Below are positions 1 to 64,000 of a stretch of 64,000 nucleotides of DNA, piece after piece. The DNA comes from the human T2T-CHM13v2.0 reference genome, Homo sapiens. Within the stretch, counting starts at the first letter, position 1; each line of letters begins with the position of its first letter. The position numbers were made by a program, and so were the translations under genes. The DNA lies in NCBI RefSeq assembly GCF_009914755.1, contig NC_060929.1. One strand, 5' to 3'. The notes beneath the pieces are model-generated. The model had not been told where the DNA came from and did not search any database. It was given only the letters and a program-made list of their open reading frames with translations.

Positions 1-18
1 CAGATGCCACGGCCTTAC

Positions 19-63
19 CTGCACTATTACATAAGACCTCCCCCAAGGCAAAATGGGAAAGGC
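19..63 (-). other. Degenerate third gate-exon copy / candidate cryptic in-frame 45-nt exon (AFPILPWGRSYVIVQ)
   Basis: tgtcttctag|GCC ... GTGCAG|gtaagg; 24/26 nt identical to the Y-exon donor junction, plus a second collinear block of similarity. Confidence 0.5.
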
Positions 64-646
64 CTAGAAGACACAGTTTTTTCATATGCTGGTCCCTTGA
101 GTGACACATATATGGAGAATTCCTTGTCTCCATAATCACATATGGATTCCTCCTCCCACTCCCTCTGTACTTCCACAAGGCCTGTCTCAGGGCCAGCCTC
201 AGGCCAGTCCCCATCTGCAGCCTGAAGAGCCATGCCAGTTTCATTCCCCAACTTTACTCTTTTGTTTTCTCTTTTAGGAGTTTGTGAATTATAAAAGTTA
301 TGGAACATAAGTGTTTTGGTCATAAACGGAGCTGTACTGCACAGAGCTTGAATGGTAAAGCACTTCTGCAAAGCTGCAATACTCTCTGAGAAGATGCTAT
401 CAGCTGGGGTCTCTCTCAGCTGAGTGTGTCCATGGGTAAGACAGGGCAGGCCTGGGGGCTTCCCTGGAACAATGCTCCCAGGAGGGACAAGTGGGGTGGC
501 TAAAGTCCTCTGAGCCCTCTGACCCCTATGGTACCTTCTGAGGACAGGGCAGTTTGGTCCTACTTCATGCCACCAGTGACAAGTGACACCCGCTAGGGTT
601 ATGGGTTCTAGGCACAGAGTGTGCCTCCCTGATGCCAGGGCCTTAC

Positions 647-724
647 CTGCACCATTCGCTCAAACATGTGTGCTAAAGGCAAATAGGAAATGTGCACATC
701 CGCACAAGTGGGAGCCCACTGACT
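647..724 (-). CDS. ACSL6: ACSL6 mutually exclusive Y-gate exon (SQWAPTCADVHISYLPLAHMFERMVQ)
   Basis: ttttttcttacag|AGT ... CAG|gtaagg; 78 nt, phase 0/0; gate motif D-x4-Y-LPLAH-x2-E. Confidence 0.96.
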
Positions 725-781
725 CTGTAAGAAAAAAGAAGGAGCCCAGGCAAGGCCCGGTCAGTCAGGTGGGTGTCTTAC

Positions 782-859
782 CTGGATTACTCTCTCAAAC
801 ATGTGAGCCAGAGGCAGGAAGGAGATGAGCACATCGTCCTGTCTCGGAAAGATCACTTT
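782..859 (-). CDS. ACSL6: ACSL6 mutually exclusive F-gate exon (KVIFPRQDDVLISFLPLAHMFERVIQ)
   Basis: ctgcag|AAA ... CAG|gtaaga; 78 nt, phase 0/0; gate motif D-x4-F-LPLAH-x2-E. Confidence 0.96.
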
Positions 860-959
860 CTGCAGGCGACGGGCATGGGAGACAGAAAGGAAAGAAACAC
901 TGACAGGAAGACGACAAGAGAATCATAAAACAATAAAGAGAAAATGGTCCTGGAGGGTA

Positions 960-1090
960 AACAGGAAGAGGGGGAGGGGAATGGGAGTGGTGAGGACAGA
1001 GAGAGAGGTGAGATGAAAGAGAGAAGAAATGAGAGAGAGAGGGAGAGAGAGAGGGAGGGGGAAGGTGCAGAAAGAAGAGAGAGACAGGGC
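960..1090. repeat. Polypurine (GA-rich) tract, read as a long CU-rich tract in the pre-mRNA
   Basis: Directly visible. Confidence 0.9.
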
Positions 1091-1784
1091 AGCATAGGAA
1101 GCGGAGTGTTAGGTCGCAGCGTCAGTGGGTCTAGGTTATCTGCAGAAGCAAAGAGCCAAATGAAGCACACAGAAACCAGCAGAGTGGGCTCCGCAGGGAA
1201 GTCTCCTCTCTGAGGGCCTGCCCCTCACTTGCAGTCAGTCGGCTCTAGCCCGGCTCTCTCCCCTTCCTCCCCACACCTGCAGGACCTGCCCCACACCCCA
1301 TTTCTCCAGGATCCCTGGGCTACCCGGGCAGGGATTCAGAAGGTCTTGGCTAGTCAGCACTTTCTAGTCCTTGCAGAGAAAGGGGCCCAGAGACTCCTAA
1401 GTCTATGCAACTGTGGCTGGGGTATGAGCCCCAGCCAGAGGAGGAGACAAGGCCAAACCCCAAACACTGGCTGAGCCTGGCCTCACAAGCCATCCCTGGA
1501 ACCAGGGCCTTAAAGAGGAATGCTGACAGGGAGCCCTGCTGTGCCCCGCCAGCAAAGGGAGGGCCCAGGACACATCTCACAGATGGGACTGACCCTAGGG
1601 ACAGGGGCTACTCCAGCCAGGGGAGCCCTGCACAAGGCTTGGGATCTGGGTGGGCTGTGCCTCCACGTGCTCTCCTCTGCTGGACTTCCCTGCTCTCCAC
1701 CCCTTTGCAGAGGCCTTCACTCTCCTGTGCTGGCTTTTGGGCCAGCTTGGGCAAACCTTGGCTCCTGACCTGGGCTCAGCCACC

Positions 1785-1840
1785 AACTGTCTCTCACAGT
1801 TTTCTGCTAAAATAAACTGTCTCTCACAGTTTTCTACTAA
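1785..1840. repeat. 30-bp tandem duplication
   Basis: AACTGTCTCTCACAGTTTTCT(G/A)CTAA at 1785 and 1815. Confidence 0.9.
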
Positions 1841-2536
1841 GTGTTTGGGGCACACACTTCATAATGTCATCTACCATGAATGTGGAGTGTGACTTTCTCC
1901 ACAGTGAAGAAAAAGCCAAACTTTTTTGAAAAGATACACTCCTTTATGCTGAAGGAAACTGCAGGACATACTCACCACTTGTGGGAAAAGTCCTCCTTTG
2001 TTAGCCAGTTATAAAATGCTAACATGCTTTGGTCAGGCCAAGACATCAAAGCTTTTTTGATTTTAGATTTACCTTTAAGTACAGCCTTATAAATTAGCAG
2101 TTGCCGTTGTTTCTCAGACTCTAGTAGTCCTTAAACACAAAATGACTGAATTAAACCCTGACCTTTGAAAAACAAGTTATTAAGGATTACTTTCTAAATA
2201 AAGGTACACACAAAACCATGGGTATATCAATTTTTGAAGTTATTTGAAGTTAGAAAGGAAAAATAGGTTTGCATGCTTTTCTTTCTGGGATCTTAGTACT
2301 CCCAGAAATCAACTGAATATTTGTCACGTATGGGTCATTTCAGTATTTGGAGTGAAAAGTGATGGTAAAAGTGGGGTTGCTCTAATGAGAACAGAAACTC
2401 CTGCCTGTGAATGGCAGCCCAGGTTATATCAAGAAAAAAAAAAAAAGAAAAAGAAAACAAACAAATAAAAAAAAATCCTCTGAGGCTTGAGGTTGTCCTC
2501 AAGAGACACCTGCAACAGTAATTCTACTTTATTCAC

Positions 2537-2610
2537 CTCTGTCACTTTCAGAAAGCCTGAGAAATCAGCCACCACGTTCCCATGGGTGAGCATCGCACCT
2601 TTTGGGTTCC
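2537..2610 (-). CDS. ACSL6: ACSL6 exon 10 (GNPKGAMLTHGNVVADFSGFLKVTE), second half of the P-loop
   Basis: tttctttttatag|GG ... GAG|gtgaat; 74 nt; completes TSGTTGNPKG. Confidence 0.97.
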
Positions 2611-3349
2611 CTATAAAAAGAAAGCAAGAAGTCAAATTAGTTGGAAACTCAAGGGCCACTTCTTGAGAGCAGTGCCCAAGTTGGCAGTCCCAGACACCCA
2701 TGCTGTCTACCCAAGCCTCTGGCCTTTGTCTTCAGCCACCTTTAGACTTACAGGCAGATGAATGCTGCTTCAGGGACCGCTATCCTATAGACATAGCCTA
2801 CCATTAGGCTCCCACCAGCATGGGACCAGGAGGCAGGTGATATGGCTGCACAGGAGGGGTGCCTCAAGGCCTGAAGGGTCAACTGCTTGTGGTCTGTGCC
2901 TTATCCTCTCCCGTCTTCCTTCAGGAGCAGAGGCTGTCAGCCCCGAGTCCCCTTACATATAGCAAGGGCTCTGTACTACTCCCTGGGCCTGAGTGGGCCT
3001 GGTCTCCTGAGTCCAGCAGCCAACTCTGATGGCAAAGGACTTCTCTGCTGCATTTGGCACCTGGAAAGGCCCCAGGCTCAGGCCAGGCTGGAGATCCAAG
3101 AGGGCTGGGCAGCCCTTCCTGCCTGCTCCTTGGCAGAAATGGGACACAAATATTCTTGCTTTGTTTTGATATGACCTTTCACTACTGCTCGTGAGGCCTA
3201 GTTCTCTGGGCCCTTGAGGAAGTCAGGGGCTGCTAGGATGACTCAGAGGGTAGAGATGGCTAGGGATCCCAGGCACAGCAGGCTGGGAAGGGAGGACAAC
3301 TTGGCCACCATTTCCTGTCAGGGTAGATACAATCCCAAAGTTCCTGCCG

Positions 3350-3512
3350 GACAGATCTGACAGGGCTCAAATCCTAGCCTTGCCACTCACTGCCAGCATA
3401 ACACTGGCAAGCCATTGTTCCTCTCTGTTTCCTTACCTGTAAGATGGGGAGAGTAATGCCCACCTCACAGGCTTCTATAAGATCTAAAGATATAATCTAA
3501 GTATGAAAGATG
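3350..3512 (+). mobile_element. MIR
   Basis: GGCTCAAATCCTAGC..TGCCACTCAC...CTCTGTTTCCTTACCTGTAAGATGGGG...ACCTCACAGG. Confidence 0.7.
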
Positions 3513-3789
3513 TTAAATTAGGTTCCACTGAGGCAGCCAGAGATGTTAAATCAGACGTTTCCACTGAGGCAGCAGATACAATAGCTGCAAAACATCAAAT
3601 AAGCCAACATGTTAACTTTGCAACCCTCACCCTGAATGAGGCAATAAAAGGGCTGAGAGAGACTAAGAGAGTGTTGTACTCGATGCCCCTGAATTGCTCA
3701 CTTTAAAATGGAGTTGATTTTATGCTATGTGAAATTTGCCTCAATGAGGGGGTGGGGAGAGAAAGAGAGAGAGAGAGAGAGAACTTTTT

Positions 3790-4715
3790 TTCATCTTTGG
3801 AGACAGCTACACTGAGTCATAGCCCATCAAAAGGGGAGGAATGAAGGGTCCTCTCTCCTAATCTCAACCTAACACCCGAGCTAACTCAGCCCCTAATGGG
3901 ATCACTTGAAGTGCCTGATTGTGCTCCCTGCAGCTGGGAGACCCAATGAGAAAGATGAAGAAGACTGTGGTTGTAAAACGAAAAGAAACCAAATTAATCC
4001 CAGGGAATCTGGATATGGAGTCTACAGAAGGAACATCAGTCTTAGAGAGCAGTGGTGGGAATGGTGGGGTGCAAGAAATCTTATCCACGAGACCAGTTTG
4101 CCAGGGCAAAATGACAATCGCCCATGAGGGGAGACAATCAAGAGTACACCAAAGACAGAAGCTGAAGTGGAGCAGGCAGCAGGCAACCCAAGGAAGGACA
4201 CCACCTAAATCAAGAGTGCTCATGAAGGCAGCCATGAAGCAGAGGGAGTTTTAGACGTTTGCCCAAAACCATCTTTCAACTTTCATAGTCTACTTATTTA
4301 TTCTCCTACCCCACTTCAAACCTGGTAGGAGAGGGCAGAAACCTCTGTTAGCAAGCTGGGGGAGAAGGAAAAACATCAGAGAGGAACAGAGGAGAGAAGG
4401 ACCGTGCCCTCCTTACCAAGCCTGCAGCCAGCCCTCGCTCGGGAAAGGAAGGAGTCTCAGTGAAGTGTACTGATTCCTATTTTGGACTGACACTTGTAAT
4501 TCTGAATTAAGACTGTGTTTGTGACTTGCAATGTCCATAGGACTTTTTATTAACTGAGAGTGACCAGAAAAGGCACAAGATGCCTGAGTTTTTGCCCAGG
4601 AGCAGAAAAAGAACTACCCCCGCGGCACAAATTTAAAGGCACGAATGGAGATAAAAATAAAGTTGCTCTCATAATTATATCCCAGGAGGCCTACTTGTTC
4701 AACTTACTGGTGACC
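3790..4715 (+). mobile_element. Ancient LTR (LTR78-like)
   Basis: The 3' end resembles my recollection of LTR78 (GAGTGACCAGAAAAG...AAAAATAAAGTTGC...CTTGTTCAAC..ACTGGT.AC); the 5' boundary is uncertain. Confidence 0.45.
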
Positions 4716-5057
4716 CATTTGTCAGAGATAAGAGCATCAGGCATGGCCCAATCTTTGAATTCAAGAGACAAGACACATCTGTTTGACTGAAACGTATGGT
4801 GGATGGGATTTTAACCTGCACTCTGGCACTTCCACCCATATTGCAAATCACAGAGGTGATTCTGGGGACACAGAAGATTATGACATGATTTAAAAAGTTA
4901 CATTTCTCTAATAAATAGCTGTCAAAATATCTTCCTTTTGAAAAGAAAAAGTGCCATGGGGTCTAATTTTATCTCTGCCTATCCTTCTTTCTTCCTAACA
5001 TCCTTCCTCAAACCCAGGCTCAGATTAAGAAATATCCAAGTTGTCTCATATACAAAT

Positions 5058-5102
5058 CCCACAGAGTACCTGGGCCCACAGAGTACCTGGGCCCACAGAG
5101 TA
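5058..5102. repeat. 17-bp tandem repeat x2.6 (CCCACAGAGTACCTGGG)
   Basis: Perfect copies at 5058 and 5075, partial copy at 5092. Confidence 0.9.
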
Positions 5103-7239
5103 TTCCAAGTGTCACCTAGCAATTTCTTCCCACTGACTCTTAGGATCTGGAAGTTTCTAAGGAATATCTCCCAAACACTAGGTATGAAATCAGAAGTGTC
5201 ATGAAATAAGAGTCCTGTGTTACAGAGCTTTGGATTTGCAAAGTTGGCTGACTTGTTCATGCTTGAGAGAACTCAGGGTGAATGGTGTAAGAATCTCAAG
5301 GGAAAACTGTCTTCATTGATAAAAAAAAATTCTAAAGCCGCCATTCAGTTCAAGCCAAAACACGTACAACAGCAGTAGTTATTCAATTCCACTTGGTTAG
5401 ATAAGTCCTTTTCTTCTCCAGCATGATGAGAAAAGTTCATGTCCTTTAGTTTTCTTGTGGATATGAATGCCATTTTATACATGTCTAATGGCATATGGAA
5501 TTTTAAAACATTCCCAGACATGCCCAAATTATTTCTTTAAGTTGTCTCTACATGTGGTCCCAAAGGGTGAAGAAGAAGTGAATGTTGGCAACAAATTGTG
5601 GGGGAAGACTGAAAGGTTGCAGAATCAAATTGCAGAATTTTCCCTGGTTTTCTCCTTTTCTGGTGCAATGTCAGTAAGAGATGCTGGCTACCCAGGCCGC
5701 CAATGTCTCAGCGGTATGAGACCCACTGTCTATTTCCCATCATCCACTCATAAGCTGACCATTCTTGTATTTAATTTTCTCTCTAGCCACTGAAGAAAAA
5801 CTCTCCAAGTGTTAGATTCTGCCAATGACATTTTGGCTTTGGTCAGTGTTCCTGGGCAGGCCTCCCATGGCTATTATGTAGAAAGGCATTTTGCTGGGTG
5901 ACGATCTGCCCTGATTGGATGTTGGCTCCAGGTGACAGCAGCTGCGGATGGACTTGAGCTCAAGGTTTCTCCTGCAGGGGTGGAAGTGGGTTTGGGGACA
6001 GTTCTGGGCCACCCAGCTGGGGGATTCTGGCTGCTTGTTTCTGCTTTTAAATACTCAAAGGTGGGTTATAATAGTTACCAGTGACTGACATTCTCTGGAA
6101 GTTTCATAATGCAGCTAGAGTGTTCGTCTTCCTGCTAAAGGCTCTCAAATCTTTAGGTCTGAGTCTTACTTTTATCAATCCCATATCCACCAATTTTTAA
6201 AAAATCAGACTTGAGGGCTAGTAAGAATAGAAATAATAACTATAATAGTAGCCAAGTACTCAACACCCACTAATGTTGGCACTGTGCTGGGCACTTCATA
6301 CATGGTAACTCAGCACTCCTGCTACATTCATTCAGGTCTTGAACCAAATAGCACAAAACGAATAGGTCATGGTGAACATTTTCCCCAGAAAGCCCACCTC
6401 TGAGTAGCCACAGTTCTGGGGATGATGGGCACTTACATGCTCAGCTAAATGACTGTATATGCCTGGGCTTTCATGGGCATCCTCAGTTAGAACAGAAGGG
6501 ACGCCCCAATTTGAATGGTCTCCACCCCCTCAGCCTCCCAGCCCCACAGCCAGTGCTTAGAATTGATCTCTCATGTTTTGAGACACTTTCATATGACTCC
6601 AGACCTGTGGCCCTTCCCCTCCTATCTTCTTTCTCATCCCTGCCTCCCTCCCATGCTGACTCCTGTGTCCCTCCCTTCAGTCACTCTCCTGTCAAGTGCC
6701 TCACCTCTTGGGCCTCCCCAAGGATCCCATTCTGAAAACCCCACCAAGCCAATCCAGTTGCCAACCTTCCTGCTCCCTCCACAGCGCAGCCCCCGAGGCT
6801 CACAGTCTCTGTCCCAGAGGGGCTCTCTTCCCAGAAACTGTCAACACATGCCCCCTTTAGACTCCTCTCATCCTCAGCCAGGACTCTGACTCCCACTCCA
6901 CAAAGGAGGCAGAAGCCGTCAGAGGACTCCCCGCATCTTCCTGGCCTCCCAGACTCTTCTCTTACCCCTTCCTTCCTAGCAGGGCCATCTCCTCCCTGGT
7001 ACTTGGAGACCTCCTTTCTCCCCCACCCACACCAAAGCTTCGGGGGCTTTGGTGCTTGAGCATCCTCTTCCTTTCTTCTGTCTCCAGTGGCCCCTTCTCA
7101 GCTATAAGAAACACTTTCAGGATCTCCAGAAGAGCAACAAACCTCCCCCAAAGCCCTTGGCTCCACCAGCTGCTAATCTTGCTCCCTGCCATACCTTCAT
7201 AGTCAACTATTAAAAAAAAAAAAAAAAAAAAAAACACAA

Positions 7240-7700
7240 CTTTCTCCTCAAGTATAACACACACATGGAAAAGTGCCCAAATAAGTGTAAAGCTCAATGG
7301 AGTTTTCCAAAGTGAACTTGGCTGTACAACCAGCACCCAGATCAAGACATAGAACATCAACCAGCATCCCAGAGGCTCCCTTATCACCCTTCCAGGGTGC
7401 CATTATCCCAGAAGACACCCTCTACCCTGATTTGTAAAACCACAGGGTAATTAATCACGTTTTATAATTTTATATGAAAGAAATCATACAATCTTTTGTG
7501 CCTGGTTTCTTTTGCTCAACTTTGTGGCATAATGTTCTACTGTAAGCAAATAAGCATTTGAATTATTTCCAGATTTTGACTATTACAAACAGTGTTGCTA
7601 TGAACATGATGGAGCATGCCTTTTGATGGCATGGCCAAGCTTCGTGAAAGAAGTGCACACATGCTTGTACTGAATCAATATCTTTACTTCCCATTTGCTC
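7240..7700 (-). mobile_element. L1ME-type 3' fragment
   Basis: ACCAGCACCCAGATCAAGACATAGAACAT; TTATTTCCAGATTTTGACTATTACAAACAGTGTTGCTATGAACAT. Confidence 0.7.
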
Positions 7701-7747
7701 CTCAGTCCACAGCACCAGCTCCTCCACCCCACGCCCCAGGACCAGCC

Positions 7748-8329
<582 letters not shown>

Positions 8330-8399
8330 GACCAGTCTTTGTCAAGAGCACCAGCAGGTCATTTCATGGTGACATCCTCCAGTTACAACTTAACCACAG

Positions 8400-8892
8400 A
8401 CGACACTGACAAATCCTGTTCTCCTCTAGCCTCTCCAGCCCCTCCTGCCTGACCTCTATTGGGAACTCCTGTCCCATCATCTCCCTCATGCTCGTGCCCT
8501 CAAGCCCTGCCTCGGGCCCTCTCTTTTCCTCTCAAAACTCCCTCAAAGCAGCGTGTTCTGTGCTACCATCAGGCCTCCACATATGCTCTTTCTCCTGCAG
8601 GGAATGCCTTTCCCTGGCTTCTGCAGCTACAGATCTTTCAGGACTCTGCTTAGACTGACTTCCTCTGGGAATCCTTTCTGTCCTGCTGTACTGATCTCTC
8701 AGTGGCCGGGTAACCCATGCACCAGGGATGCAGACCTCAAGGCAGTGACCGCATCATATTGTAACTGCCTGATGACACAAGCTGGGAGCTCACGGGTGCA
8801 GACCTATGTCTTCTCCATCCCTATGCCCTCAGCACCTAATGCTAGGTCTGATGCATAGTGGGTACTCACAAAAATGAGCTGAATGAGTGAAT
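8400..8892 (+). mobile_element. L2 3' end
   Basis: CCTCAGCACCTA...CATAGTGGGTACTCA..AAATG..CTGAATGAGTGAAT. Confidence 0.6.
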
Positions 8893-11295
8893 ATAGATGA
8901 ATTAGAAAAAGAGTGCTAAAAACACATAGACTGAAAGTTATGTTTTTTAAAAGCACTGTATTTTCTTTGCTGGGAAGACAAGGCATATGAACTCACAAGG
9001 ATAAAACATCCTAACTATCATTCAAGAGACCCAATTTCCCAAACTGGGCTATGTTACACCCACATATTATCTTTTTTTCAGAGGTGGGAATGGGTTCAGA
9101 TTCCAGTCCAGCTAACTGTTATTTTGAAATGAACAGCAAACCACATGCCCACCCCTCAGCCATCACTGGGTACAGACAGACCACAAGCTCTCACCACCTC
9201 CCAGGCCTTCTTGGCCTGAATAGGGACTTCAAAGTACTGACTTATTCTAGGAATCTCCACAGATTTTTTCCACCACATGCTAAGAATGAAATCTTCCTGG
9301 AATGATTCCACCAGAATCATGGGCCAAATGTCAGGTTCAGATCATATTTTCCATCTTTCCCCATGAAAAGAACAATGTGGCCCTTGATGAGGCTGGGAGC
9401 CAGGACATTTAGCTTACATTTAAGGGAAGCTGTATCTGGGCTGTGACGCTGAGGACACACAAGGCTGATGTGCCCGACAAGAGGATGAGTACAAGAGGCA
9501 CAGCATGGGCTTAGCCTAAAGCCAAGGAAATCCAAGTGCACAGCCAGATGGGGTGATATCAGGCCAGAGCCCTGCTCACTCCCCCAGCTCTGCCCAGGCA
9601 ACAGCCATAGCTTTGGAGTGGGAGGTCTGGGATAGTAAATCACAGCCTATGTTTCAAGCCCTATACATTCTGCTTCCACCACACAGAGCTTGAGCAGGAT
9701 GGCTCAGCTTCCTACAGTCTGGAAAAGCACTGGACATGATGTCTGCCCTCCCCAGCCAGGCAATAGCACATTTCTGCATCATGAAGTTTTTCTCCAGATC
9801 CAAGGGCAATGTCTGTGACCAAGTGACCTGTTAAAAGGCTGAAGGCACACTTTGAAGGCAGGTCCAAAGGTAAGGCCATAGCAGTGACCTGCTCCCCAAA
9901 ACCATGTCACCAAAAATTCACATTGTAAAACTCAAGACAAAAAGACATTGGAAAGTGCTCTTTAAAAAGCAACATAAACCTGAAGGGCATTTTTGAATTC
10001 TGGGTTGGCTCTGGATGTCAGCTCCTGGAGAGGAAGGGCTGTGTTGTTATTTTTCTGACAAAGTTTAGTAGAATATGGTGGAAATCCTTGAACCCATGTG
10101 AGTTAATGGTAAAAATCTATCTATATTCAATAAAGCATGTTTATCATGATCCACTGACATGAATAATCCTGGTTGTAGGGCTGGTCACAGGTCTGTCAAA
10201 TGCCTTAGAGGCTGCATCTGCAGAAGGCATGCAGAGCCCCAGTTCACTGCCCACTGAGAGCTGTCATCAAGATGGGCCAATCCTCAGTTTGGAAAAAGAA
10301 GGCTGGAGACTTCCTGCCCATTCAGGGCAAGACAAGTGACATCCACGTCATCAGATGAGATGGAAAGGCAGCACTGGGAAAGGCTCTGGCCTGGGAATTA
10401 TGACAGCAGGGCACAGGCCCTGGTGCTTCTACTTGCTGATGGTGTCCCTTTGGAGCAAGCAGGCTTGGTGACAATCCTGCTCACCTCACAGGCTGTGCTG
10501 AGGCCCCAGTGGTGCAGAGAGAGGGTGGACAGCATGCTATAGAAATGCAGAGGGTTGTGCCTGTGCTGTGTGTGTCCTCTTGTGCTTTCTGCCTCCCCCA
10601 GGAAGCCTTCCTTGATTATTCCTGCCACTGTTGATGTGTGTGCTCCTCTGTCAGCTCCAAGCACAGAGGATATCATTTCTGCTTGTGTGCTTTGCCTGAC
10701 AGCCTTGCTCATGGCACACCAGCCCCAGCCTGCAGAGCATCTGCATTGCCCTTTCACACACTGTCCCATCTCCCACTTGGCACCTTTAGCCACCCTCATG
10801 GCAGATGAGAAACTGGGGACACTGGTGGCAGAGAAGTTAAATGAGTGGCTCACAGTCCCCCAGCAAGCAGTGGAGGTAGGACTCAAACCAAGGCTCTCAG
10901 ACGCCAAACCTCACACTCTTTCCCCAGTCTCCAACACAAAGGCCAGGCAGGGGCAGAAAGCAGGGGAGTGAGAGCTGTTTACCAGAGAGAAATGATGCCA
11001 GTGAGAAAGGACCTTCCCTCAGCACATGATCCAGCTGCCCATGACTCTGCTGACTCAGCTCTGGGAGGTGCCAAGCCCTCACACTGGACCTCCCAATGCA
11101 CACTATCCATCTGCATCTGGCCACTCTTATGCAGGGCACTGGGAGGTGCAGGAGGTCACCCAGTGTCTGGAGCCAGGAACAAGACAAGGCTCAGCCCATT
11201 TCAAACAGGGTATCAAAGACTCCAGCAGTCACCTGCTAGGCCACCAGGGAAGGGTGCAGGTAGCCATGGCTGGGGATCTGCGTGCCTCTGCTTAC

Positions 11296-11347
11296 CTGTC
11301 GTGCCGCTTGTGAAACACACAATGGAGAGGTCATCAGGCTGCGGGGG
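11296..11347 (-). CDS. ACSL6: ACSL6 exon 9 (PPQPDDLSIVCFTSGTT), first half of the AMP-binding P-loop
   Basis: cctgcag|CCC ... ACAG|gtaagc; 52 nt. Confidence 0.97.
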
Positions 11348-12710
11348 CTGCAGGGGTGAGAAGAGGAGTGTGTTAGGGAGACCCAGTGTGGCCAGCCAGG
11401 GCCCAAGATGCCTGGGCTCCCCAACCAGCCAGGCCCATATGTATGCTGTATGTGGGTGTGAGCATGTGTTGGGCACGCCTGCATGCTCCTGTGTGCTGCG
11501 CTCAGAAAGGTGGGCAGATGAGCGCTCAGGAAAAAGAAAAAGAAGCTGAGGAAACCTAACTGGGGTGTGAACACTAATCTGTCCCACCAACCTCACATCT
11601 GGTCCCACTGCCTCCCCTACTTGAGCCTGGGCTGAATTATCCTAGGTGGGATTGGGCTGCAGTGGCCACATCTCAGTCTCTATCAAAGCTCTGACCTTTC
11701 TAGTGGATGTGACCCAGTTCCCTCCCTCCTTCCCATGTTCTCCCAAGTATCTGAGGTTAAGCTTGGGAGCACGTGTGGCTTGGGCACTGAGCTGCCCACT
11801 GTGTCACCAAGGCTGCTCTGCATCAGCCCTTGCCCTGGCACTGGGCACATAGTCTGGGGTCACCAGAAGGAGCCCACCAAGTCTGCTTGCATGTAGAGGA
11901 TGGCTTCCCAGAGGAGGTGACAGTTGAGTTGAGATGGAAGCGCAAGCAAGATTTCTCCCGATGAAGTGTGGGTGGGTGTTTTGGGGAGAGGAACCAGCCT
12001 GGGCACAGGCACAGAGGCAGAAGAGAGAAAGGGTGCTGAGGGATGGGAGAGTGGTTCTCTAAAACTGAGCCGTGATGTGTAGGAGATGGGCAAACACCAG
12101 GAGCTACCCATGCAGTGCCCTGGGAAGCCGGGGGTGACCTGCTCAGGCCTGTGTGAAGGGAGAGGGAAGGACTGAGCTGGAGGGAGGCCTGGAGGCCATA
12201 TGCCTTTTAGAAAGTTGAAAACCCCCACATGGCCCATCCCGGGGGCAGCTGCCCTCACTGTGGCTCAACCCCAGGAAGTATCACATGGGGATGACGCACA
12301 GAACAGTTCACAAAGCAAAGATGAACAAAGACAGCAGATGCCACAAGGCCATTTGGCACAAGAGTCCATTTCTGGTTCTGCTGTTGCTTCTGTCTACTGC
12401 ATCTTCTGGAGAGTTTGCCATATTCATAGTGAGAAAATAAGACTTCCCAAAGAAGTTACTTGAAGAACCAAGGGTGGCCAGGATTGGCATCTCTTTTTTC
12501 TCCCTCCCAAATACCTGACTCCTGTTCCAGGTCCTTCCCTGGGCCCTCGGCCCACAGAAGTCCTGGACACTCAAGTGGGCATTTCCTGGCTTGCACACAG
12601 GAGTTGCTTATTAACACAGAGGTGCTGTTCTGTGCACAGTGAGGGACTCTGTGAGGACAGGCCCTGCACGCCATCTCGCTCAATAAAGATCTGCAGGTGA
12701 ATTCGCTTAC

Positions 12711-12743
12711 CACAGGAGCCTGGTGATTCTCTTGGCCACAGTC
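12711..12743 (-). CDS. ACSL6: ACSL6 exon 8, 33-nt small exon (DCGQENHQAPV)
   Basis: ttcttctttcag|GAC ... GTG|gtaagc; phase 0/0. Confidence 0.93.
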
Positions 12744-12781
12744 CTGAAAGAAGAAAATGCTGTTTTTAAATGCTCAAAAGT

Positions 12782-12884
12782 TCTCTCTCTCTCTCTTTCT
12801 GTCCCTCTGTCTCTGTCTCTTTCTCTCACACACGCACATACACATACACACACACACATACCCACACACACACACACCACACAC
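12782..12884. repeat. Compound (CT)n-(CA)n microsatellite just upstream of exon 8
   Basis: Directly visible. Confidence 0.9.
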
Positions 12885-13921
12885 AAAATCAGAATAAACA
12901 GCTCAGTAGGCCTTACTCCTGCACCAATCCCAGAGTTTAAGATTCCAAAGCAGCCACTGAGATGGTCATGGCAGACATGACCTCAGTGGCCTCTTCTCAG
13001 ACAGACATCTAAGCCTGAGGCTCCTGGGAGACAGGGAGGGTGACTAGAGGTTCTAGGCCACCCCACACATTACAGACAGGGAGTCTGAGCCCCAGGGAGA
13101 GGCTAAGCAAAGTGCACATGCCACCTGTATGATGGCAATCCGAGTGTGAGCATGTTGGGCTTAAAGTGCTCTTGGCACGGCTGGGCACATGCTCAGGATG
13201 CAGCAGCTGGGTGGACTAGGCTTCTGGATGAGCAGTCAGTGCTAGTGGGGCAGGTGGGGGCTGCCAGTGTAGGTCAGCTGCCAGTGCCAGGGAGGGGTAC
13301 AATGCATAGGCATTACCAGTAGAGTGGGGAGCACATAGGGAGGCAGGAGGAGGGCCTGGGGCCTAGATCCAGTAGGGCATAGTGGGGGGTCAGCTGCTAC
13401 TGGGCAGGGCCTGAGGCCTTGGAGGCCAGGATGTCCTGTGTCACCCCAGCAGACCACCAACTGCCACCAACCTGATGTCTCTGGGGAGGCCAGGCACAGA
13501 AACATCCATTCTGCTGGCCGCTGGGGGTCTGGATCACATTTGTAAGAACCTCTCCCAGACTCCTGGACCTATGTCTGTAGTCCTCAGACACAGACAGGCT
13601 GAGGCTAGCTGGAAATGAGGAAGCTCCAGAGGCTGTGTGAGTACCTCTGAGGTAAGCTGGCACCACGGTCCACCAGTCAGCACCTAGTGCCAGGCTGGAT
13701 TAACTGATCCAGCCACGGAGCCTATCTCCTAGAGGATGCCTGTGGGCACCAACCCCACCACTCACCACCAGCCCTTGCAAAGCCTGCCCTGTCTGGACAC
13801 TGATATACCCTGCGGGCCCAAAACAGCCACCCCAGGGCATGAGAGGGACAGATAACCAGAAGTTCTGACTTGGTGACCAGCCAGCAGTAGCCCAGCAAAC
13901 CGCCCAGAAGCAGACCCTCAC

Positions 13922-14100
13922 CTCCACGGCCTGCATGGACTTAATGACCACCCCGCACTTCTGCCCTCTCTCTTTCAGGGCTTCTTCGAATGGGTCCATG
14001 AGGATGATCAGCTTGAGGCCTGGAGTCTCCTTCCTCTCCACATGCTCTAGCAGAAGCACAGCCTTCTGAGGTTTGTCCACAATCACGGTGCTGATGTCCG
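13922..14100 (-). CDS. ACSL6: ACSL6 exon 7 (ADISTVIVDKPQKAVLLLEHVERKETPGLKLIILMDPFEEALKERGQKCGVVIKSMQAVE)
   Basis: ctgcag|CG ... GAG|gtgagg; 179 nt. Confidence 0.97.
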
Positions 14101-14429
14101 CTGCAGGGGGCCATCAAGGAGAGTCAGGCCATGTGGGCCCAGGTCATGAGTGCAGGCAGCATGTGCCAGGCAGCACATGCCAGGCAGCACTTCCATGGTC
14201 TGTGTGCCCATAGCTTATGTGTAAATAAATACATAAGACAGGCCTCGTGTACAGAGGAATTTGCCGTGGGTCCTGGGCGGAACCAAGGGCAGAAGGCCAG
14301 GGAACCTCCTCAAGCAGAGTCCAAGCTCCCCTTTGTTCCAGGCTCTGCCCCCATCATCCCAGGTCTGTTTGAGATATTTACCACCCCCTGCATCTGTGCC
14401 AAGCTGTCATGAACTTCAGAGGGCTGTAC

Positions 14430-14476
14430 CCTGTGTGTGGAGGCTGTTGCAGAGGCTCCTTCTTGGCAGCTGAGCC
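14430..14476 (-). CDS. ACSL6: Minor cassette exon (GLSCQEGASATAST...), 47 nt and frameshifting in this allele
   Basis: ccttccacag|GG ... AGG|gtacag. It resembles a 15-aa insertion isoform that I recall for ACSL6 (not verified). Confidence 0.55.
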
Positions 14477-14680
14477 CTGTGGAAGGAACCTTCGTGTGAA
14501 GTCTGACCAGGGACAGCTTGACTCAGGAAGCCAACTCAGGAGCCACAGTGTAAGCCCCTAGTATTTTCTGAGAGCAAAGTGCCTCTTACGAGTGTCAGAC
14601 AATCAGCATAACCTGAGAAGCTGGAGGCTGGAGGCTGGGGACCAGTTGCCAGTGGCAGGGTGGGGTGGCAGTGGGCTTAC

Positions 14681-14780
14681 CTGTATTGATGATGTAGCGG
14701 ATAGCCCCAGGGCCCAGGGTGTCATAGAGCGGGACCACCACCATGGAATATGTGTAGCAGGCCAGCTCCACAATGATCCA
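14681..14780 (-). CDS. ACSL6: ACSL6 exon 6 (WIIVELACYTYSMVVVPLYDTLGPGAIRYIINT)
   Basis: ccacag|TGG ... ACAG|gtaagc; 100 nt; ACSL-family motif VPLYDTLG. Confidence 0.97.
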
Positions 14781-15282
14781 CTGTGGAGACACATGAGGCG
14801 GGGGTGGGGAAGAAGGGGAGATTAGAGGGCTGTCCTGCCCTTAGGCCTAGGTAACCAGCGTCCCTGCTCTAAGCCCTATGCCTGTGGCAAGGAATCCATG
14901 AGGTTAATGGGTTGTGTCTGCTCACCCACAGCCTTCTGGACCAGGCCTGTACCAGAGAATTCTGTAACTCCTGGATTTCATGTCTAAACTGCCCCAAGGA
15001 CAGTTCCATGGCCTGCATGAGCCTGTTCCTCAGGTCTTTCCTCCCCATTGGCTCAAGGGGCAGCTGTTTGTAGAGCTGGGTGGGGTGTGGATGGAGCATG
15101 GCTGGGGTGGCCAGTGCTGATGAGGGGCAGAGCCAGGGTGGGAAGAGGAGTGGTGGCATAGCCCAAGGGTCTCTGTTTTTTCTTTTGTCCTGGGCCCTAC
15201 AAACAGTGAAAGCAGGACTATTCCATGGCAGCCAACCCCTACCCCACGAATCCCTCTAAAACCAGTCAAGGTAGATGCTCAC

Positions 15283-15384
15283 CTCTGGCCGATTTTGTGC
15301 AAAAACACCAATAAACTGATCAGTGCATGCTTTACAATTGTGCTGGAGAAGTCCGGACCCCAGAAATTCAGCCCTGTCGGCCAC
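15283..15384 (-). CDS. ACSL6: ACSL6 exon 5 ([34 protein letters not shown])
   Basis: gtgcag|GTG ... GAG|gtgagc; 102 nt. Confidence 0.96.
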
Positions 15385-15408
15385 CTGCACACAGATGTGG
15401 GGAAGTGA

Positions 15409-15870
<462 letters not shown>

Positions 15871-15971
15871 TGACCCTCTGAGACCCAGCAGGTGCCCACA
15901 TCCCTCCCTACCTGCCCTGAGTGCCAGATCTGAATGGGTGGCCAGGGTGGGGCCTGTCCTGTATCACTCAC

Positions 15972-16036
15972 CTCCTGGTAGGACAGCCACTGGTAAGGCT
16001 GCTTAGGCTTCCTGAAACCAAGACAGGGCCCATTCC
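15972..16036 (-). CDS. ACSL6: ACSL6 exon 4 (GNGPCLGFRKPKQPYQWLSYQE)
   Basis: ctacag|GG ... GAG|gtgagt; 65 nt. Confidence 0.96.
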
Positions 16037-16723
16037 CTGTAGAGAGATAAGAAAGCCTTGTGTCAGGGAGGGGTCAGAGTGGGTGTGCCACCTGCATCCG
16101 CCCATCAGAAACCTGGATGGACATCCCATACTGTAGTGTGTCCATGGGCCAAGTGAACTGCCCTCCTGCACTGCCAGCTACCTGTCTAATCTGCTGAAGC
16201 CCAAGAGGGCCTAAAGCACATAAGTATGGCATCATCCCAGGGATCAGGGAGGTCTGGAAATGGGGAATGATGCAGTGCCTAGTCCCCATCATAATTTGTG
16301 TGGTGATCCCTATTACAGACCCAAAGGATACAGACACCTGGGGACCACTGGGAGGAGGTGGTAGGCTGCCTCTCTTTGCCTCTTACCCTGAGAGCACCCA
16401 GACATCTCAGAGGTTCAGGTTCAGAACCATGCCAGCCAGTGGCCTGGCAGTTCAAGGCTCCCCAAGAGTATAGAGTGTGGGCCAAGTGATGGCCTAAGGT
16501 CAAGCTGCCCCAAGGGCTGGAACAAAGCTGAGGTCAGCCCTTTAGCCATATAATGCAGCTGCTTCTCTGACTGGTGGGAGAAAGGCCAGGAGTAGCTTCT
16601 CTCCACTGAACCTGGGGATAGCTCACCTGCCATGGCCCTGGTATCATGCTTGCATACCCACCCTTGCACCCACTCCACCCCTGCCACACAGCCCCTCCAC
16701 ACCCCCCCCACAACCCTTCTCAC

Positions 16724-16838
16724 CTGAGATGCTAAGCCCACGGCGGAACACCTGGTACATGGTCCGGGCATCATCATAGTAGTGGGTAAGTAGCTGAGGG
16801 CCAGACCCAATCACAGATCGCCGTGCCCCGCCACTGTC
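16724..16838 (-). CDS. ACSL6: ACSL6 exon 3 (DSGGARRSVIGSGPQLLTHYYDDARTMYQVFRRGLSIS)
   Basis: ttgtag|GAC ... TCAG|gtgaga; 115 nt; phase consistent. Confidence 0.96.
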
Positions 16839-19800
16839 CTACAAGCCAAGCACCGGCCAGAGAAGTTGGCTGAGGCAGGTAGGGGTGCCAGGAGAGGGCC
16901 GCAGCATGCACAAGGCTGTACCCAGCTCGGATGTACAACCCGTGCATGCAGTTAGCACCGTGGCATCTGTGTGCCCGCGTACACATGGACTACACACACC
17001 TGGACTGTATACACTCAACCTGCATGTAGCCACACTCCGACATAGTTGGCTCATGCATAAAGGCCGGGTATACCAGTGTCCCCACATACAAACTCCACAC
17101 ACACATACAGCATTCACACAGCAGGTCAGCATATGCAGAATGTCCAGAGTTTTCAGTTAATGTTCGTACACACCCATGTCTCATTCATACAACACAGTGG
17201 GGAGTATTGGCTGGATTCAGGAACAACCTGCCAAGGTATCTCCCATCCCATCATCTACTGCTATGCCCCTGAGTTAAGGATCAGTTGGGTGTGGTGTTAG
17301 CTAAGAAGGCTGCCACCCATCATTCACATAATGATGTGAGTTAGAGGACTGTGCTGAAGGTTCTGTCCCAGGCACAGAAGCCTAGGAGGCTAGGGAGGGA
17401 GGACAGGCTGAATTATGTTCATGTGCAATGGGGGAGGAGAGGCAGGCAGCAAGTTCCTGGGCCCAAAGTGGCACGGGTGCAGAGTGGGAAGGTGGCAAAC
17501 CCCTCTGTGCTGGTGAGTAGGGCGAGGAGCCAGCCTTCTCCTGCCTCCTCCCCTTCTACCCTGTCACCCTTCCCCAGGGTGCCCAAACCCAAACTCTCCA
17601 GTATCACAGCTCCACCTCTTCTTCAAGCACTATTTGAGCTACGCTGGGCTGGGCCAGAGCCTGCCACCTCTTGGAACAGCAGGTCTAAGGAAAAAAAACA
17701 TCTGTGAGAACCAGAAAGCAAACAGCCGAACTCAAAACCACAGGCAGCTCCCGACTGTTTTCGAGTGGAAAGTTCTGATTGGCCAGTGCTTTCAAGGACC
17801 AAGCCCACCTAAGACCTGCAAGAGAAGCTGGGACACATCCAATCAGACCCAGTTGCACTTGGGCAACAGATATGGTACAAGGAGAGACTGTATGCCAGGG
17901 ACAGAAGAGGCTCAACACTGGGCATGTGTGTTATCGATCAGCTGCCAAGCTGGGCTTCGAAGGATGGATGGGGGTTGCCGGACAGAGTGAGGAGGAGGGA
18001 ATAGCAACCCTGCATAGGCAGCACCACATGCAAATGCACCGGCAGGAGGCACAGGTGCATTTGGGGAACTGTAGGCAATTCATGGAGCTCCAGATCGCAA
18101 TGGTTGGGGAGGAGGCCAGAGAGGCTGCAGATCAAGGCAGAATCTGGACTTGAGGTTGAGGGTAATGGGGAGCCAGGAAAGGGTTTTAGGCCAGGCGAGT
18201 GACAAGATCTGAATTATTTCCCACCACACAGCAGGCACAGTCAATGCTGCCAGGCCCTGTCTGATCTGGGCCCCTCTTGCCTCTCCCATCTCATTTCCTA
18301 CCACTGTCTCCTTTGCCTACTCCGGTGCAGCCACTCTGGCTTTCTGGGCTCCTGGGGGATGAGGCAAGGGAGGATGCAGTCATTCCAGGAAGGGAGGCAT
18401 TAGCTTCATCCCATGTCCTGTCTTCCAGACCCACAAGGTGACTCACTCAGTGGCCCCTACACACGAGCCAGGGTCATCCCTCTCACCATTCTGACACCAT
18501 CCAGACCACTGTCACCTTCAACCCAGATGCCTGCAGCTGCTTTCTTACGCTTGCCCCTGTCACACCCACCTTTCTACGGCACAAACTGGCCATGTCTCTC
18601 CCTACTGAAAATCTCAAATAGCTCCACGCTGTTCCCTCTGCTGGTCCCTGCACAGTTCACAGGGCTCTGTCCTTGCTGACCTCTCCAGATGTGATATAGT
18701 CCCAAGCTTAACCAAAAACAGCTGTCCTTAGTGACTTCTCTGGGTCATCACACCCAATCTTTACCACACCTTAGAAAGCAGGTGCTCTTTTTATTACACA
18801 CTTTACAACTGAGAGCCCTGAGGCTCAGAGAGTTAAGAAACTGCCCAGGGCCATACACCTCAGAGGCACAGCCAGGCTTCAAACCCAGGACTGCCAGACA
18901 CCAAAGGCCATTCTCAACAGCACTTGGCCAGCCCATCTCTGGCCCCTCTCCACTACCTAGCGTCCCACGCAAAGCCCCCATGTGCCTCAGCACACACCTG
19001 CACCTTTGCACATACCATTCTTCCGCTGGAAAAATGCCCTGAAGATCCCAGCCCCTACCTCAACCTGCACCCTCCCCTACAAGGCAAAACATGCTTATGA
19101 TCGCCAAGGTGCACTGTCAAGAGCAAAAGGCAAGGTGCACAACAGGGTATGTGGTGGATATGAGTGAAAGCGTGGTGAGTATCTCTACACATCTGCTCAC
19201 GGCCAGGACAGAGCATTAGCAGGTTGCATCAGGGGAAGAGAACTGGGAGAGCAAGGAAGAAGACACAAGCTTTTCAGTACATTCCATTTGTTTGTTCTGG
19301 ACTATGTGGATACATTATCTATTCCAAATGAACAGAATTCAAGAGGAGAAAAAGCAAATTTTTAAAAGGCAAAAATAAATTCCATAAGCTTAATAATGAA
19401 ACACACCTCACCAGTCCTTCCAGGCTTAGCCTAGAACACCCTTGTCCACTGGCCCTTGTATCGTCTTCCCCTTGGTGGCACCATGTGTGAGTCCATGTAC
19501 TCAGGGAGAGCAGGGCCAGGAGTGGGCTGAATCCTGGGTCCCAGCACCAGACCAGGAGAGTTTGGGAGGGAATCTACCAGGAAGCTCCTCAAGAACCTGC
19601 TTAGGCTTCCTACTGCAATACCAATGAGCCAAGGCCCTCCTACCCGAGAAGCAGGCAAACTAGAGGCCCAGTGCAAGGCCCAGGTCAGGCTCTACCCAGA
19701 GGCAGTTCCTGGGAGAGGCAGAAGGAGTGCCTGGTAGGAGACCCTGCCCAAGGCTGCTGCAGAGCTAAGTGGCTGACTGCCAGGGGAGACACCTTCTCTG

Positions 19801-19902
19801 GGCCATGTGAGGTCAAATAAGCCACAAGTCTGGCTTCTACTTCCAAGATGCCTGTCCTCTGCCCCCTACTTTCCGCAGTGGAACGTCTCCTATCCTGCTC
19901 AC

Positions 19903-20123
19903 CTCTACTTCTTCTGACTGCATCAGGAGGTTGCATGGCGGCTGCAAGGCCTTTGGCCGGTGAGTGAACCAGTAGGCAAGGATGGCAGCCAGGGCACCCA
20001 TACTCACGAGGGTGGTGGCCGAGAGGCTGCGGAAAAACTGTCCCAAGTCACCTAGCTCAGGCAGTCGCAGTATCCTCAGGATCTCCTGTGTCTGCATCTT
20101 CTCCAGAAGTGAGAGGACAAACT
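19903..20123 (-). CDS. ACSL6: ACSL6 exon 2 (contains the downstream start MQTQE at 20097 and the hydrophobic anchor LVSMGALAAILAYWF)
   Basis: Acceptor ttttcaacag|AG, donor GAG|gtgagc; 221 nt. Confidence 0.97.
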
Positions 20124-22273
20124 CTGTTGAAAACAAGAGTCAGATAAGGCAAGAGACCTGACGGGCAGGTTAGGGAGGGGTCCTGGGTCACAGGACCTGA
20201 TATCTGGTCTGAAACACTGTAGGGCAGGCCCTGGGGGAGTTGGGATGTACAGAGTGCACCCCAGAAGCTGGCTACCTAGAAGGGCTTTTCCCAGGAAGAG
20301 GCCAGAACCTTCTGCCGTCACACCTGACAGTCAGATATCCTGCCCACTTTTCCTGAGAATCATACGCTCAGGCCCTGGGCCATGGCTGACAGCTGCTTCC
20401 ATATTTTCCAGGGCCACTGCTCTGGCAGCTCTGGGAATGATGCTTCCTGGACCTCAAGGCCTGGGTGCTCTGTTCTCCTGTGTGACAGCTGTCATAGCAT
20501 TTTACTTATCTTTGCTCCTGGGGTGTGGAGAAGAGGGAAGGGCAGCAGAAGTGCTCAGCACAGTGCCCAGGGGTGAAGGAATGCAGGCTCCTCCCTCTCT
20601 ACCTCTAATCTCCCAACTCCAGGCCCTGACCCTGAGTGAAAGCGAAGTGGGGGCAGGGCAAAGACCGCAGATCAGCCCTGACAGATACTCCAGTCCTCAT
20701 GATGTGAAGGTGAAGACCTATCTGACTGTATGAGCACTATGGCTCTGCACTGTCCCTCACCGACTACCAAGAGGACAACTGGCCCCACCATAACTGGGCC
20801 CTGTGCTATCCTCCCTGATCCCTTCAGCAAGTGTTCAGAGGCAAGGCAGGTGGCAGAGGAGAGCAGGTGTTAACCTGGTAGGAAGAGAAACCACGACTCA
20901 GAGAGAAATGGCTCAGCGGAGTGCTGTGTGCGCTCCCCGGGGGACCAACATCTCCTGCCATGTCACAGATGGCAGCCAGGGAGCCACCCTCACCCACTAC
21001 AGCCCAAGTGGGTACAGTGGGCCCATCAGGGAGACATGGCAGATGCCCTGGGGTAGAGAGAGGGAAGGTCTCTGTGAGAAGCACTGGAGAATGGCTGAAA
21101 GAGAAGCAGGCCCCAGGGGCCTGCGGCATCCTCCTCTCGGCCACTAAGTGAGGCCGTGTTGGCACAGCAAATACACAGCCAGCTTGGCTCAAGGGTTCTG
21201 TACCTTGCTTGGAACTGAGGAAAGTATCAAGGGTGGGCCAGGTGATGGGTGCTGGCATCCCCAATGGGACCCCCTCATGTCACTGCCTAGTAGGACTTGA
21301 GGCTAGAGGCACCTACAGGTCTGCCAGCCCAGTGATGGCAGGGTGGGCTCAAGGCTGCCCTGTACCACCCCGAGGCACCCTCCTCACAGGCCCTAAGCCT
21401 TTGGAAGCATGGCTGTGCTTCCAAGAAGGGAAACAAGGAGAATGCAACAGTGGCTACTCTGCAGCCATGGGATATGAGCCAAAAAATTGCTTGACCCCTG
21501 AGAGAGGGGAGATCTGCTGAAATCCCAATAAATGGCATTTGTGTTAAACCATAACATCATGACACCGGAGATGAAGTCAGTGATGTGCAAAGTCATTGCA
21601 GAGACACACAAAAAGCCCTTCAGTTGTAATTCCTTCTCCTTCTCTTATGAGCAATGCAAGGTTGAGCCTATCCTTCTTCTCTGAACCTCCACTTCCCCAT
21701 CTTTAAAATGAGGGCAGTACCATTTAGACATATAAAGCCCCTTGCACTGCATCTGGCATATTCAGAGGACTAAAGAGATGGTTAAAGTATATGCTTGTCA
21801 AACCAAGAGGACTGCTCAGCCCAGGACACATGAAAAGGGGTCAGGAGCAGGCCTGGTACAAGCACTGGGCAGAGGTGATTTGGCCTGCACACTGTGGCCC
21901 CACAGAAGGAGTTTATGCCCTGCAGATGGCACAGCAGGCTGAGTCCTGGGAACACTCATCAGCCACCCACAGGCTCTGGGTGAGCCTCTAGCCAAGTGTG
22001 GTATTTTCACTGAGCTCCTGAGCTGGAAATCCAGTTTTAACAGAAGCTTCCTTGAGCTGGGTCAGTTATGAGACCATCCTGGAGGAACAACCCACTCCTA
22101 GCATATCCATCCAATTCAGCTTCTGCATAATAAAGCAGAGGCCAAGTTATAGACCACAGTAGATTCACCAGGGAAAATCACTCTGGAGAAGACTCTGGGT
22201 AGGTGACTAGCTGGCCTTCTTGGGACATTTACTTCCTTAAGCTATAGATGGGAAGATGAAATCACAGCCAGGC

Positions 22274-22292
22274 CTATCAGATAAATGACTCA
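22274..22292. promoter_or_regulatory. Compact double GATA plus AP-1 element
   Basis: CTATCAGATAAATGACTCA. Confidence 0.4.
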
Positions 22293-25200
22293 CTACTTAG
22301 TAGAAAATCCAGACATGCTCACCAACTCGTAGGGTGGGTTCTGAGCTGATGGACATTTTTCTTGAAGGAGCTGAACTGACTTAATGATATGAGAAGCCAA
22401 GGACCAAGAAACTCATGCCTAGCACGAGGGCTCAGCTGTATACCCCAAAAGTTTTAAAGGGAACCCTGGAAGGATACCTCATTACCACCAGTCCCTGGTC
22501 CTTGGCAGATGCTCACAGACTCTGAGCTTTGCATATTGTGGCATTCGGTGCAATGCTAGAGTTTTTACAGAGCACAGCCCAGATTAGCCAAGTCATCCAT
22601 CTGTCTTTCAACGCATCTGGCAGACCCTCACACAGTCCCTCTTCTCATCTAGCTCAGAGTTGGGCCTGCCCTCGGTCCCCTGGGAAGGACACATGAGGAA
22701 ATGGGCAGTGTTATGATCAGACATGGGGAGCCAGAAAAGCTGCCTGACTTAGGTACGAGAGAGTCAGGGCAGGCTTCTGGCAGGAAGTGATATTGATCCT
22801 GAGAATGAAAGATAAAGATGAAAGGGTGGCCTGGCAGAGGAAAGTAAACATACAAAGGCTGGAGTTGAAAGAGCACATGGGACACTTAGGGAACAGAATA
22901 TTCTGTGCAGAAAATAAAGCACTGAGCCCACAAAATCTCATACAAAGATCAGTGCTACAAGTCTGTGAGGCTGGCCTCTTGGATATGCTGAGCTTTCAGC
23001 AGTCACGGTATTACCATGGTCCTCAGTGGGAGGAAGAAGGGGACTTGGCCTAAAATTCCTGAGTTCCTGATGCCTGGGCAGCCTTTTCCTACACACTGTA
23101 CTGTTTGACCCTCACAACAGCTGCAGGTACTCCCTCTAAGGTGGGAGAACAGAGGCTCCACTGGAGAAGCCACCTTGTTCAGCAAGCGAGGCACACAGTA
23201 AACAAGTAGTAGAGCATAGACTCAAGCCCAAGACTGCAGTCTCAATGCCAGCCCCTCATGTGGTATGGCCACCCCAACCCCTGCCAACATTGGGCCCACT
23301 CCCACAATCCATCCTTTCCTTCGCATTGGCACTGAACCCACAGACAACCAGCTCCAGCTGCCTGGAAGAGCCCAGGCCCAGGTTCAGGGGCTGGGGGAAG
23401 TGCAGGGCCACCAGAGCCTGTATGAGGGGACCAGCCAGTTGGGCCAGTCATTTGCTATCTTTCGCCATGGACATGGGTGGGCTTCTTCCTGGCCTTACAT
23501 CAAGAACTCACCATCTTCTCCTGGCTGAGTCCTTCTCCTCCTACCTGGGGTGATGGAAGGCAGTGCGCAAAGGGCTTGGCTGCCCACTCCTCCTTGCAAC
23601 TTCTACTTAGGTGCTCACCCTGAAGGAGGTATTTGCAGCAGTGGCAGCTCCTCTGACCTTGAGGCTGGGCCTGTACCCCACCTTGGCTGGGCAGCAACCA
23701 GAGGGTCTCGTTCTTTCAGGCTTATCGACCTTCTCAGTCAGAACTGCTTGCGTTTACACTGAGGTTCCCTTCAGACCTGGGAGCCACTGCAAGGCAGAGC
23801 TGTGAGTCCAGGTCCCCTGAGGACATGGGCCTCAGAGCCAGCCCAAGCCACCAAGCCTTTGACATGGGGAGGGCAGAGCCTAGGCCTTGGAGTCTGGTCT
23901 CATCTCATTATTTCACAGGGCCTTGGCCTCCTCTGACCTCCACACCTCTCTTTTGACCTGGGGTAGGGCTTGGTGGTCTCTAGGGTCCCAGCCATACTGC
24001 CTCCTTCCATACCCCAAGAGACTCTCTTGGCTGCAGCAGAGATGTGCATTGTGTGTGTGTCGGGGGCAAGAGGAGTGTGGACAGCACTCAAGGGAATCAG
24101 TGGTGCTGGTGTTGCCAGGTGAGTGACTGTGTTTGTAAATATTCACCTGGCAGGAGGACTCAGGCATGAACAAGCCACCTAACATGAACTAGCCACCTCC
24201 TCCTCTCTTCCTGGAATATCCGACATCTTTTTCTCCAGCACAGACCAGTTCAGAATACCAAGTGGTAGCTAAGGCTAAGGAAACTGGAACTTCCTCCCAC
24301 CTCAGCATGCCCTCTGCTGATTTAGGGCAATCCAGCATGGGAGAGAACAGGAAGAAAGGGGCCCTGGTGGGAAATATGTTGGCTCCAATGTGGTGGGGTG
24401 GCAGAAGCAAAGCCCCAGAGCACAGTCACTGTGGAACTGGCCCTGGGGACCCTGACATGGCTCCAAGAACTCTCTGCTGGTCCAGCCTCCTAACCTCAAT
24501 ACTCTAGGCTTCATTGTCTAGCTGGATACCCGACCACTCCTCTCTACCCCAACGGCCCCAGGCCTGACAGCCACCACCAACCACAGCCCAGACTCCCATA
24601 CCACCCTCTCCATAGGTCTCCTTGCTCTAACAGGTGCTTGCCCTGTTACCAAAGTTATTTCCTGATATGTAGATAGGATCATGTCATGCCACTGCTCAGA
24701 AACCTTATCTGGCTTCCTATTGCCTTAGGACCAGAGTCCAAACTAATGCTCACACTGAGGCTCTCCATGATCCTCGGATTCTTCCCTCCCCTTTGAATCA
24801 CTCCAGCTTCCTCTGTATCAGCCTCTCTAATAGGGGTTCATATGATGGAGTTCTGGGCCTCTGCAAACTTCTGAGGTCTTCAAAACGGGTGGGGAAGCTC
24901 AAGCCCAGCCACCAAATCATCAAAGAATCTCCTCAACTCCAAGTGAAGAGCTCTGAAAAGAAAACTACAACCTCTCCCAGGGCCCAGGGACCCTAGCAAA
25001 CGAGCTTGGGAGAGGACCCAAAGTGGGTATTCTGGGTATTCCGGTGCTGAACTGACCTGGGTCCAAATCATGACTCAGTCTCTTGATAGCTGTGTGGCCT
25101 TGGGCAGGTCACTTTGCCCCTCTGGGCCTCATCTCAAACAAGCTCATGGACAGAGAGTGCAGTGCCAGGCATGTAGTAAGGGAAACACTTAGTAGATAGC

Positions 25201-28200
25201 AAGTAGCTGAAGCAGTTACTCCATCTCTTTGCAAGCCAAAGGGGCTCAAAGACAACTTGCACAAGTAGATGCATTCACACCCTACCTTTCCAGCAGGCTC
25301 CTGGCACTGAGGAGGCGGCTGAGCTCGTCCCACTAGAACCAGCCTCCCTTTATAGGGCCTGTGGGGCCCAGGGAAAGAAGTTACCACATCTTGATCAAAG
25401 CACAAAAGTGGCGAAGGCCCTGCCCCGAGTCTGCCCTCCTGGGGACAGTCGATGGCAACAGCCGCCTGCTCTGAGAAGCCGGGTGGTGGTAGAGCCGTTA
25501 GCAGTGGTAGCACAGGCTCCCTGGTGGCTGTGGGAGCAGGTCTGGCAGGGAACAGGGCACACAGCAGTTCTGTAAGGAGTTGCTGGCCCCTCAAGGCCCC
25601 CGCCAGCCCCACCTCCATCTGCATGCAGGGCGGTGCTGGCTCAGATCAGCTCAGAGCCAAGCAACCCAGCCTTAACCCTCACCCTGCCAGCGTGCCAGAG
25701 CCTCAGCTTACACCCCCCTGCTTTTCCCCTCACCCCACCCTGTTTGCAGTTCTGAAAGGGAGTTTGCCAAGTGGGTTTCTTAAGAACAAAGTCTCCTTAC
25801 ACATCCATTTGAGACAATGATTAGGGCCAGGCCTTTGCTGTGGGCTTGGGACTGCAGTGAGCATGAGTTTATGTGTGTAGGGGGTGGGGGGTGACAGGAA
25901 GTAGTGGGGAGTAGGGGATGGGGATGCTAGCTCTCTGGCACTGAGGGCGACTGTACCATCTACCCGGGAGATTCTGCCTCCAGCCTCTCCCAGGGGCTGC
26001 CTCTGCTCCCCACCCCCACAAGGTCACAGCCAATCTACTTGGGAAGAGGAAAGAAATGGCACAGTTCCAGATAAAACATCTGCTTAGGGATGCTCTGGGG
26101 AGTGAGGACACTCTGGACCAAGGATCAGAGCCAGCAGGTGGAAGATAGTGGCTGATCTCCACCACAAGACCCCAGGGCAGCACACCAGCCCTGCTCTCAT
26201 GCCTGCACTAAGAGATACTGTTGCCTAGTTTGCATGGGAATGGTCACCCTGGAGCCAGAACCCACACCCTTGCCTATTAGGACCGAAGCTGAGCTCTGAA
26301 GTCCTGCAGCACCTCTGCCAGACTGAGAGACTGAGGTCCCAGGGGCTCTCGGGGGTCTCACTACTGCAAGATCTGTGAGGCTTAGGGGTGTGGGTGGCTA
26401 CTTCCATAGCATTTTCACTACTATTTCCATGGCTAACATGTGGCTGAGCACACAAGTATGATCACGGCGTATTTTGAATTGGACACTCATTCTGATCATA
26501 AGGTAGACAGCTAGACTCATGGTGGCACCTGCTAATAAGTAAAAGACAAGTCTAGGCCACAGGAGCCAGCTTACTACCACCCCCAGGCCCTACCCACATC
26601 AGGTGCTTCTGGGCAATTACGAGTCTGCCTGCACTGGGCCACTGTCCACCCAAATTTAACCCTGCTCCCTTGCTGCAAGAATGTCCCAGGACAGGACCCA
26701 GTGCTCTGAGCTCCCTCTTGAAAGCTGTTTGCCCAATTGCCTGGCAAGTCTAGAGCCCACAGGCTTGCAACACCTTCCCTGGAGCAGATAACAGCTTCCA
26801 CTACTCACCCTACCATCTGGGTGAGCCATGAGAAGAGCGTCCTGCCTCAGCGACCCTCATCTGGAACTTGGCCCTAGCTTCCCCCAACCCACCCCGATTA
26901 AAATGAACGAATATCTGAGCACCCCCGATCAGCCCACAAAGTCACTTCACCTTTCTTCTAGGCAGGACCCTTACTTTTCTCCAAATATCTTCAGAGATGC
27001 TTTTAATATGAAAGCTTCCTTTAATGCTTCTCAAGGCAGCCTCTGGGGCAGGAAATCCAGTGGTCTGTGGGAAATCCCACAGAGTGCCAGAGGCATAGAG
27101 CTGAGGGAGTAGTTTCACCCCAAGCAGTGTGCAGCCCAGTTGCCAGGTTGAGAAATGCACAGCCTTCACCATCACACATGTACAACCCTGACCTGCAGAG
27201 GTGCAAACACAGCAGCGCACACTTGCCCAACACCTGCCCTCTCCACACAGGGATTCAAGCTTCTCTCTGCTGTGAGAGAAGGGTTTGCTCTCCATTTTCC
27301 TCTTGGGTTTTAATTAGATTCACAGAACCACATAAGACCAGGGCAGAAATGGAGCAAAGAGCCTCCCTGACTTGGGAATTGCCAGGTGGGACCCACTGTA
27401 CATCCCCCATGAGATAGAGGCCCAGGATACGATACGGGGTTGCCAGGTTACATGGTGGCTCACCTGCCAAGCTTCCCCAAGGAGCCTGATCATAGCTCTG
27501 ATGGTTCAATTAAGCCCCTTGAATGTAGAAAGGCCCAGCTAAGGCTGGCTGTGACTGAGTACTTTACAGAGCCACCTGTTGCAACTAGCCCAAGCTCACT
27601 GTGAGCATGCCTCCCTTTAGCAGCCTCCACTGCCCGCTGGCCTCCCCATCCTCATGACAGTACCTCTCAAAAATCTCACTCACCCTAAGCCCTGCTCAGG
27701 GAATGTGGGTCCACATTCCTGATGCTAGCACCAGGAAGCCAGGCACAAACAATGCTTTCAGGAACTTTAAAATATGAATAGCCTTGAGAACAGAGGAGCA
27801 AACAGATACACAGTGTCTTTCACACGCTCTGAGATAAACGTTGCCCTCACCATGAATTAGGCAGGACAAAGTTCTCAGAGCAAAGAGGGACAGCAGGGGC
27901 TAAAAAAACAGCAGTAGTCCCTTTGGAAATATTTACAGGGTATGATAACCAGGACTGATGGTGTGGACGAGTTCAGATCCTTCCACGCCAAGCCCTGGGA
28001 CAGCAGGCAGGACCCTAGGAATACTGACCAGGGTCACCATCACCTCACAGGCACAGGGACACTCCCTGGCCAGGCCCTCCTGTGCAGGAAGCCAAATCCT
28101 GTGGCTGTAACACGATCCTTTGCCTTTCCGGCCATGTCCACGTTAGGACTGCTGGTGTCCCGGCCTCAGGAGCAATGATTCATTTCTGCCACTGGCTCAA

Positions 28201-30730
28201 ACTTAGGACACACTGCAAACTAAGCTTGAACCAGTAAAGGGCATATGGGCTGCTCATGGCGAGGCCATGCACTCAGAGCTCAACTGCAGGTGGCTGGGGT
28301 ACAAGCAGGATGGGATGCGACCTCCTCCAGCTAGAGGGAAGCTCCTTGAAGTAGGGAGGGTCCTGCCAATATATGGTTGGGGGTCACTGAGGTGGGGGGA
28401 GCAACAGAGGGATTTGCTTGCCTGCTTGTTCACTTAGGAGCCCTGCTGGTCTCCTGGGGACACGTGCTAGGGGAGAAATGCACAAAAGACAGAACCTGAG
28501 ACATCCTTAGCCAGGGAGGGAGAACAAGGAGAGGATCCGAGCTGGGTGGGAAAGGGTAGAGAACAGGGCTATCGAAGAGGGACAGAAGTGGGTTGGTAAG
28601 TCACAGGAAGAGCCTGTAAGATGTTGGGGCCCCTGGCAGGAGCCCTCACACAGTGGCGGGAAGGAGGCAGAGGCCTGTCTGCACTGAGGACTGGGGCAGG
28701 AAGCTGAGGCTGGCAGGATGGCACTTAGCTATGGGAGAAAGGAAAAAGATGGTGATGGGTACTGTATATCTGCCTCATGCCTTCAGAGTCACAGCCCACA
28801 AGCTAATGGCACTCAGCCCTGGGGATGCAAAAGTGCCCCAGGCAAGCTGTGCTCCTACATCCTTGGCAAAGGGATTGCTGCTGCAGCCAGGATCCGGCAT
28901 GGCTCCTTCACCTACCATTCCAGAGTCACTGAATTTTTTTGTAGACTAGAAAGTGAGCAAGACAAAAAGAGTTTTGCCCTTGGTTAAGGGCACATTTTCT
29001 GGCAAATTTGGTAAATAGCTGAATATTCTGGCATCCCCATAGTCTGACAAAATTCCTCTTCTGAATGCCTCAAGAAGAAACAAATCTGAATTTCCTCCAG
29101 TTTAGCAAAAGGCTGTGCTGGTCAACGGGAATCTGCCACCTCCTGAATCCCCCCTCTGGAGGTCAGGCGGCACAGCAGCTGCAGCCTTAAGCTGCTCTCC
29201 CTCCGGCAGCAAGCGGTCAAGTTCTGCTGTTGGCCTGTGAGAGCCTACAGTGTCCACAGAGTTAACACTAGACTGGAGCGGCCCAGCCCTCAGCGGGCAG
29301 GAGCACTGGGAACTCAGGCCTCCTTTTCAAGGCCAGGATGAATGGGAAATATGCAAATGGCCGCCTCCCAGGAGCGGCAGGGGAGGGCCTGCTGCTGGCA
29401 GGAGGGCATCACTCCACTTGGGTCTGTCACATGAAAGGGTTTGTATTCCTGCCGCTGGCCGGCTCCTGGCCAGGCTGGGGCTGTTCTCACCAGAAAACAA
29501 AAATGTCTTTCAGACCAAAGCAAAACGAGGCCCCAGCTGGCCCAGGCAGGCCATTGGGCGTTGTTCACACTGACCCACTATGAACACCAATCACTGGGGC
29601 TCTCACTTTGCACCCACTGGAAGGAACCCATCATCTTTGGAGACGGAACTGGAGGCCTCGGTGGCTGCTGAGGAAAGCACTACGTAAGTTCGGGGGGATG
29701 GAGGTGGGATCCAGAAAGAGGGTCAGCCCCCTCTGAGGCTCTGTTGGTTTTGTGCTTTTCGAAAACAGTAGTGGCGGAATCTGGAGTAGCACCCTTTTTT
29801 TGGATAAGGAAACTTCAGTTATTCTCACAGTGTTGATGGTAAACATGGAGAAAGAAATGGGAAGAAAAAAGTGCTGGTACACAAGAAGACCCTGCAGTGC
29901 ACAGAGAGGACTTTCAATAATGGAGGGCACGTGTGTCCTCTGCCTGGTGCCCACACTCCTGCTGCCACAAGTGCCCTCGAGTGGGAGGTGGGGATAAGGG
30001 CAGCCCAGAGCCCCATGTGCGGGACCACTAGCTTCCAGGGCTGGGGCTCCTTCTTCAACCAAGGCTCCATGCCAAGGTCAGGCTTCTATCCTTTTTTTTT
30101 TTTTTTGGCTGACTTTCAGCAGCCAGAACACTGCTTCTCTGACACCCCATGGTCACCAGGAGCTGCCTATTAACCACAGCACAGACCTTGTGCCCTGTGG
30201 AGCATGGATGCCACTCAGACTCCCACTACCAGGAGAAATAGCACAGCAAGATCTCAAGCACACATGTGGCCGTTGAGCCTGAGAGGACATCTAGGACAAA
30301 ACCACTTTGGAGTTGATTTTGAACCAACAGGTGGGTTGGTGGATGCTCCACAGATCTCCTGAAATCCAAGGGAGATATGTCTTGTCAGCCTCTGGGGCTA
30401 AAGGAAACTAGTATTCGTTTGGGCCACACAGTATCTTCATGAAGCCAAGGTGCCAGGCATGTCTCTGTGAGAGGTCATGGAACTGTCCAGGGAGCAGAAG
30501 CAGGAGACAGAGGAGACAGGACACTTCAGAATGACCTAGAAAAGTTGGTTCCACAGGTCATAGCCTTCCATATCTGGTCTGTGGCAAGGAGATCGGGGAC
30601 ACATGCACCCAAATCCCCTACCAGCCTACTGGATGGGGGAAGGCCCAACCTCCATTTCTCTCTAAACCCTCCCTGCCACCACAGACAGACCTAGGCTTAG
30701 GGGAGTTGGCCTACAGAATATGCATGAGTT

Positions 30731-31049
<319 letters not shown>

Positions 31050-34000
31050 TGCGTGAGTTGAAGGTGTCCTCAGAGAATCACATCCAGCCCATCTGCTGGA
31101 AAGCACAGTCACGATGAACACTGAAGTTCTCCAGCCACTAAGCAGGGTCCTGGGGTCTATGTGGCTTCATGCAGCATCAGCTCTAGTGGCAGGGCAGAGT
31201 GGCCAGAGCTTCCCTTCCAAAGCAGAGGGGTCACTGCAGGCCTGGATGGGTCTCCACTGAGTCTACTTTCTCCATACTGACAATTGTCTTCCTCTCACTG
31301 GCCTAAAGGCCTTAAGGCCTTACTCCAGCCAACCTCCCTGTCCAATCTCACTGGCCGGCTCACATGCCACCTTGCTGATCTCTGTCCCAGCTCTAACTGT
31401 CCTTGCTGTGTAGCCTCTAGCTGCCCTTTCTATCCAATATCTAGTTGACCTCACTGTCTCTCCCAGTGACATTTCTGCCTGTTTATGAGGCAGGATCTGC
31501 AGTCAGTATCTAGAATGGTCTGCAGCAAAGCTAAGGCTGGGACAGGGGTGCGTGGCCAGGAGGAGTCCCACGGGGGAGTCTCAGCCCCTACAACAGTCCA
31601 TGAGTTGGAGGGAAAAGCAGAGCTTTGTAGCAGAGCTGAGTCTTGATCAGTCCCTTGGAATCCACATCCTGCACTGGTGGGCCAGGCTGTGCTGAGAGTG
31701 AGGCGGGGTCCCAGGCACTGGTCAATAGGGTCTGTCCCAGAGCTGCCCAGTCAACCTGGGCCTACCTACTCACTCATTTCTCCAATAGCTATCAATTACT
31801 AAGTCTGTTCCTGGCCCTAACAGGTGCCAGCCCACATTTGCTTATACCAGGGGCTGAGCACTAAGATGCTGATTGTTCCCTCACTGGCCTGGCTTCCTGC
31901 TCTAAATTCCCAGGAGACAGTGATCTCGGAACACAAGCTTAAATGGGCAGATGGCAAATCAGAAGCCATTCCCAACTCCCCCAGACGCCCCTACTACATG
32001 CCTGGCTTAGGTGCAGGGAGAGGAAGGGTATCTCTGGGAAGAGCTGGCAAATAGGGTCAGGTGAGACTTCTTGGGATTTGAAATCCTTCTGGCTCTGAGA
32101 GTATTGGTTGGGTCTCAGAATAGATAGCTCGGCTTGGCTTGAAATTTCTGTTCCAATCCACTTCCCATCTTCCCATTTCTGCCTGTCCCAGGCCCCAAGA
32201 TTCACATGAATTAGGAGCTACACAAAGGAAGTAGGCCCAGGAATAACCACACCTACCACGGATCTCCCGAGGCAGCTGAGCAAATGATGAGGAACCACCC
32301 CTGGGCATCCTGAAGGACAACCCCAAGGGCTCAAAGCAGCATCTCATCCACAGCACTCCCCTAACCCCACCAATCTGTGGACCCAGTGGATGGTTAGTGG
32401 GAACTCTGGCGAGGCCAACGCAAGGAATGGGAGCATCACACCAGACCATCCAGTGAGGTGAGGACCTTGACTGGGAATTCCTCTCATCTATGCTTGGCAG
32501 AGTGGCCCAAGCTCCCAATCTGTCAGGTGACTGGAACCTTGGAGCTCTAAGGAAGCAGCAGCCCTCAGAGAAGACTCTCTTCCACAAAACTGGTCACCCA
32601 GAAGCTGTGGGTTCACTAGTTGATTCATTCATTCATTCAACAAACACTTCTGGAGCACCTCCTTCTATTCCAGGCTGCACTGGTTCTCAGCACACAGGGT
32701 TCTCCAGTGAAGGGTAACCTGGCCCTGCCTGCAAGGAGTTTACACCTGCTTTTCCCTACTGCTTCTAACATATTGGCATCATCCCCCACCTGGGCACAGA
32801 GCCTAGCATCCTAGCAGGAGCACACTCAAAATCTGTTGTTTACTGATTGACTTGTGGTAAGGAAACAGCTTATAAAACACATTATTAAAATAAATTACGC
32901 TCAGGGAATTCTTTAGTTTATGCAATAAACTCTTATGTACCCTGTGTGCCCAACTCTGGGTTGGGGACATAGACATGAGACACCTGGCCCTGCCCTCAAG
33001 GAGACCATGGACTTGTGGAGGAGGCTTCTGGAGCACAGGAATAGTGTCACCTTGGTCATCCACATGCCCAGTTCTACCCACACCTCCTTGACATAACCGC
33101 TGCACAGAATAAAGCCAATGCTGTTTGGCCTGTTATCCTAGGCCTGCAGAGCCCACCTCTGGCAACCTCACTGGCCCAGCAGAATTGGTCCTTCAACTTC
33201 ATTCAGTCCTATTGCCAATCTTCCCTCACACAGGTCCCTTGGCCTGGAATGCCTTTTCTTTTCCTACTCCCTTTCTGCATGTCAGAATCCTGGATCCCCT
33301 TTAAGGAAAGCCTAATACAAGTTATTATAATTTTAGCTAACATGGCTGGCTGATCATGCCTGGTGGTCCCTTCCTGGACTGAAAGTCTGAGAATGTGGCC
33401 TGACTCACAGCTCTTACAAGTTGCTTCACCACTGAACCTCGCTGAGTCTCAGGGCCTCACCTAGGCAATGGGGAGAACACAACACAGTGTTGTGGGAGGA
33501 TGGAAGGAAAGTTTGGAGAATCATAGACAGGGTGCTTGACACATGGTAGGTGCTCAGTGAAACAACAGCCAAGTCAGCCTGTTTGCAATAGTTAATCCCA
33601 TAAAAACACCCCTCCACACACACCTAGTACTTAATGAGTATTTGAGTGCCTACTATGTGCCCAGTGCTGGCTGGATACACAGTGTAGCTTCTGTTATACA
33701 AAAGCCTGTAACTTTTGCCCATTTTTATAAACAAGCCAGAGCCTCATGATCACTCACCCCATGTATGGGACAGTCCTGAGTCCCATCTGGGGCTGTAGCT
33801 GAGCCAAATTCAGCCTTCTGAAGGTCAACCCATGAATCCTTATAACCACAAGGGACAGAACAATAGCTGGAGAGCATAATGACTGGGTTCTGCTGCCCCC
33901 TGGTGTCAGTATGTTCTTACCATATAGGCTGGAGAGCTGTGAGAAGGTGCTGCGGGCAAAATCCTGCTCCATGCTGGTGCACCTTGTACAAATTCAGGCT

Positions 34001-34299
34001 TTCTTTGTGAGGCATGTCCCCAGCTGGCCACAGAGCCACCTGTTCTGCCTGGAGCTCTACCATCTGTCCCAATTCATAACTGCAATCTCCAAACCCCTGG
34101 GGTGGCCCTAGACCTCAAGTCAGTTCTCTGTCCTAATGGGAGCCCAGAGTGGGGTAAGGGGAGGATCTCACAGGCCTGAACTAAGCCAAAGTGTGCAAGT
34201 CTATGCTTGCCCTAGGCATCTATAGCCAGGAGCATGCCAAACCATTCTTTAGACGGGCAACTTTGTCTCGCCCCACCAGGGCCAGCCCCACTTCTCCTA

Positions 34300-34460
34300 A
34301 GGCAGAGGCCAGGGGTGGGGGCTTATCTCTTCTCCTTACTGGAGCCCAGCCATGACTCAAGCCATCCTTGGACCACATCTATTCTTATCCATAACATCAT
34401 AACGACCTCCTACTACCCTCCTGGACTCCACTCTCTTCCTCTTGACTCAGCAGCTAAATG
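34300..34460. promoter_or_regulatory. Candidate erythroid-type intronic enhancer
   Basis: GGGGTGGGG at 34312, TTATCT at 34323, TGACTCA at 34353, ACCACA at 34372, full NF-E2/MARE TGACTCAGCA at 34443. Confidence 0.5.
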
Positions 34461-37376
34461 GAGGGATCCTCTACCATCCAAATAAAACCTTCTCCAGAAT
34501 CCTCTCCCACAACCCACATTGCTCAGGCACAAGACCCTGAAGACTCATCCCCCATTGCAGTTCTTCCACAGACTCTGCTAGTCTGGCTTCCTCCACTTGG
34601 ATCTTGGCCTCCCTATCTCTGACAAATTCCCCTGAATGCTGCAGAAGCCCACTCATATGTCACTGATGGTTGGGTATATGATTGAACAGATTAGACCCTG
34701 CGGCATGGGGCTGCCTTAGCCTAGAGGAAGGTGTGCCCTTTTAGAAAGTTATCCACCAAGAGTGAGACTTCTTCCTACTTTGCACAAAGGTGCTGTACAG
34801 GCAGGCAGAAGCTCTGATCCTCTGCTCCCATTGTCCTCTAGGTGTTTATGGCACTGAGGGCATGCTTCCCCAAGCCAGACCTAGCATCTGACTCATGCTG
34901 GACTTATTTTACTTGTCTCCTTGTTTAGTATTCAACACACAGGTGAGATCTGGGCTGGCCCAGGACTCATTGCTGGCCTCTCCAGCAGGCAACAGGACAG
35001 ACACAGCCCAGAACAGATGGCTACCTCCCACAAACAACAGTCAGCTCCTCCTCCTGGTGCATTGCCACACCCCCATCCCCGACTTTATGTCATCTCTCCC
35101 TGAGGGCCCTTGAGGGAAACCCTTGCCTGGCCCTACCTTGTCTCCCTAGGGCCAGGTTAGGTGGCAAAAAGCACATAACTCTACTAAAGAGAGACATTGC
35201 CTCCTGTTACTGGCTGAGTGGAAGGGATCTGGCAGCTGCCGTGGGACCATGGGACCCTGGAGATGACAAGGCAGAGCATGTTCTCAGGTGTGCTCACAGA
35301 ACTACAGCTCTTAACTCAGGAGTCTCTTCTGCCACCAGAGAAAGGCTGGGGGCCAGGTGGAGTCTCAAGGAGGGTGGATACATAACTTAAAATGCCCCAG
35401 CAATTGTCTGAGTTATTCTATCCAATAAGCACCATAGACCAGCCTCAGCCTCTTGCTTTTTGCATTGGGAAGCTCGGCCTCTGTGGAAGCAGCCACTACC
35501 TGCCCCAAGAATCGCTCCTGCTTGACGGTTCTGAGGCCCTGTATAGTCTCTCAGTGAGGCAGATTCCCCAGTTTCCCATTAGAGGAGGGAGCTGACCACT
35601 TTAGGAAATGCTCCACAAGGAAACAGGACTCCACTTTGAGTCAGTGCCAGCTAACCCTGCTCACAGACAAGGACCCCACAGGGTGAGGGACTTTTTCTCA
35701 CAGGCTGCTGATGACCCCGGTCACAAGTGGTCTTGCAGCCCCTAGACACCTCCCTGCAGCCACAGAAGATCAAGTCTTCAGAGAGCTGACCTTGGACCCA
35801 TGGTTGGGTGGGGCCTCCTGAGGGTAGGGCAAAGGGGTCCTGGCAGTGGGGAGAGGCTCTGAGACCATCCATCACTCAGGCATTAAATGGTGGCTGTTAC
35901 GACCACCATCACCATTATTTTAATTATCCTTGCCCTTTACCTCCAACCCCAGCTCTAGCCCTGCCCTTGTCTGCTGGATGTGCCTCAGGACCAGAGTGCC
36001 CCTGCACAGCCAGTCACAGACACTGGCAGACAGAAGGAGCTTAGGGAGCTGAGGGGATTAGGGAGGCTTCACTCACTCTCCCAGCTCAGGGGAAGTGTCC
36101 CTGTGGCCTAACTTAAGGAAATGGTGGGGGTGAAGGAAGTGATTACTAGGCCCACCAACCCTCCAGGTTCAGGCCTGATCCAGCCAAGCACTTAGCATTG
36201 GTTGATCAATTAAAACCTCGAATGGAATCCCAGTCTGCCAAATATCCATGTGACACTAGGCAAGTCAATTGACCTCTGAACTCAGTAAAAAAAGGGATGG
36301 TGCCACCGACCTCCTAGGGTTTTCCATGAATATTAAATAACACGTACAAAGCCTCAGGTAAAGATTTCAAGAGGGTCAACTTCCTCCCCTTCCTTGGCTC
36401 AGAAAAAGCTTTATTACCACTTCTGATGGTGCTGTTTGAATGTGAGATAATAATAAACACTAACATTCATAGAGCATTTGCTGTGGCCTAGGACAGGTTT
36501 AAGGCCAATTTAAGGATCAAGCACTGCACACAAATTATCAGGCTGAATCTGCACATGGGGGTTGGGGTGGAGGTGGAGATCCTTTAGTGGTATTATACTC
36601 TGGAGGACCCCAGGCTCAGAGAGGGGAAGTAGCCGGTGCGGGTGGTAGAACTGGCAGATAAAAGGGCCTGTGGTGAGACTCCAGGTGTGGGTGTATGGGG
36701 GGTTGAGGGAGGTAAGCGCGGAGGCGGGATCGAGCAGGGGTCCTTGTAGCCGCCTAAGAAGTGCAGTGGTGAAGCTGACTCCTGTGAGGTGGAGGGGAGG
36801 GGTCTGGAAACAGTGGAGATACAGCAGCCCTGGGCAGAGCAGAGGAGCCAGGTGAACCCTACCTTACAGAAATCTTGTACTCTGGCTGAAGGACGGGCAG
36901 GGAGGGGTCGTGAGGAAGCCCCTCGCCGGGATCAGGAAGCCTAGGTCAGTCCGGGTTACATAGCTGACCTGCTGTGGGACCTCGGGGACCAACACCCTCG
37001 GTTTCTGGTCCCAGGAGATGGACAAGGACGCAATGTCTGTTCCTGGCCTTGGCTCAGGGCCTAATCTGATCCGCGGATGGTCCTTGCCATCAGGGAAGGG
37101 GGACGCAAGAACTCGGCGGGGGTTTGTGGTGGGGTCGCAGAGAGCAAGCCCTATATCTCCCTCCGCAGACCCAGGTGCTCCCCAAACCCGGCCCGGAGCC
37201 CGCGAGAACTGGGGGCGGAGGGTGTACTTAGGCGGCCCTGGGGACCTTGACGGGACAGCTCAGCAGCAGGGGATGGGGGCTCGGCGGCCGCGGAGATGTA
37301 ACACCTCCACCTCGGGCGAAGACCTCATAGCCTGCGGGAGATGGGAGTCCGGGACGCGGACAGGACGGGCACTTAC

Positions 37377-37425
37377 CTACGAATAGCCAGAGGGAGCCCC
37401 CCGACACGAGGAAGAAGGTCAGCAT
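37377..37425 (-). CDS. ACSL6: ACSL6 first coding exon of the long isoform (MLTFFLVSGGSLWLFV)
   Basis: gccATG Kozak context at 37425; donor GTAG|gtaagt; 49 nt (phase 1) joins exon 2 to give G+AG=Glu. Confidence 0.95.
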
Positions 37426-37785
37426 GGCGGTCAGCGGGGCCCGGCCCGGCCCGGCCCGGCCTCCCCGACCCGCAGCCCCGCAGCCCCGCAGCCCAGCAGC
37501 CCCAGCAGTAGCCGCGCCGCCGCCGCCGCTGCCGGGTATTTTTAGCCCCCGCCCTCCGGCCCCGCAGCTCCCGCCTCCCCGCGCCGCTGCGGAGACGGCT
37601 CAAGGGGGAGGGCGCGGCGCGCACTCGCAACCGAGCCTTACTCCCTGCCCTGCAGCCTGGCCGGCCGGGTCTGGGGCTTGCCCCGCACTGACCGCGGTGT
37701 CGGAACCGCCAAGCTCCCGGGCGGGGGAGGGGCCCGGCCGCAGAGCGAACCAGCCCTCTCCGGCCCCGCTCTCCAACGTCAGTAC

Positions 37786-37792
37786 CTGGCAT
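37786..37792 (-). CDS. ACSL6: ACSL6 alternative first exon, coding part ATG CCA G (gives MPEFVLSLLEK...)
   Basis: agaATGCCAG|gtactg; phase 1, in frame with exon 2; CATAAAA element upstream at 37917-37923. Confidence 0.7.
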
Positions 37793-38580
37793 TCTGCGGA
37801 AACCGGCTGGAAGGGGGAGCACGGGCGACGAGCGCCAGAGCGTGACATTGAGCCCACCCCGCCGCCACCCACCCCATCAACACGCGACCCTGCCCCCGCG
37901 CGACTCGCAGCCTGGGTTTTATGGCTGGGCAGGCTCGAATGGCAGCCGGGTCGCGGTTACCTGTCCTAGGAGGTGCACACTCCTGTGGGCTGTTGCCCGC
38001 TGACACCAACGCCCCCTAGGACCCGAGTTTGCAGACATGGGGAGCCTCCGGGTGCCACCTCTGCAAACCAGTGAGGGGAGGGAGTGGCAAGTGTTCACCT
38101 AGGCTCTGACAAATCAGGCAGCTAGACCAGATAGTGCCCAGATCATCTGGGGACGCACGAGTTCAGGTCTGAGGCTACGCAAGGTCACAGGAGACTCAGT
38201 GTGATCACAGGCTGCCATATGTGTTCACCAGTAGTAACATGGTCACAGGCAGCCACATGGAATCACAGGTGTCTCATGAGGAAATCATGATCTTCGTACA
38301 CAACTGTATGTGGCACACGAGGTCTCAAGAAGCCCCTCATAGCCACAATGAATGGCCATATAGCCACACACAGCCACAGATGCCCACACTGCTGGGCTGA
38401 GGGCTTGGACACCTGTTGCAGTGTCTGCCATTGAAAGGAGGAAGCCCAGTTGCACATTTTCTGAAATAATAAGGGTAGGCATCCTGGTGGGCACCCCATG
38501 AACATCTGCACCTCCAAGCAAGATCACCTCTTCCCAATGCCCTTGCTTGTTTTCCTCAAGCATGCAGAGCCCACCAGGAC

Positions 38581-38601
38581 TCCAGCACCGAGGACAGCGC
38601 T
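38581..38601 (+). promoter_or_regulatory. REST/NRSF binding element (RE1/NRSE)
   Basis: TCCAGCACCGAGGACAGCGCT versus consensus TTCAGCACCnnGGACAGCGCC; both half-sites intact with the canonical 2-nt spacer. Confidence 0.8.
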
Positions 38602-41048
38602 CAGGCAGCCGGGCCTTCTCTATACGCAGCCCTCCCAGGCCAGGAGCTGGCTGAGCCACAGCCCAGAAAGAAGAGGATAGAAAACCAGAGAGCAGAAGTC
38701 AGGAAGCAGAGAGTGGAAGAGCATGAGATCTCTTCAGGCCCACCAGAGACCATCAGCCATGAGTGCATGTGGGCTCACAGCTCAGCAGCTGGGTGTGTGG
38801 GGGGGCCTGTATCTGTAGTACGAGTACATGGCATGTGTGTGCCCAGGCCTGTGTGCACCTTGTAGTGGTGCAAGTGTGCAGATGTGTGCCTCTGAGTCAC
38901 TTCCAATCTTTACAATAGGATCCTACACCTTCTCCATCATAGGATCTGGACTCCTGGGAGAGCTGCTCCAGCTTGAACTCAGCCACAGCCTGGCAGGGAC
39001 TTTGCTGGGATCTCAAGCTTGGCAGGGCTCCTCCAAGAGGGTGTGACAGAGGCTGTGTGGCAGGACTCCTCCCAGCAAGTAACATGGCTTTGAGAATCCC
39101 CCCACCCCACCCATACACTCCCACTGGCAGCAGAGTAACTGGAGATCTGCTAGTACTGAAGAGGAGACCCAGGGGAACCAGAAGCCTGGGCAGAAAGAAC
39201 ATATCTCCCCAGACCAGATTGGTCTAGGGAGGTGGTCAGGTAATTTCCCCATAGGCCAGTGGTTCAACAGAGCATTTCTTCACAGAGCAGGGGGCCAGGA
39301 GCCAGGCTGCAAGCCTCAGGCCTCTGCGGCACTCAGCTGCAGGAGCACTCCGGGCCCTATGCGGCTCTGGCAGCCTCCTCTTCAGAGTGATGTCATGGGA
39401 CACATTTAGCTTGGCCTCCAGCAGGATGTCGCATCCCGTTACTCTCCCTACAGATGTCTCTGCTACTTGTGAATATTTTAATTCAAAAACCAGTACTGGA
39501 GCTGTGACTGATTCTAGCTTAGCCAAGTATTTTTCTGTTTTCCTCTGAGCATGGCTTGGCTTCCCCTGAGAGATGGGGACAGAAAGGCCCTAGCCTGGTT
39601 GTGGGATCATGGCCAGGTCTCTCTCCTCTCTAGGCCTGTTCCTTCCACTGAGTAATGGGACTTGTTCTTTCCTGTCCTGAGTTCCCAAGGTCTTCTTCCT
39701 TCTCTGTGAGTCTCAATCTGTGGACCATCTGCAGGCATGGGTAGACGCTGTGACTCAGGCCCTAGACTGCATGGGTGTGGCATCCATGGAACCCAGGGCC
39801 CAGAAATGCCCAGGCCAGGCTGGGGAGCCCTTGGATATCCCTCTTGGTCCTTAGCCAGCAAATCCAGCCACCTTAGCGGCCAGCCATGTTCACACATATC
39901 TCCTCCCAGACTAGCATCTCTAAGTGGGTTGGCAGGCAGGAGCCTAATCATCTATTTGCAGCCCTGGCTTGGGGTCTGGCCCAAAGAATGCAGAGGATAT
40001 TATCCCATTTGACAGAGCAGAAGACTGACGTTGGGAAAGGCGAACAACTGTCTTAGGTCACACAGCAGTTCTGGGCTCCTGACTCCCATTTATTCATTTT
40101 TCATTCATTCTCTCCTACATTTTGATAGTTTCCCAAGTTGCAAGTGTCTCCGGTAGAATCCAGAAAACTCACTTTTCCAGCTTCCTTTGCAGCTAGGAGT
40201 GGATTAGTGACTTAGACTGTACCAATGAAACACACTCTCATGAGCCTTCGATAAAAAAGCCAGAAATGAGTGAAAGAAAGTCATGCACATGGCATCTACG
40301 TTGCTGGCACAAGGGTGGTAACAGAAGCCATGGATGGTGGATGATTCTGGGAGTCATTTCAGAAACTGAAATTTGAGCCTGTTTCTTGAAGTGCCCCAAA
40401 AGTTGAGCCTTTTAGAAGTGAACATGTTCTTTAATGTACTCTTTTTCTGATTAAAACAGTCAGTCCAGACTTTGTTTAGTCAGTTTGGAGCCAAGAACTC
40501 AAACTGATCCACTCACCATCCCACTGCTGAAGGTCTTTCCTGCCCTCCAGAGGGTGTGGATATGGGGCTGGCACACAGCATGATGCATCCTCTGTCCCCA
40601 TTACTGCATCTCCTAGTGGAAGCTCTGACTGATGGGGCTGGGTGGGCTGAGCCAGGTCTTTGCTTCTCTGTATTCTGACAACCACATATTTGGAGACCTG
40701 AACCAAAAACTTGAAACTCAACAAAGAATCCACTAAGGATAACTACCCAATCTGGAGCAAAGGCTTTTAACACATGATATAATGGTTGGGGAGCTGCAAA
40801 CAATATTCAACCATGTCTTTTACTGAGTAGTGGTGTTTTTTCCCCCTCAGATTAGTAAAATTGTTCAACATAGAAATTTTGGAAAATATAGAAAAGTATA
40901 AGATAAAATCACTTGTAATTTCATCCCCCAATGAGAATGCAATAATAACTAATGCAGTTCTGTATATTTTCTAACAACAATAATAATATCCAACATTTAC
41001 ACAGGGCTTAGTATGAGCCAGACATTATTTCTAAGCACTTTACGTATG

Positions 41049-41448
41049 TGTTATGGACCGAATTGTGTCCCCCACATCCCAATTCATATATGGAAGCTCT
41101 AACCTTCAATGTGACTGTATTTAGAGACAGGGTCTTTAAGGTAAGTAAGGATAAATGAGGTCATAAGGGTGGAGCACTAATCCAATAGGACTAGTGTCCT
41201 TATAAGAAGAGTAACATCAGGAATAAAGACCTGAACTTTATTGCGAGAAAGTTTATTGTGATAACTTTATTGCAGAGAGAAGGCAGTCATCTTTAAGACA
41301 AGGAGAGGTCTTGCAGACCAGACACCAACTCTACCATCACCTTGACCTTGGATTTCCAGCCTCCAGAATCATAAGTAAATAAAATTCTGTTGTTTAAGCT
41401 ACCAAGTTTGTGGTATTTTTGTTATGGCAGCTCCAGCAGCCTAATACA
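41049..41448 (+). mobile_element. MaLR solo LTR (MLT1A-like) nested in a MIR
   Basis: TGTTATGGACCGAATTGTGTCCCC...TTGTTATGGCAGC...CTAATACA; 5-bp TSD (g/a)TATG; MIR halves at about 40975-41048 and 41449-41485. Confidence 0.8.
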
Positions 41449-41576
41449 ATATGCTAACTTGTTTAATCTTTACATCAACCCTGTCTTTTCCCCATGTGTA
41501 GTGCAGTTCAAGAAATACTTGTTGAATGAATAAATGAATGATGGATATTGTTTATTCAGTATCTTATGTTGCCCCC

Positions 41577-41849
41577 TTTTTTTTTTTGGAGAGTGCAGTG
41601 GCATGATCTCGGCTCACTGCAACCTCTGAACCTCTGCCTCCTGGGTTCAAGCGATTTTCCTGCCTCAGCCTCCCGAGTAGCTGGGATTACAAGCGCCTGC
41701 CTCCACCCCCAGCTAATTTTTGTATTTTTAGTAGAGACGGGGTTTTGCCAAGTTGGCCAGACTGGTCTCAAACTCCTGACCTCAGGTGATCTGCCCACCT
41801 CGGCCTCCGGAAGTACTGGGATTACAGGCATGAGCCACCATGCCTGGCC
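41577..41849 (-). mobile_element. AluSx-like with a deletion near its 3' end
   Basis: Antisense Alu; TSD CTTATG(T/C)TGC. Confidence 0.9.
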
Positions 41850-44800
41850 CTTATGCTGCTTTTTAAAAACCTAACATGAGTTTTTTTCCCATGTTATTAC
41901 CTCTTTGCATTTTAAATAATGAATACATGAGAGCCATTCACGCATTCATTCATCTAACAAGTATATGCTGAGTCCCCACTATGTGCAAGGCATTGTTCTA
42001 GGTCCTGAGGATGTAGCAGTAAACAAACAAAAGGTCCCTGCCTGCATGGAGAGCACTTGCCCTGTGGAAATGCCATTGTCCATCTGTCAGGCATGAATTA
42101 ACCCCGCTTATTTGGGAGGGTTTCTTCTAATTGAAAATTCTCTGTTGATCCAACCAGACAGACAAAACCAATGAGATTCGTTTTAAAAAAAAAATGCCAA
42201 TTAAATAACTGAAGGGCTTCTGGGATTTCCCCAGAGCTATGGAAAGGCAAAGATAGAGCTCTTAGAAGTTGTCCTGAGTCCACTGGGCTGGAAGTTAGCA
42301 ATCGTCAACTGGCTGGGAGTTAGCACTGGCACCTCCAGGTTCCTGAGGGGATGCCTGTGCATATGTCTCCCACTCACACGAGGTCAGAATTGAATGGGAA
42401 ACAAACTACATTTTAAAGACTGAAAATGAATCCAACTTGAAGAAAATATAGATTAATGTTTACACCATCTGGGGATGGGGAAGGTCTTTTTATGCACAAC
42501 AGAGAAGGCAGAAACCACAAAGGAAAAGACTGGTAGATTTGAAGGTCTGAATACATGCAAATTTTAAATGTTTAGTTGTTAAAAAACACCATTACAAAAA
42601 TCTAAAGAATCAATAGATAACTTGCAAAAATATTTATGCCACAGGCAACAGAGGGTATGACATGTAATCCAAATCAATAAGAAAAAGACAAAAGAGCAAA
42701 AGCCATAGACAGGCAATTCAAGAAAGAAATGCTGTCCTTCTCAGCCGAACTGCCCACCCAGGCGAAATGTGAAGCTGTTGCCTGTATGTTTTGTCTCCCT
42801 CCTCCAGAGACTATGGTGGCATCGCAGGGTGCTGATCCCTGTGATAGGAGAGATGACCAGCATTCCATAAGCCCCATCTCATCCATCTGGAACCCCCTCA
42901 CCCACCCCAATCACTTTTCTCTTCACTAAGAATCCAGACCCTTTTCCCCAGTGGCCACCTAAGCAACTCAAGCCCACCAACCAGGCCAGATGATTTTAAA
43001 CAATAAAAGCAGGATAGAGATGTTAAGAAACTGTGTATCTGAGGGTCTGACATCCTGAGAGCCCTTTCTGGGGGGTGGGGGTGTTTGGTAAGGAGTAATA
43101 TAAACCTCAAAAAATTCTTACCTTTGGACTATCAATGGTGGGTTGCTCAGGAATTAATACAAAGTGTGTGTATGTGGTGAGGGGGGTGGGAATCAGGAAT
43201 TATTTGTTCAAAAGGATTGTCATTGCAATATTATTTACGGTAGTGCCAAGTTGGAAGCTACCCTAATGCCCAATCACAAGGTTGGAAACATTTTTGGATA
43301 TCTATAGGATGGCATATGCTTTGCTACCCACAAAAACGATGATGCAGGAGACTGCACAATGACACAGAGAGATGTTCATGGCATGCGGCCAATTGAAAAA
43401 TGCAGGTTATAAAACAGTATAGTCAGCATTATTCAAATGATGTTTAGAAGCAGTTATATATTCACGGAAAAAATAGAAGAAAGGTTAATAGTAGTTATCA
43501 GTGAGTGATGAGATAATAAGGCTTTTTTCTTCTTTAAATTTATCTGTATTTTCCAAATTTTCTACAATGAATAAACATTTTTGTAACAAGGAAAAATCTA
43601 TTATAAGAAGAAGCCATTTCCGGTGTCTCTTGGTTCAGTGAGGGCTGGGGTGCTGGAGAAGGGGAAGCAGGTCATGGGAAGATAATTAGGGAAATCAGAG
43701 TGACGCCCCCTCCCACATTGCCTGAGAGCAGGGTACGAGCAGAGAGTTCCTCCTCCCGGGACCTGTCACCTTCTGACCCTGCAGTCTTTTGGCACCTGCC
43801 CCAGGTCCCCCTTTCTCTTGCGGCCGTTAGAAAACCACAGTGAGCTGGGGCTGGAGAGAGAGAGAGAACAGGGCTGGAGGTGGCCATGAGGACTTTCAGG
43901 GTAGCTCCTTTAAGCCTGGGAAGACAGTACAGAGGGAGAGAAGAGGGAAGAGTCAGAGGCTTTTAGAGGTGGTGGAAGGAGGAACTCCAGGAGGCGGCCA
44001 GGTGCCAGGAAGTCAAAAAAGAGAATTTCCAGAAGAGGATGGTGCATTCTCTGGAGGCAGGCAGAATGTGTCCTGCTCACAGAGCTTATTACAGGGAACC
44101 AAGACTTCAACACCTAAGACACTGGACCCTGCCCATTTGCACCCAGACCCATGGAAAACAAAACCTGTCCTTTGGGAGGACACCCTCAGGTCCAGGAGAG
44201 TAACAGGAAGGTGGAGAAAAAAGTCACTAGAAATCTGCTGGAGGGCACCAGAAAGGTGCAGAAGGGGCCTGACGATAGAAACAACCCCAAGAACCAGTGG
44301 CAGACCACCCAGAAAGGCCAGCAGGGCGGGGGTCTGAGAAGCCATCGGAGCCAGCTGTCCTGTCCTCCCTAATTCCACAGAGGCCCAAGGTGGGGCAGGA
44401 AACTGCCCCAGGCCACACAGAAAATTAAGACTAAGACCAGACCAAATCATGGATTTCTAACTCCCTCCCCAATGCACCATTCATTATTCCCTAGGGAGAA
44501 TGTTTAAAATGTTGAAAACTTAAATAATTCCTGCACATAAATTATTTAAAACTATATAAAAACATTATTTGTCATCCAGTTCAATTTATGAGGTAAATAT
44601 AGACACAATTCCAAGACTTGATGTGACATCAAATTTTTTGAACTAAAAATAGACCAATATTGAATAGAAATACACGCACCATAATCCTAAATGAAATTTT
44701 GACAGATGGATTAACTATATAAATAGAAATTCCATGAAAATAAAACAGCATCTCTCTCCAAGGTGCCAGGTTGATATGGAACAAGCAGCCAGGGGCAGAA

Positions 44801-45515
44801 CCCACAGACTTGTTGAGCATCATCCAAGCGCAACTGCATGATGAACTCACATTCTACCCCTAGCCACGCTAAAATATAAGGATGCTAGGATTATCTCTGC
44901 AGCAGCTTCTTTAGAGAATGCCTGCTTTCACTATGCCCTTCATTCCATCCATAAATTTATGATAGCAGCTGCCTTGGTCACAGAAGTGTGACCCTGTTCA
45001 CTGGTCACCTATGAAACATCCAGGTGACCAATAACTAATTGGTCCAATAACTAGCTGGACCCATCAGAGTTCTTCCCTGGGAACTCTGAATTGGGACTTT
45101 AGTCCTTTTCTGCAGAGAGTATTTATCTGCAGAAAACATGACAAGTGAAGCAAATATGCCCAGAGAAGCAGAGATGAAAAACAGAGGAATGCATTGCTAG
45201 ATTCTCTATAGGGCAGATGACAGGTGGGGAAATCAGTGCAAAAAATCAGACTAGAAGAGGGCTCAAAACCAACTATGCTGCATCTCAAAGCCCAGGTAGA
45301 GGTTTTCAGCCAGTCCTGAATGGAGTCTGACCTTTCAGTGGCCCTCATTTCCCACTGTGCCTGCAACTCTGATTCTAGTCAGCCCTGGAAGCCCAGCTGC
45401 ACTCCTGCATTTGGAACATGTGAGATACTTCTGGTGACAGACTAATCAATCTCAATTCCCTTTTAGCTGGCTTGAGTAGGTTACAGTGCTTGTGGTCACT
45501 TGCACTGACTAACAC

Positions 45516-45640
45516 CTCATTTTACAGATGAGGAAACTGAGGCTTAGAGAGCTGACATAGCTTGCCCAAGGTCTCACAGCTGGCCTGAGATTTGAACCCA
45601 AAGCCATCCAAATTCCAAGCCTGTGTTCTTTCCATTATAC
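45516..45640 (-). mobile_element. MIR (similar fragments near 10800, 18800, 21690, 23150, 25080, 33450, 36250, 36450 and 40000)
   Basis: CATTTTACAGATGAGGAAACTGAGGCTTAGAGAG...CTTGCCCAAGGTCTCACAGC. Confidence 0.8.
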
Positions 45641-47079
45641 CTATTAATAGGAAAACTGGCAAAGATCATACAAAGAGGAATTCACAACAATTCAACATCT
45701 TTTCTCAATAAAATCTATTAAAATTAGAAATAGAGAATTTCTTATGTGGAAAAGGAAACGCAAGAATTAATTTCTTGGGAAGAGGCAAACTGAATTCAGG
45801 AGGCACTCTGTTTCATAGTAGGAAAACATTGCAAGTGTAACCCCAGAAACCTTAGTAACTGGAGCCTTTGCTCTCATCACTGAAGCTACTACAGCCTTGC
45901 TGTGGTTGTGTAGGGGCAAACCCCAGAGGGAAAGAAACAGAAGATCTCCTGCTTTTGTAGAAATACCAGAGCCAACCATGAGCTCTCAGTGATGACACAA
46001 CAGCAGGGAATCCACCCAAAATACCAGCACATCCTACACTCCAACCTCTCTCAAAATAATTTCCAAAAAGAAAAGGTGAAATCTGTACAATGAAAACTCC
46101 CAAACAAGGAAAACGTAATGGCATGTAAGACACTTAGGACAGACACACTGAGCCAAGTGTGCAATGAAGAAAGGACAGTTTCACAAAGTGAATTCCCCGA
46201 AACTGTGAGGTGAGGAGTAAGGGAGGTGACTTGGCCACAAACACCTGTGAAAAGTCAGATCGAAACCCACAGGGCCACCCTTTCCTGACACTACGTCACC
46301 TCCTACACTCAGCATGCACATGGTATCTCGCTCAGCCTTCTGGCAATCCAGAGACACTCAATAAAGGCATTCACTAAAATTTTGTGCTGTAGAATTTCAG
46401 AATGAAAGAGAAGTCCTTGAGCAGGTGTAAACACCAGTAGGGCCTGTTCTGGTGGAGAGTCAGAAAATAATTCACCCTGGGGCAGTACTTTTTGTGCCAG
46501 AGTCAGCATGTGCATTTTGTGCCCTTGGTTTCCTCAGCAGGGCAGGGGCAGACAGTGGCTCTTGAAGGAAGAGGAGCATTGGCAGACAGGTCCGTACTCA
46601 CCCTGCACCTCCCTCCAGGCACCTCTGTTCCTGCCAGCCCCCTTCTATGCAGATTCAGCCCCTCTTCCTCCATGGGCCATTCTTCTATTCCCATCACCAT
46701 GCTCCTCAAGGGTGGGTCCTCCCTGCCCAAGCATAAAGTCCAGGTCCTCCAGCCAGCCCAAGCATCCAAGGCCTGGTCCTGCTGAACCTCCTGCCATATT
46801 AACCACTACTCCCTCCATGTGCTTTCTGCTTCCCCTAACTGATTTGCTCCTACCAGGGGACCTATTTCCACAGTTCCCTGGCTGGGTATCCCTCCTGACT
46901 CAACCTGGACAAGTCTATGCCTCCATACAAGACTCCTCTTTCCAAGATAAGCATCAATGAGCTCACTGGGGGAAGATCGCACTCCTCTGAGGACAGCAGC
47001 CCACACTGCTTTGTACTTCCGCTTTGGATTACTCAAATTTAGCTCTGCGTCTATATGTGGATGGAAGAGAGAACGAGAA

Positions 47080-48230
47080 AAGACCTAAAGTGAGTGCCTG
47101 GAGGGCAGAAACTTCAACGGAAGCAATTAAAAAGCTTTGTACATAAGAGGAGTATTTATGAGGTGGTTGAATATTTATTGCATATGAAAAGAAACAGAAA
47201 AATAACAGGAAAAATGTTTCATTCAAAAAGCAACAAAAAATAGAAAATAACTGGGAATACACTTAAGATGTGTGCAGGACCTAGATGAAGAGCAATATAA
47301 AACTTTATAGAAGGACACAAATGCACGAAGAGGTAAACTATTTTCTTGGATTAAAATACTAAATGTTATGAAGATGTTAATTCTTCCCAAACTTATGTTT
47401 ATATTTAATGTAATCTCATTTTTAAACTTAACAATGTGAATCTAAATATCATTTGAAAATTGTACATGTACAATGCTTGCCAAGAAACATTTGTGAAAGG
47501 AGAATAATACTAAGCATTAAAATACCATATTAAGTAAGTACAATGTATAACACAAAAATAAAATCTGTGATACAAGTACGAAAATGGATAGATCAATTGA
47601 TTAGAAAGCCCAAATATTAAAAAAAAAACCATATAAAATTAAAAAAATTTCAACTCGAAAATATGTATTATATGAGGAGCTCTTTATAAATCAATTAGGA
47701 AAAACACACCCCAAAAGAAGCTGACTAAGCAATTCAGAAAATAAAAAATACAAATCACTAGTAAATATCTGTCAATCCCAAAAGTAATCAAAGAAAAAGC
47801 CAATAAAAATAAAAATAATGTACATCTTTCCTGTCAGTTATCAGAGTTTAAAGCATGATAATAGATTCTATTGGAAAGGGTTAAGGACAGGGGTTTAAAT
47901 CACCCTTTTGGGGAGGGAAGGCAATTTGGCAAAATACGTAGAAAATTTTAGTAAACATGGTAAACCCAGCAAGTCCCCCTCTAGGAATTTATCTTAAGGA
48001 AATATGTACAAAAAATAGCTATATATGAAGATGTTCACCACGATGTTACTGATAATATAACACGTTTGAAGCAACTTTAATATCTAACAATGGTGGATTA
48101 GAGAAATAAATTATTGCATACCCATAGGACAAATACTATGTAGCCAGTAAAAATAATGGCATATGAGAATGGGAAATAATGCCAGAAGATGGCTGCACTG
48201 CATTAAATTAAAATGGGTTACAAAATCCAT
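47080..48230 (+). mobile_element. L1M/L1ME ORF2 to 3' remnant
   Basis: AT-rich; CTAGGAATTTATCTTAAGG...AAGATGTTCACC...AAATAAATTATTG...AAATACTATGTAGCC. Confidence 0.7.
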
Positions 48231-48739
48231 TCTTCCAACAAATATTTATTGAGTACCTACTATGTACTAGGAAACAGCAGTGAACAAAGAAGATAAAACC
48301 CCTGTTCTCATGGAGCCTACATTCCATTATGAAATTTATAAACTGGAATGGAAGGTATGGCTCCAATTAACAAAAAGAAGATGTGATTGGAAGGGAGGCA
48401 GGAAAGACACAGACTGATGTGTCAGAAGTAAATAATGACCTCTGAGCTGGATCGAGGGTGGTTTTTGTACTCTTTTTGGTGCTTTTCTGAGTTCTCCAAA
48501 CTTTCTATAATGAACATATATCACATTTATAGTCAGAAAGAAAAATGAAGTTATATTTTTAAAAAGGAATGCAAATTAAGACATACGTAATAATCAGGTT
48601 TTCAAAATCAGAGGGTTTGTTTTTCTCTAAATGCATTTCCCACCGCTGCAGAGAAGACAGGCTGGATGGGGCTCAGGAGTTGGCTGCTCTGGGAATGGAG
48701 GTGAGGGGGCTCTGGGGAAGGGACATCTCAGCAGCAGAG

Positions 48740-49030
48740 GTGGGTGTGGGATCCAGATAACACAGGATGAGAGGTGGGAGGAAAGAAAGTTCAGGCAAAG
48801 GAACATCTTGCAGGTCTTTCTCAAACAACCTCCCCCACAAAATCATATTGATCCTGATTACAGCGTCTTTCCCATGAGTCAGTGTCATCTCATCCCCAGG
48901 CATGGCTGAGGCCCAGGCTTCCCTTGAGCAGCTGGGACAGACAGGTTGCCCACTGGCTTGACTCAGTCCTTCCTAACCTAGCCTTTTTGATTGTTTTTTT
49001 TTCTGAGCCTCTGCTGACTTTTTGGAAATT
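48740..49030. promoter_or_regulatory. Candidate inducible haematopoietic enhancer (AP-1 x2, NFAT-like, GATA, ETS)
   Basis: AGATAA at 48755, GAGGAA at 48778, TTTCCC next to TGAGTCA at 48868-48881, TGACTCA at 48959, TGGAAA at 49023. Confidence 0.45.
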
Positions 49031-52000
49031 AGCCTTCAGAATTGGTCAGTAATTATTTGACCGCTTGTTTTCTTTTTATTCATCAAATGTGTCACTTTTG
49101 GTTCCTTCTAGTACCCAGGTAATGGGTGGCCAAGATTTTTTTCCCACATCCTGAGGTATTGTAGACCCACCACACCCATGACAATCCACCCAGCCCAGTC
49201 CAAGCCCTTTCCGAGATGCCTGAGGTCCCATTTTCTGACCTCTGCTCACCCTCAGGGGTATCCTGTAAACCCCTGGCAATAGTCTGACCCCTGTAATCTC
49301 CACTCCTCAGGTCATTGGCCCCTCACCCCATTCCCCTTCAGCAACCTCCATCCCAGCCTCTGCTCCCATATGGCCTTCCTGTGTCCTCTGGACTCTAGAG
49401 CAGGAAAATCCCGAATGTCCTGGAAGTTTTCACAGACCCTCCCTTCACCTCCTGCCCTGATCTGGCCCAGGATGCTGCTCCTGGAAGTCCTCGGTAGGGG
49501 TTGTTTCTTCTCATGGACCACACTAAGGTGGGTTTGGCAGATGGGCAGGACAGCAGCAGTCACAGATCATCTACTTACTCCCTGTGCTCCAGCTCCTTGT
49601 TTGACCCCCAGTCCAGCCCTGCTCTATCTTCTAGAGCTGGTTATGGTGATCCTCCCTAAAATGGAGTGCTGATAGTCTTTGGGGTTTCATGTGGCTCCTA
49701 AGTCAGCCATGGATAGATCTTGCCCTGATCTGTGCAGCTAATCATGTGGCTTCTTTCCCAGGTGTGGATGGGCCACTGGGCTGGAGTTCGGTGACATGAG
49801 TGAAGAAATGACACAGCTCAGAAGGAGATGAATGCTTCCAAACTTTATCATGACACACGTGATGACTTGGCACCAGCTTATGGGGCTTCTCCCAGCCCAG
49901 GCACCATCAGCCTCCAAGGATGGCCCAGAACTTTAGGATCCTGTTCCTGCTCTCTTCTTCCAGGCCATCACCTCTGTGTCCCAGCTCTCCCCTTCCATGA
50001 CTTTTACCCACACACATCCCATACAACACAGCCTCAGGATGGTCCAGCACTCGTGCCACTCTCCCTGCCATGCTGGCCATTGGGCCTCTACTCTCCCTCA
50101 TCCTTTTATTTCCATTCCTGTCCAGCCCCAACTCTCTGATGCCCATGCCCCCAACTTCCTATCAATCACTTTTGTCAGTGCCCTGGGTTTTCCGTCTGTG
50201 CTGATGCCCCCGTGAATGGGGCTTAATCTTCCACTCCATTGTCCCCAGCCCGGGACCAGCCTGGGCTGCTGAGAAGAGGTGGGCATGGGTAGTTATAGCA
50301 GGGTGGGCTGTGTGCTCTGACAGAAAGACTCCAAGGGGTTTGGAGGCATAGGGCACAGGGGCTCCTAGCCCAGGGCTGCTCTGAGTCCAAGTTCAACACA
50401 GAACAGAGAAGAAAATGACTGTCCTGTGGCCTGGATGTTCCTTTTGGACCACAGCTGTGAACCACATGGGCACTAGCTCCAGCCATGATAGACTCTTACT
50501 TGAGTCCATTTTTACCGCCAAATATCGCACCTTTTCTCTTCCATTCACAGCAAAATTCCCTGATGGAGCCATCTACACTCACTATTCCTACTTCTCCACC
50601 TCATGGCCTGTCCTCCAAGACGTGACTTGTCAAGGTCACTAACACCACCATGTTGCCAAATCCAGGGTCCACGTCTTTGTTCTCATCTTGCTTTTTTGCC
50701 GGGCAGCCTTCCACTCAGCTGCAGGGAAACAGCTTCCTGAGTGTTTTCTTCTCTTGCTTCCATGACAGCACACACCCCAGGCTTTCCTGCCACCTCTCCA
50801 GATGCTCCTTTGTTCTCTCCTTTGCTGCTTCTCCTCAGGAGCTGTCCTGCCTCTAAGTGCTGGAATGCTCTGGGGCTGAGTCCTCAGAGCACAATTTACA
50901 CATGCTTCTCGGTCCCCTCTCCCAGCCTCACAGGTGCAAGTACTGTCTACCTGCCAATGACAACTAAATTCTTATTTCCCACCCTGAGCTCTCTCTGGAG
51001 CTTCAGACTCCTATATCCACCTTTCCTCTTGGTAACTCACACCGGATATCAAGTGGTCTCTCCAGTGAACTACAGCCCTATGGACATCGGTGCAGATGCG
51101 CTTTCCTGGCATCCTTCCCACACTTCCTGCTCTGGTACGCAGATACTCCTAGTGTGAAAGCAACTGGTAGAACCCTGCATCATTGCCAAAGTGATTGGTC
51201 GTCTAAATTAAACAAAAGTTCAGGACTTTTGTTTAATGGCTTGACAGCAGAAACTTCTGCTGGTGGATGTCAGGACTGGAACCAGTGCAGCCATTTTGCC
51301 TTATTGAGGGATGCCAGACAGAGGACAAACCAACTGATGGAGAAGCGCTGAGCCAGCCATGCCAGAACCTGTACCACCTCTGGGCTTTTCAGTCACTGGA
51401 GTCTATGCAGTCCAACTGCAATCCTCCAGTTCACCCTTGCCTCTATCTTCTCATACCTCACATCCCGCCCACCTGTCAGCAGCTCCTTCCAGCTCTGTTT
51501 TAACGACAAATGCAGAGTCCATGGGTGACTGGCTGCTCTGCAGCTGCCCCCAGCTACCTGCCCTGCCATGGCAGGTGCCTCACTGGTCACCCCACTCCTA
51601 CTCTTGTCTCCCTGCTTCCCACTCCACCACAGCAGCCAGGCTCATCTTTGAAAAACCTAAATGAGATCATGTCACTAGCCTGCCTGAAACTCTCCAACTT
51701 GGAAGAGAATCCAGAGTACTTATCAGGTCCACAAAGCCACGAGCGATCCAGCCCTGTCTACCTTTCTGGCTTATCCTCTCCATGGCCCCCACCCACTCAT
51801 ACTGGCCTCCTCTTCCTCGGAAACTCCCTGGTCACTCCCACCGCAGGCTCTGTCCCTGTTCCACTGCACCCAAGTTCTTCCTATGCCATTCAGGTCTGAG
51901 TTCAGATGTCCTCTCCTCAGGGAGGCCTGGCCTGTGGCCCAATCTCATGGCGCCCACCCAAACTCTGTCGCAGTCCCTTGATGGATGAATACCACTTATC

Positions 52001-52844
52001 ACTATGGGACATTACCTTGTGTGTGCATGTGTTCACTTTTTAATTGTCTGTCTCTCTCCCTCCCTTGGTAACTCCTTGTTGGCAGGCCCAGCCCTGTTCC
52101 TTACTATGTCCTAGGTCCTAGCATTGCATTTGGACAGAATGTGAATTCCAGCAATGTTCGTGGCCATCATAGAAGCAGAAGGTGGTTGTGGCCTCGCTGG
52201 TGTGGGACTTTCTGCCCCACTGCACTGGAAGCCAGAGTTTTCCTCCAGGCCTCTGGGCAGAATAGAGGTGCAGATGCAGAGGGTTCAGGGGAGAATCTGT
52301 GAGGCTTTCAGAGACTGTGGCTCCAGAGAGTAGTTCACACCAGTTCCCAGATGTTCTATGGAAAAAGCATCAGAGAAAAGGGGCCTGAGAAACCTCTGTG
52401 GCTGCAGGCATGGGAAGCCCCAACTCAGAGAGGCCCTGGGGCAGGGTGTGTGTGGGGAGATCTCAAGTCATCCTGAGGCCTTTGGTCATACATTCCACAT
52501 CTGCTGGGGTCTGGAGTTCCTGATGCCATAGTGACCACCCTGACCACTATGGGGTGGGTGATACCATCTGGGACAAAGTGGGCCATGGCAGGCCTCAGGT
52601 CAGACCTGGGACTCTGCTGGACCAAGGCTACTCAGGTCTGGGCTGGGGGCGGTGGGGCTGCTGTACACATTTCCTGGCACACGCTTCCTTTCTCCCATTT
52701 GATGAGCAAATGTTGTCATTGGCGCCTTGGCCACAGTTTCCTGCCTTCTTCTGAGATCAGAAGCCATAGTCACAGTCTCAGTGACTGCCCCACAAGGCTG
52801 GTCTTGGCTGAGAGTCAGCCAGACTACTTTAGAGACAGGGCCAG

Positions 52845-52915
52845 GCATGTGACGTCAGCCCACGCTCCCCCACCCCCACCCCAGCCCTTCCCAAGGTGGG
52901 CACTCTGTGATTCAG
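52845..52915. promoter_or_regulatory. Full CRE plus CACCC boxes
   Basis: TGACGTCA at 52850-52857; CCCCCACCCCCACCCC at 52867-52882; TGATTCA at 52908. Confidence 0.45.
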
Positions 52916-53371
52916 GGGACACATTCAGTGGCAGCCAGTTGGATGTCTTGGGGAGGGTCAGCTCTGGCCCTGGATGGACAGGATAGCTCTGGGTAGACCT
53001 GCACTCACCACAGGTATGATGAGCACCCTTCGGGCTCTGGGGAACCCCACTGAACCCGTGGCCAAGGGTACAGATGTAGGTACTGGGGGCCATCTGTGGA
53101 CCAACATCCCTGGACTGTGATCTTCACCCAAGCTCTCCACAACCCAGGCTGGACATGCCTCATGCACACAGCCCTGCCCTCCTGAAGCCATGATTGGCCT
53201 GTGGCTTTCTGCAGAGCCACTCTCTCTTTCACTTTTCATGCTGCTTCCTCTGCCTGAATACCTTTCCCCACTGTCTTCACTCATGGGACACTCCTCCTGG
53301 AAGCCCTCCATAAACTCCCTGCCATCAGGGAGGGCACCCCTCTATGCTCTCAAAGGCCCTGGACAGTGTAG

Positions 53372-53681
<310 letters not shown>

Positions 53682-53699
53682 AACAGTGTAGTTCCCAAT

Positions 53700-54015
53700 G
53701 AGGCTGCAAATGATCTCCCCAAGTGCTGCCTTGACTACTTTATTTAACATTGCTATCCCTCCTTCTTCTTCTTTCAAGTATCTTTGGTTCCCTTATTCTG
53801 CTCTACTTTTTTCCAAAGCATTTATCAGCTTCTAACATCCCATACATTTTCTTACTAAAATCACATGTAGTATTAGTATTGTCTCTCTTTCTCCTTGCTG
53901 AACTTTACAAGGACAGGGATCTTTGGCTGTTTTCTTTACTTATACATCTTAAGCACTTAGAACAGTGTCTGGCAACTAGGAGGCGGTCAATAAATATTAG
54001 TGGAATTAATGAACC
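53700..54015 (+). mobile_element. L2 3' end
   Basis: AGCACTTAGAACAGTGTCTGGCA...GGTCAATAAATATT...GAATTAATGAA. Confidence 0.65.
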
Positions 54016-54953
54016 ATAGCTGTCTCTTTACTTGTTGTTAAGCTTCAAGGGTAGGGCCTAAAGATGAGCCACCTCTGTGTACTCAGCACTCAGTGCAGGA
54101 TTGTGGGCAGAGCAGGCATCTGTAAACTAAAGCCCTTGGCCTGCCATTCAAGGCTCCTATCATCTACAACCAAGCTTTCTTTCTAGCCTCATTCAGCAGA
54201 GTACAGCGGGAAGAAGTTCTGGCTAAACAGTTGGCCAGCTGCTTTGCCCTGTTCACTGTGGCTCACTCCAGGCTGCCCACTCTGCCAACACCTTTATCAC
54301 TACATGAATGGGACAGGCTCTGCTAAAATCTCCTGCCAATGATCAGTGGTCACTTGTACCTGGGAGTGAATAATTCTAACATCTGAGCATGAGTGGGCAT
54401 CAGTATGAGTTGTGTGTGACCATGGATACTGCTCTGGGGACACTCAGAAATAATTGAGGGATGGTGGAGGGGCATGGACGTGTGTGGGTCAGAGCAATTC
54501 CTGTAATGTTCCTATTGCTATAATTACATTTGAAGAGGGGTGAGTTACAGAATACAAATCAATGGGGGAAAGGATCAATTCTTCACTAATAGTGATGGGG
54601 AAAATGGCTTTTTAGGAACAAAACAAACAAAACAAAAGCTGGTTGAGATCCCTGCCTCATGCTTAATCACAACAAAATTAATTCCAGCTTGATTAAAAGC
54701 TAAATTAAAAAAAAAAAGCCCAACAACTAGAAGAAAAGTTTAAATACTTATCCTCTCATTGAATGGTAGAAGAGTTTCTAAATAAAAATCAATGAAAGAA
54801 TTTATCCAGGAGAAATCAATGTATGTGTCCATATAATGAATGCCTGTTCATGAATGATTGCAGCTTTAGGTGTAGCGGCCCTAAATTGGAAACATCCCAA
54901 ATTTCCACCAACAGAAAAATGGATAAACAAATTGAGGTATAGCCATACAATGA

Positions 54954-55315
<362 letters not shown>

Positions 55316-55659
55316 TAGATAGATACGTGTACAACTCAGTGAATTTTTGCATATGCGTATATACTTGTGTAAGCAACACTCAATCAGGATCTAGAACATT
55401 TTCAGTACTCCAGAGGTTTCCCTCATACTCCCTCTTACTCAATATCCTCCCAAAAGAAACCAGAGAAAGGCCAAAAGGCTAGTAGATGTGCTCATATAAA
55501 TTTCACTTTTATGTGTGAAAATCATCATGAATTATATTAACAAGTAAGTATCAGGCTGGAGAAAATATTTTCCACAAATATGACAAAACATTTCTCACCT
55601 TAATATGTGAGAAGCTCTTCTAAGAAAAACTCTTGAGGCCTCAATGGAAAAATGGGCAA

Positions 55660-55780
55660 AGCAAAGGAAAAGGGAAAAGGAAAGGAAAAGGAAAAAGGGA
55701 AAGGAAAGGAAAGGAAAAGAAGGAAAAAAGGGAGAGAGGGAGGGAAGAAGAGAAAGAAGAAGGAAGGAAGAAAAGAAGAT
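55660..55780. repeat. (GGAAA)/(GAAG)-rich polypurine tract
   Basis: Directly visible. Confidence 0.85.
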
Positions 55781-56680
55781 ATTCAATCACTTTTAGTCAA
55801 CTAGCATTTATGATGGGACTACTGTCTAGGCATTGACTAGATGCTGGGATTATAAGAGGAAATAAGGCACAGTGCTCACAGTGCCATGAGAAAGATAAGC
55901 AAATGACAATTAAACGAGAAGGATAAAGTCTACAATCCACCTGGTAAGCACAGGTGCTATCTGAGCCCAGAGCAGTTATCTGACCCAGACATGGAGGTTT
56001 CCTGGAGGGAGCAGTGTCTGAGCTATGGTTTGAAGAGAAAGAGGTGGTACGAAGGCAGGAGAGGAGGAGGCCAGCATTCCAGAGTGAAAGAAAAACTTGC
56101 GTAAAGGCCTGGGAAGGAGAGAAAGGAGCATGAGTTGTTCAGGCCGGGTGAACCCAGGGTTCAGGGGCACAGGAGTGATGGGAGATAAGGCTGGAGGAAA
56201 AAGGGGCCATGACCTTGGACACAAGGCCATAGAGAAACTGAAGAATTTTGAGAAGCAGGGGAGTGAGATGCCTGGAGTTAAATTTAAGAAGACCACATCT
56301 GGCTCTGGGTGGGAGAGAGATTGACAGAGCAGGACTGGAGGGCAGGATTCTAGTGAGAAGCCTGTAGTAGACAATGAGTAAGAAGCCATGGGGTTGGGGG
56401 CAGGGGACAGGGCCAGGAAGAGTCTTCCCAACAGGATTGAGAGAGTGCTTGAAGGTAGAGGTGAGGTGAGCAGGTGATGTGAGGGTGAGGCGCAGGGGAG
56501 GTGAGGATGACCATGTGGCTTGAGTTTCTGGGTGGATGATGGTGGTAGTCACTGGGTGAGAAATGCTTTGGGAAGAGAGGGCTCAACTAGAGAAAGATGA
56601 TCCAGCTTAGAATGTGGTAAGCTGGAGGTCGGGCACAACCCAGGGGAGACACTGGCCTAGAGGTGTCATGGAGCTGTGGA
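55780..56680 (-). mobile_element. L2 fragment
   Basis: Antisense L2 3' region (CATTTATGATG..ACTACTGTCTAGGCATTG...) followed by purine-rich L2 body. Confidence 0.55.
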
Positions 56681-57245
56681 ATGCTGGCTGTCCTGGTCTA
56701 AGTGGTAGAGTTCTAAGACTGTTTTGGAGTCAGACAGAGGCAGAGGAATAAGTTACAAAGTCTAGAAGGAGCTGTCAGGAGGATAACCAGAAAAACCAAT
56801 AAGGCTGCTGCTGCAACAGGTTAAGGATTCTGAAACCATTTAGTGAAATCCCTGGAGTAGATACTCACTGAAATTGAACCCTCATGTGCTTCAACTATAG
56901 CAAGGACCTTAAGCAGTGCTCCTTTCAAAGCAGCCTCCTTGGGTAGTGGGCTCACAGCCCACACTGGAGGAGTGAAAAAGGAAATATGAGAGTAGGAGAG
57001 AACAGGATTTCTACCCAAACTCCTATCCCCCTCATTGTTGCTTGTGGTCCCTGGGCTCTGCTCCTTATAACTTTCCTTAGTTCCCAAGAAGTCAAAGAAA
57101 AATCGTAAGATGACAATTACATTAAAGGAAAATGTTAGGGGATATTACCCAGTTGTAATTTCCTGGTAAATTGTTATCCACAAGGCTTCCCCAATTCCCA
57201 TGGAATGTGATGTATCTGAGACTTCCAGGGAGGGGTCAGAAACAG

Positions 57246-57277
<32 letters not shown>

Positions 57278-58724
57278 AAACTTTTGAGTTTCAAAAGCCC
57301 AAACTCTTAAGGAATTTGGGACACAGGGAATGAATGCAAAATGATTTTGAGCTAGGCCTCTAGCCCAACTAGACAAAGGTTCCCTAGACTGGTAGGAGGG
57401 AGTATTTGGGGCGATGCCAGCCAGAGGGAAAGCGAAGGTCCCTAGGAAAAGTCCTGTCCCTCCCCCTTCTTGGCCAGAAGGATTTAAAGGATCTCGGTGT
57501 GGAAGGGTACCCTCTTCTCAGGTGGAGCTAGAGGTGGGTGAGACCACACAGTGGCCAATCTAGGTTGCTGGGCCAGAGACTCTCACAGAGATTACTGTGA
57601 ACCTCCAGCTTGGCCCAGGAGCAACAGGATGGCTAGGGGCAACAGAGCCATCCAACCTCTTCCCCTCATGGCGGGGTGTCTGTGACCTGAGAGAGGGTCA
57701 GATGGAAGAAGCCTGGGTGAGGAATGAGGGAAGATTTTGCAATGACATATGAAAACCAACATCTGAAGGCCCTCATTGATTCATGATTACGTGGTTTGTT
57801 GTTGTCCATGCCTCTCTCTTCTCTGATGGCTCCAAAATACCCAGAATGTAAATACAACCCAGGAAATGGGAGAAGACCCAGATGAATTTATCAAGTATCA
57901 CAGAGGCTTGCAATGGAGAATGCATTTAGTCACAAAAATAAACTAAAAGGCTTCATTTACAGTAATATACTGGTCTAGGTTATTTGAATTGAAAAAAGGC
58001 ATGAATTACTTGATAAGATAGTCAAGAAGGACTAGAGTACAACCTAGGGGTAGAGTAAAAACTGAAGGGGAGAAAAAAGGGAAAACAAAATTCTGAAGCC
58101 ACTTCTGCTCAGAGTATTTACCAGTCCTGCAAATCTTGACTTCAGTTCTGATGGTCTTACAGAGTGAGGAGTCAGAAGTCAAAGTGCAAGCCTGCCTGAG
58201 GTAGGGAGTCTAATAGGGCACACTTTCCTCACTAGCCTGTGGCCCTAGAGGCCTGCACTTTCAGAATAAGAATGAAACAGAAATAAATCTGGCAGGAGCT
58301 AATGCAGTCACCTTCATCTTAGACCTCAATTATCACCATAAATAATTTTTCAAGGACTTTGAAACATGCACAGTAAAAATTAACCAGGCATATGAGAAAA
58401 CAAAGCACTGTGAATGAGCACCAGAAGAAACAGAACCACAAAGACTTTAGATATTTCAATTATCAGACATAGATTATAAAACAACTATGTTTGTTAAGAT
58501 TCAAAGAAACAGAAGAGAAGCTTGAAAATATCTGAAGGAAATAGGAAACTATAAAAAGTAATCTAGCAGTTTTGAATTAAAAAATAAAGTAGAACTTGTA
58601 GCATTTTAAAAACACAACACAAATAAAAAACTCAATGGAAAGGTTTATAGCATACTAGATTCAGCTGAAGAGAGACTTAGTAAACTGTAAAACAGGTAAG
58701 AGGGCATTATCCAGATTATAGCAC

Positions 58725-58862
58725 AGAGAGAAGAAAGAAAGACAGAAAAAAGAGAAAAAGAAGAAAGAAAGAAGAAAGAAAAAGAAAGAAGGAAAGAAAG
58801 AAAGAGAGAGAAGGAGGGAGGGAGGGAGGGAGGGAAGAAGGAAGGAAGGAAGGAAGGAAAAA
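58725..58862. repeat. (GAAA)n-(GGGA)5-(GGAA)5 polypurine tract
   Basis: Directly visible. Confidence 0.9.
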
Positions 58863-60442
58863 ATGGAAATTAGGATATATGAGGGATCAAATAAAAAGAA
58901 CTAACCTATATTTAATCAGGATTCCAGATGAAGCAGAAAGAATGAAACAGAGGAAATATTTAGAGACAAAACAGATTTTATTTTTCCAAAACTGATGTAA
59001 AGGCATCAACTGTCACACTTAAGAAACTTATTGAAACCCAAAAAGAGTAAATAATAATAAATCTACATTAAGACACATTATAGGTATACTGTAGATCATA
59101 AACGACAAATAGGCAATCTTAAAAAGAAGTCAGAAAAGGAATATATTGACTTGAAAGGAGCAGGAATTAGATTGACAGCTGACTTTTCAATAGCAATAAT
59201 AAAGCCAGGAGGCAGGGGAATCGTTTATGGAATGTGCCAAAGGAAATAACTGCCTGCCTAGAATTTTATATTCAAGAAATAAAAACTGAGAGATTTCGTA
59301 ACCATTTAGTTCTGACTAAAGGAAATTCTAAAAGATACACTCAAGGCGTTAGGAAAGTAATTCCACATAGAATGTTTGAGATGAAAGAAGAGCAGAGAAA
59401 GTATAATCATGGAGGGGGGGAATAGAACTAAGCAAACACAAACTGCATAAAACAGAAATAATAATCTCTTATGGAGTTAAAATATAGCAGGAAAATACAC
59501 AAAAATGAAAACATATAAGTTGGGAAATAGGTAAATGATATTAAAATGTTCCAAACTATTTCTCAAGAGGAAAATAATAATTAACTTTAGACCTTGATAA
59601 GTTAAGAATGTTATAATTTCTAGGGTAATCACTAAAAGAATTGAAACACAGTGTATAACTTCCAGTCTAGTAGAGGGGTAAAAAAGATTTAAAAAAGAAA
59701 CTAATCCAAAAGAGCAAAACCAAACCAAAACAAACAAAACAAACAAACAAAAAAACAAAGAAAAAGAGCAGGAAAGACAAATGAAAATCACTGTATAAGA
59801 TGATAAATTTATCCAAAATATAACAATAATTACATTAGATTGAAAAACAAACATTTTGGGTAAAAGATAACAATTGGGTTAAAAAGCAAAACTCAATTAT
59901 ATGTTGCTTACAAGAGACACACCTGAAACATGAGAAAAGTTGAGGTAAGACTAGAGGAAGATAGATATACCATGCAAGCACTTACCAAAAGAAAGTAAGT
60001 GGAGCCATAGAAATATAAGACAAAATAGACTTTAAGGCAAACAGCTTTTCTAGAAGCAAAAAACTCAATGACCAGGAATTGTTCAATTCAAGAAGATACA
60101 ATAATTTACGATTTGTATGTATAACCTCAAAATATATAAAGGAAAATTGACAGAACTACAAGGATAATTAGGCACATTTACAATCATAGTGGAAGATTTT
60201 TACATGCTACTCTGTGACTGACAGAATATACATATCAAAAATCCAGTAAGGACACCAAACTTTAAAAACAGTTTGGTTTTTAAAGAAAACCTGACCAAAT
60301 AAACATGGATAAAATGCTGTATCCAATAACTAAAGAATACAGATTCTTCTCAACTATACATGGGACATTTATAAAAATTGACATTATACTAGACAATAAA
60401 GTAAATCTTAATAAATTTCAAACCATGACATCATCTGTAGAT

Positions 60443-60743
60443 CCACTGTCCAATACAGTAGCCACTAGGCACAGGCTGAACACTTGAAATGTGGCTAGTC
60501 CTAATTAAGATGTATCAACACTGTATTTAAAGACATTGTCAAAAAAGAAATGTAAAATATCAGTAATTTTTTATATTCATTGCATGCTGAAATGATATAG
60601 TATTTGGATATACTATATTGTGTCAAATAAAATATATTATTACAATTAATTTCCACCTGCTTCTTTTTACTTTCCCAATATAGCTACCAGAAAATTTAAA
60701 ATTACATATGAGGCTTGCATTATATTTCTTTTAAATAGCACTG
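60443..60743 (-). mobile_element. MER33-like hAT-Charlie DNA transposon
   Basis: CTGTCCAATACAGTAGCCACTAG...CACTTGAAATGTGGCTAGT...AAATTTAAAATTACATATG. Confidence 0.75.
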
Positions 60744-60999
60744 ATATAGAGTATATTCTCTGACCATAATGCAACTAAATAGAAATCAGTGGCAAAACAG
60801 ACAAATGAAAAAAAAAAAGAAAAAAAAAACAAGAAAACTAGAAATGTCTAAATACTTAGGCATTAAGAAACATTTCAAAAATAACTCGTGCGTCAAAGAA
60901 GAAATCAAAATGTTTTATAAAACATTTAAACTGAATAAAAAAGTATAACATCAAGGTCTGTGGCATGTTGCTAAAGCAATACACTGAGCAAAGTTTAGA

Positions 61000-61192
61000 A
61001 CAAAATGTGGCAAAATCCAGCCCACAACCCGATTTTATAAATAAACTTTTATTGAGACAAAGTTACTTCTATTTGCTTATTTACTGCCTTTGCTGCTTTT
61101 GCCCTACAACAGCAGAATTGAGTAGTTCAGACAGAGACCTGCCGAGACAAATATATTTACTATCTGACCCTTTACAGAAAAAATGTTTGGTT
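61000..61192 (+). mobile_element. MER58A-like DNA transposon
   Basis: ...AAATAAACTTTTATTG...CTACAACAGCAGAATTGAGTAGTT...ATATTTACTATCTGACCCTTTACAGAAAAA. Confidence 0.75.
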
Positions 61193-61303
61193 TAGTACAT
61201 ACATTAGAAAAAAATACAGCATGAAAAGTAAAAAATTAAGGATCTATGTCAAGAAATATGGCAAAGAACAGCAAAATAAACCCAAATAAAATGTATGAAA
61301 GAA

Positions 61304-61607
61304 GGCTGGGTGCAGTGGCTCATGCCTGTAATCCCAGGACTTTGGGAGGCTGAGGCTGGCGGATCACTTGAGGTCAGGAGTTTTGAGACCAGCCTGGCCA
61401 ACATGGTGAAACCCCATTTCCACTAAAAGTACAAAAATTAGGTGGGTGTGGTGGCACATGCCCGTAGTCCAGCTACTTGGGAGGCTGAGGCAGGAGAATA
61501 GCTTGAACCTAGGAGGCAGAGGTTGAAGTGAACTGAGATTGCGCCACCGCTCACCGGCCTGGGTGGCAGACTGAGACTCTATCTCAAAAAAAAAAAAAAA
61601 AAAAAAA
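61304..61607 (+). mobile_element. AluS (Sz-like) inserted into an old L1
   Basis: Full Alu with A-tail; TSD ATGAAAGAA. Confidence 0.92.
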
Positions 61608-62106
61608 GGATGAAAGAAAGTAATAAATAGTAAAGAGTAATGAAATAGAAAATTATTATTTAATAGAGAGGATTGACAAAGCTCAAAGCTGGTGTTTTGA
61701 AAAGACTAAAACAATTAACAAACTTCTAATGAAATAATAGAGAGAACTAATAACCAATACCAGAACCTTTAATGTTGCAGACATTAAGAAGATGAGCACA
61801 TATTTTGAAAAACCCTATGCTAACACAATTTAGAAAAAATTGACAAATTACTACAAAATTATAACCTCAAAGTTGACTAAAAAATAGAAAACAGTAATAA
61901 CTCTATAACCTATAAAATAATGGATTCAGTAAGGAAACTTTGACCCCCAAATGGCTTCAACAGTGAATTCTACCAAACATTCAAGGAAAATAACTGTTCC
62001 AATCTTATACAAACTGTTCTCGGAAATATAGAATGAGAAAACATTGCTGTGATACCAAAACTGGACAAAGATAATATGAGAATATAATACCACAGGCCAT
62101 TCTTAC

Positions 62107-62233
62107 TAGCGTGACCATATACTTTATCATCCAAACCCAGGCACTTTAAGAGTGTAAATGTTATCAATAATGATGCAGAAAAAGAAGTGTAAACTGGAGT
62201 TGTTCCAGGTAAATTGGGCCATGTAGTCCCCTA
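62107..62233 (-). mobile_element. MER94-like hAT-Blackjack element
   Basis: Degenerate TAGGGTGACCA-type terminal inverted repeats; GTGACCATATACTTTATCATCCAAAC. Confidence 0.6.
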
Positions 62234-63600
62234 AATCTCACTCATAAACATAGATACAAAAATCCTTCAAAGGTATAACACATAACTAGTAATACCAAAA
62301 AAATGGTAATAACATATGATGACCATGTTGGGTCTACCTGGAATATGAATTATTTTAACATTAGAAAATAACTTAATGGGATTCACCATATTAAAAGATT
62401 GAAGAAGAAAACACATATGATCATCTCAATATCTGTGGAAAAAACAATTGATAAAATCAACATCCATTCATGATGAAAGCTCTTAGCAAACCTAGGAATA
62501 CAAGGGAACTTCCTTAGTCTGATAAAGAATATCTGCAATACACTTAGAGGAAACATCATGCTTAATGGTAAAATGATGAAATCTTTCCCTTTGAGATCTA
62601 TAACAAGGATGCCTGATGTTATTACTTTTATTCAGCATTCTACAAGATATCCCAGTCTGTGTAGTAAGGAAAGAAAAATAAATAAAAGATAGAAAACTAA
62701 GAAAAATAGAAGAAAATCTGTCACTACTCATAGGTGATGCATTTGTATATGTAGAAAATTCAAAAGGATCTATAGATAAGATTTTAGTATTGATAAGAGA
62801 GTTTAGCAAGTTTGCTGGATACAAAATCAGTCCATAAAAATCAATTGCATTTCTTTATACCAGAAAAAGACATTTATTAACATGATATTTTAAAAGAAGT
62901 TGCCTTTTTTAATATAATGCCAAAATGCCAAGTTCCTAGGAATAAATATAACAAAAGTTCTCTATTAAGAAAATTTTAAACTTTATTGGGAGACACACAC
63001 ACACACACAAACACACAAAGTGAAAATACTGTGTTTGTTAACTAGAAGTCTCAATATTGTAAAGATGTCATTCTACTGAAATTGATTTATAGAATCAGTG
63101 CAATCTCAAAGTCCCAGCATTTTGGGGTGTGGTGGGAAAAGTTGACAAGCTAGTTTAAAATGAATATGGATAAAGAATAGCCAAGACATTCTTAAAGAAA
63201 AAGAACAAGGTGGGAGAACTTGCTCTTGTAGATACCAAGATGTATTATAAAGTTAGAATATTTAAGACAATGTGATATTAGTTTAAGGAGAGACAAATAG
63301 AGCAATGGAACATAATAGAAAACCCAGAGAAAGACCCACACCCACGTATCTATGAACCCGTGAAATATAAGAGTCAGCAATGCAAATCAGCAGGAAAAGA
63401 AGTCTTTGCAAAAAATATGCTGGAACAAATGAGTATTAATATGGAAACAGCTAAACCAGAGCCCTGCCTCATGCAATTCCAGGTCAATTAAAGACATAGA
63501 TGTGAAAGAAAAGACTATAGAGTTTTTAAGATACTATACAAGAAAATATCATCATCTCAAGGTAGAGAAGGAATTCCTAAACAAAACAAAATCAGTACCT

Positions 63601-64000
63601 ATTTTTTTAACTTTCATTTTAAATTCTGGGATACAAGTGCAGGTTTGTTACATAGGTAAACTTGTGTCATGGGGGTTTGTTGTACAGATTATGTCATCAC
63701 CCAGGTATTAAGCCTAGTATTCATTAGTGCTTTTTGCTGATCCTCTCCCTCCTTTCACCCTCCACTCTCCGAAAGGCTGCAATGTGTTCCCCTCTTTGTG
63801 TCCATGTGTTATCATTTAGCTCCCACTTCTAAATAAGACCACGTGATATTTGGTTTTCTGTTCCTGTGTTAGCTTGCTAAGGATAATGGCCTCCAGCTCT
63901 AGCCATGTCCCTGCAAAAGACATGATCTTGTTCTTTTTTATGGCTGCATAGTATTCAATGGTGTATATGTACCACATATTCTTTATCCAGTCTCTCATTG
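63601..64000 (-). mobile_element. L1PA (PA13-16-like) 3' end, continuing past the window
   Basis: Characteristic antisense 3' UTR (GTGCAGGTTTGTTACATAGGTAAAC...) and the ORF2 C-terminus WIKNMWYIYTIEYYAAIKKN. Confidence 0.9.

What the first reader, a model, noticed from the sequence alone, without database searches (positions are those of the whole stretch)
1..100. A third, degenerate copy of the ACSL6 gate exon that still has splice sites and keeps the frame
Seen: nt 3-28 match nt 631-656 (the Y-gate exon 3' end plus donor and first intron bases) at 24/26 positions. Nt 45-60 (aaggcaaaatgggaaa) match nt 676-690 (aaggcaaataggaaa, the ISYLPL codons) with one insertion and one mismatch, and the spacing is collinear. 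On the gene strand this reads tgtcttctag|GCC TTT CCC ATT TTG CCT TGG GGG AGG TCT TAT GTA ATA GTG CAG|gtaagg. That is a 45-nt, phase 0/0, stop-free unit (AFPILPWGRSYVIVQ) with the same donor as the Y exon. It keeps LP and the terminal VQ but has lost the D-x4-(F/Y)-LPLAH-x2-E gate motif. Known: ACSL6 and ACSL1 have two mutually exclusive gate exons (F/Y) that tune fatty-acid preference. Inference: the cassette was triplicated, and the third copy is either a decaying pseudo-exon or a rare gate-less exon giving an inactive or regulatory isoform. I do not know of it being annotated, but I cannot check.
Basis: partly seen in the sequence, partly recalled or inferred. Interest (0 to 1): 0.8.

Follow-up and report, generated by a model that had tools for sequence, protein, structure and literature searches.

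The report
Decayed partial ACSL6 gate-exon copy beside SINE
About 630 bases downstream of the ACSL6 Y-gate exon lies a real but broken copy of that exon's last 45 bases and splice donor, joined to an old MIR repeat; it is most likely a harmless relic and not a working third exon.

Summary
Window 3-28 matches the Y-gate exon/donor junction (631-656) at 24 of 26, and window 45-60 matches the ISYLP codons (14 matches, 1 mismatch, 1 indel), collinearly. None of 2000 shuffles reached the alignment score. In the whole 3.1-Gb assembly the 26-mer has no other match at up to 3 mismatches.

Only the 3' ~45 nt of the exon and the first 16-31 nt of its intron were copied. The 5' 33 nt and the Y acceptor have no detectable counterpart, so the proposed acceptor is not inherited. 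It is also the weakest of 13 acceptors compared. Flanking introns are not homologous, and ACSL1 has no such copy, so this is not a triplicated cassette.

Immediately downstream, partly outside the window, lies a sense-strand dispersed repeat that I recall as MIR (E 1e-29 against a model built from other copies). Its alignment runs into the "donor". The Y-like sequence turns MIR-like at window ~1-3.

The unit is absent from the 25 RefSeq transcripts and from a systematic screen of mutually exclusive exons. It lacks LPLAH-x2-E.

Best reading: a neutral Y-exon fragment joined to a MIR, possibly made in one event. Expression and cross-species data could not be checked.

The parts
3..28 (-). Block B: copy of the last 10 nt of the Y-gate exon, the donor and 16 nt of intron (24 of 26 identical to window 631-656).
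   Evidence: D5. It is the only other genome-wide match at up to 3 mismatches.
45..60 (-). Block A: copy of the I-S-Y-L-P codon stretch of the Y exon (14 matches, 1 mismatch, 1 inserted base vs window 676-690).
   Evidence: (D6).
29..44 (-). Scrambled middle, where the L-A-H-M-F-E codons should be. It does not align convincingly to Y or to the MIR model. In the predicted fold, window 34-45 pairs with window 54-65 as a 12-bp hairpin.
   Evidence: Alignment; fold.
19..63 (-). It is stop-free but lacks the gate motif.
   Evidence: Absent from the hub's RefSeq exon list.
64..88 (-). Proposed acceptor region (catatgaaaaaactgtgtcttctag). It lies outside the copied segment and has a weak pyrimidine tract.
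   Evidence: 9 of 18 pyrimidines, lowest of 13 acceptors. (no significant homology to the Y acceptor).
1..31 (-). 5' end of the alignment to a dispersed-repeat (MIR-type SINE) model, in sense orientation. The element continues outside the window to L001 1317 (about window -183). Sequence is clearly MIR-like from tctggag onward (window ~2 and leftwards).
   Evidence: 28 other genomic matches. (model from up to 52 copies, third copy excluded). (E 1.2e-29, model 51-258 to L001 1531-1317)..
647..724 (-). Y-gate exon, the source of the copy.
   Evidence: Hub table.
782..859 (-). F-gate exon, separated from the Y exon by a 57-nt intron (window 725-781).
   Evidence: Hub table. Y vs F: 59 nt aligned, 78% (D2).

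Best explanation
Window 3-60 is a neutral relic. It is a partial, decayed copy (about 60-77 nt) of the 3' 45 nt of the ACSL6 Y-gate exon plus the first 16-31 nt of its downstream intron. It sits 628 nt downstream in the same intron and same orientation, and it is joined directly to the 5' side of an old sense-strand MIR-type SINE.

The consensus donor is inherited from the Y exon. The acceptor is a chance AG in pre-existing intron. The gate-motif codons are destroyed. It was never one of three full cassette exons and is not spliced into ACSL6 mRNA at any appreciable level.

Origin (inferred, not shown): the direct junction with the SINE suggests one event. One option is reverse transcription that switched from the SINE RNA to nascent ACSL6 pre-mRNA. 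Another is break repair at the SINE head that copied the nearby Y junction. My rough split is: linked origin ~45%, independent small duplication plus chance SINE neighbour ~30%, other ~25%.
For: - The paralogy with Y is real and specific.
- Its extent is limited. There is no significant homology upstream of block A or downstream beyond ~77 nt.
- It resembles Y, including Y's intron start, and does not resemble F or ACSL1. The ACSL1 Y junction reads GAAG|GTAAGTGTGG..., and its 1.8-kb downstream intron gives only a background score of 12. So the copy arose after the ACSL1/ACSL6 split, from Y alone.
- The SINE is well supported. There are 28 other genomic matches to the downstream stretch. A model from other copies hits L001 1531-1317 at E 1.2e-29. 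Body identity is 104 of 132 (79%), typical of the family (median 78%).
- There is a switch from Y-like to MIR-like. Inside the 26-mer, at the 9 sites where Y differs from the empirical SINE consensus, the copy follows Y at 7, the SINE at 1 and neither at 1. In the next 5 bases it follows the SINE at 2 sites and Y at none (sequences printed).
- A same-strand SINE 5' end within 10 nt of a given point is expected with p ~0.0025.
- Evidence against use as an exon: it is absent from the exon rows of the hub's 25-transcript RefSeq table; it has the weakest of 13 acceptors; it is only 45 nt long; and the predicted folds pair both splice sites. Hatje et al. 2017 supplements list ACSL6 cluster 2342 with two exons and mxe1/mxe2 primers only. 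The Results section of Soupene & Kuypers 2006 describes Ex(F), Ex(Y), skipping of both and a half Ex(F), but no third gate exon.
Against: - No junction-read, long-read or cross-species data could be consulted, so rare or tissue-specific use is not excluded.
- The donor matches the consensus at 8 of 9 positions, as well as the Y donor does.
- Blocks A and B together are 38 of 41 identical, which is higher than the SINE body's 79% (binomial p 0.016). This could mean constraint or a younger origin. However, the blocks were chosen post hoc, and the whole alignment is 44 of 57 (77%), the same as the SINE (p 0.69).
- The SINE-head model scores the copy at 21.4 bits ungapped, above every 34-mer in the window. 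The Y junction itself scores 10.2 bits, reached by only 37 of ~128,000 window 34-mers. So where the Y-derived part ends and the SINE begins is not sharply defined.
- My SINE head model rests on only 20 copies with head coverage.
- No target-site duplication could be sought at this age.
Confidence: 0.7

Rival explanations
1. Ancient triplication of the whole gate cassette (F, Y and a third 78-nt exon). The third copy has since decayed, losing its 5' half, and later acquired a SINE next to it.
For: Collinear blocks A and B in the right order and orientation downstream of Y. A 13-of-15 match to the Y acceptor plus first exon bases lies 109 nt upstream of block A.
Against: The upstream match is not significant: 61 of 336 real-sequence controls and 45 of 1000 shuffles reach it. 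It is also 72 nt out of register. The introns flanking the copies show no homology. ACSL1 shares the F/Y pair but has no third copy. The copy shares Y's intron start (15 of 16), which F and ACSL1 do not, so it is younger than the F/Y duplication.
Confidence: 0.12
2. A functional element. It could be a rare gate-less 45-nt exon, which would either replace the gate exon or add 15 residues after it. Or it could be a decoy donor with a shared intronic element that influences F/Y choice.
For: The donor matches the consensus at 8 of 9. The unit is stop-free and in phase. Ten further intronic bases after gtaagg are 9 of 10 identical to Y's. Blocks A and B are 38 of 41 identical against 79% for the neighbouring SINE. 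Gate-less ACSL6 and ACSL1 transcripts exist through skipping of both exons.
Against: It is not among the exon rows of the hub's 25-transcript RefSeq table, and it is not in the two-exon cluster of Hatje 2017. It has the poorest acceptor of 13. The motif LPLAH-x2-E is gone. It lies 583 nt from Y, so nothing would enforce mutual exclusion. The predicted 12-bp hairpin over the acceptor and the 11-bp stem pairing the donor with the SINE's ccttacctg would hide both sites, although the fold as a whole is not exceptional (z -1.72, 8 of 200 shuffles fold as well).
Confidence: 0.07
3. No paralogy at all. The stretch is simply the 5' head of a full-length MIR that happens to look like the Y junction.
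For: The SINE model aligns ungapped through the donor with high posterior probability. The copy scores 21.4 bits on the head columns, and the Y junction itself is unusually head-like at 10.2 bits.
Against: No other place in the 3.1-Gb genome, which holds very many MIR copies, matches the Y 26-mer at up to 3 mismatches. The copy follows Y at 7 of 9 sites where Y and the SINE consensus differ. Block A lies upstream of the SINE alignment and is also Y-like and collinear. The SINE model finds nothing at the Y exon (no hit at E up to 100 in window 1-3000).
Confidence: 0.03

Closest known systems
ACSL6/ACSL1 mutually exclusive F- and Y-gate exons (Soupene & Kuypers 2006, PMC1543647; abstract and Results section read)
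   Same: Derived from the Y-gate exon. Same strand and same intron series. Same CAG|gtaagg donor. Retains the L-P codons and the terminal V-Q.
   Different: It is 45 nt, not 78. It has no D-x4-(F/Y)-LPLAH-x2-E motif and no inherited acceptor. It lies 583 nt from Y, whereas the F-Y intron is 57 nt. It is not in any listed transcript.
Unannotated or decayed tandem exon duplicates found by exon-versus-intron similarity searches (Ivanov & Pervouchine 2022, PMC9013439, passages only; Hatje et al. 2017, PMC5740500, passages and supplement passages)
   Same: Intronic sequence similar to the neighbouring exon, on the same strand, downstream of a known mutually exclusive pair.
   Different: It is a partial copy, not a whole exon with both sites. 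It overlaps a repeat. PMC9013439 says targets intersecting annotated repeats were filtered out, so such a screen may have dropped it. I could not open their supplements.
Chimeric retro-insertions made by reverse-transcriptase template switching, with a 5' part copied from another RNA and a 3' part that is a 5'-truncated retroelement. Described for L1; recalled from memory, no paper consulted here.
   Same: A host-RNA-derived piece is joined head-to-tail, in the same orientation, to the 5' side of a retroelement. The host piece carries an unspliced exon-intron junction, as nascent pre-mRNA would.
   Different: The element is a MIR (mobilised by L2, as recalled), not L1. No target-site duplication can be seen. 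The truncation point is unclear because the Y junction and the MIR head resemble each other. A DNA-level repair copy fits equally well.
MIR SINE family. The name is recalled. The family was defined here only empirically from genomic copies.
   Same: The downstream 215 nt align to a model built from other copies (E 1.2e-29) at 79% identity to the empirical consensus.
   Different: The first ~30 nt of the aligned head are better explained as Y-exon junction sequence.

Membership tests
ACSL gate cassette exon (F/Y type) | 78 nt, 26 codons, phase 0/0 | tested here: not met
   The proposed unit is 45 nt. The phase is kept only through indels that net to -3 after the LP codons.
ACSL gate cassette exon (F/Y type) | Encodes D-x4-(F/Y)-LPLAH-x2-E (motif as given in PMC1543647) | tested here: not met
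   The translation is AFPILPWGRSYVIVQ. Only L-P remains.
ACSL gate cassette exon (F/Y type) | Homology to the gate exon over its whole length, including the acceptor | tested here: not met
   Only the 3' ~45 nt align. The best upstream score is reached by 61 of 336 real-sequence controls.
ACSL gate cassette exon (F/Y type) | Presence in a transcript | not testable with these tools
   No exon row in the hub's RefSeq table covers window 19-63. Hatje 2017 lists two exons only. No junction database was available.
ACSL gate cassette exon (F/Y type) | Shared with the paralogue ACSL1 | tested here: not met
   ACSL1 (L037) has F, a 66-nt intron and Y, but no third copy.
MIR-type SINE | Dispersed copies across chromosomes | tested here: met
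   28 matches elsewhere at 72-90% identity. 14 model hits in this window.
MIR-type SINE | Alignment to a family model built without this copy | tested here: met
   E 1.2e-29, 93.7 bits, model positions 51-258. Body 104 of 132 identical.
MIR-type SINE | Match to the curated MIR consensus (Dfam/Repbase) | not testable with these tools
   No repeat library is held. The family name is recalled from the core sequence of the empirical consensus.
Template-switch chimeric retro-insertion | Host-RNA piece and retroelement joined directly, in the same orientation | tested here: met
   Y-like sequence turns SINE-like at window ~1-3, both on the gene strand. Chance of such adjacency is ~0.0025.
Template-switch chimeric retro-insertion | Retroelement 5'-truncated at the junction | tested here: inconclusive
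   The model alignment runs ungapped into the Y-like block. Diagnostic sites there follow Y 7 to 1. A 15-nt surplus follows ctggag.
Template-switch chimeric retro-insertion | One target-site duplication flanking the whole chimera | not testable with these tools
   At ~79% identity per copy, a 10-20-nt duplication would be unrecognisable. No convincing direct repeat appears.

The most novel reading that the evidence does not exclude
The fragment is a fossil of a single chimeric insertion. While a MIR RNA was being reverse-transcribed into this ACSL6 intron, the enzyme jumped to the nascent ACSL6 pre-mRNA. It jumped at the Y-exon donor region, which happens to resemble the MIR head, and copied ~60 nt of unspliced exon-intron junction before the insertion was sealed. 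That would make it an L2/MIR-era template-switch chimera that captured a host splice donor. The donor it planted, together with the SINE's own ccttacctg complement, could still act as a weak decoy in F/Y exon choice.
Probability: 0.25. Interest if true: 0.45.

Novelty: new member of a known kind. Interest (0 to 1): 0.22.

Why it matters
This mainly serves as a caution. Similarity to a neighbouring exon, a consensus donor and an open frame can suggest a hidden third alternative exon. Here only the donor half is inherited, and the rest is chance intron plus a SINE.

For ACSL6 biology it means the gate region still has two exon choices (plus skipping), not three.

There is a smaller point of interest. 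The direct junction between a host exon-intron fragment and a MIR is unlikely by chance (about 0.0025). It may record how the fragment was made. Cross-species alignment could date and test that idea cheaply.

A strong donor planted 628 nt into the intron is also a plausible site for cryptic splicing if nearby variants strengthen the acceptor.

Tried and rejected
- Homology of the Y exon's 5' half and acceptor upstream of block A. The best match was TACAGAG..AGTGGG at 13 of 15. I rejected it because 45 of 1000 shuffles and 61 of 336 real-sequence controls reach the score (earlier 32 of 1000).
- Tandem duplication of a ~630-nt unit. Rejected, because the two downstream introns give a score of 15 against a shuffle mean of 13.3, and 74 of 300 shuffles reach it.
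- A SINE next to the Y exon as a common source. The SINE model has no hit at E up to 100 in window 1-3000.
- A third copy in ACSL1. None found. ACSL5 shows a single Y-type exon.
- Genome search with the head region alone (L001 1425-1545). It found only itself.
- Column-wise comparison of 20 real SINE heads with the copy and with Y. This was uninformative because the head columns are riddled with indels (means 7.2 and 7.9 of 26).
- Pairwise head alignments. These lack power: head-head mean 6.7, copy-head 6.9, Y-head 5.9, shuffled 5.95.
- Enlarging the SINE sample with 20 more 10-kb stretches.
- Rfam. Nothing relevant; two chance-level hits far below gathering score.
- RNA fold of the unit plus SINE. 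The stems are interesting but the overall z-score is -1.72 and 8 of 200 shuffles fold as well, so it is not evidence of selected structure.
- Earlier findings of this scan were not open.
- Paper reading closed. I could not see the supplements of PMC9013439, which may list unannotated exon duplicates. I also could not read the 2026 ACSL6-variant paper (PMC13184358); I saw only its search listing.
- Literature search for ACSL6 with cryptic exon, pseudoexon, exonization or novel exon. None of the 15 papers listed (of 694 holding at least two terms) contains ACSL6.

Full report
**1. What is in the sequence**

On the ACSL6 (-) strand the window ends with ...aaaaaactgtgtcttctag|GCCTTTCCCATTTTGCCTTGGGGGAGGTCTTATGTAATAGTGCAG|gtaaggccgtggcatctg.

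Window 3-28 vs 631-656 is 24 of 26 identical. The repeat finder extends it to 29 nt at 90% with spacing 628 (D5).
- The second match is window 45-60 vs 676-690. It has 14 matches, one mismatch and one inserted base at spacing 631 (D6), so the two blocks are collinear.
- A gapped local alignment of the 140 nt at the window's start against the Y-exon region scores 25. Dinucleotide shuffles give 9.6 ± 1.7 (maximum 21), and 0 of 2000 reach 25.
- nhmmer gives E 2.9e-4 with the third copy as query. With the Y unit as query it gives E 0.011, and that hit is cut at the window edge. In the same search the F exon scores E 2.1e-7.
- The strongest statistic is genome-wide. In the 3.1-Gb assembly the Y-junction 26-mer has no match at up to 3 mismatches other than itself and window 3-28. 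The reversed-pattern control finds none. About 4e-3 chance matches at up to 2 mismatches are expected genome-wide, and 1e-9 within 1 kb.

**2. How much of the exon was copied**

The copy resembles Y, not F. The best alignment to F is 13 nt around the donor.

It shares Y's intron start (gtaaggccNtggcatc, 15 of 16). Neither the F exon nor ACSL1 has this. The ACSL1 Y exon ends GAAG|GTAAGTGTGG..., and the best score against its 1.8-kb downstream intron is background level at 12.

Upstream of block A nothing significant aligns to the Y exon's first 33 nt or its acceptor. The best match, 13 of 15, is 72 nt out of register and is reached by 45 of 1000 shuffles and 61 of 336 real intronic controls. 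Downstream, beyond about 15 nt after block B, the two introns are unrelated: 74 of 300 shuffles reach the observed score.

So the copied segment is about 60-77 nt: the last ~45 nt of the exon plus 16-31 nt of intron. Within it, the codons for L-A-H-M-F-E are replaced by a stretch that aligns poorly (window 29-44). Over the whole alignment, identity is 44 of 57 with 4 gap columns. In blocks A and B alone it is 38 of 41.

Two consequences follow:
- The donor is inherited, but the ttctag acceptor lies in pre-existing intron and is fortuitous.
- The frame is kept only because the indels after the L-P codons net to -3.

**3.

The assembly is searchable, so I read leftwards of the window. L001 position 1501 equals window position 1.

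- The next constitutive exon is L001 789-655 (SVVYCHGG...MYDK), 729 nt beyond the proposed donor.
- Directly after the Y-like segment comes a dispersed repeat. The 231 nt left of the window match 28 other places on many chromosomes at 72-90% identity.
- I built a profile from those other copies, with the third copy excluded. Three nhmmer rounds gave 41, 48 and 52 hits.
- The profile's consensus core is what I recall as the MIR SINE. The name is recalled; no repeat library is held here.
- The profile hits L001 1531-1317 at E 1.2e-29 on the gene strand.
- The body is 104 of 132 (79%) identical to the empirical consensus, typical for the family (median 78%).
- The window itself holds 14 hits to this profile.

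**4. Y junction or MIR head?**

The profile alignment does not stop at the end of the Y-like block. It runs ungapped, with high posterior probability, through ...atagtgcaggtaaggccgtggcatctggag.

Scored ungapped on the head columns:
- The copy gets 21.4 bits, more than any 34-mer in the window.
- The genuine Y junction gets 10.2 bits, reached by only 37 of about 128,000 window 34-mers.

So the Y junction happens to look somewhat like a MIR head. The profile has no hit at the Y exon itself.

A pure-MIR reading fails for three reasons:
- No other MIR head in the genome comes within 3 mismatches of the Y 26-mer.
- At the 9 positions inside the 26-mer where Y and the empirical MIR consensus differ, the copy follows Y at 7, MIR at 1 and neither at 1 (sequences).
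- Block A lies upstream of the MIR alignment.

In the five bases after the block, the copy follows MIR at 2 sites and Y at none. From tctggag onward it is MIR, apart from a 15-nt surplus that forms a near-palindrome around gcatgc (I11).

The structure is therefore a junction, at about window 1-3, between a Y-derived piece and a MIR, both in sense orientation. My head model rests on only 20 copies with head coverage. The exact switch point therefore stays uncertain.

**5. Origin (inference)**

A same-strand MIR 5' end within 10 nt of a given point has a chance of about 0.0025 at the local density of 8 per 64 kb. That points to a linked origin. I considered three models.

(a) Reverse transcriptase switched from MIR RNA to nascent ACSL6 pre-mRNA, helped by the likeness of the Y junction to the MIR head. 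It would have copied an unspliced exon-intron junction. This mechanism is known for L1 chimeras; I recall it from memory and consulted no paper on it here.

(b) A break at the MIR head was repaired by copying the nearby Y junction. Error-prone synthesis would explain the scrambled middle. The middle is partly complementary to the bases just upstream and forms a predicted 12-bp hairpin, counting G-U pairs.

(c) An independent small duplication with a chance MIR neighbour.

Relative age does not decide between them. Whole-alignment identity (77%) equals the MIR's (79%; p 0.69). The two post-hoc blocks are higher at 38 of 41 (p 0.016).

I put linked origin at ~45%, independent origin at ~30% and other at ~25%.

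**6. Is it an exon?**

For:
- The donor CAG|gtaagg matches the consensus at 8 of 9, equal to Y's.
- The unit is stop-free and in phase.

Against:
- The acceptor has 9 of 18 pyrimidines at -20..-3. That is the lowest of the 13 sites compared; the 12 annotated sites range from 10 to 17.
- The unit is only 45 nt and contains a G-run.
- The predicted centroid structure pairs the acceptor and block A region in a 12-bp hairpin. It also pairs the donor (window 13-23) with the MIR's ccttacctg, 130 nt downstream, in an 11-bp stem. However, the fold as a whole is not exceptional (z -1.72; 8 of 200 shuffles fold as well).
- No exon row of the hub's 25-transcript RefSeq table covers window 19-63.
- The held supplements of Hatje et al. 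2017 list ACSL6 as cluster 2342 with two exons and primers for mxe1 and mxe2 only (6 passages seen).
- The Results section of Soupene & Kuypers 2006 reports Ex(F), Ex(Y), both skipped, a half Ex(F), and an unrelated 45-base exon between exons 7 and 8. It reports no third gate exon.

F and Y are separated by 57 nt (66 nt in ACSL1). That is short enough that steric exclusion is the usual explanation (inference from general knowledge). The relic is 583 nt from Y, so nothing would make it mutually exclusive.

The peptide AFPILPWGRSYVIVQ lacks LPLAH-x2-E, so a protein carrying it in place of a gate exon would probably be inactive (inference).

I could not query junction databases or conservation tracks. 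Occasional cryptic use of so good a donor would not be surprising. Regulated use seems unlikely (about 7%).

**7. Comparison with what is known, and novelty**

This is a decayed partial exon duplicate, or pseudo-exon, of the kind that similarity screens turn up next to duplicated exons.

I found no mention of it in three searches:
- 58 papers, 20 listed.
- none of the 15 papers listed holds ACSL6.
-.

I could not open the supplements of Ivanov & Pervouchine 2022. That study states that targets overlapping annotated repeats were filtered out.

It fails every tested defining feature of a gate cassette exon: length, motif, full-length homology, and presence in ACSL1. I therefore do not file it as a third gate exon.

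The one unusual aspect is the direct junction with a MIR and what it may say about how the fragment arose.

**8. Verdict**

The most likely explanation is a neutral Y-exon fragment joined to a MIR (confidence 0.7). Interest is low (0.22), with a modest upside if the chimeric-insertion origin or a decoy-donor role were shown.

Noticed in passing
L001 1383-1400 (about window -117 to -100), gene strand: The core of this MIR copy reads ...gttccttacctgtag... The ccttacctg is a perfect 9-nt complement of the CAGGTAAGG donors of both the Y exon and the relic. It is 80% complementary over 15 nt to the F donor region (I14). The centroid fold pairs it with the relic's donor.
   Followed up: partly
window 12627-12699: The intron just downstream of exon 12711-12743 shows a weak likeness (nhmmer E 0.049) to the Y exon's 3' end and downstream intron (ttgagcga ... 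ggccctg ... ctgtgc.agaac). It could be chance or a shared intronic motif.
   Followed up: no
window 1493-1512: A third occurrence of taaggccctgg...caggga, 17 of 20 identical to the Y junction's intron start, lies in the intron upstream of the F exon (D3). No exon-like sequence sits beside it, so it is probably chance.
   Followed up: partly
L001 1484-1503 (window -16 to 3): A 20-nt near-palindrome, ctggagagcatgctttccag (93% over 14-nt arms), sits exactly where the Y-like sequence meets the MIR. It contains a GCATG motif and is followed by a tandem ctttccag duplication (I11).
   Followed up: no
window 725-781; L037 (ACSL1): The intron between the F and Y gate exons is only 57 nt in ACSL6 and 66 nt in ACSL1. 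That is short enough for steric exclusion to explain why the two exons are rarely joined.
   Followed up: no
window 3361-3499, 10802-10937, 18722-18914, 21621-21721, 23164-23259, 25050-25131, 33430-33560, 36215-36323, 36449-36631, 39990-40122, 40976-41051, 41947-42014, 45515-45640, 53942-54002: Fourteen further hits to the MIR-type profile in the window (E up to 0.01). Most lie outside the stretches the hub lists as masked.
   Followed up: no
window 961-1091: A GA-rich low-complexity tract (gagagag/ggagggg repeats) lies just upstream of the F exon's intron. It coincides with a masked stretch and with the long alternative exon ends 782-949 and 782-1139 (D1/D4/D10).
   Followed up: no
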